Below, one piece after another: positions 1 through 42,766 of a stretch of DNA of 42,766 bases. The translations under genes and the position numbers were made by a program. The DNA lies in the sequence record SRR31156797_5930; one strand, 5' to 3'. Position 1 is the stretch's first letter. Every line of letters starts with the position of its first letter. The notes under the pieces were generated by a model. The model searched no databases. It was not told the DNA's origin and was given only the letters and a program-made list of their open reading frames with translations.

Positions 1-716
1 GGATTGAGATAGAGCCCCCCCACCCAGCCCACGGTATCGCGGAGGCTGCTGGCCCCAAGGAAAGGCAGATTCAGATAAAATCCCGGGCCGATGCCGTAAA
101 AAGCGAAAACCTGCCCCAGGTCCTCATCCTGTACCGGATAATCCAGGGCCTGTCTGGCCACATCCTCAAACCCCAGAAAACCTGCCGACGAGTTGACCAT
201 GAACCGCACCAGGATAATACCCACACTCTCAATTTTCCCCTGTAAGAGGCTGCTGACCAGACGGATGGGCATACTCAGATTGGTGAAAAAATTGCGGATG
301 GCAACCCGAAGGACCTCAGGCATTACCACACTGTAACCTTCGCCAACGGGTTTGAAAAACCAGAAATAGGCCGCATCGTTGAATGCAAAAAAAGCACGAT
401 TCATGGGTTCCAGAGGATCGGGAAACAGAGTTTCCTCCGGTAATCCATCCTCCGGCCAGTCTTCCGAATCTTCGAGATCCTTTGAGGCTTTTTCTTCTTT
501 TGATGCCGCCTTTTCCTCCGGGACACCCGTTTTGGCATTTTCCTGACCCAGGCGGGCCGTTCGAATCAACTCATGACCGACCATGTCAACTTCAAGGGAT
601 GCGGCATCCTGTCTGGAATCAAATGATGAAGCCCACGTTATCTCCCACTGGCAATGAATTCCCAAAAAGACAAACCCGAAAACCAGAACAAACCATAATC
701 GATACCAAACCCCCAT
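1..716 (-). CDS. mlaA: MlaA/VacJ family protein (3' end runs off the window)
   Basis: Not in the ORF track. Manual translation from ATG 716 gives DPLEPMNRAFFAFND...NFFTNL...RFMVNSSAGFLGFEDVA...DEDLGQVFAFYGIGPGFYLNLPFLGPSSLRD. Follows mlaC. Confidence 0.9.
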   Translation of the reverse strand, partial: MGVWYRLWFVLVFGFVFLGIHCQWEITWASSFDSRQDAASLEVDMVGHELIRTARLGQENAKTGVPEEKAASKEEKASKDLEDSEDWPEDGLPEETLFPDPLEPMNRAFFAFNDAAYFWFFKPVGEGYSVVMPEVLRVAIRNFFTNLSMPIRLVSSLLQGKIESVGIILVRFMVNSSAGFLGFEDVARQALDYPVQDEDLGQVFAFYGIGPGFYLNLPFLGASSLRDTVGWVGGLYLN

Positions 717-747
717 GAATCGCTCCCCCTCAACAAGGCTCACCATT

Positions 748-1368
748 TCAATCTTTCTCCGCCACCTTTACCCTTAGTTTCCGTACCAAATCATCGTAGG
801 AGGACCGCAGTATAATGCTGTTAAACTGCTTTCGATAATTATTGACCAAGCTGACGCCCTCGACGGAAATATCATATACCAGCCAATTGCCACCGACTTC
901 TTTCAGTCTGTAGCGAACCGACACCTCTGTCTGGGAATGGGTAAGGATCTTTGCCGTTACGGTTCCATATTTCCCGTCAATGGTTTCATCTACATAAATA
1001 ACTTTTTCACCGGAATAACTCCCCACCTTGTCCATGTAGGTCCGCTCCAGCAATTTACCGAAAAGGGCGATAAATTCTTTCTTTTCCGCATCAGATCGCT
1101 TCCGCCAGTGCCTGGCAAGGGCTCTTTTGGTCATGGCTTCCCAGTTAAACCGATCATCCACCGTCTGACGGATCAGTTGTCCCCGCTTTTTTTTATTTTC
1201 CGGGCCTTTTAAAGCAGGATCGCTGACAATGGCTAAAATACGGTCGGTGGTCTCTTTGACGCCGTCCGTCGGGGCACCGGCAAAGCAGGGTGCGGCAAGC
1301 ATTACCGTCAATAAAAGACCTACCAACAGAGGGTGTAAACAGCGTTGAATTCGGTATTTTTCTATCAT
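748..1368 (-). CDS. mlaC: MlaC/Ttg2D periplasmic phospholipid-binding protein
   Basis: Signal peptide; WLVYDISVEGVSLVNNYRKQF motif; operon context. Confidence 0.92.
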   Translation of the reverse strand: MIEKYRIQRCLHPLLVGLLLTVMLAAPCFAGAPTDGVKETTDRILAIVSDPALKGPENKKKRGQLIRQTVDDRFNWEAMTKRALARHWRKRSDAEKKEFIALFGKLLERTYMDKVGSYSGEKVIYVDETIDGKYGTVTAKILTHSQTEVSVRYRLKEVGGNWLVYDISVEGVSLVNNYRKQFNSIILRSSYDDLVRKLRVKVAEKD

Positions 1369-1393
1369 ACAGGCCTCCTAATCCTGTTTGTCG

Positions 1394-1834
1394 CTAGAGC
1401 TTTCCAAAAACATAATTTGAAATCAACTCCTCAAAATCAATTGCGGACTGAGTATCTCTGATCCTTCCACCGGGGCCGATCAATTCTTCGGAGCCGCCGG
1501 GTGTGATCTCGATATACTTGTCGCCGATCAAACCGCGGGTTTTGATGGAGGCAATGGCATCCTCCTGGATCTTCACATCAAGGGAAAAATCCATCAACAC
1601 CCGGGCCTGGTAGTCATCCAGGCCGACCTGTTTTACCCGGCCGATTTCCACTCCGGCAATCACCACCGATGATCCGGATTTGATGCCGCCACCGTTTGAA
1701 AAGACGGCTTCCACCTCGTATCCCTGGCTGCCCAGAACCTCCAGTTTCCCCAATTTAATGGAAAGATACCCCAGGCACAAAATCCCTACAATCATGAACA
1801 GGCCCACACACAACTCAAGATCAAATTTCTTCAT
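1394..1834 (-). CDS. mlaD: MlaD MCE-domain protein
   Basis: N-terminal TM helix; VVIAGVEIGRV and IKTRGLIGDKYIEITPG motifs. Confidence 0.93.
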   Translation of the reverse strand: MKKFDLELCVGLFMIVGILCLGYLSIKLGKLEVLGSQGYEVEAVFSNGGGIKSGSSVVIAGVEIGRVKQVGLDDYQARVLMDFSLDVKIQEDAIASIKTRGLIGDKYIEITPGGSEELIGPGGRIRDTQSAIDFEELISNYVFGKL

Positions 1835-1903
1835 TCCTTCCCCTTGTTTAAAAGCAATCCGCTTTTATCCCAGCTGCCGGCTTTGCGCTCACTAAGCCTG
1901 AAC

Positions 1904-2623
1904 CTAACCATTCAAGAATGCTCCAATCACCGGATCACGGCTATCCATAAAATCCGACGGGGTCCCTTCCAAACGTACCAACCCTTGATGAAGCATGATA
2001 ACGCGATCCACAATGGCAAACACCTTCGGGATTTCATGGGTGACGATAATACCGGTAAAGGAAAGTCGCCGGTGACAGGAATCGATCAGTTTCAGAATCG
2101 ATTGGCCCGTTACCGGATCCAGCCCGGTGGTGGGTTCGTCAAAGAGCATGATTTCAGGATCTTCCACCAAGGCTCTGGCTAAAGCGGCCCGCTTTACCAT
2201 GCCGCCGCTGATTTGAGAAGGATAGCGATGTTCCGATCCCATAAGCCCCACATTCTCCAGCTCCTTCATAACCTTTTCCCGAATAACCTTGTGGCCCAGC
2301 TTACTTTTTTCTTTCAAAGGAAAAGCAACATTTTCAAAAACATTCAAGGAATCAAAAAGCGCCCCCCCCTGGAACAGAAAACCCAATCGTTCTCGAAAGA
2401 TCCGCAGGGATTTTTGTCCCGAACCGCTTATTTTCACGCCATCCACCATCACGCTTCCCCGATCCGGTTTCATGAGCCCTGCAACATGTTTCAAGAGGAC
2501 ACTCTTACCGCCGCCACTCCCTCCGACCAGGGCAAATACCTGACCCTTGCCCACTTCAAAGGAAATACCTTTGAGCACATCATGTCCATCAAACGATTTC
2601 TGCAATTTATCGATTTTGATCAT
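1904..2623 (-). CDS. mlaF: MlaF ABC transporter ATP-binding protein
   Basis: Walker A GGSGGGKS, FQGGALFDSLNVFENVAFPL, ISGGMVKR signature, DEPTTGLDP. Confidence 0.92.
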   Translation of the reverse strand: MIKIDKLQKSFDGHDVLKGISFEVGKGQVFALVGGSGGGKSVLLKHVAGLMKPDRGSVMVDGVKISGSGQKSLRIFRERLGFLFQGGALFDSLNVFENVAFPLKEKSKLGHKVIREKVMKELENVGLMGSEHRYPSQISGGMVKRAALARALVEDPEIMLFDEPTTGLDPVTGQSILKLIDSCHRRLSFTGIIVTHEIPKVFAIVDRVIMLHQGLVRLEGTPSDFMDSRDPVIGAFLNG

Positions 2624-2632
2624 GGGTTCATA

Positions 2633-3409
2633 TCAAAACAGTATGGATGTCATAAAATAATCCCAGACAAGAATCAACACGGAAGAGAGTACCACCGCCT
2701 GCGTGGTCGCCTTGCTAACCCCTTCCGATCCGAATCCCGTATATATTCCCGCATAATAGCCTTTAAAGCAACAAACCCAGGCGATAATGACGCCAAAGCT
2801 CAGAGATTTGTAAATTCCTTCCATAACATCTTTCATCTCAACGTAATGGGCCATTTCTCCGAAGTAGGTGCCGGCGCCGACCCCCAACAGTTTACCACCG
2901 ATGAGGTAGCCACCAAAAATCCCCACCACGTCAAAAAGCGCGGTCAGTAAAGGCAAGCAAATAATGGCGGCGATCAGGTTTGGTACCATCAGATAGCGAT
3001 AGGGGTTAAGGCCCATCAATTCCAACGCATCGATCTGCTCACTGATGCGCATAATCCCGATTTCTGCAGCGATGGCGGATCCCGCCCTTCCCGTTACCAT
3101 GAGGGCGGCAATGACGGGCCCAAGCTCCTTAATCAACGCCAATCCCACCATGGGGCCCAGAAAAGCATCGGAGCCAAACCGGCTTAAACTGTAAAAACCC
3201 TGAAATCCCAGCACCATGCCTGAAAACCCTCCGGTCAGGGCGATGAGGAGAATGGATTGAAATCCGATGAATTGAACCTGTTTGAGGCATCGGGAAATCT
3301 TGAGGGGCGGCACAAAGGTGTACAGAAGTGTCTTCAGGAAAAAGATACCCATGGCACCCATTCTACGAACATATTCCAGGATCAGAACACCCAACTTCCG
3401 GGTTACCAT
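2633..3409 (-). CDS. mlaE: MlaE ABC transporter permease
   Basis: KELGPVIAALMVTGRAGSAIAAEIGIMRISEQIDALELMG and GVSKATTQAVV motifs. Confidence 0.95.
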   Translation of the reverse strand: MVTRKLGVLILEYVRRMGAMGIFFLKTLLYTFVPPLKISRCLKQVQFIGFQSILLIALTGGFSGMVLGFQGFYSLSRFGSDAFLGPMVGLALIKELGPVIAALMVTGRAGSAIAAEIGIMRISEQIDALELMGLNPYRYLMVPNLIAAIICLPLLTALFDVVGIFGGYLIGGKLLGVGAGTYFGEMAHYVEMKDVMEGIYKSLSFGVIIAWVCCFKGYYAGIYTGFGSEGVSKATTQAVVLSSVLILVWDYFMTSILF

Positions 3410-3556
3410 GGGAAAAAATGAGGCAAAAGCCGCGTTATGTGTTAAAATTTTTCCGATGTTGATATTTCCTTTATTTTAGAATAACCATTAAGCTCGGATC
3501 CCCAAAAAAATAGACGAAACGCCGTTTCATCCAGCAAGTGCACTCGGGAGCTTCCA

Positions 3557-4027
3557 ATGCCGAAAATCAGAATCATTGTCGTTGGCAATACAAAAGCATC
3601 CTTTCTTAAAGAGGGGGAATTATTTTATCTCAAACGCCTCAGGCGATACACACCTATCGAGTGGGTTGAAGTTAAACCCGAAAAAATTACAAAGGGGACA
3701 TTTAAAGAAAAATTGCTGGCATCGGAAGGACGCTCCATTGAGAAGAAGTTCCACTCAAGAGATCACATTATCGTCCTGGACGTATCAGGGAGGGAGTATT
3801 CTTCCAAAGCCCTCTCAACCCGAATTGAGCGGTTATCATGGAAAGGAGATCCTTTATGTTTTGTGATCGGAGGCCCTTTAGGGATTTCAAAAGAGATCCT
3901 TCGCAAAGCGAACGAAACGCTCTCGCTTTCAAAACTGACCCTGACCCATGAAATGAGTCGAATTCTGCTCCTGGAACAACTCTACAGGGCATTTACCATC
4001 ATGAAAGGTGAAAAATATCATAAGTAG
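3557..4027 (+). CDS. rlmH: 23S rRNA m3-pseudouridine1915 methyltransferase
   Basis: SPOUT motifs FVIGGPLG and LSLSKLTLTHEMSRILLLEQLYRAFTI; ends in YHK. Confidence 0.95.
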   Translation: MPKIRIIVVGNTKASFLKEGELFYLKRLRRYTPIEWVEVKPEKITKGTFKEKLLASEGRSIEKKFHSRDHIIVLDVSGREYSSKALSTRIERLSWKGDPLCFVIGGPLGISKEILRKANETLSLSKLTLTHEMSRILLLEQLYRAFTIMKGEKYHK

Positions 4028-4133
4028 CCAACTTCATTTATGATGGCGGTGGATCCAATACCTAATCTTTGTATGCATGACATCCCGCAAGCAGCCCCAC
4101 AACACACCAAAAGTCCCGCCTGCCGTTTTGCTT

Positions 4134-4496
4134 TTAATCCTTTGTGGCCTCAAGGGCCATGGCGATCTTATTCTTCAGCTCGGATAGATCAAACGATTTG
4201 ATGACATAAAAATCGGCAGCAATGGATTTCATGTTCTCCTTGAAAGTGTCGTAGGCGGTACATAAAACCACCGGCAGGTCATAGAACTTATTCCTGATAT
4301 CCTGCAAAAGATCGAGACCGTTATAATCCACCATCTTGATGTCAAGGACCACCAGATCCGGCTTTTCTTCCTCGATCTTTTCAAGCAGCATATATCCGTT
4401 CTCCGCCGTAATCACTTCGTAGCCGGCATCACTCAACTCTTCCGAGTACAGATAGCGAATATGCTCTTCATCGTCTACAATCAGGATTTTGGCCAT
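4134..4496 (-). CDS. Stand-alone response regulator receiver protein
   Basis: ILIVDDE, LVVLDIKM (phospho-Asp), CTAY, VIKS; 120 aa with no output domain. Confidence 0.92.
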   Translation of the reverse strand: MAKILIVDDEEHIRYLYSEELSDAGYEVITAENGYMLLEKIEEEKPDLVVLDIKMVDYNGLDLLQDIRNKFYDLPVVLCTAYDTFKENMKSIAADFYVIKSFDLSELKNKIAMALEATKD

Positions 4497-4584
4497 AATT
4501 CTTCTCCAGAAATTTTGAAAATTGAACCGGGCACGTCAATGGCTTTCCGGCCGGTCATTAAGAGCCCGACCCCGTCTCGCGCGC

Positions 4585-4613
4585 ATCATATCAAAAGCAA
4601 ATGGTCTTTGCAA
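4585..4613 (-). promoter_or_regulatory. Putative sigma70 promoter for the receiver gene
   Basis: Minus strand TTGCAA-17 nt-TATGAT, with TGn extended -10. Confidence 0.5.
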
Positions 4614-4683
4614 ACGAACCATGAACCTTTTTCAAAAATCTCCATTCAGATTTAATCGCCATCAATGTAACCCGGTTCATGTC

Positions 4684-5532
<849 letters not shown>

Positions 5533-5675
5533 ATCGATACTCCTTTTTCCTTATGTTTTAATGAGATAGGTCCAAAATCGGTCAACCGACCGAATTCTCA
5601 TGGACCCATGACGGAAAAACTTACATTGAAACAGCAATGAGTACAAGTATAAATATGGAATGCCGGGGAAATTAT

Positions 5676-6797
5676 TCATCCCGAAGCTTCATTCAACAAC
5701 TTTAAAACAAAATCCGATACCTGCTCCGCTCCGTTGGGTTCTACCCCCGGAACAGGAGGCATATCCAGCAGTTCCGAAACCCGCAAGATCCAATCACCGG
5801 TTTCAAACATCCCTTCATCAATTGAATAACCGGTCATATGATTTTCGATATATCGGGAAAGAATTTCGGACTCCCGGAACCGGGTTCGCTTGATGTATCC
5901 GTAAGGGACCCGGGCATGATAGACTTCCGCAAGGGTGCTGTATCCCACTTTTCCCACCACTGCATCAGCTGAATGAACCAGGTCGGGATGAAAAAAATCG
6001 GAGTGATGGGGCAAAAGAATTACGTTTTCGGAAACTCGAAAGTCCCTACCGGCACCCGGTACCACATAAAAGATTCCTTTTTGAGCGGCCAGCCGACCGA
6101 TAAACCCGTGATCTTTGGGGATCCCGCCCATGGTAATGAGGACCAATGGGGCCTGTTCGGGTATTTGCAGCGCCTTTCTCACCTGTAATCGGTCTTTTCC
6201 GGCTTTGCGGCTCACCGGCCCTGTGGTCAGATGAACCTGGCTCTTTGAGCAGACAGGCGTCGTCTGAATGTGGAAATCCGCTGAATAAAAGAGAGATCCA
6301 AGATGGGCCATATGGGGTTTGAACCCTGTCTCTTCCAAAACGTATTCCCGGTAAACCCAATCCCATGTAAAGTTCTCTACCAAAACGGATGGTACACCCG
6401 CTTCCCGAGCAACGGCAATACCCAGAGGAGAAATATCACAAAGGACCATGGCGCATTTTAGACGGGTTATTTTTTTTGCCAAATCCTCCAACTGCCATGG
6501 ATTGAACGGTAGAAATTCACCCAGAGATGCCACGGTCCTGGACAGATTGGCACAAAGGGGACCTTCCTGCACCAAACCCACATCGGTCAAAAGCGCATGG
6601 TAAGAAAATGATCCGGAAAGGGATTCCTCGAAAAACCATTGCGGCACCGTGGTGAATATCTCGAATCGCATCCCGGCAGAGCGATCCTGAATGGCGCTCA
6701 TGATTGCACAAGCCCTTGCGGCATGACCGAAACCATGGGGTGAAATGAAGTACGCCAGCGTCGGATTGCCGGATTGTACGGGGTTAATGGATTTCAT
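5676..6797 (-). CDS. GT-B fold glycosyltransferase-like protein (resembles the L-arabinokinase N-terminal domain)
   Basis: YFISPHGFGHAAR, NFTWDWVY, VVGKVGYSTLAE motifs. Confidence 0.7.
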   Translation of the reverse strand: MKSINPVQSGNPTLAYFISPHGFGHAARACAIMSAIQDRSAGMRFEIFTTVPQWFFEESLSGSFSYHALLTDVGLVQEGPLCANLSRTVASLGEFLPFNPWQLEDLAKKITRLKCAMVLCDISPLGIAVAREAGVPSVLVENFTWDWVYREYVLEETGFKPHMAHLGSLFYSADFHIQTTPVCSKSQVHLTTGPVSRKAGKDRLQVRKALQIPEQAPLVLITMGGIPKDHGFIGRLAAQKGIFYVVPGAGRDFRVSENVILLPHHSDFFHPDLVHSADAVVGKVGYSTLAEVYHARVPYGYIKRTRFRESEILSRYIENHMTGYSIDEGMFETGDWILRVSELLDMPPVPGVEPNGAEQVSDFVLKLLNEASG

Positions 6798-6873
6798 GGG
6801 GCACCCTTTTTACTTGCGGGAATGGTCGGCATTGGGTTAATCTCCCGCCCAAAACAACCATGGAGAAAGCCTT

Positions 6874-8373
6874 ATGCAGACACAATTTCTTCTGGCGGAC
6901 AAACTGATCCTTGTGTTCTATTTCCTGGCCGTTATACTCTTTGGCGCCTATTTCCGCAAGAAAAGCGGCACAAGTTCGGGGTTCATGATCGCCAATGGAA
7001 GACTTCCCGGCTGGGCGGTGGGCCTTTCCATATTGGGAACCTTCGTGAGCAGCATCACATTCCTGGCCTATCCCGGCCAGGCCTACAACGCCAACTGGGA
7101 TGTTTTTATATTTTCGCTCACACTACCGCCGGCGGCCCTGGTGGCCACACTCTATTTCATTCCCCTTTACAGGGAAAGAGTCAAAATATCGGCCTACGAA
7201 TATCTGGAGCAACGTTTCGGCCCATGGGCCCGCATCTACGGCAGCATCAGTTTCATGCTGGGCTCCCTGGCCCGTATCGGCATGATCCTCTTTCTGGTGT
7301 CCCTCGTATTGCACCATCTCACGGGATGGTCCTACGGAACCATTATCATCATTACCGGCATCGGGGTGACCTGCTATACGGTGTTGGGCGGGATTGAAGC
7401 GGTGGTCTGGACGGACGTGGTTCAGGTTATTATCCTTTTCGGCGGCGCCATCGTTTCCGTTATCATTCTGCTCGCCGGAATGCCGGAAGGACCGGGGCAG
7501 TTATTCGAGATTGCGGCACAACAACGGAAATTTTCCTTAGGGAGCTGGCAACCGGATCTCATGGCTCCCACGGCATGGGTGGTCCTCATATACGGTATTA
7601 TTGAAAACCTGAGGAATTTCGGTGTGGATCAGAACTATGTGCAACGCTACCAGGTCACCCGATCCGTTAAAGACGCATCACGTTCCGTCTGGATCGCTGC
7701 AATCGCCTACATTCCCGTTTCAGCCCTTTTCCTGTTCATCGGCACGGCCCTTTTCTCTTTCTATTCCGCCAACGCCCATCTGCTTCCCTCTTCACTTGAA
7801 GGGTCTCTGGCAGGAGATAAGATATACCCATATTTCATCGCCACGCAGTTTCCGGTTGGCCTCAGGGGGTTACTCATTGCGGCCATATTTGCCGCTGCCA
7901 TGAGCAGTATCGACTCATCGCTGAATTGTGTCTCTACACTGACATTGCTGGATTTTTATAAGCGGTATATCAACCCCGGCGCCCATGAGAAACAAAGCAT
8001 CAAGCTGTTACGGGTTTATACGGTTATCTGGGGCGTGTTGGGAACCCTGACGGGGCTGGCCATGATTGAGGTTCGAACGGCCCTTGAAACAGGCTGGCAA
8101 CTGGCGGGCATTGCCGGCGGCGGACTCGTGGGACTTTTTCTTATGGGCTTGATGTGCCGCTGGGTAAAACCGTGGCAGGCCGGCACGGCAGTCCTGGCCA
8201 GCATTATGAGCATTGTCTGGGCAACTTTCGCCCGGGAACTGCCCCGGCAGTGGGATTGGCTTGAATGTGCATGGCATTCCCGTATGATCGGCGTCATCGG
8301 TACCATCACGTTGCTGATTGTGGGCGTTGGCCTGGGCATTTCAACATATAAGCGGAAAAATGACATCTCATAG
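6874..8373 (+). CDS. Sodium:solute symporter (SSS family)
   Basis: Many TM helices; SAYEYLEQRFG, GGIEAVVWTDVVQ, DQNYVQRY, FAAAMSSIDSSLN. Confidence 0.93.
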   Translation: MQTQFLLADKLILVFYFLAVILFGAYFRKKSGTSSGFMIANGRLPGWAVGLSILGTFVSSITFLAYPGQAYNANWDVFIFSLTLPPAALVATLYFIPLYRERVKISAYEYLEQRFGPWARIYGSISFMLGSLARIGMILFLVSLVLHHLTGWSYGTIIIITGIGVTCYTVLGGIEAVVWTDVVQVIILFGGAIVSVIILLAGMPEGPGQLFEIAAQQRKFSLGSWQPDLMAPTAWVVLIYGIIENLRNFGVDQNYVQRYQVTRSVKDASRSVWIAAIAYIPVSALFLFIGTALFSFYSANAHLLPSSLEGSLAGDKIYPYFIATQFPVGLRGLLIAAIFAAAMSSIDSSLNCVSTLTLLDFYKRYINPGAHEKQSIKLLRVYTVIWGVLGTLTGLAMIEVRTALETGWQLAGIAGGGLVGLFLMGLMCRWVKPWQAGTAVLASIMSIVWATFARELPRQWDWLECAWHSRMIGVIGTITLLIVGVGLGISTYKRKNDIS

Positions 8374-8400
8374 TGTTTGACAATGTCCCCGGGAGGCTGT

Positions 8401-8739
8401 CTAAAAACTCTTCACGGCGGCTTCCACATCATCAAAGATGCCGAAAATACGGTGCAGCCGCGTCAATTCAAAAATACTGCGAACCTGTTTCTGCAATGCA
8501 GCCACCTTAACATCCCCTTTCCGCTCATTCACCGAACGAAGGGATGACACCAGACTACCCAAGCCTGAACTATCGATGAAATCCACACCAGCCATATCCA
8601 CAATCAGCTTGACGCGGTTTTCTTTCACCAGGGCATCCACCAGTCCCTTCAGTTTCTTGGCTGAAGAGGCCTCCAACCGACCGGTCAACACCAGCACATC
8701 GACATCCTTTAACCTCTTCTCCGAAATTTCCATATTCAA
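8401..8739 (-). CDS. STAS-domain anti-sigma factor antagonist (RsbV/SpoIIAA-like)
   Basis: VDFIDSSGLG phospho-Ser motif; IFELTRL. Confidence 0.92.
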   Translation of the reverse strand: MNMEISEKRLKDVDVLVLTGRLEASSAKKLKGLVDALVKENRVKLIVDMAGVDFIDSSGLGSLVSSLRSVNERKGDVKVAALQKQVRSIFELTRLHRIFGIFDDVEAAVKSF

Positions 8740-8790
8740 GTCTCCTTAAATCGGGATCTCTGTAAACCCTTTAATTGTCCAATAAACTGA

Positions 8791-9246
8791 TCATGAAATA
8801 CTTTTTTTCAAAACCAAACAGTTATATTCATTTTCCGATCGGTATTCAACGCCGTCCATGATCTCTTTCATGATCCCTAAGCCTCTGCCACAATCTGCAA
8901 TGCCGTGGATGTTCTGTTTCTCAACGTGAGAAGTGGCCAGATCAGCTCTTTTCAGCCTTTCAGGGTCCATGGGTTTACCCTTATCGCATATTTCAAAAAC
9001 AGCCTCGCTGTCTGAAAGAGTAAAGATCACCATCACCTCCTGTCCGCTTTCTTCCCCATAGGCATGTTTAATGCTGTTGGTAACGGCTTCAATGACGCAT
9101 AATTCAATATTGAAGGCATCGGTTTCTGAAAAAGCCGCATAGGAGCAGAACCGGTTAACCGCGATTCCCACCAGAGGAACATCATCCAAATCGCTTTCGA
9201 TGATGAGTTTTACTTTCCTTAATCCCATGTCAACCGCCCTTCTCAT
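8791..9246 (-). CDS. Anti-sigma factor Ser/Thr kinase (RsbW-like)
   Basis: EAVTNSIKHAY, DKGKP, GRGLGIM...MD. Start could be the second Met (MGLRKV). Confidence 0.9.
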   Translation of the reverse strand: MRRAVDMGLRKVKLIIESDLDDVPLVGIAVNRFCSYAAFSETDAFNIELCVIEAVTNSIKHAYGEESGQEVMVIFTLSDSEAVFEICDKGKPMDPERLKRADLATSHVEKQNIHGIADCGRGLGIMKEIMDGVEYRSENEYNCLVLKKSIS

Positions 9247-9270
9247 GTTATCGTCGATGATTGATCAAGA

Positions 9271-10458
9271 TTACATGCTGAATTCAACCCCGAGCAGGGT
9301 TAAATCATCCTGAGGTGGTATATGATTGCCGAAATCCATAATGCCATTGATAATCCCATCAATATGACCCGTAATGGAGCGATTATTCAATCCGGATAAT
9401 TGGGCATAAAAGCGATCTTCCCCATACAATTCTCCATCCCCGTTCCGGTACTCCACGATTCCATCCGTATAGAGAAACAGCCGGTCTCCGGGCTGAATCT
9501 CCAAAGTCCCCTCTTCAAAAGGGAGCACGCCGCCCATACCGATAATCGTTCCACCTTTTTCAAGCAACTCCAATCCGCCATCTTTGCGTACCAGTACCGG
9601 GGGAGGATGGGCCGCATTGCTGTAGGTGATGTGATTCGAGTCCGTATTGATGATGATATAGCTCATGGTAAAGTATTTATCAAAACGATCAATGGGAAAT
9701 TCCCGATCAAGGGTTTCCAGCACCCGGGAGGGGGGGACAATTTCATAGTGAGGGGGATCTTTCTTGCTTTTTTTCAGCAGGCGGTCATGCTGGGCGTGGA
9801 GCATCTGGGATGCGGAAACCGCCACCAGGGCCGAAGGAACGCCATGTCCGCTCACATCCAGCATATAGAGGCCCCAATGGTCCTCATCGAGCCGCGCCAC
9901 GTTAAAGATATCCCCTCCGATTCTGTCGCAGGGCATAAACCGCCACGCCATTTTCAGCGCTTCAACCTCGGGAATACTTTTGGGCAGCAGGCTTCGCTGT
10001 ATCCCCGCGGCGGCTTTTAAATCTTCATCCAGCTTCTCTTGCTTATCAACCAGTTCCGCATTGGCGCCGATCAATTCCCTGGTAAGCCTCGCGATTTTCA
10101 ATTGAGCCCTTACCCGTGCAAGCACTTCCCCACGGTCAAAAGGTTTCGTCACATAATCAGCGCCTCCCAAATCGAGGCCCTTGATCTTATCTTCCGTTTG
10201 GCTTTTTGCGGACAAGAAAATAATGGGGATATTGGCGGTTTTTTTATCCGCCTTGAGTTGGGCGCAAACGTCATAGCCATCCTTTTTGGGCATCATGATG
10301 TCCAACAGAATCAGATCCGGCATCTTCCGAAACGCCATTTCCACGGCCTGTTCTCCATCTTCAGCCTCCAGAAGGGAATAGCCTTCTTTTTTTAAGATAC
10401 CAACCAGAAGCTTCCGATTAACCATATTATCATCTACTATAAAAACCGTTTCCGCCAT
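9271..10458 (-). CDS. Response regulator with PP2C/SpoIIE phosphatase domain (RsbU-like)
   Basis: REC domain, then AAGIQRSLLP, IGGD, DVSGHGVPSAL, YTDG, DDLT. Confidence 0.93.
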   Translation of the reverse strand: MAETVFIVDDNMVNRKLLVGILKKEGYSLLEAEDGEQAVEMAFRKMPDLILLDIMMPKKDGYDVCAQLKADKKTANIPIIFLSAKSQTEDKIKGLDLGGADYVTKPFDRGEVLARVRAQLKIARLTRELIGANAELVDKQEKLDEDLKAAAGIQRSLLPKSIPEVEALKMAWRFMPCDRIGGDIFNVARLDEDHWGLYMLDVSGHGVPSALVAVSASQMLHAQHDRLLKKSKKDPPHYEIVPPSRVLETLDREFPIDRFDKYFTMSYIIINTDSNHITYSNAAHPPPVLVRKDGGLELLEKGGTIIGMGGVLPFEEGTLEIQPGDRLFLYTDGIVEYRNGDGELYGEDRFYAQLSGLNNRSITGHIDGIINGIMDFGNHIPPQDDLTLLGVEFSM

Positions 10459-10506
10459 GTGGAAAAGTCCTCAGTCTTTTGAGCGGATCACATTAATAGT
10501 GAGAGG

Positions 10507-10535
10507 ATTATAGCTCAGCAACATATGCGGTGCAA
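10507..10535 (-). promoter_or_regulatory. Putative sigma70 promoter of the rsbU-W-V-like operon
   Basis: Minus strand TTGCAC-17 nt-TATAAT, 48 nt upstream of the ATG. Confidence 0.6.
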
Positions 10536-10564
10536 GGCTTTTCAATCCACGGTTCAGTTCACCA

Positions 10565-10593
10565 TTTACAGCCAAATCCGTTAATGTTACACT
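10565..10593 (+). promoter_or_regulatory. Putative sigma70 promoter of the slp pair
   Basis: TTTACA-17 nt-TACACT, with TGn extended -10. Confidence 0.55.
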
Positions 10594-10649
10594 TTAATAA
10601 AATGTGGATGAGAACATTAAAATAAACCGCTCAAGGTAAGAATTCCCCC

Positions 10650-11174
10650 ATGATTTCCAAAAGGCATAACCGTTACTTCCCATGGATCCCATGGGCAATT
10701 CTGTTGCTACTTCCGGCATGTGCAACGACCATCCCTTCCGAGGCACTGAATGGGGTGGATTATAACATTTCTTTTGAAAACCTGGGTAATGATCCTGACG
10801 CCTTTGTCGGCAAAACCGTGGTATTCGGTGGAGAAATTCTTCAAACGGAGAATCGTCCCGGTGAAACCCTACTGATGATCCTTCAGCACAACCTTGATGG
10901 CGATCTGAAGCCGCTTCAAAACGATCAATCCGAAGGACGATTTATTGCCATTGTTCAGGGATTTCTGGACCCCGCCATCTACACCGAAGGGAGACGGATT
11001 ACCGTTGTGGGGACGGTAACGGGGAAAGAAATCCGCCCCTTGAACGAAATCCCCTATGTCTACCCCGTCGTGAAAAAAAATCACCTTTACCTGTGGCCCG
11101 TGCCAAATGCCCCGGATTCCGAACCCCGTGTCATTTTCGGGATCGGCATCGGAATCGGCAGTTACGGTTATTGA
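10650..11174 (+). CDS. Slp family outer-membrane lipoprotein
   Basis: Lipobox LPAC; VVFGGEI, SEGRFIA, GFLDPAIYTEGRRITVVG, YVYPVV, LYLWP. Confidence 0.88.
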   Translation: MISKRHNRYFPWIPWAILLLLPACATTIPSEALNGVDYNISFENLGNDPDAFVGKTVVFGGEILQTENRPGETLLMILQHNLDGDLKPLQNDQSEGRFIAIVQGFLDPAIYTEGRRITVVGTVTGKEIRPLNEIPYVYPVVKKNHLYLWPVPNAPDSEPRVIFGIGIGIGSYGY

Positions 11175-11187
11175 TAAGGAGATGCTT

Positions 11188-11730
11188 ATGATGATCAGGA
11201 TGCTTACGGCCCTGCTCATAACATACCTTGCGGGATCCGGCTGCGCGGGAATTATCCCGAAAGCCGTACTTGAACAGGTCAATCGGAACATCACCTTTGA
11301 TGCACTCAAGAAAAACCCGATGGCCTATGAAGGAGAGACGGTCCTCCTGGCGGGGGTCATCGTCAAAACCACCAACACACAAACCGGCGCCACCCTTGAA
11401 ATCTACCAGACCGAGATGGACTGGGAGGACAGACCCACCCGTGTCGACGTATCAAAGGGGCGGTTTTTGGCGGAATACCATGAGTTTCTCGATCCCGATA
11501 TCTACAGCAAACAAAGGCAGGTGACCATCGCGGGAAAAGTCCTCGGTGTCAAGTTCATGAAACTGGGGGAAATGGACTACCCCTACCCCCTCATCCGGGT
11601 GGAAGCCGTTCACCTGTGGGAAAAGATAAAGCCCCTCCCCTATGATCCCTATCCCTGGTATCCCATGGGCGCGCCATGGGGACCCTGGGGTGTGTGGGGT
11701 CCGTGGTACGGCCCATACTGGTATTATTGA
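11188..11730 (+). CDS. Slp family outer-membrane lipoprotein (second copy)
   Basis: Start moved to ATG 11188 behind AAGGAG; GSGC lipobox, SKGRFLA, FLDPDIY, YPYPLI, VHLW. Confidence 0.87.
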   Translation: MMIRMLTALLITYLAGSGCAGIIPKAVLEQVNRNITFDALKKNPMAYEGETVLLAGVIVKTTNTQTGATLEIYQTEMDWEDRPTRVDVSKGRFLAEYHEFLDPDIYSKQRQVTIAGKVLGVKFMKLGEMDYPYPLIRVEAVHLWEKIKPLPYDPYPWYPMGAPWGPWGVWGPWYGPYWYY

Positions 11731-11759
11731 TCCAACACAAAAACACGCACCGCTGACGC

Positions 11760-12722
11760 TTACCCATCTCCCTTGGTGGCCACGGGGAGAAGCGGTTCTT
11801 CATTCACCAGCAATTTGAAGACGTCGGCCCGGGCATAATGGCCCACAACATCAAAATCGAATTTCCCCTGAGCGATCTCAGCCATATCCAGATCAGCGTA
11901 AAGAACGCCTTCCCGGTCATATAGGGGACCCGCCAGAACTTCGCCCAGGGGAGAAATGATGGTGCTGCCACCACGACACATGATGTCCGGTTGATTTTCC
12001 AAATCCTCCAGTCCTTCCAGGTCGTCGGGAAACATATCTTTTGTCAAAAACTGGTTGCAGCCCAAAACAAAGCAGCGTCCTTCACAGGCGATGTGCCTCA
12101 GGGTGCAATGCCAGGTGTCCCGTGGGTCGGCCGTGGGGGCCAGATATATCTCAACACCCTTGCCGTACATGGCCATTCGCGCCAGCGGCATGTAATTCTC
12201 CCAACAGATGAGCCCGCCCAACCGACCGATATCCGAATTAAAAACCGGCATTGTGCTGCCGTCTCCTTCACCCCAGATCAACCGCTCCGATCCCGTGGGT
12301 TTAAGTTTTCGATGCTTCCCCAGCAGCTCTCCATCCGGTCCGAAATAGATCAGGGTGCAATAGAGGGTCCCCCGCCCGAACCGGGCTTCCCTTTCGATGA
12401 CGCCGATGGCCAGGTAGACGCCGGCTTCCCGGGCCGCTTCACCCAGGATTTCGGTGGCGGGTCCCGGCACTTCAACGGCATTGGCCCAATAGCGCTCGTA
12501 GGTACGCCTTCCGGCGGCACTTCGACTGCCGATGACCGCCCCAAAGCCCAGCCCTCGCGGGTAGGCCGGAATAAACGCTTCGGGAAAAAGGATGAGGTCA
12601 ACGCCTTTGGGTGAAATGTCGCTGATCAGATCGCAGGTCTTTTGAATGGCGGCCTCCCGGTCAAACAGTGCCGGACCGGCTTGAACCACCGCAACTTTTA
12701 CGGTCTTGAATATCTCTCCCAT
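11760..12722 (-). CDS. Nitrilase (carbon-nitrogen hydrolase family)
   Basis: Glu-Lys-Cys triad motifs FPEAFIPAYP, HRKLKPT, LICWENY; DVVGHYAR. Start set to ATG 12722 behind GGAGGAAGG. Confidence 0.92.
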   Translation of the reverse strand: MGEIFKTVKVAVVQAGPALFDREAAIQKTCDLISDISPKGVDLILFPEAFIPAYPRGLGFGAVIGSRSAAGRRTYERYWANAVEVPGPATEILGEAAREAGVYLAIGVIEREARFGRGTLYCTLIYFGPDGELLGKHRKLKPTGSERLIWGEGDGSTMPVFNSDIGRLGGLICWENYMPLARMAMYGKGVEIYLAPTADPRDTWHCTLRHIACEGRCFVLGCNQFLTKDMFPDDLEGLEDLENQPDIMCRGGSTIISPLGEVLAGPLYDREGVLYADLDMAEIAQGKFDFDVVGHYARADVFKLLVNEEPLLPVATKGDG

Positions 12723-12732
12723 CCTTCCTCCT

Positions 12733-13893
12733 TTACACCTTTGAGATGGCCTGTTCAAAATCTTCCATCAGATCTTCCCAAGCCTCAAGCCCCACCGACA
12801 GGCGGATCAGGCTGTCTGAGATCCCCATGGCCCGACGCTCCTCCGGGGGAACTCCGGCGTGGGAGGTGGTTGCAGGGCGGGTAATCAACGATTCCACACC
12901 ACCCAGGCTGGGAGCGGAAATGGGCAAGGATACATTCTCCAGTATCCGGTCGGCCGCTTTGACGCCGCCCTTCACTTCAAAGCTCATCATGCCGCCGAAG
13001 CCATCCAGTAATTCCCCTGCCCGCATATGGCCTGAATGGCTTTTCAGACCCGGATAATGGACTCTTTCAATGGCGGGATGGTTTTCAAGGAATTGCGCCA
13101 GTTTGAATGCGCTCTCATTCTGGTATCTCACGCGAACACCCAGGGTTTTCATGCCCCGGTGCAGCAGAAAACAGGCGTGGGGGTCCAGGGATCCGCCCAG
13201 ACGGGCCAGCTTCCGGGCAATGGGCGCCACAAGGGTTGAAGACCCGATGACGGCACCCGCCACAATATCCGAGTGCCCGTTAAGGTATTTGGTGCCACTG
13301 TGCAGGGAAAGATCAAACCCCCATTCCGCGGGGCGAAAGTTCACCGGACTGGCAAAGGTGTTGTCAATGAGTGAAACAATACCGTTCTTTTTTGCAAATT
13401 CCACCACGGCCTTGAGATCCGCCACCTGCAGAAGCGGGTTGGTAAGGGTCTCCACCAGTATGGCCCGGGTGTTTGGGCGACGTTTTTTCTCCCAGGACCC
13501 GGGGGCGCCGCCATCGATAAAGTCAAAGGAAATACCGCATGCCGGCAGATCCTCGGTGATGAAATCGTGTGTGCCCCCATAGAGACAGTCCTGGGCCAAC
13601 AGGTGATCCCCTGAGGACAGGAGCGTCAGCAATGTGGTTGAGATGGCCGCCATGCCGCTGGCGGTCACCAGCGCCGTCTCGGCATTTTCCGATGCCGCCA
13701 GTTTTCGGTGAAGGGCAACATGATTGGGCGTATTGTTCAGGCGGATATATTTAAGGTTGTAATAACCGGGCTCCCCTTCGGTTGCGAATGTGGATGACTG
13801 GAAAATGGGCATGCTGACAGCACCCCCGATGAGCGGTTTCGGCTCACCCGAATGAATCAACTTTGTATCAAGATGCCTGCCTCTTCTTTTCAT
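12733..13893 (-). CDS. Cys/Met metabolism PLP enzyme (cystathionine gamma-synthase/lyase family)
   Basis: PIFQSSTF, YIRLNNTPN, SGMAAI, LYGGT, DNTFASP, HSGTKYLNGHSD (PLP Lys), SLGGVESLI. Start uncertain (13893 or 13923). Confidence 0.9.
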   Translation of the reverse strand: MKRRGRHLDTKLIHSGEPKPLIGGAVSMPIFQSSTFATEGEPGYYNLKYIRLNNTPNHVALHRKLAASENAETALVTASGMAAISTTLLTLLSSGDHLLAQDCLYGGTHDFITEDLPACGISFDFIDGGAPGSWEKKRRPNTRAILVETLTNPLLQVADLKAVVEFAKKNGIVSLIDNTFASPVNFRPAEWGFDLSLHSGTKYLNGHSDIVAGAVIGSSTLVAPIARKLARLGGSLDPHACFLLHRGMKTLGVRVRYQNESAFKLAQFLENHPAIERVHYPGLKSHSGHMRAGELLDGFGGMMSFEVKGGVKAADRILENVSLPISAPSLGGVESLITRPATTSHAGVPPEERRAMGISDSLIRLSVGLEAWEDLMEDFEQAISKV

Positions 13894-13919
13894 ATGCGAA
13901 TGGCTCCCCACGGTATTTC

Positions 13920-14978
13920 TCAAAAAAGTGTCCTGATCGATTTCATCAGGGCTTCCATATCTTCATCCGTGCCGATGGTAATGCGAACAAAATTTCTGAT
14001 GCCCTCCATGTTGAAATACCGAACCAGTATCCCCTCTTCCTTCAGGGTTTTGTAAACTGTTTCGCCGCTGAGCCCCTTTTTCTCTGCAAATATGAAATTG
14101 GCACCGGAGGGGAGCACATTCCAGCCAAGACCCTGAAGCTGTTTTGAAAGAGATTCCCTGCTCAGAATGATTTTTTCCGTGATACCCCCGTAATATTCCG
14201 GGTCACTGATGGCGATTTCTCCGATTTTTTGAGCAATCAGATCGGCGGGGTAGGAATTGAACGAATCCTTCACCGCAAAAAGTGCGTTGACCAGATCTTC
14301 ATCGCCCATGGCAAAGCCCAGTCGCAGGGCCGCAAGGGACATGCTTTTAGAAAAAGTCCTGATGACCAGAAGATTTTTAAACCGGTCAATGAGGGAAACC
14401 GCACTCTCTCCACCGAAATCAATATAGGCCTCATCGATGACCACGACCCGGTCTTCCGGGTATTGTTCCAGAAGTTCCCTTATCTTTTCCAGGGAAAGCA
14501 CAATCCCGGTGGGTGCATTGGGATTGGGGAAAACAATCCCGCAGGAACGTTCCTCCCCCAGATAGTCTTTGATCTCAATGGAAAAGTTCTCATTCAGCGG
14601 TATTTTACGGTATTCAATACCGTAAAAATCGCAATAGACCGGATAGAAGCTGTAACTGAACTCAGGGAAAACCAGTTTTCCCCTGGCACTGTCAAAAAAT
14701 GCATAGAAAGCAAAGGCCAGCACTTCATCGGAGCCATTTCCCACAAAAACCTGTGCCGTATCAATATGGAAGCGTTTTGAGATCGCTTCCCTGAGCGATC
14801 CGAACAGAGGGTCCGGATAAAGCCGCAACCTTTCAATGTCAAATGATTTCAAAAAAGGTCCGATTTTAGGTGTGGGAGGATATGGATTTTCATTGGTGTT
14901 GAGTTTGATATATGTTCTATCCTGCGGCTGCTCCCCCGGAACGTAAGGTGAGAGTCTTTTAATTCTTTGGGTCAGCAT
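13920..14978 (-). CDS. hisC: Histidinol-phosphate aminotransferase
   Basis: KLNTNENPY, GNGSDEVL, PNPNAPTG, DEAYIDF, RTFSKSMSLAALRLG. Confidence 0.9.
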   Translation of the reverse strand: MLTQRIKRLSPYVPGEQPQDRTYIKLNTNENPYPPTPKIGPFLKSFDIERLRLYPDPLFGSLREAISKRFHIDTAQVFVGNGSDEVLAFAFYAFFDSARGKLVFPEFSYSFYPVYCDFYGIEYRKIPLNENFSIEIKDYLGEERSCGIVFPNPNAPTGIVLSLEKIRELLEQYPEDRVVVIDEAYIDFGGESAVSLIDRFKNLLVIRTFSKSMSLAALRLGFAMGDEDLVNALFAVKDSFNSYPADLIAQKIGEIAISDPEYYGGITEKIILSRESLSKQLQGLGWNVLPSGANFIFAEKKGLSGETVYKTLKEEGILVRYFNMEGIRNFVRITIGTDEDMEALMKSIRTLF

Positions 14979-15230
14979 GATTTTTTATCCCTTTTGCCTC
15001 TCTTTTTGGTTATCTTAAACTTGCTGTTTCATAAAAAAAGAAATGGGGAAATATGAAATTTCCCATTCTCTCCTGAAACACAAAAATTATCATTCCTTTT
15101 ATCAGTAATGGGTATGCCTTTTCAACCATTTTATGGGATGGCGAGGCAACGCTGAATATGGCAAATTACGGAAACCATTTGATAAAACGAGAACCGCCCG
15201 CCAACTTGGGTCAAAATCGTAAGATGGGCC

Positions 15231-15259
15231 TTGCCATTTTTCCCTATTTAACATAATAT
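15231..15259 (+). promoter_or_regulatory. Possible sigma70 promoter upstream of the KamA gene
   Basis: TTGCCA-17 nt-TAATAT, overlapped by the inverted repeat CCTATTT...AAATAGG (15243-15270). Confidence 0.4.
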
Positions 15260-15476
15260 AATGAAATAGGAAGGATTATGAATAGAGATTCCCCCCCATT
15301 TCCATTCAGCAGTCCCAAATGCGACGGCCGTGTGAATTCGGCCAAAGAGCCATATTTTCAAATAAACGATACAGCTTCGCGGATAAATCCGCTGTGACAT
15401 TGTTTCGCCGGCAGCCTGCCCCTTGGACGAACACCGTTCAGGGGTAACGCCCGGATACAGAAAGAGGGAGAAGAAT

Positions 15477-17270
15477 ATGGATAAAACAAAAATTCGAAAT
15501 AAGCTTCTGCGGATACTGGATGTAGCACCGGCCTTGAAAGAAGCTTTCCTCTCAACCGCTTCGGTGGATATTCAAAGGGAAAAAATCAGGGATTTCCTTT
15601 CCAGCCTGATTGTAACCACCTATGACGATGAAACCCCACCCCTTGAATGGATACTGGTTCGGGATGCCATTCGCGTGTTTCGGACCATCCTATCGCCCAG
15701 AAGTGAAAGGCTTGTGGGGTACAGTTTCCTCCAATATATGCATGATCTCCTTTACAACGAAAACCTTAAAGAAATCGAGAAGCCTTCCCCTGACTTTTTT
15801 GCGGAACTGGAACATCTGTTCAGAGGACTCATGGGGAAATCGGGTATTTATCCCGATAAAGCACCGGTTTTTTCCAAGCATGAGGGTAAAAAGGCCGCTA
15901 AATTGAGATCGGCTGATCTTTCCAGGATGGCCCGGGGGGCGAAGCAGCTCCTTGACCGGTATCCCTGCGGCCTGGACAACAGTGCGATCCGCAAGCGGAG
16001 CACCAACAAAAGCAGGATACTGAAATACTTTAACGCAACCGAACAGGAGTGGAACGACTGGAAGTGGCAAACCAGGCATATTATACGAAACGCGGATACC
16101 TTAAAATCCCTGGTGAAACTAACCGATGAGGAATATGAGGCCGTCGTCCTTGCCAGGGAAAATCGAATTCCATTCGGCATAACCCCCTACTATCTTTCAC
16201 TCATGGACTACCAGGCCGATCATAAAAAGGATTATGCCGTTCGCGCCCAGGTCATCCCGCCCTTGAATTATGTTAGAAAGTTGAAAGGGTTGAAGGAAAG
16301 CCATGAGCCCTCCATGGATTTCATGCTGGAAAGGAATACGTCGCCCATTGAAGGGATTACCCGACGATATCCCATGATCGTCATCCTGAAACCGATCCTG
16401 ACCTGTCCTCAGATATGCGTCTATTGTCAAAGGAATTGGGAAATCGAGGATGTTTATTCCCCGATCGCCGCACTCTCCCGCGACAAACTGGACGCCGCCA
16501 TCGGGTGGATTGCCGATACCCCCGAAATCCGGGAAGTGTTGATTACCGGCGGGGACCCCCTGCTTTTAAGCAATTCAAAAATTGAGTACATGCTGAGAAA
16601 GCTGTCGCGCATTGAACACATCGAACGCATCCGCATCGGCACCCGCACGCCGGTCACCCTGCCCCAGCGGGTTACCGATTCATTGATCCGCGTTATCAGC
16701 CGGTTTCACGCCCCCGGGAAGAGGGAAATCCTCATTGTCACCCATTTTGAACACACCTATGAAATCACGCCTCAGAGCATGCACGTTGTTCAGAAGTTCC
16801 TGCGAAACGGCATCAAAGTGTATAACCAGTTGGTGTACACCCGTTATATTTCCCGGAAATTTGAGGCGGCGGCCCTGCGGCGTAAATTATGTCTCATCGG
16901 CGTAACGCCCTATTACACCTTCAATACCAAAGGCAAGGAAGAGACCGATGATTACCGGGTGCCCATTCCTCGGCTCCTGCAGGAACAGCAGGAGGAAGCG
17001 CGCCTTCTGCCCGGCTCGGCCCGCACCGATGAGATCGTTTTCAATGTACCGGGGCTGGGGAAAAACTACCTGCGGGCCGTTCAACACCGGGACGTCATAT
17101 CAATTCTCCCCGACGGTCGAAGGGTTTACGAATTTCACCCCTGGGAAAAGAAACTGCATTTGGCGGACACCTACGTTTACACGGATGTATCCATTTATAA
17201 ATACCTCAAAAGGCTGAAAGCCATGGGAGAAAACACGTCATTGTATCGGACCATCTGGTATTATTATTGA
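15477..17270 (+). CDS. KamA family radical SAM 2,3-aminomutase, long form
   Basis: WNDWKWQ, ITPYYLSL, CPQICVYC (CxxxCxxC), ITGGDPLL, RIGTRTPVTLPQRVT, PGLGK. Start set to ATG 15477 behind GAGGGAG. Confidence 0.9.
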   Translation: MDKTKIRNKLLRILDVAPALKEAFLSTASVDIQREKIRDFLSSLIVTTYDDETPPLEWILVRDAIRVFRTILSPRSERLVGYSFLQYMHDLLYNENLKEIEKPSPDFFAELEHLFRGLMGKSGIYPDKAPVFSKHEGKKAAKLRSADLSRMARGAKQLLDRYPCGLDNSAIRKRSTNKSRILKYFNATEQEWNDWKWQTRHIIRNADTLKSLVKLTDEEYEAVVLARENRIPFGITPYYLSLMDYQADHKKDYAVRAQVIPPLNYVRKLKGLKESHEPSMDFMLERNTSPIEGITRRYPMIVILKPILTCPQICVYCQRNWEIEDVYSPIAALSRDKLDAAIGWIADTPEIREVLITGGDPLLLSNSKIEYMLRKLSRIEHIERIRIGTRTPVTLPQRVTDSLIRVISRFHAPGKREILIVTHFEHTYEITPQSMHVVQKFLRNGIKVYNQLVYTRYISRKFEAAALRRKLCLIGVTPYYTFNTKGKEETDDYRVPIPRLLQEQQEEARLLPGSARTDEIVFNVPGLGKNYLRAVQHRDVISILPDGRRVYEFHPWEKKLHLADTYVYTDVSIYKYLKRLKAMGENTSLYRTIWYYY

Positions 17271-17326
17271 TGGATGGCCATAGACAGGTTCAAGGAAAAC
17301 GGAAATAGAAAGGAGACTGAACGTCC

Positions 17327-17968
17327 ATGCACGATCCGAACTATATTAAAATGACCACCGGCCTATTCATCATGCTGAACCCTTTCGTCCTCATCCCCGT
17401 GTTTCTGGGGCTCACGGGGGGCATGGGTAAATCTCAAAAAATGAAAGTGGCCTTTACCTGCAGTGTCGCTGTTTTTGTTATTATGATGATTTCCGTATTC
17501 GGAGGTCACCATGTACTCTCCTTTTTCGGCATCACCATCAATGATTTCCGTATCGCGGGAGGCCTTTTGATTTTTCTCATGGCCATTTCCATGGCCCGCG
17601 CCAAAGAACATGAAGACGGAATGCGTTACAGCGATAAGGAACATGAGGCAGCCAAAACCAAGGATAGTAATATCGCCGTGGTACCCCTTGCCATCCCCCT
17701 CATGGCGGGACCCGCGGCCATCAGCGTTTCCATTATCGACGCGGAGATGTGCAATACTTTTTCATCCAGGCTGATCCTTGTGTTGATCATCGCAGGCTTA
17801 AGCCTCGTCCTGTGGGTTGCCATGGCCCTGGCGGAGCAAATCGGGCGATTCCTGGGCCATACGGGCCAGCAGGTCCTCACCCGGGTCATGGGTCTCATCC
17901 TCCTGGCCCTTTCCATCGAATTCCTGGTGGTGGGCATCCAGGGCGCTTTCCATATGGCGACCCATTGA
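17327..17968 (+). CDS. MarC family integral membrane protein
   Basis: LNPF, FRIAGGLLIF, VPLAIPLMAGPAAI, TRVMGLILLALSIEF. Confidence 0.93.
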   Translation: MHDPNYIKMTTGLFIMLNPFVLIPVFLGLTGGMGKSQKMKVAFTCSVAVFVIMMISVFGGHHVLSFFGITINDFRIAGGLLIFLMAISMARAKEHEDGMRYSDKEHEAAKTKDSNIAVVPLAIPLMAGPAAISVSIIDAEMCNTFSSRLILVLIIAGLSLVLWVAMALAEQIGRFLGHTGQQVLTRVMGLILLALSIEFLVVGIQGAFHMATH

Positions 17969-18013
17969 CAATGGATAATGCTTTATATTATGGCCTTCCA
18001 GCTCAAATAAGGA

Positions 18014-20302
18014 TCAAACCAAGCGCGCGCGCCGAAATTGCTTGAACAGGACCTGGGGGGTTAGGGGAAGTTCGTTGACGGCTACCCCTGTGGCATCCAG
18101 CACGGCATTTCGGATGGCCGGGGGTGGAGAGATCACGGGCGGTTCCCCAAGGGCCTTATTGCCGTATCCGGATGTGGGTTCAAAGGTTTCCACAAACTCA
18201 CAACCCATATTGGGGACATCCAGGGCCGTTGGAATTTTGTAATCGGAAAAGCTCCTGTTATGGACATACCCGGTTTCGCCGTCCACCTGCAATTCCTCGA
18301 AGAGGGCTGCACCGATCCCCATGGCAATGCCGCCCTGCACCTGCCCCCGGGCCGTAACGGGATTGAGGATGACGCCGGAATCGTGCACATTGACGATATC
18401 ATTGATTTGAACCCGACAAAGGGGGATATCCACCGTAACATCCACGAAGGTGCACCCGAAACACGGGGCGTTAGAGGTGGTTTTATGTGAAATATCCGTT
18501 GTGATCTGCCCGCCCAGATCCTTGTGGTAGTAAGCATTTCCGGCAAGGTCTGCAAAAGAGAGGACCTCACGATCTGCCTCACCAGTATGGATTACAATCC
18601 CCTCCTTAACGTCAAGTTGTGATTGCGGTATATTCTTTATTTTACTGGTATAATACAATATTTTACTCTTGAATTCCGAAGCCGCCCTGAATATGGCGTT
18701 GCTGAGCACATAGGCTTGCCGGGAAGCGTAGGCTCCGGTGTCGAACGGCAGAAAATCGGTGTCATGGGTGGATGCCGGCTGAATCAAGCTACACGGAACA
18801 CCGATGGTTTCAGCTGCCATCTGGATCGCCACCGTATGAGAGCCCTGACCGATTTCCACAGCGCCCACCTGAAGGCTGACGGAGCCGTCCGGGTTCAAGA
18901 CCAACCGTGTCCCCGCTATCTCCACACAAACGGGATATGCGCCGGACCCGAAGCTGAAACACGCCACACCCAGACCTTTTCGAATGGGCCCCTTTTTCCA
19001 GTTTGCATACGCCTGTTTTTTTTCGTCCCACCGGATCCGGTCCCTCCCTTTGATGAGACATTCCTTAATACCGCAACTTAAAAGAGGTTTTTGTGACAGA
19101 GGATTCACATCCCCTTCCACGGCCACATTTTTAAGGCGGAATTCAACGGAATCCATGCCGATTTTCCGCGCTGCATCCTCCATATTGCATTCAACGGCAT
19201 AAATGGTCTGTGGCGCTCCGTAGGCCCGCATGGCGCCGGCCACCGGCATATTGGAATAGATGGTACGGCCTTCGTAAGAGGTGGCCGCACGGGGATAGAG
19301 AGAGCAGGCCTTGGCGCTGCCGGCCGCTGCAACGGCATGGCCGTGTGAGGCATACCCCCCGGTGATGGAAACCGCACGGATCCGGTTTGCGGTGAGGGTC
19401 CCATCCCGTTTGATGCTGGATGTAACATGGATATGGAAGGGGTGCCGGTTGCGGGTACACGCAAAGGATTCTTCACGGCTTAGAGAGATCCCAACGGCCC
19501 GACCACCCAGTTTCATGGTTAGAAAGGCCGCCAGGGGTTCAAGCACCGCATCCTGCTTATTGCCGAAACCGCCGCCCACATGGGGCTTGATGACCCGGAT
19601 TTGATGCCAGGGGATATTCAGGGCTTTTCCCACAATCCGCCGAACGATTTGTGGTATCTGGGTGGCGGTGACAAGGGTAATGCGATTCACATTTGTCATA
19701 CGGGCAAGAACCGAATGGTTTTCCAGTTGGCAAGCTTGAACCATCCGGGTTTCATAATCCGCTTCCAAGAGATAATCCGATTCCTTAAAAGCCTGCCTGA
19801 CATCGCCGCCACATTGGAAAACGTTTTCGCCCACAATATTGTGAGACCCTTTGTGAATTTCCCTTACATCCGGAGCAAGGATGCGCCTGGGCGTCATCAA
19901 AGGTTCATAAACTTCATATTCCACCCGAATCAACCCAAGGGCCTTTTGAGCGATGGCTTCGGTTTCCGCCACCACCACGGCAATTTCGTCTCCGTAAAAC
20001 CGGATATGCCGTGTCAGGATGAGTCTGTCCGCCACATCCTCGTGGTTGGGATCCAGATTCAGGGGGTGCCCGGCCGTGGCAAAGGGTGTGGACGGTACAT
20101 CTTCGTAGGTAAATACGGCTGTTACGCCGGCAAGGGCTTGTGCGGACCGGATATCAATGGACTTGACATCTCCATGGGCAATGGTACTTCGAAAACATTT
20201 GGCCACCAGCACGCCGGATTTTGGAAAATCATCGGTATAACGTGCCCGGCCCGTGGCTTTGGCGGGAGCGTCCACACGTTTAAGGGGCTTTCCGATTGCC
20301 AT
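18014..20302 (-). CDS. xdhA: Xanthine dehydrogenase family molybdopterin-binding subunit
   Basis: VGGGFGNKQ, GGYASHGH, AGAMRAYGAPQ, EIGQG, DTGAYASRQ, GNKALGEPP; resembles the E. coli XdhA type. Confidence 0.85.
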   Translation of the reverse strand: MAIGKPLKRVDAPAKATGRARYTDDFPKSGVLVAKCFRSTIAHGDVKSIDIRSAQALAGVTAVFTYEDVPSTPFATAGHPLNLDPNHEDVADRLILTRHIRFYGDEIAVVVAETEAIAQKALGLIRVEYEVYEPLMTPRRILAPDVREIHKGSHNIVGENVFQCGGDVRQAFKESDYLLEADYETRMVQACQLENHSVLARMTNVNRITLVTATQIPQIVRRIVGKALNIPWHQIRVIKPHVGGGFGNKQDAVLEPLAAFLTMKLGGRAVGISLSREESFACTRNRHPFHIHVTSSIKRDGTLTANRIRAVSITGGYASHGHAVAAAGSAKACSLYPRAATSYEGRTIYSNMPVAGAMRAYGAPQTIYAVECNMEDAARKIGMDSVEFRLKNVAVEGDVNPLSQKPLLSCGIKECLIKGRDRIRWDEKKQAYANWKKGPIRKGLGVACFSFGSGAYPVCVEIAGTRLVLNPDGSVSLQVGAVEIGQGSHTVAIQMAAETIGVPCSLIQPASTHDTDFLPFDTGAYASRQAYVLSNAIFRAASEFKSKILYYTSKIKNIPQSQLDVKEGIVIHTGEADREVLSFADLAGNAYYHKDLGGQITTDISHKTTSNAPCFGCTFVDVTVDIPLCRVQINDIVNVHDSGVILNPVTARGQVQGGIAMGIGAALFEELQVDGETGYVHNRSFSDYKIPTALDVPNMGCEFVETFEPTSGYGNKALGEPPVISPPPAIRNAVLDATGVAVNELPLTPQVLFKQFRRARLV

Positions 20303-20304
20303 GC

Positions 20305-20568
20305 TTATCTACGTTTGGCGGACAGAATGGGCGTATTGAAAACCAGGGCTGAAAGATCATCGGAACGCTTGACATCAAGTTTCATGGCGGTGCTATCGAT
20401 TTCGAAATATCTGGATATGACCTCAACCACATCCCGCTGAAGATCGTTTAAGAGGTCATCGGATATCTCAAGTTTGTCGTATACCAGGGCGAATTTGAGC
20501 CTTTTCTTGGCGGTCTCCTTGCTGTTCCCCGACTTGCCGAAAAAATTCCCAAAAAAATCTTTGAACAT
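20305..20568 (-). CDS. minE: Cell division topological specificity factor MinE
   Basis: SKETAKKRLKF, LQRDVVEVISRY, NTPI; follows minD. Confidence 0.92.
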   Translation of the reverse strand: MFKDFFGNFFGKSGNSKETAKKRLKFALVYDKLEISDDLLNDLQRDVVEVISRYFEIDSTAMKLDVKRSDDLSALVFNTPILSAKRR

Positions 20569-20577
20569 GGCATCACC

Positions 20578-21378
20578 TCAATTCTTGCGTCGCAGCTTGC
20601 GACCCAGAGACCGCCAGAAGCCTTTGGCGTTGTTGGGATTTTCAATGGGTAGATTGGGCTGGCCATTGAGTCTTTGGGCGATACGATGAAAGGCATTGCC
20701 GGCCTCCGATCCCTTTTGAAACACCAACGGCATGCCCGTATTGGTGGCAACCACCACATGATCATCCATTTTGACCAGCCCGATAAGGTCAATGGAGAGA
20801 ACTTCCACCACATCTTCATGGCTCAACATGTCACCGCGGGCCACCATCTCCGGAACGATGCGGTTGACGATCAGTTTCGGGGTAATGGACTTGGCGTAGA
20901 GAAGACCGATAATGCGGTCCGCATCTCTCACGGATGAAACTTCCGGCGTGCAAATCACAAGCGCTTCATCGGCGGCGGCCACCGCGTTTTCGAAGCCCCG
21001 TTCAATCCCCGCCGGGCAATCCATGAAAATATAATCGAATCTCGCCCGAAGACCTTTACTCAATCTAATGACATCGTTGGGGGTTAAGCTGTCCTTATTA
21101 TCACTCTGTGATGCGGGAATAAGAAAAAGATTTTCGATCCGCCGGTCTTTAATGGCGGCCTGTTTGATTTTGCATCTCCCCTTGGCCACGTCCACGATAT
21201 TGAATACAATCCGGTTTTCAAGACCCATGACCACGTCCAGGTTCCGGAGACCGATATCCATATCGATGACGGCTACCTGTTTCCCCTGCATGGCCATTGC
21301 AGCGCCGATACTGGCCGTCGCGGTGGTTTTTCCAACACCCCCCTTACCGGAGGTTACAACAATGATTTTTCCTTCCAA
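20578..21378 (-). CDS. minD: Septum site-determining ATPase MinD
   Basis: TSGKGGVGKTT, DIGLRNLD, DCPAGIE, PEVSSVRDADRIIG, C-terminal amphipathic KGFWRSL. Start set to TTG 21378. Confidence 0.95.
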   Translation of the reverse strand: MEGKIIVVTSGKGGVGKTTATASIGAAMAMQGKQVAVIDMDIGLRNLDVVMGLENRIVFNIVDVAKGRCKIKQAAIKDRRIENLFLIPASQSDNKDSLTPNDVIRLSKGLRARFDYIFMDCPAGIERGFENAVAAADEALVICTPEVSSVRDADRIIGLLYAKSITPKLIVNRIVPEMVARGDMLSHEDVVEVLSIDLIGLVKMDDHVVVATNTGMPLVFQKGSEAGNAFHRIAQRLNGQPNLPIENPNNAKGFWRSLGRKLRRKN

Positions 21379-21391
21379 GATACACCCCTTT

Positions 21392-22081
21392 CTAAAGCAC
21401 TTCAGGCCACGGTAGACGTCCAAAAGGATTGTTTTTGAGATAATCATCCACTAAGATGGAATCATTGACAATATGGGCAAATTGCGCCCTCCCCTCCTCG
21501 AAGGAGGGGATCCCCGTTACCACATGTCCGCCGATTTGCAGTTGTTCCGGCTGAAAATCAAGGGCCAGTATGATTTTTTCCTCATCATCGGGATATCCCG
21601 CCGCCGCCTTTCCTTTCAGGCTCCCCATCACCAGGATATCGCCCCCGGCAACAACTTCCGCGCCCGGATTGACATCGCCCATGATGGTCAGGTGTTTCCT
21701 GGCCGTCACCTTCTGGCCGGAACGGACCCTTCCCGCCAGCATCAGTACGTGGCTTCGGTGGTGTTGCCAGGAACGATCCATATCCCTTTTGCGGCTCCGT
21801 TCTTCCTCCCTGGATCGCGATCCCCGGCCCGGGGCGGCTGAAACGGTCCCCACTTCAAAACGGTCCTGCAGAAAACGGCCCAGTTCGGCAAGCAGGTCCC
21901 CATGGCTTTCATCGGTTTCCGTATCCAGAAAAACCTTTTTATGGGCGGCCATATGATTCAACCGTTCAAAAACCGTTGTCAGTTCATTTTTCAACAAATC
22001 GACTGATATAGAAGTATCAATTGTCACCCACAAGCCGTCCCCGACCCCTTTTATTTTTACCGACTGCTTGTTTTCATCCAT
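21392..22081 (-). CDS. minC: Septum site-determining protein MinC
   Basis: VKIKG, VRSGQ, GDVNPGAEVVAGGDILVMGSLKGKAAAG. Start ATG 22081 or TTG 22099. Confidence 0.9.
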   Translation of the reverse strand: MDENKQSVKIKGVGDGLWVTIDTSISVDLLKNELTTVFERLNHMAAHKKVFLDTETDESHGDLLAELGRFLQDRFEVGTVSAAPGRGSRSREEERSRKRDMDRSWQHHRSHVLMLAGRVRSGQKVTARKHLTIMGDVNPGAEVVAGGDILVMGSLKGKAAAGYPDDEEKIILALDFQPEQLQIGGHVVTGIPSFEEGRAQFAHIVNDSILVDDYLKNNPFGRLPWPEVL

Positions 22082-22137
22082 CTGGCCATCAGTTCCCAAA
22101 AAGTGATTTCAATGAAGTGTGAATTTAATATTGCGGG

Positions 22138-22167
22138 AATATAACAGAAGCATTATTTGTGTGTCAA
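22138..22167 (-). promoter_or_regulatory. Putative sigma70 promoter of minCDE(-xdhA)
   Basis: Minus strand TTGACA-18 nt-TATATT, with TGn extended -10. Confidence 0.55.
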
Positions 22168-22296
22168 GAGAAAGCGAGCACAATATATGGGGTGTTTTTT
22201 CATAAATTTCTAAGGAATCGAAGTGGTTGAAAACGATGAGAATCAGGTAATTTCAGGGATGCGGGGATCCCGGACTAGCGGTGACAGCCATGGAGA

Positions 22297-22923
22297 TCAT
22301 TTTAAAATGCCCCGGGACAACATTTCAAGCGCCAGATTCCAGGTAATATCCAGATGGGTTTTGCGACTCATGGCCTTCTTGCTGTTTTCAAGATGGATAA
22401 TGCCCAGGAAAGAAGTCCATACCACCTCCGCCAGCGTTTTCGGGCTGCAATCCCGAAAAACGCCCTGCCCAATGCCGTATGCCATTATTTTTGACAGGTA
22501 TTCATAGTTGCGTGACCCTGAGTGATCCAGCATGATCCTCAGGTTTTCCGGCAGGTTTCGAATCATTTCACTTTGGTGAAAATAGAGGGTTGCATTGAAT
22601 GACGACCTGTCTTTTTCATAAAAGGCAATGAATGTGGACCACAACGACTCCAGCAATTTATCTTTTACTTCAAACCGACCGGCGTATAGGGTTTTCAGCC
22701 GTTCCCTGAAAAAGTCCGAATATGAGACAATGGCATGAATAAAAATTTCATCTTTTGTTTTGAAATAAAGATACAAGGTGGCACGGCTCAACTCCGCCGC
22801 TTCAGCAATTTTTTCCATTGTGATGGCGTGATACCCCTCTTTGTCGTAAACCTGTATGGCCGCCCTGAGAATAGATGCACGCCTTCTGTTTTTTTCACGC
22901 TCACGTCGTTCTTTGATACCCAT
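22297..22923 (-). CDS. TetR/AcrR family transcriptional regulator
   Basis: MGIKERRERE...ITMEKIAEAAELSRATLYLYFKTKDEI HTH. Confidence 0.93.
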   Translation of the reverse strand: MGIKERREREKNRRRASILRAAIQVYDKEGYHAITMEKIAEAAELSRATLYLYFKTKDEIFIHAIVSYSDFFRERLKTLYAGRFEVKDKLLESLWSTFIAFYEKDRSSFNATLYFHQSEMIRNLPENLRIMLDHSGSRNYEYLSKIMAYGIGQGVFRDCSPKTLAEVVWTSFLGIIHLENSKKAMSRKTHLDITWNLALEMLSRGILK

Positions 22924-22991
22924 ATTCAGTGCCTTATCATGGGTTCCCACGCAGAGGCGCGGGAACCGGACCTATATTCCGACTTCTCTCC

Positions 22992-25265
22992 CTACCCCTC
23001 TTCTTCCATCGATTTCAGAATCTTCTCCGGCGTAATGGGCAGATCCTTGCACCGGTATCCGGTGGCGTGATAAACGGCATCGGAAATGGCGGGGGCCGTG
23101 GGGGATGCCAGTCCCTCGCCGCACTCCTTGGCACCCATGGGACCTTCCGGCTCATAGGTGTCGATGTGCGTCACCTCGCTGGGGGGCATGTCCATGGCCG
23201 TGGGCATTTTGTAGTCGAGGAAATTGGTATTGAGGGTTTTTCCGTCCTCCATGACGAACTGCTCGGAGAGCGCATATCCCAGTCCCATTTGAATGGAACC
23301 GGCCAACTGCCCCTCCACGCCCTTGGGGTTGATGACGGTACCGCAGTCGTGGGCCGTCCACATCCGTTTCACGTCCACTTTGCCGGTTTCCCGGTCCACA
23401 TCCACCAGGGCCACCTGTGCGCCGAATCCAAAGGCAGGGGTCACCAAGCCTTTATCCCGGGGCGTGTAGTACCCATGGGCGATCAGGGGTTCACCCCGCT
23501 TGGCTTTCTGAACCATGGCCACCACATCGCCGAAGGGAACGGCTTTTTTGGGTCTATTTTTGGGTTGAACCGTACCGTTTTTACATTCCATCTCATAGAT
23601 GACGTTTGCATTGAGATAAGCGGATAGGGCACCGAACAGCTTCTCCTTGATTTTTTTGGCTGCGTCAATAACCGCATTACCGGCCATGAGTGTCACCCGG
23701 CTCCCCCAAGCGCCCAGATCCGCCTGTGGCGTGGTGGCCGTATCGGCGGATGTAATACGGATATCTTCCATATTCAACCCCAGCTCTTCGGCCAGGATCT
23801 GTTTCATGGCCGTGTCGCAACCCTGTCCGATATCGGAAGCCATGGTGAGCAGGTGAACGGTGCCGTCTGAAAAGGCCCTTACTTCGGCAGCGGAAAAGGG
23901 GTACTGGGTATTGAACCAGTTGAATACCCCGCCGGAGATAAAGCTGTAGCATCCGATACCGATCCCTTGCCCCGGTTTGAGTTCCTTCCTGAGTCGTTTC
24001 CAGTCGCTCATTTCAGCCACCGCCTCAATGGACTCCTTAAAACCGCAACTGGATATGGTGGCCACATCGGGGATTTCGTCCCCGCTGACCTGCGCGTTTT
24101 TGAGCCGGATCGCCACAGGATCGATCCCCAGGGCTTCGGCGGCCAGGTTCATCTGAATTTCAGAGGCGTAAAGAGACTGTGGCGCCCCGAATCCGCGCAT
24201 GGCGCTGGCGGGCGGCTTGTTGGTGTAGGCGTGTCGCCCGTGAAACCGATAGTTGGGATATCGGTACAGCATGGCGCCGAAATTGCCGCAGAGAAAGGTG
24301 GCCGTGGGTCCCATGGCGTTATAAGCGCCGCCGTCCAGAATAATGCGCAGGTCCTTGGCCATCAGGGACCCATCTTTTTTGAACCCCACCTTTGAATGGA
24401 GCGTCATGGGGTGACGCCGTCGTCCGGTGAGGAATTCCTCTTCCCTTGAAAGGGTGAATTTAACGGGTCGCCCCGTTTCCTTTGCCATAAAAGCCGCGCA
24501 GAACTCCCAGGCGCGAAGCTCCATCTTCCCCCCGAAACCGCCACCCACAAAGGGCTTGATGACCCGAATGTCATTTTCCCGCATTTCCAGGGTGGACGCC
24601 AGTAAACACTGCACGATATAGGGCGTCTGGGTGGAGGTCCAGAGGGTGATCCGGCCGTCCAGATCCACCTGGGCCAGGGCCGAACAGGGTTCCAGGTAGG
24701 CATGGCTTACGGAGTGAACCTTGAAGGTATCTTCACGGACATAGTCCGATTCCGCAAAACCCTTTTCAATGTCCCCGTACTCAATTTTCCGGTTGACACT
24801 GACGTTACCGGGGCAATAATCGTGAATGACCGGTGCGCCTTCCTTTATGGTCGAATCCATATCATACAGACCTTCAAGCTCTTCGTACTCAACCTCAATG
24901 AGCCCAACGGCTTCCCGGGCGGTTTCCCGGTCCACGGCCGCCACGGCCGCCACTTCATCCCCGATGAATCTCACCTTATCAACGGCCAGGGCATATTCAT
25001 CCTGGGTGTCGGCGAACAGGCGCCAGTTGCCGTATTTCACTTTCGGAATATCCTTCCCCGTAATGACGCTCTTCACCCCGGGAAGTGCCAAAGCTCTGCC
25101 CGTATCAATATTTTTAATTCGGGCATGGGCCAGTGGGCTTCGCAGGATCTGCCCAAAGAGCATTCCCGGCAATTTCATGTCATCGGTATAAATGGCGGAT
25201 CCCCTCGCCTTGGCCACGGCATCGTTTCTAGGCACGTCTTTTCCCACGATACTGAATTGTTCCAT
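22992..25265 (-). CDS. Mo-hydroxylase large subunit, 4-hydroxybenzoyl-CoA reductase alpha (HcrA)-like
   Basis: IRVIKPFVGGGFGGK, YTNKPPASAMRGFG, ASDIGQG, GSRVTLMAGNA, GPMGAKECGEG. Family is secure; substrate is not established. Confidence 0.8.
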   Translation of the reverse strand: MEQFSIVGKDVPRNDAVAKARGSAIYTDDMKLPGMLFGQILRSPLAHARIKNIDTGRALALPGVKSVITGKDIPKVKYGNWRLFADTQDEYALAVDKVRFIGDEVAAVAAVDRETAREAVGLIEVEYEELEGLYDMDSTIKEGAPVIHDYCPGNVSVNRKIEYGDIEKGFAESDYVREDTFKVHSVSHAYLEPCSALAQVDLDGRITLWTSTQTPYIVQCLLASTLEMRENDIRVIKPFVGGGFGGKMELRAWEFCAAFMAKETGRPVKFTLSREEEFLTGRRRHPMTLHSKVGFKKDGSLMAKDLRIILDGGAYNAMGPTATFLCGNFGAMLYRYPNYRFHGRHAYTNKPPASAMRGFGAPQSLYASEIQMNLAAEALGIDPVAIRLKNAQVSGDEIPDVATISSCGFKESIEAVAEMSDWKRLRKELKPGQGIGIGCYSFISGGVFNWFNTQYPFSAAEVRAFSDGTVHLLTMASDIGQGCDTAMKQILAEELGLNMEDIRITSADTATTPQADLGAWGSRVTLMAGNAVIDAAKKIKEKLFGALSAYLNANVIYEMECKNGTVQPKNRPKKAVPFGDVVAMVQKAKRGEPLIAHGYYTPRDKGLVTPAFGFGAQVALVDVDRETGKVDVKRMWTAHDCGTVINPKGVEGQLAGSIQMGLGYALSEQFVMEDGKTLNTNFLDYKMPTAMDMPPSEVTHIDTYEPEGPMGAKECGEGLASPTAPAISDAVYHATGYRCKDLPITPEKILKSMEEEG

Positions 25266-25282
25266 TGGTTATTCCTTTCTCC

Positions 25283-26158
25283 TCAACTGTTCAAGGCCCG
25301 GTCGCGGGCTTCGGTAAGTCCCCTTCGCGTTAAGACCGCCACCATCTTTTTTCGGTATTCGGCGCTGCTTCTGACATCCGTAATGGGTTGGGATTCCGCC
25401 AACGCCGCAATCCCCGCCGCTTCGATGATCTCCTCGGTCAGTTGCCGCCCAAGCACCTTCGCTTCGGCCTTTTCGGCACGCATGGGTACCGGGGCCACGG
25501 CGCCTAAGAATATGCGGACATGACGGCAGATATCCCCCTCCATACGCACCATGACGCCTACGCATACGGCCGAAATATCCACTTTTCCGCGGGCCGAAAT
25601 ATGCTGGTAGGAAACACCTGAGTCCGTATCAGGGGTCGGAACCAGGATGGCGGTTAAAATTTCACCGGGACCGAGACCGTTCAATCCGGGCCCCTTAAAA
25701 AATTGATCCAGGGGCAACCGCTTTTCTCCTTTGGCACCGCTTATAACAACTTCCGCATTCATGGCGAGCAGGCATGGTGCATTGTCCGCGGAAGGGGCAG
25801 CGTTACAGATATTTCCGGCCACCGTACCCATGTTCCGGATCTGTACATTGGCCGTTTCCCGGGCCGCGGCGGCAACGGCCGGATAATACTTCAGGATGTC
25901 CGGATGGGATGCCACGTTTGCCAGAAGCGCTGTGGCACCGATTTTCAAACCTTTTTTTGAATCAAAAGTGATCTCTTCCAATCCCTTGATATGCTTGAGA
26001 GCGATAAGGGACCTGGGTTTCAACAGGCCATGGTTCATTTTCACCAGAAGGTCCGTTCCTCCTGCCAGCAAATGGGCCCCTTCCCCTTTATCCAGGAGAA
26101 GCTGTTGCGCCTCTTCAAGGCTCTCGGGTGCGAAGTAATCAAATTTAGGCAACGTCAT
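25283..26158 (-). CDS. Mo-hydroxylase FAD-binding subunit (CoxM/XdhB-like)
   Basis: LAGGTDL, QIRNMGTVAGNICNAAPSAD, LGAVAPVP, PITDVRSSAEYR. Start set to ATG 26158. Confidence 0.92.
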   Translation of the reverse strand: MTLPKFDYFAPESLEEAQQLLLDKGEGAHLLAGGTDLLVKMNHGLLKPRSLIALKHIKGLEEITFDSKKGLKIGATALLANVASHPDILKYYPAVAAAARETANVQIRNMGTVAGNICNAAPSADNAPCLLAMNAEVVISGAKGEKRLPLDQFFKGPGLNGLGPGEILTAILVPTPDTDSGVSYQHISARGKVDISAVCVGVMVRMEGDICRHVRIFLGAVAPVPMRAEKAEAKVLGRQLTEEIIEAAGIAALAESQPITDVRSSAEYRKKMVAVLTRRGLTEARDRALNS

Positions 26159-26663
26159 GTTTACCCCCCTCCATGTCCACACCCCTCGGGGATTGCTTCA
26201 TTTTGGTTGCAGCTTCCGATACCGCCTCCACAATCTGGATGTAACCGGTGCATCGGCATAAATGGCCGGAGAGACCTTCCCGGATCTCCTGTTCCGTGGG
26301 AGAACTGTTATTACTCAGAAGATAAGCTGCCGACATTTCCATACCGGAGGTGCAGAACCCGCACTGAATGGCGCCCGTTTCCACAAACGCCTCCTGGATG
26401 GGATGCAGCTCACTGCCCGACGGGGCCAAGCCTTCAACGGTTTGAATCTCTTTACCCTGAACCTCCAGAGCAAGGGTCAGGCATGAACTGACGCTTCGGC
26501 CGTTTACCAGCACCGTACAGGCGCCGCAATCCCCGGAACCGCATCCCAGCTTGGTGCCTGTCAGATTCAGGTCTTCGCGGAGCACCTCATTGAGGGTACG
26601 CCATGGATCAACGGCCAGGGAATATATATCTCCGTTAATCTTAAGTTCAATCGGATGTTTCAT
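26145..26663 (-). CDS. Mo-hydroxylase 2x[2Fe-2S] subunit (CoxS/XdhC/HcrC-like)
   Basis: GCGSGDCGACTV...SSC and QCGFCTSG...LCRCTGY. Confidence 0.95.
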   Translation of the reverse strand: MKHPIELKINGDIYSLAVDPWRTLNEVLREDLNLTGTKLGCGSGDCGACTVLVNGRSVSSCLTLALEVQGKEIQTVEGLAPSGSELHPIQEAFVETGAIQCGFCTSGMEMSAAYLLSNNSSPTEQEIREGLSGHLCRCTGYIQIVEAVSEAATKMKQSPRGVDMEGGKHDVA

Positions 26664-26727
26664 TGTATTGTCTCCTTTTATTCCGTTGCATTAAAGAGAG
26701 TATCCATCAAAAATACATTATGTTCAT

Positions 26728-26756
26728 ATGGTAGACTGGGCGTCTAATCATGTCAA
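26728..26756 (-). promoter_or_regulatory. Sigma70 promoter of the Mo-hydroxylase operon with candidate operator
   Basis: Minus strand TTGACA-17 nt-TACCAT, overlapped by the inverted repeat TAGAC-N5-GTCTA (26732-26746). Confidence 0.6.
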
Positions 26757-26856
26757 GGGAATTTTTCTTTCCGGAATCTTCGAATTGGTGTATATCTTTA
26801 ATATTATGCACGGAAAATCGTTGAAATACTCATGATGCGGCTATTCGGGGAAATCC

Positions 26857-27672
26857 ATGGGAAAAAAAATACTGGTCGTTGACAATGATCGGCTCATGCT
26901 GGAGTTCATGGCGGATCTGTTTGAAGAAGAGGGTCATGAAGTGGTAACCGCGGAAGATGGTCTTTCCGCATTGGAAACTTTGAAAGATTATGTCCCCGAT
27001 GTGGCTTTTGTCGATCTTGTCATGCCCAACATCAGAGGCGACCGGCTGTGCCGAATTATTCGGAGCATGCCCCATTTGAAAAACCTTTTCATGGTGATCA
27101 TTTCGGCCGCGGCCCTTGAGGATCTGACGAATTTTTCCGAACTGGGCGCGGATGCCGCTGTTGCCAAGAGTCCATTTAACGAAATGTCGAAACAACTCTT
27201 GAAGATTTTAGACCAAAGAGATGAGATGATATATGAGGGTCCCGAAACATCAACAGGCCATCAAGATATCTATCAGCGGAAAATAACCAAGGAGCTGCTC
27301 CATGCGGAACGGCATCTGGAAACCATTTTAAACAATATTTCCGAAGGCATTTTCGAACTCAATCCGGATGGAAAGATCATTTTCTGCAATAATAAAGGAT
27401 TCTCATTATGCGGCGCTTCCGAAGCGGCGCTTCTGGGCCGAAATTTCTTTGAACTCTTTGATGGGAGTGACCGCGGGAAAATCCAAGACCTGCTCCTGAT
27501 GATCGGGGACGGTCCGCCTGAAATCAGTGACCGTTTTCAGGCAAAGCTGCACGAAAAACCGGTATCCCTGAAGTTACTGCCCGTGGAAGATCACCTGGGA
27601 TGGTCCGTTATCGCAATTCTTACACCCCTTCCCGATATTGGGAAACAAAGGGAGGCTTGGCATTTTAAATAA
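26857..27672 (+). CDS. Response regulator (REC + PAS, no output domain)
   Basis: ILVVDND, FVDLVMP; PAS segment ILNNISEGIFELNPDGKIIFCN...LLGRNF. Confidence 0.85.
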   Translation: MGKKILVVDNDRLMLEFMADLFEEEGHEVVTAEDGLSALETLKDYVPDVAFVDLVMPNIRGDRLCRIIRSMPHLKNLFMVIISAAALEDLTNFSELGADAAVAKSPFNEMSKQLLKILDQRDEMIYEGPETSTGHQDIYQRKITKELLHAERHLETILNNISEGIFELNPDGKIIFCNNKGFSLCGASEAALLGRNFFELFDGSDRGKIQDLLLMIGDGPPEISDRFQAKLHEKPVSLKLLPVEDHLGWSVIAILTPLPDIGKQREAWHFK

Positions 27673-27936
27673 AAACAATCGGTTCAAGTCTGCTCTTGAC
27701 TGCTGGTGCCATTTCTTCTATTTTTTTTAAATCGGCTCGTCAATATTCGGCCCCTATTTTTTAATTTCCGATTTTCAGGTTGCCTCATCTGCCATGAGGG
27801 ATTGGATTGCTCAATAATGCCGGTCATTCCCCCCCCAACACACCCCCTGCCCATAATCATGGGTCACTCGCGAAAGGATAAATTAATGCACAAAGAGGAC
27901 TGCTTGGAATTATTGATACAGAAATTTCGCTGAACA

Positions 27937-30726
27937 ATGGGAACACACAGCAAAAAGAGAGCGGAATACAGTATCCGAACACATCCAGGAACACGACCAG
28001 CCTGGGTCCTATCCGTTCTCTTTGCCTGGCTGGTGTTCAGCGCCCCATCGTTTGCATCGGACGAGACCAAGCGGGTTCTGATCCTCTACTCGTTCAGATA
28101 CGGGCTCTCCGCAAATGCACTTATGGATGCGAATGTGACGACCGGTAGAGCCATTCAAACGGTCATGGAAAAGGGGTCGGCGCACAAGATCGCATTTTTC
28201 AGCGAGCGAATGGACGTATCGACCTTGCCGGAAAATAAATATTTCGAAGAGTTGCGAGACGCATATGGCGAGAAGTATGCTGGTCAGCCAATAGACTTGA
28301 TCATTTCAATAAACTATAGGGCATTGAAATTCTTGATTGACCACGGCAATGAACTCTGGCCGAATACGCCAATTCTCTTCAGTGGGATTGAAAAGGGTCG
28401 ACGGAAGCAGCTGAAGCAATTGAGGCCCAATATAACCGGCCTTTTTGCAGACGCCCGTTTCGGAGATATGCTGGACACCATATTCAAGATACACCCGGAA
28501 ACTCAACGGATTGCCGTCATCGTAGGCGCTTCGGAGACGGACCGCTTCATTGAGAAAAGGATTCGCCAAACCTCCCGAAAGTATTTGGACAGAGTTGATT
28601 TCACCTATCTCAGTAATTTCGGGTTCGATGCTATTTTGAGTAAAGTTTCAGATCTTCCACCGAATTCCATTGTTCTGTTTATAACGCTGCTTCAGGACGG
28701 TGAAAGCAAATTGGCGCCGGAAAATGCCCTATCTCTGATTTCCCGCATGTCGAACGCCCCTGTCTACGGTTTGTTTGATGTGTATGTGGGGCACGGAATT
28801 GTGGGAGGCAGCGTCTACAGCAACGAAGATAGAGGGATTAGAGCCGGGATTGTGGGGTTACGTATTCTGGAAGGGGAAAATCCCAGGGATATTCCGCTGG
28901 AAACGGGACAGAAACATTTCAGCCTCTACGACTGGCGACAACTCAAACGATGGGGCATCGCTGAACATGACTTGCCGCCCGGAAGCATCGTACGCCACCG
29001 GGAGCCGACATTTTATGATCTGTATAAGTGGTATATCTGGGGGGTAATCGCCCTGACAGCGGTTGAAACCTTCTTGATCAGCGTTCTGATGGTGAACCGG
29101 CGGCGGCGCCTTCGTGTGGAGAGGGAGCTACAAAAGGCACGCCATAAATTGGAGATTCGCGTGGCGGAACGCACCCAACAGCTTGAATCTCAAACCGTTA
29201 TACTATCACAAGCCAAAGAGGCGGCAGAAGCCGCCAATGTGGCAAAAAGCGCCTTCCTCGCCAACATGAGTCATGAGATCCGGACGCCACTGAACGCCAT
29301 ACTGGGTACGGTACAATTGCTGCGCCGGGCTTCAACATCCCTTGAGAGATACGAGGACAACCTCAACATTCTTACCCATAGCGGACAACATCTCCTGACG
29401 CTGATCGATGAGGTGCTTGAAATGTCCCGCATCGAGGCCGGAAGGACAAGCCTGGTTAAAACCGCCTTTAACCTCAACCGGATGCTGGATGGAATTGAAA
29501 AAATAAATCGTATGAGAGCCAGAAAAAAAACCTTAAAACTGAATGTGGAGCGTTCCCCCCATTTGCCGGACATTATCCGTCACGATGAGGGCAAACTGCG
29601 CCAGATCTTGATTAATCTCATGAACAATGCACTGAAATTTACAGAAGAAGGGAGTGTAATCCTCAGAGTCAGTGCCGTTAATGATTCTAACCCCCATATC
29701 CAATTTGAGATTTTAGACACCGGCATCGGCATAGCACCGGAAAACCATGAGAAAATTTTTGAGCCCTTCGCCCAGATGGAGAATGGAAAAAAGCACCAGG
29801 AAGGCGCCGGTTTGGGATTGGCGATCAGCCGCAATTATGTGAAACTCATGGGCGGCACCATCTCAATAAAAAGTCAGCCGGGAAAAGGCGCTGCTTTCAC
29901 GGTGAAATTGCCCTTCGAACCGCTCGACGAACACCATGCCGATCCGGTTGTACCAACCCGTCGCGTGGTTGGCCTTGAACCCGGCCAACCCCGTTACCGG
30001 GTGCTGATTGTGGAGGATGATCCCGGCGGCCGGTCCATATTGCGACAGTTATTGGAACAGGTGCAATTTCATGTCATTGAAGCTGTGGATGGGCAGGAGG
30101 CGGTCCATTTGTATCACAGCCAAAAACCGGATCTGATATGGATGGATATCCGATTGCCGGTGATGAATGGGTTTGAGGCAACCAGGAAAATTCGGGATTC
30201 GGAACGGGCAATGGAGGATGGAGAAGATAAAGGATCCGGAAACCGCAAAACGCCCATCATCGCCCTATCCGCCAGTGTTTTTGAGGAAGATGGGGAAAAG
30301 GTTCTGGCCGCCGGTTGCGATGATTTTGTACGAAAACCCTTCAAGGAAACGGATATTTTCGAAAAGATGGCGCAACACTTGAGTGTTCGTTATATCTATA
30401 AAGATCTGAACGTAAAAACCGAAGAAGCTGAAGCATCAATTCTGAATGCTGCCGATCTGACGCCTCTGGCTGTGGAATGGATTGATGAGGTTTACCGGGC
30501 CGCCAAGGGGGGAAAGGCAGAACAAATCATAGAACTTCTAGAACAGATACATCCCGAGCATCCGGAGCTGGCTGCGAAAATCTCAGAGCACGTGAAGAAT
30601 GATCAATTCATGCCGCTTGTCCAGGTGATTGAACAGTCCCGGTACATGGACGTTATCAAAGGAAAAGAAGATGAGCAAAACAGATCAACCGGGAATCCAA
30701 GGGGATATCCTGATTATCGACGATGA
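27937..30726 (+). CDS. Hybrid sensor histidine kinase (periplasmic substrate-binding-like domain, TM, HisKA, HATPase, REC)
   Basis: FLANMSHEIRTPLN, QILINLMNNALKFT, DTGIGI, GAGLGLAIS, LIWMDIRLPVMNG. Periplasmic region with GHGIVGG and DWRQLKRWGI. Confidence 0.93.
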   Translation: MGTHSKKRAEYSIRTHPGTRPAWVLSVLFAWLVFSAPSFASDETKRVLILYSFRYGLSANALMDANVTTGRAIQTVMEKGSAHKIAFFSERMDVSTLPENKYFEELRDAYGEKYAGQPIDLIISINYRALKFLIDHGNELWPNTPILFSGIEKGRRKQLKQLRPNITGLFADARFGDMLDTIFKIHPETQRIAVIVGASETDRFIEKRIRQTSRKYLDRVDFTYLSNFGFDAILSKVSDLPPNSIVLFITLLQDGESKLAPENALSLISRMSNAPVYGLFDVYVGHGIVGGSVYSNEDRGIRAGIVGLRILEGENPRDIPLETGQKHFSLYDWRQLKRWGIAEHDLPPGSIVRHREPTFYDLYKWYIWGVIALTAVETFLISVLMVNRRRRLRVERELQKARHKLEIRVAERTQQLESQTVILSQAKEAAEAANVAKSAFLANMSHEIRTPLNAILGTVQLLRRASTSLERYEDNLNILTHSGQHLLTLIDEVLEMSRIEAGRTSLVKTAFNLNRMLDGIEKINRMRARKKTLKLNVERSPHLPDIIRHDEGKLRQILINLMNNALKFTEEGSVILRVSAVNDSNPHIQFEILDTGIGIAPENHEKIFEPFAQMENGKKHQEGAGLGLAISRNYVKLMGGTISIKSQPGKGAAFTVKLPFEPLDEHHADPVVPTRRVVGLEPGQPRYRVLIVEDDPGGRSILRQLLEQVQFHVIEAVDGQEAVHLYHSQKPDLIWMDIRLPVMNGFEATRKIRDSERAMEDGEDKGSGNRKTPIIALSASVFEEDGEKVLAAGCDDFVRKPFKETDIFEKMAQHLSVRYIYKDLNVKTEEAEASILNAADLTPLAVEWIDEVYRAAKGGKAEQIIELLEQIHPEHPELAAKISEHVKNDQFMPLVQVIEQSRYMDVIKGKEDEQNRSTGNPRGYPDYRR

Positions 30727-32884
30727 CGCCTCCAGTTTGCAGACCCTGTCTGCAATTTTATTGGAGCAGGGATACGGCGTGCGTCGCGCCAGAGACGCCC
30801 GAACAGCCTTGATGATTATCAACAATGCCCCACCCGCTCTGATACTGCTGGATGTCCGGATGCCTGAAATGGACGGTTTTGAACTCTGCCAAATACTCAA
30901 GGCGGATGGAAAGAGCTGTGACATCCCGATCTTGTTTTTAAGCGCCCTGGTTGAAACCGTGGATAAAATCAAAGGCTTTGAAGTCGGAGGGGTCGATTTT
31001 ATAACCAAACCGTTTCAAGTGGAAGAGGTTTTGGCCAGGGTTCAAACGCATCTGGATCTATGCGGATTGCGACATCAACTGAAAAAACAGAATGAAGTTC
31101 TCAAAGCTGCGCTTAAAGAACAAGAAAATGCGAAATCAGCGTTAAAAAAAGCGAATGACGAACTTGAAGAACGTGTTAAAGCGCGTACGGCGAAATTAGA
31201 GGAGGCCAACGTTGGATTAAAAGGGGAAATTGCTGAACGAACGCGGATGGAAAAAGTGCTCTCGGAGAGTCAACATCGTCTGAGAGAAGAGATTGAAGAA
31301 CGGAAGCATCGTGAAAAGGAACTGAGGCATACACAAAAAAAACTGGAACAACAGTTTAAATTCGACAACATGCTGTCGATGCTTTCCACCAAATTCATCA
31401 ATTCACCATTTGACCGGATCGACCAAAAAATCGATGAAGGTCTCGGTCTCATCACCGGGCAACTCGGCATAGAACGGATTGCCTTGCTCCAATTCTCACA
31501 AGACAAGTCTCAATTGAATCTGACGCACGCCCATGCAATTGACTCCCGACAATGGACTCCGATCTTCCGGGTGAGTGGGCGGTTGCCCTGGTTTTCGGAA
31601 TCGCTGCGCCGGGGAAAAACGCTTCGGATCTCCAGCATTGTCGATATGCCGAAAGAAGCGGCGGCTGAGAAACGGTATGCGAAAGAGCAAGGATATAAAT
31701 CATCTTTAACTATCCCCATGAAAGTTGATGAACAGATAATAGGGGCCGTTTCATATTCAAGTATGACACGTGAACGGAACTGGTCCGATGAGCTCGTTCA
31801 GCAGTTCAATCTGGTTAGTGAGATCTTTGCCAATATCTTGGATCGAAAACAAAAGGAACAAAGCCTGCAAAGTTCTTTTTTTGAGATTAAACATCTGAAG
31901 GATCGGCTGCAGCAGGAGAATGTCTATTTAAAGGAAGAGATCAGGCTCGAACACAGGCATGGTGAAATCGTTGGAAAAAGCCCTGCCATCAATTATGTGC
32001 TAAGACAGGGAGAGCTGGTTGCCAAAACCAATTCCACGATCCTGATTCAGGGCGAAACCGGTACGGGAAAAGAATTATTGGCGCGAGCAATTCATAATTT
32101 GAGCCCACGCAAGGAGAGGGCAATGGTGACGGTGAACTGTGCCGCCCTTCCACCAGGCCTCATTGAAAGTGAATTGTTCGGACGTGAAAAAGGCGCATAC
32201 ACCGGCGCTTTGGCGAAACAGGCAGGGCGCTTTGAAATTGCTGATGGTTCGACCATTTTCCTCGATGAGGTGGGCGAACTGCCTCCGGAACTCCAAACCA
32301 AGCTTCTCAGGGTGCTTCAGGAGGGGGAATTTCAGCGTCTCGGCAGTTCCAAAACCGTCAAGGTTGACGTCAGGGTGATTGCCGCCTCCAATCGGAATCT
32401 ATCCAAAGCTGTCAGCGACGGTTCTTTTCGAGAAGACCTCTATTATCGCTTACATGTTTTCCCCATAATCATCCCCCCCTTGCGTGAGCGTCAGGAAGAC
32501 ATCCCGCTCCTTGTTTGGGCATTTGTAAAGGAATTTGAAAAGACCATGGGGAAACGCATTTCGACCATCCAACAGTCGAAGATGGAGGAGATGATGAGGT
32601 ACGCGTGGCCTGGAAATATCAGGGAATTGAGAAACGTGGTGGAGCAGGCGATGATCGTCACCAAGGATACCATGCTGAATTTACGGGCACCCGAAACCAC
32701 GGCCCCCGAAAAAATACACGACCTCAGTCTCGAAACCTTTGAGCGCACCCATATTAAGGCGGTTCTTGATAAAACCGGATGGCGCGTAAAAGGCAACAAT
32801 GGCGCAGCAGAGATTTTAGGCCTGCACCCTGCCACCCTGTTTTCAAAAATGAAGAAACTGGGAATCAAAAGAACCTACGGATGA
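30671..32884 (+). CDS. Sigma54-dependent activator (REC, coiled coil, GAF, AAA+, Fis HTH)
   Basis: LLDVRMP; GETGTGKE, ESELFGREKGAYTGA, FLDEVGEL, FREDLYYRL, WPGNIREL, GAAEILGLHPATLFSKMKKLGI. Start ATG 30671. Confidence 0.95.
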   Translation: MSKTDQPGIQGDILIIDDDASSLQTLSAILLEQGYGVRRARDARTALMIINNAPPALILLDVRMPEMDGFELCQILKADGKSCDIPILFLSALVETVDKIKGFEVGGVDFITKPFQVEEVLARVQTHLDLCGLRHQLKKQNEVLKAALKEQENAKSALKKANDELEERVKARTAKLEEANVGLKGEIAERTRMEKVLSESQHRLREEIEERKHREKELRHTQKKLEQQFKFDNMLSMLSTKFINSPFDRIDQKIDEGLGLITGQLGIERIALLQFSQDKSQLNLTHAHAIDSRQWTPIFRVSGRLPWFSESLRRGKTLRISSIVDMPKEAAAEKRYAKEQGYKSSLTIPMKVDEQIIGAVSYSSMTRERNWSDELVQQFNLVSEIFANILDRKQKEQSLQSSFFEIKHLKDRLQQENVYLKEEIRLEHRHGEIVGKSPAINYVLRQGELVAKTNSTILIQGETGTGKELLARAIHNLSPRKERAMVTVNCAALPPGLIESELFGREKGAYTGALAKQAGRFEIADGSTIFLDEVGELPPELQTKLLRVLQEGEFQRLGSSKTVKVDVRVIAASNRNLSKAVSDGSFREDLYYRLHVFPIIIPPLRERQEDIPLLVWAFVKEFEKTMGKRISTIQQSKMEEMMRYAWPGNIRELRNVVEQAMIVTKDTMLNLRAPETTAPEKIHDLSLETFERTHIKAVLDKTGWRVKGNNGAAEILGLHPATLFSKMKKLGIKRTYG

Positions 32885-32913
32885 TATATCATCCATCGGA
32901 TGGTTTGTCATCC
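32879..32913. promoter_or_regulatory. Candidate upstream activator sequence: two tandem GGATG-N6-CATCC sites
   Basis: Perfect 16-bp palindrome GGATGATATATCATCC (32879-32894) and GGATGGTTTGTCATCC (32898-32913), 100-130 bp upstream of the -24 box. Confidence 0.7.
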
Positions 32914-33011
32914 CAAAAAGAGCCCGTGTTTTATTTCATCCGGCATCCATCCTTTTATTAAAGGCTCGTAAATACAATGCTTTCCGCACCTTCCCTATGG
33001 CCTTGTCCCTT

Positions 33012-33027
33012 TGGCACAGGCCTTGCT
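33012..33027 (+). promoter_or_regulatory. Sigma54 (-24/-12) promoter
   Basis: TGGCAC-AGGCC-TTGCT matches TGGCAC-N5-TTGCW. It is intergenic, directly downstream of a sigma54 activator gene. Confidence 0.9.
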
Positions 33028-33111
33028 TTACTGTATCCATAACTTCTGTCAGAGATCAACTCAGAAACCGATTTTCTATCATTAATCCCAATTGTCGGAA
33101 AACCGGAACAA

Positions 33112-33432
33112 ATGGTCATATCCACCCTGCAGATAGTTGTGCCCGCTGAAAAGCGTGATGAAGCCCTGGAAGTCCTTGGCATGTATCAAGGGCCCACCTG
33201 TCATCAGCCCGGGTGTATCAGTTGTCAGGGTTTTGAGTCGCTGGACAAGGCAAACCACTTTATTCTGATCGAAAAATGGATGTCGCAAACCGATCTGGAC
33301 CGGCATCTGCGCTCAAGTGAATATAAAAAGATCCTGACGCTCATGGAAGCTTCCAGCGAACTACCGGACATTAAGTTCCTGACGGTATTGAACTCGGCCG
33401 GTATGGAGTTATTGGAACAGCTGAGGGGATAG
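33112..33432 (+). CDS. Antibiotic biosynthesis monooxygenase (ABM) domain protein
   Basis: 106 aa; QPGCISC, FILIEKW, DLDRHLRS pattern. Confidence 0.8.
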   Translation: MVISTLQIVVPAEKRDEALEVLGMYQGPTCHQPGCISCQGFESLDKANHFILIEKWMSQTDLDRHLRSSEYKKILTLMEASSELPDIKFLTVLNSAGMELLEQLRG

Positions 33433-33464
33433 ATGGGAAATATGGTGATAATAGGAACCATCCA

Positions 33465-34862
33465 ATGAGTCAGCCGAAAAAACATGCATCAAGCAAGAAA
33501 GAACCGAACCGCAGCCGACGCAATTTTCTAAAATTGGGTCTTTCGGGAGCAGGCGCCGTTGCTGTCGCCGCCGGAGGTATCACTGTTATCAAGCGCATGG
33601 AAGGCATTCCCCATGATGAATTTCCCTTGCCGGTTAGAAAAAACTTCAAAGGCATCGACCAGCGGAATCAAATCAACATTTTTTCGGGGAGCAAGCTGCT
33701 GAACGAAAAACACCCCGAGCGCAACCGAAGCTTCAATGAACAACTAAAAAAGGAAAACCCTAAAGGGTATAAACCCTTTAATTTTTATGAAACCAGACGT
33801 CATTTCATGAAACAGCCTTATCGGGACGCACCAGGCTACAGCCAGCTTGAAAGAGCCCTGGCGGTTGGAGGGTTTTTCAGCGCCAGTCAGCAGCTCGGGG
33901 GGGGCAGCATGGAAGCACCCGACAAGGGTGTATCCAGCTGGAAACAGAATATGCTGGCCAAGAGTCGATACAAGTTTGACTCCCCCAAAGAGGCGGCGAT
34001 TGCCATTAAGAGTGCCGCTCGCTTATATGGTGCTTTAAGATGCGGCATCACGAAACGGGACAAGCGGTGGGATTACGACCCCATGTACGATGCCAGTATG
34101 GAACGTGAACTCACATGGGAAAAGGATTTTCCCTTTGAGCCCAAAACGGTCATCGTTGTCATGGTTGAAATGGACTACCATGCCATGGGTTCCGCACCTT
34201 CCTGGATGCAGGACGCAACGGTTGGCGATGCTTATGCCAATGCCATCAAAATTGCCGGGCAACTCACCATTTTTTTGAGGCAATTGGGTTACCAGGCGGT
34301 GGCTTCCATGAATGACTTGGGGATCAACGCCCCCTATGCCATCGCCGCCGGTTTGGGCGAAGGGGGCCGCAACGGCCAGGTCATCACGCCGGAATACGGC
34401 CCACGTGTCCGTATAAGCAAAGTCTACACCGATTTTGAAGGGGTCGAATACGACAAACCACGCACCTTCGGCGTGGCCAGTTTCTGTTTGAATTGCAAGC
34501 GATGTGCGAATTCCTGCCCGTCCAAAGCCATCACTTTTGAAGATCAATCCTGGGAGCCCACCTATTCCTCTGATCCGGACTATATCTGGCATGCATCCCC
34601 CGGGGTTTTAAAATTCCACAATGACGCCAAAAAATGCGCTAAATTCTGGATCGATAATGACGGGGGCTGCGGTAACTGCATTGCCTCCTGCCCCTATAAC
34701 AAACCGAACTTCTGGCACCATCGATTGGTAGACGCCCAGAACGTAATCGCCCCGGGTCCCGTGCACGCTTTTATGCGCGAAATGGACATCTTTTTCGGAT
34801 ACGGAAAGGTGGATGACCCTGAAAGGGTCCGAAAGTTCTGGAAAATGGGGAACAAGGCGTGA
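33465..34862 (+). CDS. rdhA: Reductive dehalogenase catalytic subunit (corrinoid, 2x[4Fe-4S], Tat signal)
   Basis: SRRNFLK twin-arginine motif; IKSAARLYGA, FLRQLGYQA, AIAAGLGEGGRNG, ITPEYGPRVRISKVYTD; CLNCKRCANSCP (CX2CX2CX3CP) and CAKFWIDNDGGCGNCIASCP (CX10CX2CX3CP). Confidence 0.95.
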   Translation: MSQPKKHASSKKEPNRSRRNFLKLGLSGAGAVAVAAGGITVIKRMEGIPHDEFPLPVRKNFKGIDQRNQINIFSGSKLLNEKHPERNRSFNEQLKKENPKGYKPFNFYETRRHFMKQPYRDAPGYSQLERALAVGGFFSASQQLGGGSMEAPDKGVSSWKQNMLAKSRYKFDSPKEAAIAIKSAARLYGALRCGITKRDKRWDYDPMYDASMERELTWEKDFPFEPKTVIVVMVEMDYHAMGSAPSWMQDATVGDAYANAIKIAGQLTIFLRQLGYQAVASMNDLGINAPYAIAAGLGEGGRNGQVITPEYGPRVRISKVYTDFEGVEYDKPRTFGVASFCLNCKRCANSCPSKAITFEDQSWEPTYSSDPDYIWHASPGVLKFHNDAKKCAKFWIDNDGGCGNCIASCPYNKPNFWHHRLVDAQNVIAPGPVHAFMREMDIFFGYGKVDDPERVRKFWKMGNKA

Positions 34863-35140
34863 TGGATATCGCTTGGTATATCCTTGGGGTGCTAACCGGG
34901 GCGGTTGCATATGCTCTGTACCTCATATCAAAGAAAAGCAGTTTGAGCTGGGTTTTGGTGTCGTGCCTGATAATCGGCAGTTTTTTAGTCCTTTTCAGTA
35001 TCGCCTGGGCCGTCGGGTCCGTGCTGGAAGGCGTCCCCCGGGCCGCCGGCATGGGGCTGCTTCTTTTCGGATTGAGTGGTGTGGTTATCCTTACACTGAC
35101 CGGGAGGAAGATTGCTTCCCGGAAAGACATTATAAAATGA
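34862..35140 (+). CDS. rdhB: RdhB-like membrane anchor
   Basis: 92 aa with three hydrophobic segments; FSIAWAVGSVLEGVPRAAGMGLLLFG resembles PceB-type anchors. ATG overlaps the rdhA stop (TGATG). Confidence 0.82.
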   Translation: MDIAWYILGVLTGAVAYALYLISKKSSLSWVLVSCLIIGSFLVLFSIAWAVGSVLEGVPRAAGMGLLLFGLSGVVILTLTGRKIASRKDIIK

Positions 35141-35392
35141 GGGGTTACGTGATACTCAAATATTTTCTTTCAAATATGGAGATAGGCTGAAAATGATGGG
35201 CTTCACCTGGTATTTCCTGGGCCTGTTAACCACCGGATCGATTGTTTTGCTTTGGCATTTTTCCAAACGTTACCAACTCAACCGGCTTGCCTGGGCCGGG
35301 CTGAGCATGGGTATTGTTCTCATTCTTTTCAGCATTGCCTGGTCCGTGGGGTCCATATTGGAAGGGGTTCCCCGGGCCGCCGGCATGGGGCT
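35036..35392 (+). repeat. Duplicated rdhB segment
   Basis: Exact 23-mer CCCCGGGCCGCCGGCATGGGGCT at 35036-35058 and 35370-35392, within longer similar coding stretches. Confidence 0.9.
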
Positions 35393-36692
35393 TATTTTGT
35401 TCGGTTTATCCGGTATCGTCATTTTGACCATCGCCTTTCGATACACGTTAACCAAAAGACCGAAGTTGCTTGCACATGCTTTGCCCAAAGCGGTCGAGAC
35501 CCATGTGGCGTTAAAAACGGAAAAACCCGCCGGGAAATCGATCCTTGGTTCCTATTTATCAGTGGGTCTACGCTATGGCGCCTATCTTTCGTTGGTTACT
35601 GCGTTTATTATGGGCCTGTCGTCCGAAGGCAAAGATTATGAAAGCATGGTTCGGAACAAATTCAAGGACCAGAAGCTCACCAGGATCAACGACGACCCGG
35701 TTGTTTTCCAGCTGGGCGAAAGAGGTGACGGCCCCGGCAATTACGTTTTGATCCAGGAGGGCCATGGCTACGGCGGACCCTTTGTTTTTGGCCTTCGCAT
35801 CATGGAAGACGGCAAGATCCATGGGATCATACCGCTGGACCACAAAGAAACTCAGGCCTTCGTCAAAAAAATTGAGGATGCCGGATACCGGGATCAATTT
35901 ATCGGCAAAAGTGTCGGCAATGACTTTATCGTGGGCGTTGATATCGACGCGGTTTCAGGCGCCACCGTAACCTCCATGGCCGCTGCCGAAGCGATTCGCA
36001 ACGGCGCTCATGTGGCTGCGGTGGAAAAGTTTGAACTCGATCCCAACTGGAAAAAAGTACCCTGGAAGTTCGGGCTGGATGAAATGCTGATTCTGATTTT
36101 ATTTATCCTGGCCTTTTTCCCTAAAATCCATGGGGGTAAACCTTGGAAATATATCTACCGGGTCGCAACCATCGCAATTGTCGGTTTCTACCTGAATGCA
36201 GCCATATCCATCGGAAATATTGCCGGTTTGGCCTTGGGCTATATTCCGGGAATTAAAGATCACCTCATCTGGTGGATGTTGGTGATGGGGACCCTGCTGG
36301 GGATTGTCCTGTTAGGTAAAAATGTTTACTGCTATCGAATTTGTCCCTTTTACGGAATTGAATATTTTTTGCAAAAAGTCAGCGGTATGAAACTGAACCC
36401 GTCGCGTGCTGTAATAAAGCGGACCCGTTTCATGGTAAATTTCCTGTTATGGCTGTCGGTAATGGTCATTTTTCTGTCAAAACATCCGGCACTCGGCTCC
36501 TACGAACCTTTTGCCATGATGTTTTCATTGAACGGCAGCGGAATCCAGTGGTTCATATTGCCGCTGGCATTGATCGGGTCTTTTTTTATGTCCACTTTCT
36601 GGTGTCGCTTTTTTTGTCCCTGCGGCCAGGCATTAACGAAACTGATGCAATTTAGGAAAAGCGCTCTGAATTTATTTCAAGCAAAGAAGTAA
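35193..36692 (+). CDS. rdhC: RdhB-RdhC fusion: RdhB-like N-terminus, FMN-binding domain, NosR/NirI-type membrane domain
   Basis: Residues ~1-88 repeat the RdhB motif; GYGGP, ETQAF, flavinylation motif DAVSGATVTS; TM helices with YCYRICP and WCRFFCP (CX3CP). Confidence 0.85.
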   Translation: MMGFTWYFLGLLTTGSIVLLWHFSKRYQLNRLAWAGLSMGIVLILFSIAWSVGSILEGVPRAAGMGLILFGLSGIVILTIAFRYTLTKRPKLLAHALPKAVETHVALKTEKPAGKSILGSYLSVGLRYGAYLSLVTAFIMGLSSEGKDYESMVRNKFKDQKLTRINDDPVVFQLGERGDGPGNYVLIQEGHGYGGPFVFGLRIMEDGKIHGIIPLDHKETQAFVKKIEDAGYRDQFIGKSVGNDFIVGVDIDAVSGATVTSMAAAEAIRNGAHVAAVEKFELDPNWKKVPWKFGLDEMLILILFILAFFPKIHGGKPWKYIYRVATIAIVGFYLNAAISIGNIAGLALGYIPGIKDHLIWWMLVMGTLLGIVLLGKNVYCYRICPFYGIEYFLQKVSGMKLNPSRAVIKRTRFMVNFLLWLSVMVIFLSKHPALGSYEPFAMMFSLNGSGIQWFILPLALIGSFFMSTFWCRFFCPCGQALTKLMQFRKSALNLFQAKK

Positions 36693-36710
36693 TTTGGAAG
36701 AGGTCATACC

Positions 36711-37031
36711 ATGATTTCAGAAAACAGCCATTCCAAGTCAGAACATGAGACGGATCATAATCCGGGTTCCGCGGGGAAATACCTGGCCAATCTGCTCTAT
36801 CTGGCTACGATTCTCTCTGTATTGGGCTTTATCTGGAAATCCATCGCTTCGCTTGTTCGCCCCATGGTCGTTGTCATGGTGCTGTCGATGCTCACCCTGG
36901 CAGTTGCCCCTGTGTTGTATGCCCCACACTGTTCGGCGTTCGTTCACCCAGGAAAGGAAAGTAATCATGAATATGCGCATAAGAGTTTGCCAAATCTTCG
37001 TTTTGACGATGTTATTCGGACTTCCCATTGA
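36711..37031 (+). CDS. Small hypothetical membrane protein
   Basis: GGAAGAGG RBS; two hydrophobic segments; 3' end overlaps the next gene by 65 nt. Confidence 0.45.
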   Translation: MISENSHSKSEHETDHNPGSAGKYLANLLYLATILSVLGFIWKSIASLVRPMVVVMVLSMLTLAVAPVLYAPHCSAFVHPGKESNHEYAHKSLPNLRFDDVIRTSH

Positions 37032-37896
37032 CGCATGGTGCGGGGAACGGATCGAATTTAAAGGGCCCGCAGATCTGGAAGCGATCTTCAAGAAGATGAA
37101 CTACACCCACGAGGCCTGGAACGCCGGGCTTCGGGAGGTTCCGCGCTATTACGTCTCACACGTGCCTGAACGTTGGCGAAAAAAATACGCCGATGAAGTC
37201 CCCGTTAAGACCAAGAAGCGGATCTTTTTCAGGGTCATCGCACCTTTGGTGCTCCGCTCCAATGAGCTGATTCTCATGGATCGAAAACGCCTCAAGACCC
37301 TCATGGGCGCTTCCGAAAAATGGGACGTAATCGGTGCCGAGGACCGGGCGTGGCTGGCGGATCTTGCCCTTCGCTACGAATTGATCCATGACCCTTCGGA
37401 TGTTTTGAGCAGGGACATTTTGGATGAACTACAAATGAGGGTCGATATGGTTCCCCTATCTCTGGCCCTCAGCCAGGGGGCCGAGGAGAGCGGTTGGGGC
37501 ACATCCCGGTTCGCGGACGTGGGCAATGCTTTTTTCGGGGAGTGGGCCTGGGGTGAAGGCATCAAGCCGAAAAAGCAACGAAGCGGTAAAGGGGACTACC
37601 GGATCAAGGCCTTTGAGGAACCCCTCGATTCCATCGGGTCGTACATTAATAACCTGAATACACATCCGGCATATGCGGATATGCGGAAAAAGCGGGCGGA
37701 GCTGAGGCGGCAGGGCAAACCTGTCACCGGTTGGATCCTGGCCGAGACGCTCACCAAATATTCGGAGCGGGGTCCGGCATACGTAAAGTCTCTGAAGGCC
37801 ATCATGAGAGTTAACCACCTGGTTGAAAAAGACAAAGCTGTTTTGCGAGATATGGAACCGGTTGAGCTGGTTCCTGTGGGCTGGGGTGCGGAATAA
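36967..37896 (+). CDS. Bax-like glucosaminidase (GH73-like) domain protein with signal peptide
   Basis: KKRIFF, RVDMVPLSLALSQGAEESGWGTSRFA, GNAFFGEW, NLNTHPAY, YSERGPAYV. Start set to ATG 36967. Confidence 0.85.
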   Translation: MNMRIRVCQIFVLTMLFGLPIDAWCGERIEFKGPADLEAIFKKMNYTHEAWNAGLREVPRYYVSHVPERWRKKYADEVPVKTKKRIFFRVIAPLVLRSNELILMDRKRLKTLMGASEKWDVIGAEDRAWLADLALRYELIHDPSDVLSRDILDELQMRVDMVPLSLALSQGAEESGWGTSRFADVGNAFFGEWAWGEGIKPKKQRSGKGDYRIKAFEEPLDSIGSYINNLNTHPAYADMRKKRAELRRQGKPVTGWILAETLTKYSERGPAYVKSLKAIMRVNHLVEKDKAVLRDMEPVELVPVGWGAE

Positions 37897-37925
37897 TGGA
37901 AGGTAAATTTTAAAAAACAGGAGGA

Positions 37926-38144
37926 ATGTTTATGAGACGATTGAAAATTCAGGTGATGATTATTTTGGTCCTTTTTGGGGCAGGTTTCACAGGTTGTGGT
38001 GGCGGCGGCGCAGACGTCACATCACACACAACGACCACCACGGTGGGGCAGGAACTGATAGATCTTGAAGCGGCCTACAAAAAGGGAGTGATTACTCAAG
38101 AGGAGTATGAAGATGCCAAGGAAAAAATATTAGAAAGAGAATAG
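37926..38144 (+). CDS. SHOCT-domain lipoprotein
   Basis: AGGAGG RBS; lipobox FTGC; GQELIDLEAAYKKGVITQEEYEDAKEKIL. Confidence 0.85.
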   Translation: MFMRRLKIQVMIILVLFGAGFTGCGGGGADVTSHTTTTTVGQELIDLEAAYKKGVITQEEYEDAKEKILERE

Positions 38145-38239
38145 GCGCTTTCCGTTTAAAACAGGTTATGGCAGTCGGCCCGCTTTCTTTGCATCAGGGG
38201 GGCTGTGGGTGTTATGAAAAAAGAGAGTCAGGGGATATT

Positions 38240-39934
38240 ATGACAACAAAAGGTTGTTTTTTTCTCATTATTTTGGCGCTGACAGGGCTTGTGGCTTGCA
38301 GCAAACAGGCCTTAATCAAAAGTCCTGCCACGGCGTCGAGTGTTTCGGGCACAGTAACTTATCCGAAAGACATGGCACTTCCTCCGCAAGCGGTGGTCCA
38401 CGTGATCCTATCGGATATCACCTCCCCGGACGCACCCAGGGCGTTTGCGGCGCAGACCATTACCCCACCCGGCCGAGTGCCGATCCCGTTTGATATCAAT
38501 TATGACTCATCCCGGATTGACCCCGAACACACCTATTCCGTGCAGGCATGCATACGATTTGATGATCAGGTCCGGTTTGTCTCAACGAGGGCCTATCCCG
38601 TAATTACCAAGGATCATCCTGACAAAGTGAAGGTCATCCTGGATCCGGTGGAGACCCTCCAAGGGAAAACCACGGATTCCGGCCTTATCTCCGGAAGCGC
38701 TGATACCCCCCTCCAGCAGAATATCCATGTTACCCTCGCCGGCGAATGCGGGATCGCTGCCGCCCGGTACGATCGCATGACCCAGGCGAGGGCATCGGAA
38801 ATCTTACCGCCCGATTTGTTTTCCGGCCCCCACCATAAGGTCCGCGAAGATGTGCTCATCCGTGGTCCGCAGTATTTTTTCGTGGTCGACTCGGATTTCG
38901 GACAGTATCAGGCCCAGGGCCAGCCGAGGCTGCGGCGACTGGTCAGAGAGATCAACGCCCTTGCCGCGTTGAAGGAGGTCACCAAAACAAAGGCGTTCAA
39001 GGAGTCACTTTCAGAAGCGGCTTTGGAACCGGTTGTTGCGCTCAAAGAACTCGTGCTCCACCCTGTGGATACAATCACAGGCGTCCCCAAAGGGATCTGG
39101 ACTTTTGCCGCCACCTCAAAGGAGTCCTTGACCGGCGACCGCAGCCAGTATGAAGATCGCTACCTTGAAGCGATCATCACGGTGTCCAGGTACAAGCGAC
39201 GCTATGCCGCCGAACTTGGGATCGACGTCTATACGAGTAACCCCGAGGTCCAGAAGGAATTGAACCGTTTGGGTTGGGCTGCCGCCATCGCCAGCTGGAC
39301 ACCAACGGTACTGCTAATACCTGCCGCAGGTACCGCCAAGGCCCTGTATACGGTATTCGACTGGACCGAGACCCTCAACAGGATAATCACGGAGACGTCG
39401 CCCGATATCCTCCGTTACCAGAATCGAAAGAAGCTCAAGGCGATGGGCATTTCAAACCGGTTGTGCGACGGGTTTCTGAATCACAATTATTATTCACCCC
39501 GCAATCAGACAGTGATCACCGAATACCTCGCATCCATGAAAGAGGCCGACGGGAAAGCGCTGTTGATTGAACAGGCCCTTAATGCGACTTCCGAGATCGA
39601 TGCATTCACCTATCAGCAGATCGTCGAGGTTCTGGCGGGATATAACCGGAGCGTATCGCCGATAATCGAACTCGGTGCACATAAGGGTATTCCGGTGGGC
39701 TATGCGAAAAACGGGTCGGTGGTCATGGGGTTCCCCGTTGACCTCGGCCGCTGGACGGCCTTCACTGAGTATCTGTTGGCTGATTTTGGCAAAAAACAGC
39801 CCGGAAAGGAGGAAATTAAAAAATCGGAACTGTGGATCTTGGGTGGACTCACGCCTCGAGCACGACGCCAGCTCACAACCCTTGGCATCTCTGTCACCGA
39901 ACACGCAGACGACAAGGTAGGTATGATGGATTAG
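38240..39934 (+). CDS. Lipoprotein with YbaY-like N-terminal domain fused to a large domain of unknown function
   Basis: Lipobox LVAC; VSGTVTY, ALPPQA, LSDITSPDAP, VPIPFDINYDSSRIDP, YPVIT. The ~390 aa C-terminal part is unassigned. Confidence 0.75.
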   Translation: MTTKGCFFLIILALTGLVACSKQALIKSPATASSVSGTVTYPKDMALPPQAVVHVILSDITSPDAPRAFAAQTITPPGRVPIPFDINYDSSRIDPEHTYSVQACIRFDDQVRFVSTRAYPVITKDHPDKVKVILDPVETLQGKTTDSGLISGSADTPLQQNIHVTLAGECGIAAARYDRMTQARASEILPPDLFSGPHHKVREDVLIRGPQYFFVVDSDFGQYQAQGQPRLRRLVREINALAALKEVTKTKAFKESLSEAALEPVVALKELVLHPVDTITGVPKGIWTFAATSKESLTGDRSQYEDRYLEAIITVSRYKRRYAAELGIDVYTSNPEVQKELNRLGWAAAIASWTPTVLLIPAAGTAKALYTVFDWTETLNRIITETSPDILRYQNRKKLKAMGISNRLCDGFLNHNYYSPRNQTVITEYLASMKEADGKALLIEQALNATSEIDAFTYQQIVEVLAGYNRSVSPIIELGAHKGIPVGYAKNGSVVMGFPVDLGRWTAFTEYLLADFGKKQPGKEEIKKSELWILGGLTPRARRQLTTLGISVTEHADDKVGMMD

Positions 39935-39986
39935 CGGATAAAAAATATATTTTTGATAAAAACAAAAACAACAAAAAGGAGAAAAA

Positions 39987-40388
39987 ATGAAACGAACACT
40001 GATGGTATTGATTACGTTGTGCATGATGTCGCTGCTTTCCACCAATGCAGTTGCGGAGGAGAGCCTTGTCCAGTCGGTAGCAGAAGGTTGCAAGGTGGAA
40101 CTTGAGAAGTACTGCGGGAACGTTACAGTTGGTGAAGGCCGTGTTTTGGCCTGTCTCTATGCATACAGCGACAAACTGTCTCCGAAGTGTGAGTACGCAC
40201 TCTTTGACGCCGCGGTTCAGCTTGAAAGAGCGGTTGCACTCCTCACCTACATTGCCAACGAATGTGACGATGATTTGGATAAATATTGCAGCGCCGTTGC
40301 ACCCGGTGAAGGACGTCTGCTTCAATGCCTTGACAAAAATGGGAAAAAATTGACCAAGCGCTGTAAACAGGCTTTAGGATTGAAGTAA
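39987..40388 (+). CDS. Secreted cysteine-rich repeat protein (GLG1-like repeats)
   Basis: Signal peptide; two repeats of C-X7-C-X5-GEGRxxxCL...KLxxxC. Confidence 0.8.
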   Translation: MKRTLMVLITLCMMSLLSTNAVAEESLVQSVAEGCKVELEKYCGNVTVGEGRVLACLYAYSDKLSPKCEYALFDAAVQLERAVALLTYIANECDDDLDKYCSAVAPGEGRLLQCLDKNGKKLTKRCKQALGLK

Positions 40389-40427
40389 ATCCTGTCATCA
40401 CAAGATATTTCTTACGGCTTGTTAGGT

Positions 40428-40470
40428 CAGCATCAAATGCGGTAAAATGCATTTGATGCTGGCAGTTTTT
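40428..40470 (+). terminator. Stem-loop, probable terminator
   Basis: Perfect 13-bp inverted repeat CAGCATCAAATGC-8 nt-GCATTTGATGCTG followed by GCAGTTTTT. Confidence 0.55.
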
Positions 40471-40542
40471 CGTATTTTGGGTTGCTGGTGTAGTCCGCAT
40501 TAGGTATCGAACGGCAGTATTTCGGATTCCCTGACACTCAAA

Positions 40543-42423
40543 ATGAGCGCATATGGAAAACGGATGAAAATTCCCCATAAAGATGAACCGGATTTCACAA
40601 GACCACTCCTGAAGATACCTGCTGAAGCGGAAAAACGGATATTATCCCGCCTCGGCTTTCTTTACGGCGAAGATGTGGCCAAAAAATGGCTGCCCGAATT
40701 GAAAAGGATTCTGAAGGTTTATTGTGCTCACAAGGATCCGGCTTCTGAAGATAACGAGAGTGATTTCAATCCGGCCAACCGTTTTACGGAAAAAGATATC
40801 ATTCTCATTACCTACGGAGATATCTTACGTTCCGAAGGGAAATCGCCTCTTGCGGCCCTGGCCTATTTTATGGAAGAAGCCGAAAAGCTCAAAGGGATTA
40901 TCAATACCCTCCATATTCTTCCCTTCTTCCCCTATACGTCGGACAGAGGGTTCTCGGTAACGGATTTCAGAGTCGTTGATCCCCATCTCGGCTCATGGAA
41001 AGATGTTGAGGAGATCGGCAAACGGTTCAAACTCATGTTCGACGGTGTTTTAAACCACGCTTCCTCCAAGAGTCCTCAAATACAAGAGATGCTCCAGGGC
41101 AACCCTGACTATAAGGATTTTGCCGTTTCCTTTAAGTCTCCCGATGAATTGACCCAGGAACAGCGCGAAATTATCGTACGACCTCGAACCTCGGATCTCC
41201 TGACCGAGTTTCAAACCATAGAAGGTCCCCTGTGGCTTTGGACCACTTTTTCGGCGGATCAGGTGGATCTGAATTACCGAAATCCCAAGGTCCTGATGGA
41301 GATGCTGGAGACGCTTCTCCTTTATATCCGTAAAGGGGCCGACATTATCCGTCTCGATGCGGTGACCTATCTCTGGGATGAACCGGGGACCCCCAGCGTC
41401 CACCTGAAGCAAACCCATGAGATCATCAAGCTCTTTCGGAATGTCCTGGATCTGGTAGCCCCTCATGTAGCCCTGCTCACCGAAACCAATGTGCCCCATG
41501 GAGAGAATATCTCCTATTTCGGCAACGGTTCCGATGAAGCGCAAATGATCTACAATTTTGCGCTTCCGCCCATGGTCCTTCATACATTTTATAAAGAAGA
41601 CACAAGGGCTCTCTCTAAATGGGCGGATGGCCTCGAATCGCCATCCCATACGACGACTTTTTTGAACTTCCTGGACTCCCATGATGGCGTGGGCCTTATG
41701 GGGGTCAAAAACATCCTGAAAAAGAAGGAGATTGAGTACGTCATTCAAAGGGCAAGAGAACATGGGGCATTCATATCCCATAAGAGCGGAAAGGAAGGGG
41801 AAGAGCCCTATGAAATCAATACCACGTGGTGGAGTGCCGTCAACATGGATAACAACGGCGAGGAGATCTCCTTTCAGGTAAAACGATTTGTGGCCTCAAG
41901 GAGTATCTCTCTGGTGCTTCGTGGCATACCGGGGATCTACTTCCACGGGTTAGCTGGAACCTCCAATGATATTGGCACCGTTTTAGAAACCGGGTCAAAG
42001 CGCGACATCAACCGGAGGATCGTTGATGAGAAGGAATTGATGGCCGATATTGAAGATCCGGGATCCAAACTCTACCACATCAGGAAGCAGTTGGTTCCGA
42101 TTCTGGAGATCCGGGTCAAGTTCTCCGCCTTTCACCCCAACGGCGAACAGAGGGTCTTTATGGTCTCATCGCAAGTGTTTACAGTATTAAGGATATCTCC
42201 GGATTTCCAACAACACATCCTGACCATGACCAACGTAACGAACCATGAGGCTCAGGTGGACATTCCCCTGATTGAAATGGGAATGGAACGGGAGGGTTGG
42301 TATGACCTGATCGGGAGGAGGGGATGGCGGGCAAAAGATAAATGCCTCTCCCTGAATCTGCGGCCTTATGATGTGGTGTGGCTCATACCCTTTGCGGAAT
42401 TGGAGAAGATCATTGAATCGTAA
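40543..42423 (+). CDS. GH13_18 sugar phosphorylase, probably glucosylglycerate phosphorylase (YcjM-like)
   Basis: LITYGD, HILPFFPYTSDRGF, WTTFSADQVDLN, RLDAV (nucleophile), TETNVPH (acid/base), NFLDSHDG, PYEINTT. Start 40543 or 40564. Confidence 0.85.
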   Translation: MSAYGKRMKIPHKDEPDFTRPLLKIPAEAEKRILSRLGFLYGEDVAKKWLPELKRILKVYCAHKDPASEDNESDFNPANRFTEKDIILITYGDILRSEGKSPLAALAYFMEEAEKLKGIINTLHILPFFPYTSDRGFSVTDFRVVDPHLGSWKDVEEIGKRFKLMFDGVLNHASSKSPQIQEMLQGNPDYKDFAVSFKSPDELTQEQREIIVRPRTSDLLTEFQTIEGPLWLWTTFSADQVDLNYRNPKVLMEMLETLLLYIRKGADIIRLDAVTYLWDEPGTPSVHLKQTHEIIKLFRNVLDLVAPHVALLTETNVPHGENISYFGNGSDEAQMIYNFALPPMVLHTFYKEDTRALSKWADGLESPSHTTTFLNFLDSHDGVGLMGVKNILKKKEIEYVIQRAREHGAFISHKSGKEGEEPYEINTTWWSAVNMDNNGEEISFQVKRFVASRSISLVLRGIPGIYFHGLAGTSNDIGTVLETGSKRDINRRIVDEKELMADIEDPGSKLYHIRKQLVPILEIRVKFSAFHPNGEQRVFMVSSQVFTVLRISPDFQQHILTMTNVTNHEAQVDIPLIEMGMEREGWYDLIGRRGWRAKDKCLSLNLRPYDVVWLIPFAELEKIIES

Positions 42424-42538
42424 GTGCCCCGGCCCCCCTTTTTGCAGGACATTTCTTTGATTATAAATGGATAGGGGGAGCATTGACATGGAACATGTGC
42501 GAAAGAAAATTAAGAATTGAAAAGGAGATACGTATCAA

Positions 42539-42766
42539 ATGCCTGAGAAAAAACGGTTAATCAACCGGCCGTTATTGCAAAGCAGAAAACATGCGCTATT
42601 TTCTTGTCCAGTCTTGCTTCCCCTGCTGTTTTTGGCATTGCTCTTCACCTCCTGTACAACATTGGGCCCCGATTTTAAAAAACCTTCCGCATCCGTTGAA
42701 AAAGAATGGATTGAGACGGATGACACCAAGATAAAGGCGGAAACAGCCGACTACAGCACATGGTGG
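42539..42766 (+). CDS. NodT/TolC-family outer-membrane factor lipoprotein (N-terminal fragment)
   Basis: Not in the ORF track. AAGGAG RBS; manual translation ...LLFTSCTTLGPDFKKP...DYSTWW, open to the window end. Confidence 0.75.
   Translation, partial: MPEKKRLINRPLLQSRKHALFSCPVLLPLLFLALLFTSCTTLGPDFKKPSASVEKEWIETDDTKIKAETADYSTWW

Follow-up and report, generated by a model that had tools for sequence, protein, structure and literature searches.

The 42,766-base stretch of DNA analysed here (hereafter the window) carries what its sequence indicates is a genuine set of regulator-controlled genes for a membrane-bound, B12-type organohalide-dehalogenating enzyme. We consider it likely that these form a sigma-54-dependent operon, abm-rdhA-rdhB-rdhB'C-small ORF, whose product would be a corrinoid reductive dehalogenase located in the periplasm, anchored to the membrane, and dependent on menaquinol. 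What was observed directly is which genes and motifs are present, the families and folds to which the proteins belong, and the conservation of an RdhB'-RdhC fusion; the features listed in the original prediction (promoter, ABM, Tat-RdhA, coupled RdhB, and FMN/CX3CP protein) are all present in the sequence. The DNA probably comes from a marine bacterium of the Desulfobacterota type, and modules of this kind have already been published for marine deltaproteobacterial relatives of sulfate reducers (PMC6299228, PMC7031245, PMC12908670). The features are as follows:

27937-30726, + strand: hybrid sensor histidine kinase gene (929 aa)
30671-32884, + strand: sigma-54 enhancer-binding response regulator (bEBP) gene (REC, coiled coil, GAF, AAA+ (Sigma54_activat), HTH_8)
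32879-32894 and 32898-32913, no strand: two tandem palindromes, GGATGATATATCATCC and GGATGGTTTGTCATCC (GGATG-N6-CATCC)
33012-33027, + strand: sigma-54 -24/-12 promoter, TGGCACAGGCCTTGCT (TGGCAC-N5-TTGCT)
33112-33432, + strand: ABM-domain protein gene (106 aa; PF03992, 1e-12)
33465-34862, + strand: RdhA gene (465 aa), predicted Tat-exported corrinoid/2x[4Fe-4S] reductive dehalogenase catalytic subunit
34859-35140, + strand: RdhB gene (93 aa), free three-helix membrane anchor
35193-36692, + strand: RdhB'-RdhC fusion gene (499 aa), FMN/2xCX3CP membrane protein
36711-37031, + strand: small membrane-protein ORF (106 aa here; one TM helix)

RdhA passes the NCBIfam models TIGR02486 (199.7 bits, cut-off 160.35) and TAT_signal_seq (19.9 bits, cut-off 16.7), and regular-expression searches located RRNFLK at residue 18, CLNCKRCANSCP at 341, and CGNCIASCP at 402, in line with the predicted Tat signal and both Fe-S motifs. 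Its closest sequence match was PceA (8q4h_A, E 1.4e-63), followed by S. multivorans PceA (1.1e-42) and NpRdhA (2e-20), with QueG reaching only 3.6e-5. Foldseek comparison of an AF2 model (pLDDT 76.1) gave the same best match (8q4h_A, E 5.8e-30, TMq 0.72), with TM-scores of 0.61-0.64 for SmPceA, 0.58-0.61 for NpRdhA, and 0.32-0.35 for QueG. In the alignments, Tyr257 and Arg316 occupy the positions of the catalytic Tyr and Arg of SmPceA (Y246, R305), and K413, H419, D441, and Y446 those of DhPceA K489, H495, D515, and Y520, which are menaquinone-pocket residues (PMC10624902); none of these six RdhA residues varies among 36 family members. Four of the five pocket residues are thus kept, the fifth, DhPceA R499, aligning with D423. 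The N-terminal ~165 residues of the mature protein matched no family model. Both the sequence and the predicted fold indicate that RdhA is a true member of the reductive dehalogenase family, not QueG.

The rdhA/rdhB junction (GCGTGATGG) places the rdhB start, either GTG 34859 or ATG 34862, over the rdhA TGA stop. This overlap, together with three hydrophobic segments in RdhB and a match to the solved anchor PceB (8q4h_C, E 7.7e-5; the sole PDB match below E 0.1), bears out the predicted translationally coupled three-helix anchor. The P-side loop of RdhB reads L-E-G-V-P-R where PceB has E-R-E, so that the PceB E-x-E motif, proposed to carry protons (PMC10624902), is E-G-V in both RdhB copies and its second Glu is lost.

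The second copy forms residues 1-89 of the RdhB'-RdhC fusion (53% identical to RdhB, E 6e-26) and is followed by a variable linker (~90-116), a TM helix (117-142), an FMN-binding domain (~149-278), and a membrane module. As had been predicted for an FMN/CX3CP membrane protein, we found FMN_bind (PF04205, 4.4e-11), SGATVT at 255 (Thr258), CYRICP at 380, and CRFFCP at 471, the latter three by regular expression. These correspond to the [S/T]G[A/S]TX[S/T] and two CX3CP motifs described for RdhC (PMC5928378), and all three are invariant, Thr258 included, in 35 RdhB'-RdhC homologues. The protein also matches RnfG, NosR, and NapH, with the NapH and NosR likeness confined to residues 299-484, and has no C-terminal ferredoxin domain; its AF2 model was poor (pLDDT 58.8). 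Among the 120 best homologues, 117 are 495-572 aa long with 98-100% coverage, and in a clade of metagenomic and MAG-derived Desulfobacterota sequences the RdhB copy sits on the RdhC N-terminus throughout. We did not find an RdhB-RdhC fusion in print, and regard it as an unusual detail of the module.

The rdhA-rdhB-rdhB'C cluster was recovered in five of six Desulfobacterota-type loci. It is whole in four (L001, L003, L004, L005); in L002 the free rdhB precedes rdhA, and rdhB'C begins downstream but is cut off by the contig end, while the sixth locus, L006, ends inside rdhA. The small ORF begins 19 nt past rdhB'C, and its N-terminal ~50 aa, comprising a polar tail and one TM helix with the motif G-x-Y-L-A-N-x-x-Y-x-x-x-I-L, are conserved directly after rdhB'C in all five loci that include this region (the window and the four whole clusters). 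It matches no Pfam family, and its conservation makes the product a candidate extra subunit; a one-helix peptide gene in this position was not found in print. The original prediction had overlooked both this ORF and the likely activator-binding palindromes described below. The ABM gene is absent from all related loci and lies outside the conserved core of the rdh cluster. Its product carries a nearly invariant C30-x4-C35-x2-C38 motif, and its homologues form only 15 clusters at E<=1e-5, versus 621 for RdhA at E<=0.001. The rdh cluster is patchy: of 301 genomes sampled within the class, two have RdhB'C. When the phylum was sampled, none of the RdhAs from outside the clade showed an identity above 40%. 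In the sister clade, the RdhC of Endozoicomonas is free-standing (415 aa).

Upstream, the kinase matches the Pfam families HATPase_c (1.5e-29), Response_reg (3.8e-25), HisKA (2e-19), and ABC_sub_bind (1.9e-6), and hydrophobic segments at 22-40 and 367-385 (from hydropathy) bracket a periplasmic ABC_sub_bind-type domain that precedes HisKA, HATPase_c, and REC. The 5' part of the bEBP gene overlaps the kinase gene 3' end; its ORF opens at TTG 30629, ATG 30671 being the likelier start. This adjacency and overlap suggest that the kinase may be the sensor for the rdh operon. The bEBP matches Sigma54_activat (5.3e-70), Response_reg (1.9e-24), GAF (4.4e-7), and HTH_8 (1.1e-7), and has Walker A GETGTGKE and GAYTGA, a variant of the GAFTGA loop. 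The consensus -24/-12 promoter placed ahead of the module by the original prediction is the sole TGGCAC-N5-TTGCW match on both strands of the window (expected 0.06 per window; at least one match in 6 of 100 shuffles). The ABM start codon follows 85 bp downstream, and the intergenic region that holds the promoter has no sigma-70-like site on the + strand. The two palindromes, 98-133 bp upstream of the -24 element, are the only GGATG-N6-CATCC matches in the window (expected 0.11; at least two in 1 of 100 shuffles), and are candidate activator-binding sites (UAS) that the bEBP may recognize. Taken together, kinase, bEBP, palindromes, and promoter make up what appears to be a complete sigma-54 regulatory unit. 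The promoter pattern occurs in 0 of 9 related loci, and kinase, activator, and ABM gene had no tblastn matches in 43 related loci, so that the regulatory link rests on this one window.

In the proposed working, the hybrid kinase would use its binding-protein-like domain to sense a periplasmic signal and would phosphorylate the REC-GAF-AAA+ activator, which would bind the two palindromes and open the sigma-54 promoter. RdhA would receive its corrinoid and two [4Fe-4S] clusters in the cytoplasm, before export by Tat, and would then be docked by RdhB-type three-helix anchors as in PceA2B2. Menaquinol would be oxidised at the RdhA/RdhB interface, electrons reaching the corrinoid via the two clusters, and C-halogen cleavage may be helped by Tyr257/Arg316. 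Fusion of the second anchor copy to RdhC could keep the flavinylated FMN domain and CX3CP module at the enzyme. Quinone dependence, energy conservation, complex composition, and substrate of the RdhA module are what we infer here; that the substrate cannot be read from the sequence was a correct caveat, and bromophenols are a guess by analogy with cultured Desulfoluna/Desulforhopalus strains or consortia with comparable sigma-54-associated rdh clusters. The module was also called self-contained, which does not hold: rpoN, Tat, ApbE, and corrinoid must come from elsewhere. Among the hand-picked, non-overlapping large window ORFs scanned, no cobalamin, Tat, ApbE, or trigger-factor-like families were detected, in agreement with the stated absence of corrinoid, RdhT chaperone, and ApbE genes from the window. 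In four relatives' genomes with the same cluster, ApbE was present in all four and CbiC in three.

The same enzyme could be fed by another electron path, in which quinol is actually oxidised by the RdhC part of the fusion, which passes electrons from the NapH/NosR-like CX3CP module through a covalent P-side FMN to RdhA, the fused RdhB' only docking RdhA and the free RdhB being a plain anchor. The NapH/NosR similarity, the invariant CX3CP pairs and Thr258, the lost second Glu of E-x-E, and the strong conservation of the fusion are all consistent with this path. So is its topology, since three helices would leave the RdhB' C-terminus cytoplasmic and the next helix would carry the FMN domain outside, a reasoning that leans on PceB and PceC topologies (PMC10624902, PMC5928378). 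However, the four invariant menaquinone-pocket residues favour direct quinol oxidation at RdhA/RdhB, and PceA2B2 alone has been argued to be sufficient, PceC being ~50-fold less abundant than PceA (PMC10624902); we therefore hold the RdhC path to be possible but somewhat doubtful.

We think it unlikely that the module dehalogenates without respiration, as periplasmic detoxification or co-metabolism of natural organohalides with no growth support. The single rdhA in the window, the patchy distribution, and the altered motif linked to proton release would fit such a role, but Tat export, an RdhB anchor, and a conserved quinone pocket are the architecture of an energy-conserving enzyme (PMC10624902), and Desulfoluna and a Desulforhopalus-dominated consortium, likened to the window by cluster type only, grow by debromination with sigma-54-associated rdh clusters (PMC7031245, PMC12908670). 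The predicted respiratory, inducible module is supported in its architecture, growth coupling itself not being readable from sequence. It is very improbable that the rdh labels mislead and that RdhA, like QueG, acts as a reductase on a non-halogenated substrate. JGI names 23 of the 120 listed RdhA homologues 'epoxyqueuosine reductase', and the N-terminal third of RdhA is divergent; yet clustering with QueG, raised in the original prediction, was not seen, RdhA grouping with PceA-type RdhAs and scoring 36 bits against the QueG model TIGR00276 (cut-off 200). Its fold is far closer to PceA (TM-score 0.72 vs 0.32-0.35), the catalytic Tyr and Arg are conserved, and Tat export and an RdhB are ill-suited to a tRNA-modifying enzyme.

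The best sequence and fold match of RdhA is in PceA2B2 of Desulfitobacterium hafniense TCE1 (PDB 8q4h), described as a menaquinol:organohalide oxidoreductase (PMC10624902). The two share a Tat signal, two Fe-S motifs, the catalytic Tyr/Arg, and quinone-pocket K/H/D/Y at ~28% overall identity of PceA and RdhA (Foldseek), and differ in the E-x-E loop and in PceA R499, which is not conserved in place. PceA2B2 has one anchor, whereas the window has two anchor paralogues, the second fused to RdhC; a constitutive transposon promoter is described for pceABCT, in contrast to the predicted sigma-54 bEBP control here, and the window has no pceT-like chaperone gene. By description rather than by sequence, the window resembles rdhABC clusters of Desulfoluna spongiiphila and other marine Deltaproteobacteria, which combine Tat-RdhA, RdhB, and RdhC (FMN threonine and two CX3CP) with an adjacent bEBP gene and an upstream -24/-12 site (PMC6299228, PMC7031245). 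In the first source, 31 clusters are reported to contain 22 bEBP genes, and -24/-12 sites were identified; the second reports Desulfoluna rdhABC clusters with sigma-54 regulators. Their RdhC is described with five or six helices, and the passages on it mention no RdhB-like N-terminus, which the window RdhC has. Desulforhopalus bin.3 likewise pairs RdhA with RdhB, an FMN flavoprotein/'RsxG' neighbour, and a HyfR-like sigma-54 activator, its RDases being induced by 2,6-dibromophenol (PMC12908670). A Desulforhopalus MAG (L005), which may or may not be the published bin.3, reads rdhA-rdhA-rdhB-rdhB'C with RdhAs ~67% identical to that of the window. It differs in its tandem rdhA, and the flanks retrieved with it contain neither a bEBP or ABM gene nor a sigma-54 site. 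Finally, PceC/RdhC of Dehalobacter and Desulfitobacterium share with the window RdhC an outward FMN-binding domain with the motif threonine, two CX3CP motifs, and NosR and NapH likeness without a C-terminal 4Fe-4S domain (PMC5928378), while the window protein is ~120 residues longer N-terminally, comprising a complete RdhB-like three-helix domain and a linker.

The original prediction described a reductive dehalogenase module at 32879-36692, and all four of its co-directional open reading frames are indeed present on the plus strand, as is the consensus -24/-12 promoter claimed for them, a unique TGGCAC-N5-TTGCT match in the window. The main features of the operon and its regulatory region are as follows.

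27937-30726: hybrid histidine kinase of 929 aa, upstream of the activator gene that adjoins the operon
32879-32894 and 32898-32913: palindromes GGATGATATATCATCC and GGATGGTTTGTCATCC, covering the stop codon of the activator gene and 30 bases beyond it
33012-33027, plus strand: sigma-54 promoter TGGCACAGGCCTTGCT
33112-33432, plus strand: ABM-domain protein of 106 aa (PF03992, 1e-12)
33465-34862, plus strand: RdhA, 465 aa
34859-35140, plus strand: RdhB, a hydrophobic protein of 93 aa
35193-36692, plus strand: RdhB'C, a membrane protein of 499 aa
36711-37031: small ORF of 106 aa, starting 19 nt past the rdhB'C stop codon

The promoter has its -24 GG and -12 GC elements at consensus spacing and was the sole match to TGGCAC-N5-TTGCW on both strands of the window (expected number 0.06; at least one match in 6 of 100 shuffles), and no sigma-70-like site was detected on the plus strand of the intergenic region that holds it. 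The upstream kinase displays an ABC_sub_bind-type domain between two hydrophobic segments, followed by HisKA, HATPase and REC domains, and may act as an organohalide sensor. The gene of the activator overlaps the 3' end of the kinase gene and encodes a REC-GAF-AAA+-HTH_8 protein (Sigma54_activat, PF00158, 5.3e-70) with the Walker A motif GETGTGKE and a GAFTGA loop in the GAYTGA form. The two palindromes were the only matches to GGATG-N6-CATCC in the window (expected 0.11; two matches in 1 of 100 shuffles), and the pair sits 98-133 bp ahead of the -24 element, where binding sites of sigma-54 enhancer-binding activators (bEBPs) usually lie. They are candidate binding sites for the adjacent activator. 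A REC-PAS protein of 271 aa (26857-27672), whose gene immediately precedes that of the hybrid kinase, may belong to the kinase's signalling chain.

RdhA scored 199.7 bits against TIGR02486 (cut-off 160.35; residues 215-447 on model positions 76-314) and carries at residue 18 the Tat motif RRNFLK, of the RRXFXK form typical of the respiratory type, with a hydrophobic stretch (24-42) behind it (TIGR01409, 19.9 bits, cut-off 16.7). Both Fe-S motifs, CX2CX2CX3CP (CLNCKRCANSCP at 341) and CX2CX3CP (CGNCIASCP at 402), were identified, and their cysteines are invariant across the 36 sequences of the family alignment. Among solved structures, the closest by sequence was the Desulfitobacterium hafniense PceA (8q4h_A, E 1.4e-63), followed by the Sulfurospirillum multivorans PceA (SmPceA, 1.1e-42), NpRdhA (about 2e-20) and the epoxyqueuosine reductase QueG (3.6e-5). 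An AlphaFold2 model built from 36 family members (pLDDT 76.1, pTM 0.79) gave the same order by fold, with Foldseek TMq values of 0.72 for 8q4h_A (E 5.8e-30), 0.61-0.64 for SmPceA, 0.58-0.61 for NpRdhA and 0.32-0.35 for QueG. The original prediction had named clustering with QueG as one result that would refute it, and RdhA proved nearer to PceA by family model, sequence and fold; its score against the QueG model TIGR00276 was 36.1 bits (cut-off 200). Since RdhA passes TIGR02486 and ranks PceA first in both sequence and structure, it does not cluster with QueG. Further, in HMMER alignments in which positions were counted by hand, Tyr257 and Arg316 align with the catalytic residues Y246/R305 of SmPceA and Y337/R396 of the Desulfitobacterium enzyme (DhPceA), and K413, H419, D441 and Y446 align with DhPceA K489, H495, D515 and Y520, which, according to the text of PMC10624902, line the menaquinone pocket where PceA meets PceB. 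None of these six RdhA residues varies across the 36 aligned family sequences; the fifth pocket residue, DhPceA R499, corresponds to D423. The best-supported reading of these sequence features is that RdhA is a corrinoid dehalogenase, with corrinoid binding and activity as predicted properties.

RdhB anchors have about 90-100 aa with three TM helices and are encoded beside rdhA. The free RdhB fits this pattern, with 93 residues, three hydrophobic segments and a start codon that overlaps the stop of rdhA (GCGTGATGG), so that translational coupling of the two genes is plausible. It matched PceB (8q4h_C) over residues 4-81 at E 7.7e-5, all remaining matches in the same search having E > 0.5. In PceB, the loop between the second and third transmembrane helices contains E61-R-E63, an "EXE" motif linked to proton release in the text of PMC10624902. 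No E-x-E motif was present in this loop of either the free RdhB or the fused RdhB' copy, both of which read E-G-V-P-R. Across 35 homologues of the fused copy, the loop reads E-G-V in 33 and E-G-E in two (sequences P0234 and P0236 of the alignment), the first Glu and the Gly being invariant, and Endozoicomonadaceae RdhBs carry E-K-E in the same position.

The last of the four genes encodes a second copy of this anchor, welded to the N-terminus of RdhC. Residues 1-89 of RdhB'C are 53% identical to the free RdhB (E 6e-26), and the remainder contains an FMN motif, SGATVT, at 255-260 (Thr258; PF04205, 4.4e-11), with G256, A257 and T258 invariant in the alignment, along with two equally invariant CX3CP motifs (CYRICP at 380 and CRFFCP at 471). 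The RdhC part therefore has the three sequence features given for RdhC in the text of PMC5928378, namely an FMN-binding [S/T]G[A/S]TX[S/T] motif, the conserved Thr within it and two CX3CP motifs. It matches FMN_bind, RnfG, NosR and NapH models well under their full-length cut-offs (NosR 38.7 bits vs 1000; NapH 22.5 vs 213), and because the chain ends 23 residues past the second CX3CP motif, it lacks the C-terminal ferredoxin/4Fe-4S domain of NosR and NapH. Three additional N-terminal helices come before the RdhC part, a type of protein for which PMC5928378 gives six TM helices with the FMN domain after the first; a simple hydropathy scan of RdhB'C picked up just some of the helices. The AlphaFold2 model, with a pLDDT of 58.8 overall and below 50 in the membrane module, displays helices at 2-26, 31-56 and 60-88, an unmodelled linker, a helix at 117-142 and a beta-rich FMN domain. 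As described in the texts of PMC10624902 and PMC5928378, respectively, the three helices of PceB leave its C-terminus in the cytoplasm, and RdhC starts in the cytoplasm and, one helix later, exposes its FMN domain on the outside; the modelled topology of the fusion would be coherent.

This architecture is not peculiar to the window. Among the 120 best RdhB'C homologues, 117 are 495-572 aa long with 98-100% coverage, and the three shorter ones start partway through the RdhB-like domain, apparently as truncated gene calls. That domain ranks with the most strongly conserved regions of RdhB'C (E57, G58, P60, R61, A62, M65, G66, F70, G71 and G74 are invariant), and the linker at about 90-116 is variable. 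A precomputed Pfam family on the fusion proteins, PF27193, seems to cover the RdhB-like region, judging from the truncated gene calls. A whole-library search with RdhB' residues 1-92 retrieved 79 representatives at E<=0.001, mostly of 80-110 aa, the size of a free RdhB; these included three full fusions of 499-566 aa and several proteins of intermediate length, which may be fragments. The fused copy shares 71% identity with its counterpart in the closest genome-collection locus (L001) and 48-53% with free copies, and these pairwise identities hint that the RdhB duplication could be older than the split of these lineages. A tree of free and fused RdhB domains left 8 of 12 inner branches open, with 2 changes per group. 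A predicted complex of RdhA 46-465 with RdhB' 1-92 scored 0.05 against a mark of 0.34. The running text of the literature yielded no description of an RdhB-RdhC fusion, and such genes may appear in the RdhC list of PMC5928378 or in the gene maps of PMC6299228, PMC7031245 and PMC12908670.

We then placed the cluster among its relatives. Metagenomes yielded 621 RdhA homologues at E<=0.001 among 8000 candidates scored, the best 120 of which are 53-88% identical to the window RdhA, with none at or above 90% and generic names only. A species-level genome collection contained nine rdhA loci, listed here with their RdhA identities.

L001: 83%, uncultured bacterium MAG
L002 (76%), L003 (74%), L004 (65%) and L005 (67%): MAGs of Desulfobacterales, Desulfocapsaceae, Desulfobulbaceae and Desulforhopalus
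L006: MAG labelled Pseudomonadota, contig stopping inside rdhA
Three Endozoicomonadaceae loci: 36-38%

In a quick maximum-likelihood tree of 42 RdhA homologues, from which six duplicate rows had been dropped, the window RdhA falls in an 8-row clade (SH-aLRT 99) made up solely of Desulfobacterota-type MAG sequences, with Endozoicomonadaceae as its sister group (support of 100 for the pair). Each locus of this clade that reaches far enough downstream encodes rdhA, a free rdhB and an rdhB'C of about 500 aa. The order is rdhA-rdhB-rdhB'C in L001, L003, L004 and L005; in L002 the free rdhB (183-449) precedes rdhA, and downstream of rdhA the contig breaks off after the first part of rdhB'C. Two tandem rdhA paralogues precede rdhB and rdhB'C in L004 (5968-8732) and L005 (2213-5001), and these loci hence encode two catalytic subunits and two anchors. 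In the sister clade, an Endozoicomonas locus (L008) encodes a free-standing RdhC of 415 aa with a single N-terminal helix, which suggests that the fusion arose within the Desulfobacterota-type clade. The same Endozoicomonas locus includes a gene for a 207-aa TPR-like protein (7727-8350) between rdhB and rdhC; TPR genes are mentioned for one deltaproteobacterial RDase clade in the text of PMC6299228.

A small ORF lies directly 3' of rdhB'C in all five loci having that region, the window copy (106 aa) being about twice as long as the others (39-52 aa).

L001, 6451-6603: 51 aa
L003, 5729-5866: 46 aa
L004, 10530-10649: 39 aa, its ATG overlapping the rdhB'C stop
L005, about 6793-6948: about 52 aa

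All five have a polar N-terminal tail ahead of a single hydrophobic helix that carries the motif G-x-Y/W/V-L-A/S/T-N-x-x-Y-x-x-x-I, and the ORF matches no Pfam family. Its product may be a small subunit.

An RdhA homologue at E<=1e-30 turned up in 30 of 401 genomes sampled across the phylum, and a single genome exceeded 40% identity. RdhB'C was detected in 2 of the 301 genomes in a sample of the class, so the cluster is a patchy accessory trait. The genomes of four relatives with the same cluster encode ApbE (4 of 4) and CbiC (3 of 4), which is indirect evidence on cofactor supply. Upstream neighbours vary, with an NDH-2-type oxidoreductase in L001 and unannotated proteins in L004 and L005. 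The L001 protein, a pyridine nucleotide-disulphide oxidoreductase encoded directly upstream of rdhA (1703-3070), is a possible electron-input partner. In a comparison of loci that stand apart from the closer metagenome relatives (80-88% identical), tblastn searches of 9 loci (1e-5) and of 43 loci (1e-3) gave no match to the ABM gene, kinase or activator, and the -24/-12 promoter pattern was found in 0 of the 9. The ABM subfamily itself comprises 15 clusters and has a nearly invariant C-x4-C-x2-C motif (Cys30, Cys35 and Cys38). Some of its members are labelled "quinol monooxygenase YgiN" by JGI, an odd kind of gene to open an anaerobic rdh operon, and no paper on an ABM protein together with a reductive dehalogenase was found in the literature.

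Two molybdoenzyme regions and a regulator gene lie upstream of the rdh regulators.

18014-20302, minus strand: second Mo subunit (XdhA model, 1093 vs cut-off 780)
22297-22950: TetR gene, between the two Mo-subunit regions
22992-26663, minus strand: three-subunit XDH-family molybdoenzyme (2Fe-2S, FAD, Mo), just upstream of the rdh regulators

The best-scoring model for the Mo subunit of the last is 4-hydroxybenzoyl-CoA reductase alpha, below cut-off (729.9 bits vs 994.55), and generic XDH-type models gave the higher scores for the beta and gamma subunits; we rejected this identity, and with it falls the hint that the neighbouring enzyme would have given of a halophenol or halobenzoate substrate. 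Elsewhere, the window encodes a partner-switching module on the minus strand (8401-10458: STAS anti-anti-sigma-like protein, HATPase_c_2 anti-sigma-type kinase and REC-SpoIIE phosphatase), two tandem, slightly overlapping genes for Slp-family outer-membrane lipoproteins (10650-11730), and a 615-aa KamA-family radical SAM aminomutase homologue with a long N-terminal extension, its family match beginning at residue 198 (15423-17270). A 588-aa protein (38168-39934) has as its sole recognised part a YscW lipoprotein-chaperone domain at residues 56-157, with about 430 residues following.

Taken together, the best-supported interpretation is a sigma-54/bEBP-induced, Tat-exported, RdhB-anchored, menaquinol-dependent corrinoid dehalogenase that would work like PceA2B2. 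RdhC would be tethered to the dehalogenase via the second anchor. A possible, though somewhat doubtful, extension is that the Desulfobacterota clade builds an asymmetric supercomplex, in which an RdhA dimer sits on one free RdhB and one RdhB'-RdhC, together with the one-helix peptide. If so, the fusion would serve as "Rosetta-stone" evidence for RdhC as a physical and stoichiometric subunit of the dehalogenase, would place a flavin beside RdhA and would open a direct way to probe the role that RdhC plays in organohalide respiration. That role is disputed, as the text of PMC5928378 proposes RdhC as an electron carrier, whereas that of PMC10624902 questions an electron role because PceA2B2 alone binds menaquinone. 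By making the membership and role of RdhC in the complex testable, the anchor-RdhC weld outweighs the module itself in importance.

The module is a useful if expected addition, one more probable organohalide-respiring lineage in marine Desulfobacterota, whose rdh clusters contribute to the natural cycling of bromine and chlorine. A bromophenol substrate would be no more than a guess by analogy, borrowed from cultured Desulfoluna and Desulforhopalus organisms. Overall, the cluster belongs to an already known type, since comparable ones are described in the texts of three studies: 31 deltaproteobacterial RDase clusters with 22 bEBP genes and identified -24/-12 sites (PMC6299228), Desulfoluna rdhABC clusters with sigma-54 regulators and an RdhC1 that has the FMN threonine and two CX3CP motifs (PMC7031245), and Desulforhopalus RDase genes accompanied by a HyfR-like activator and an FMN flavoprotein, with about 3000-fold induction by 2,6-dibromophenol (PMC12908670).
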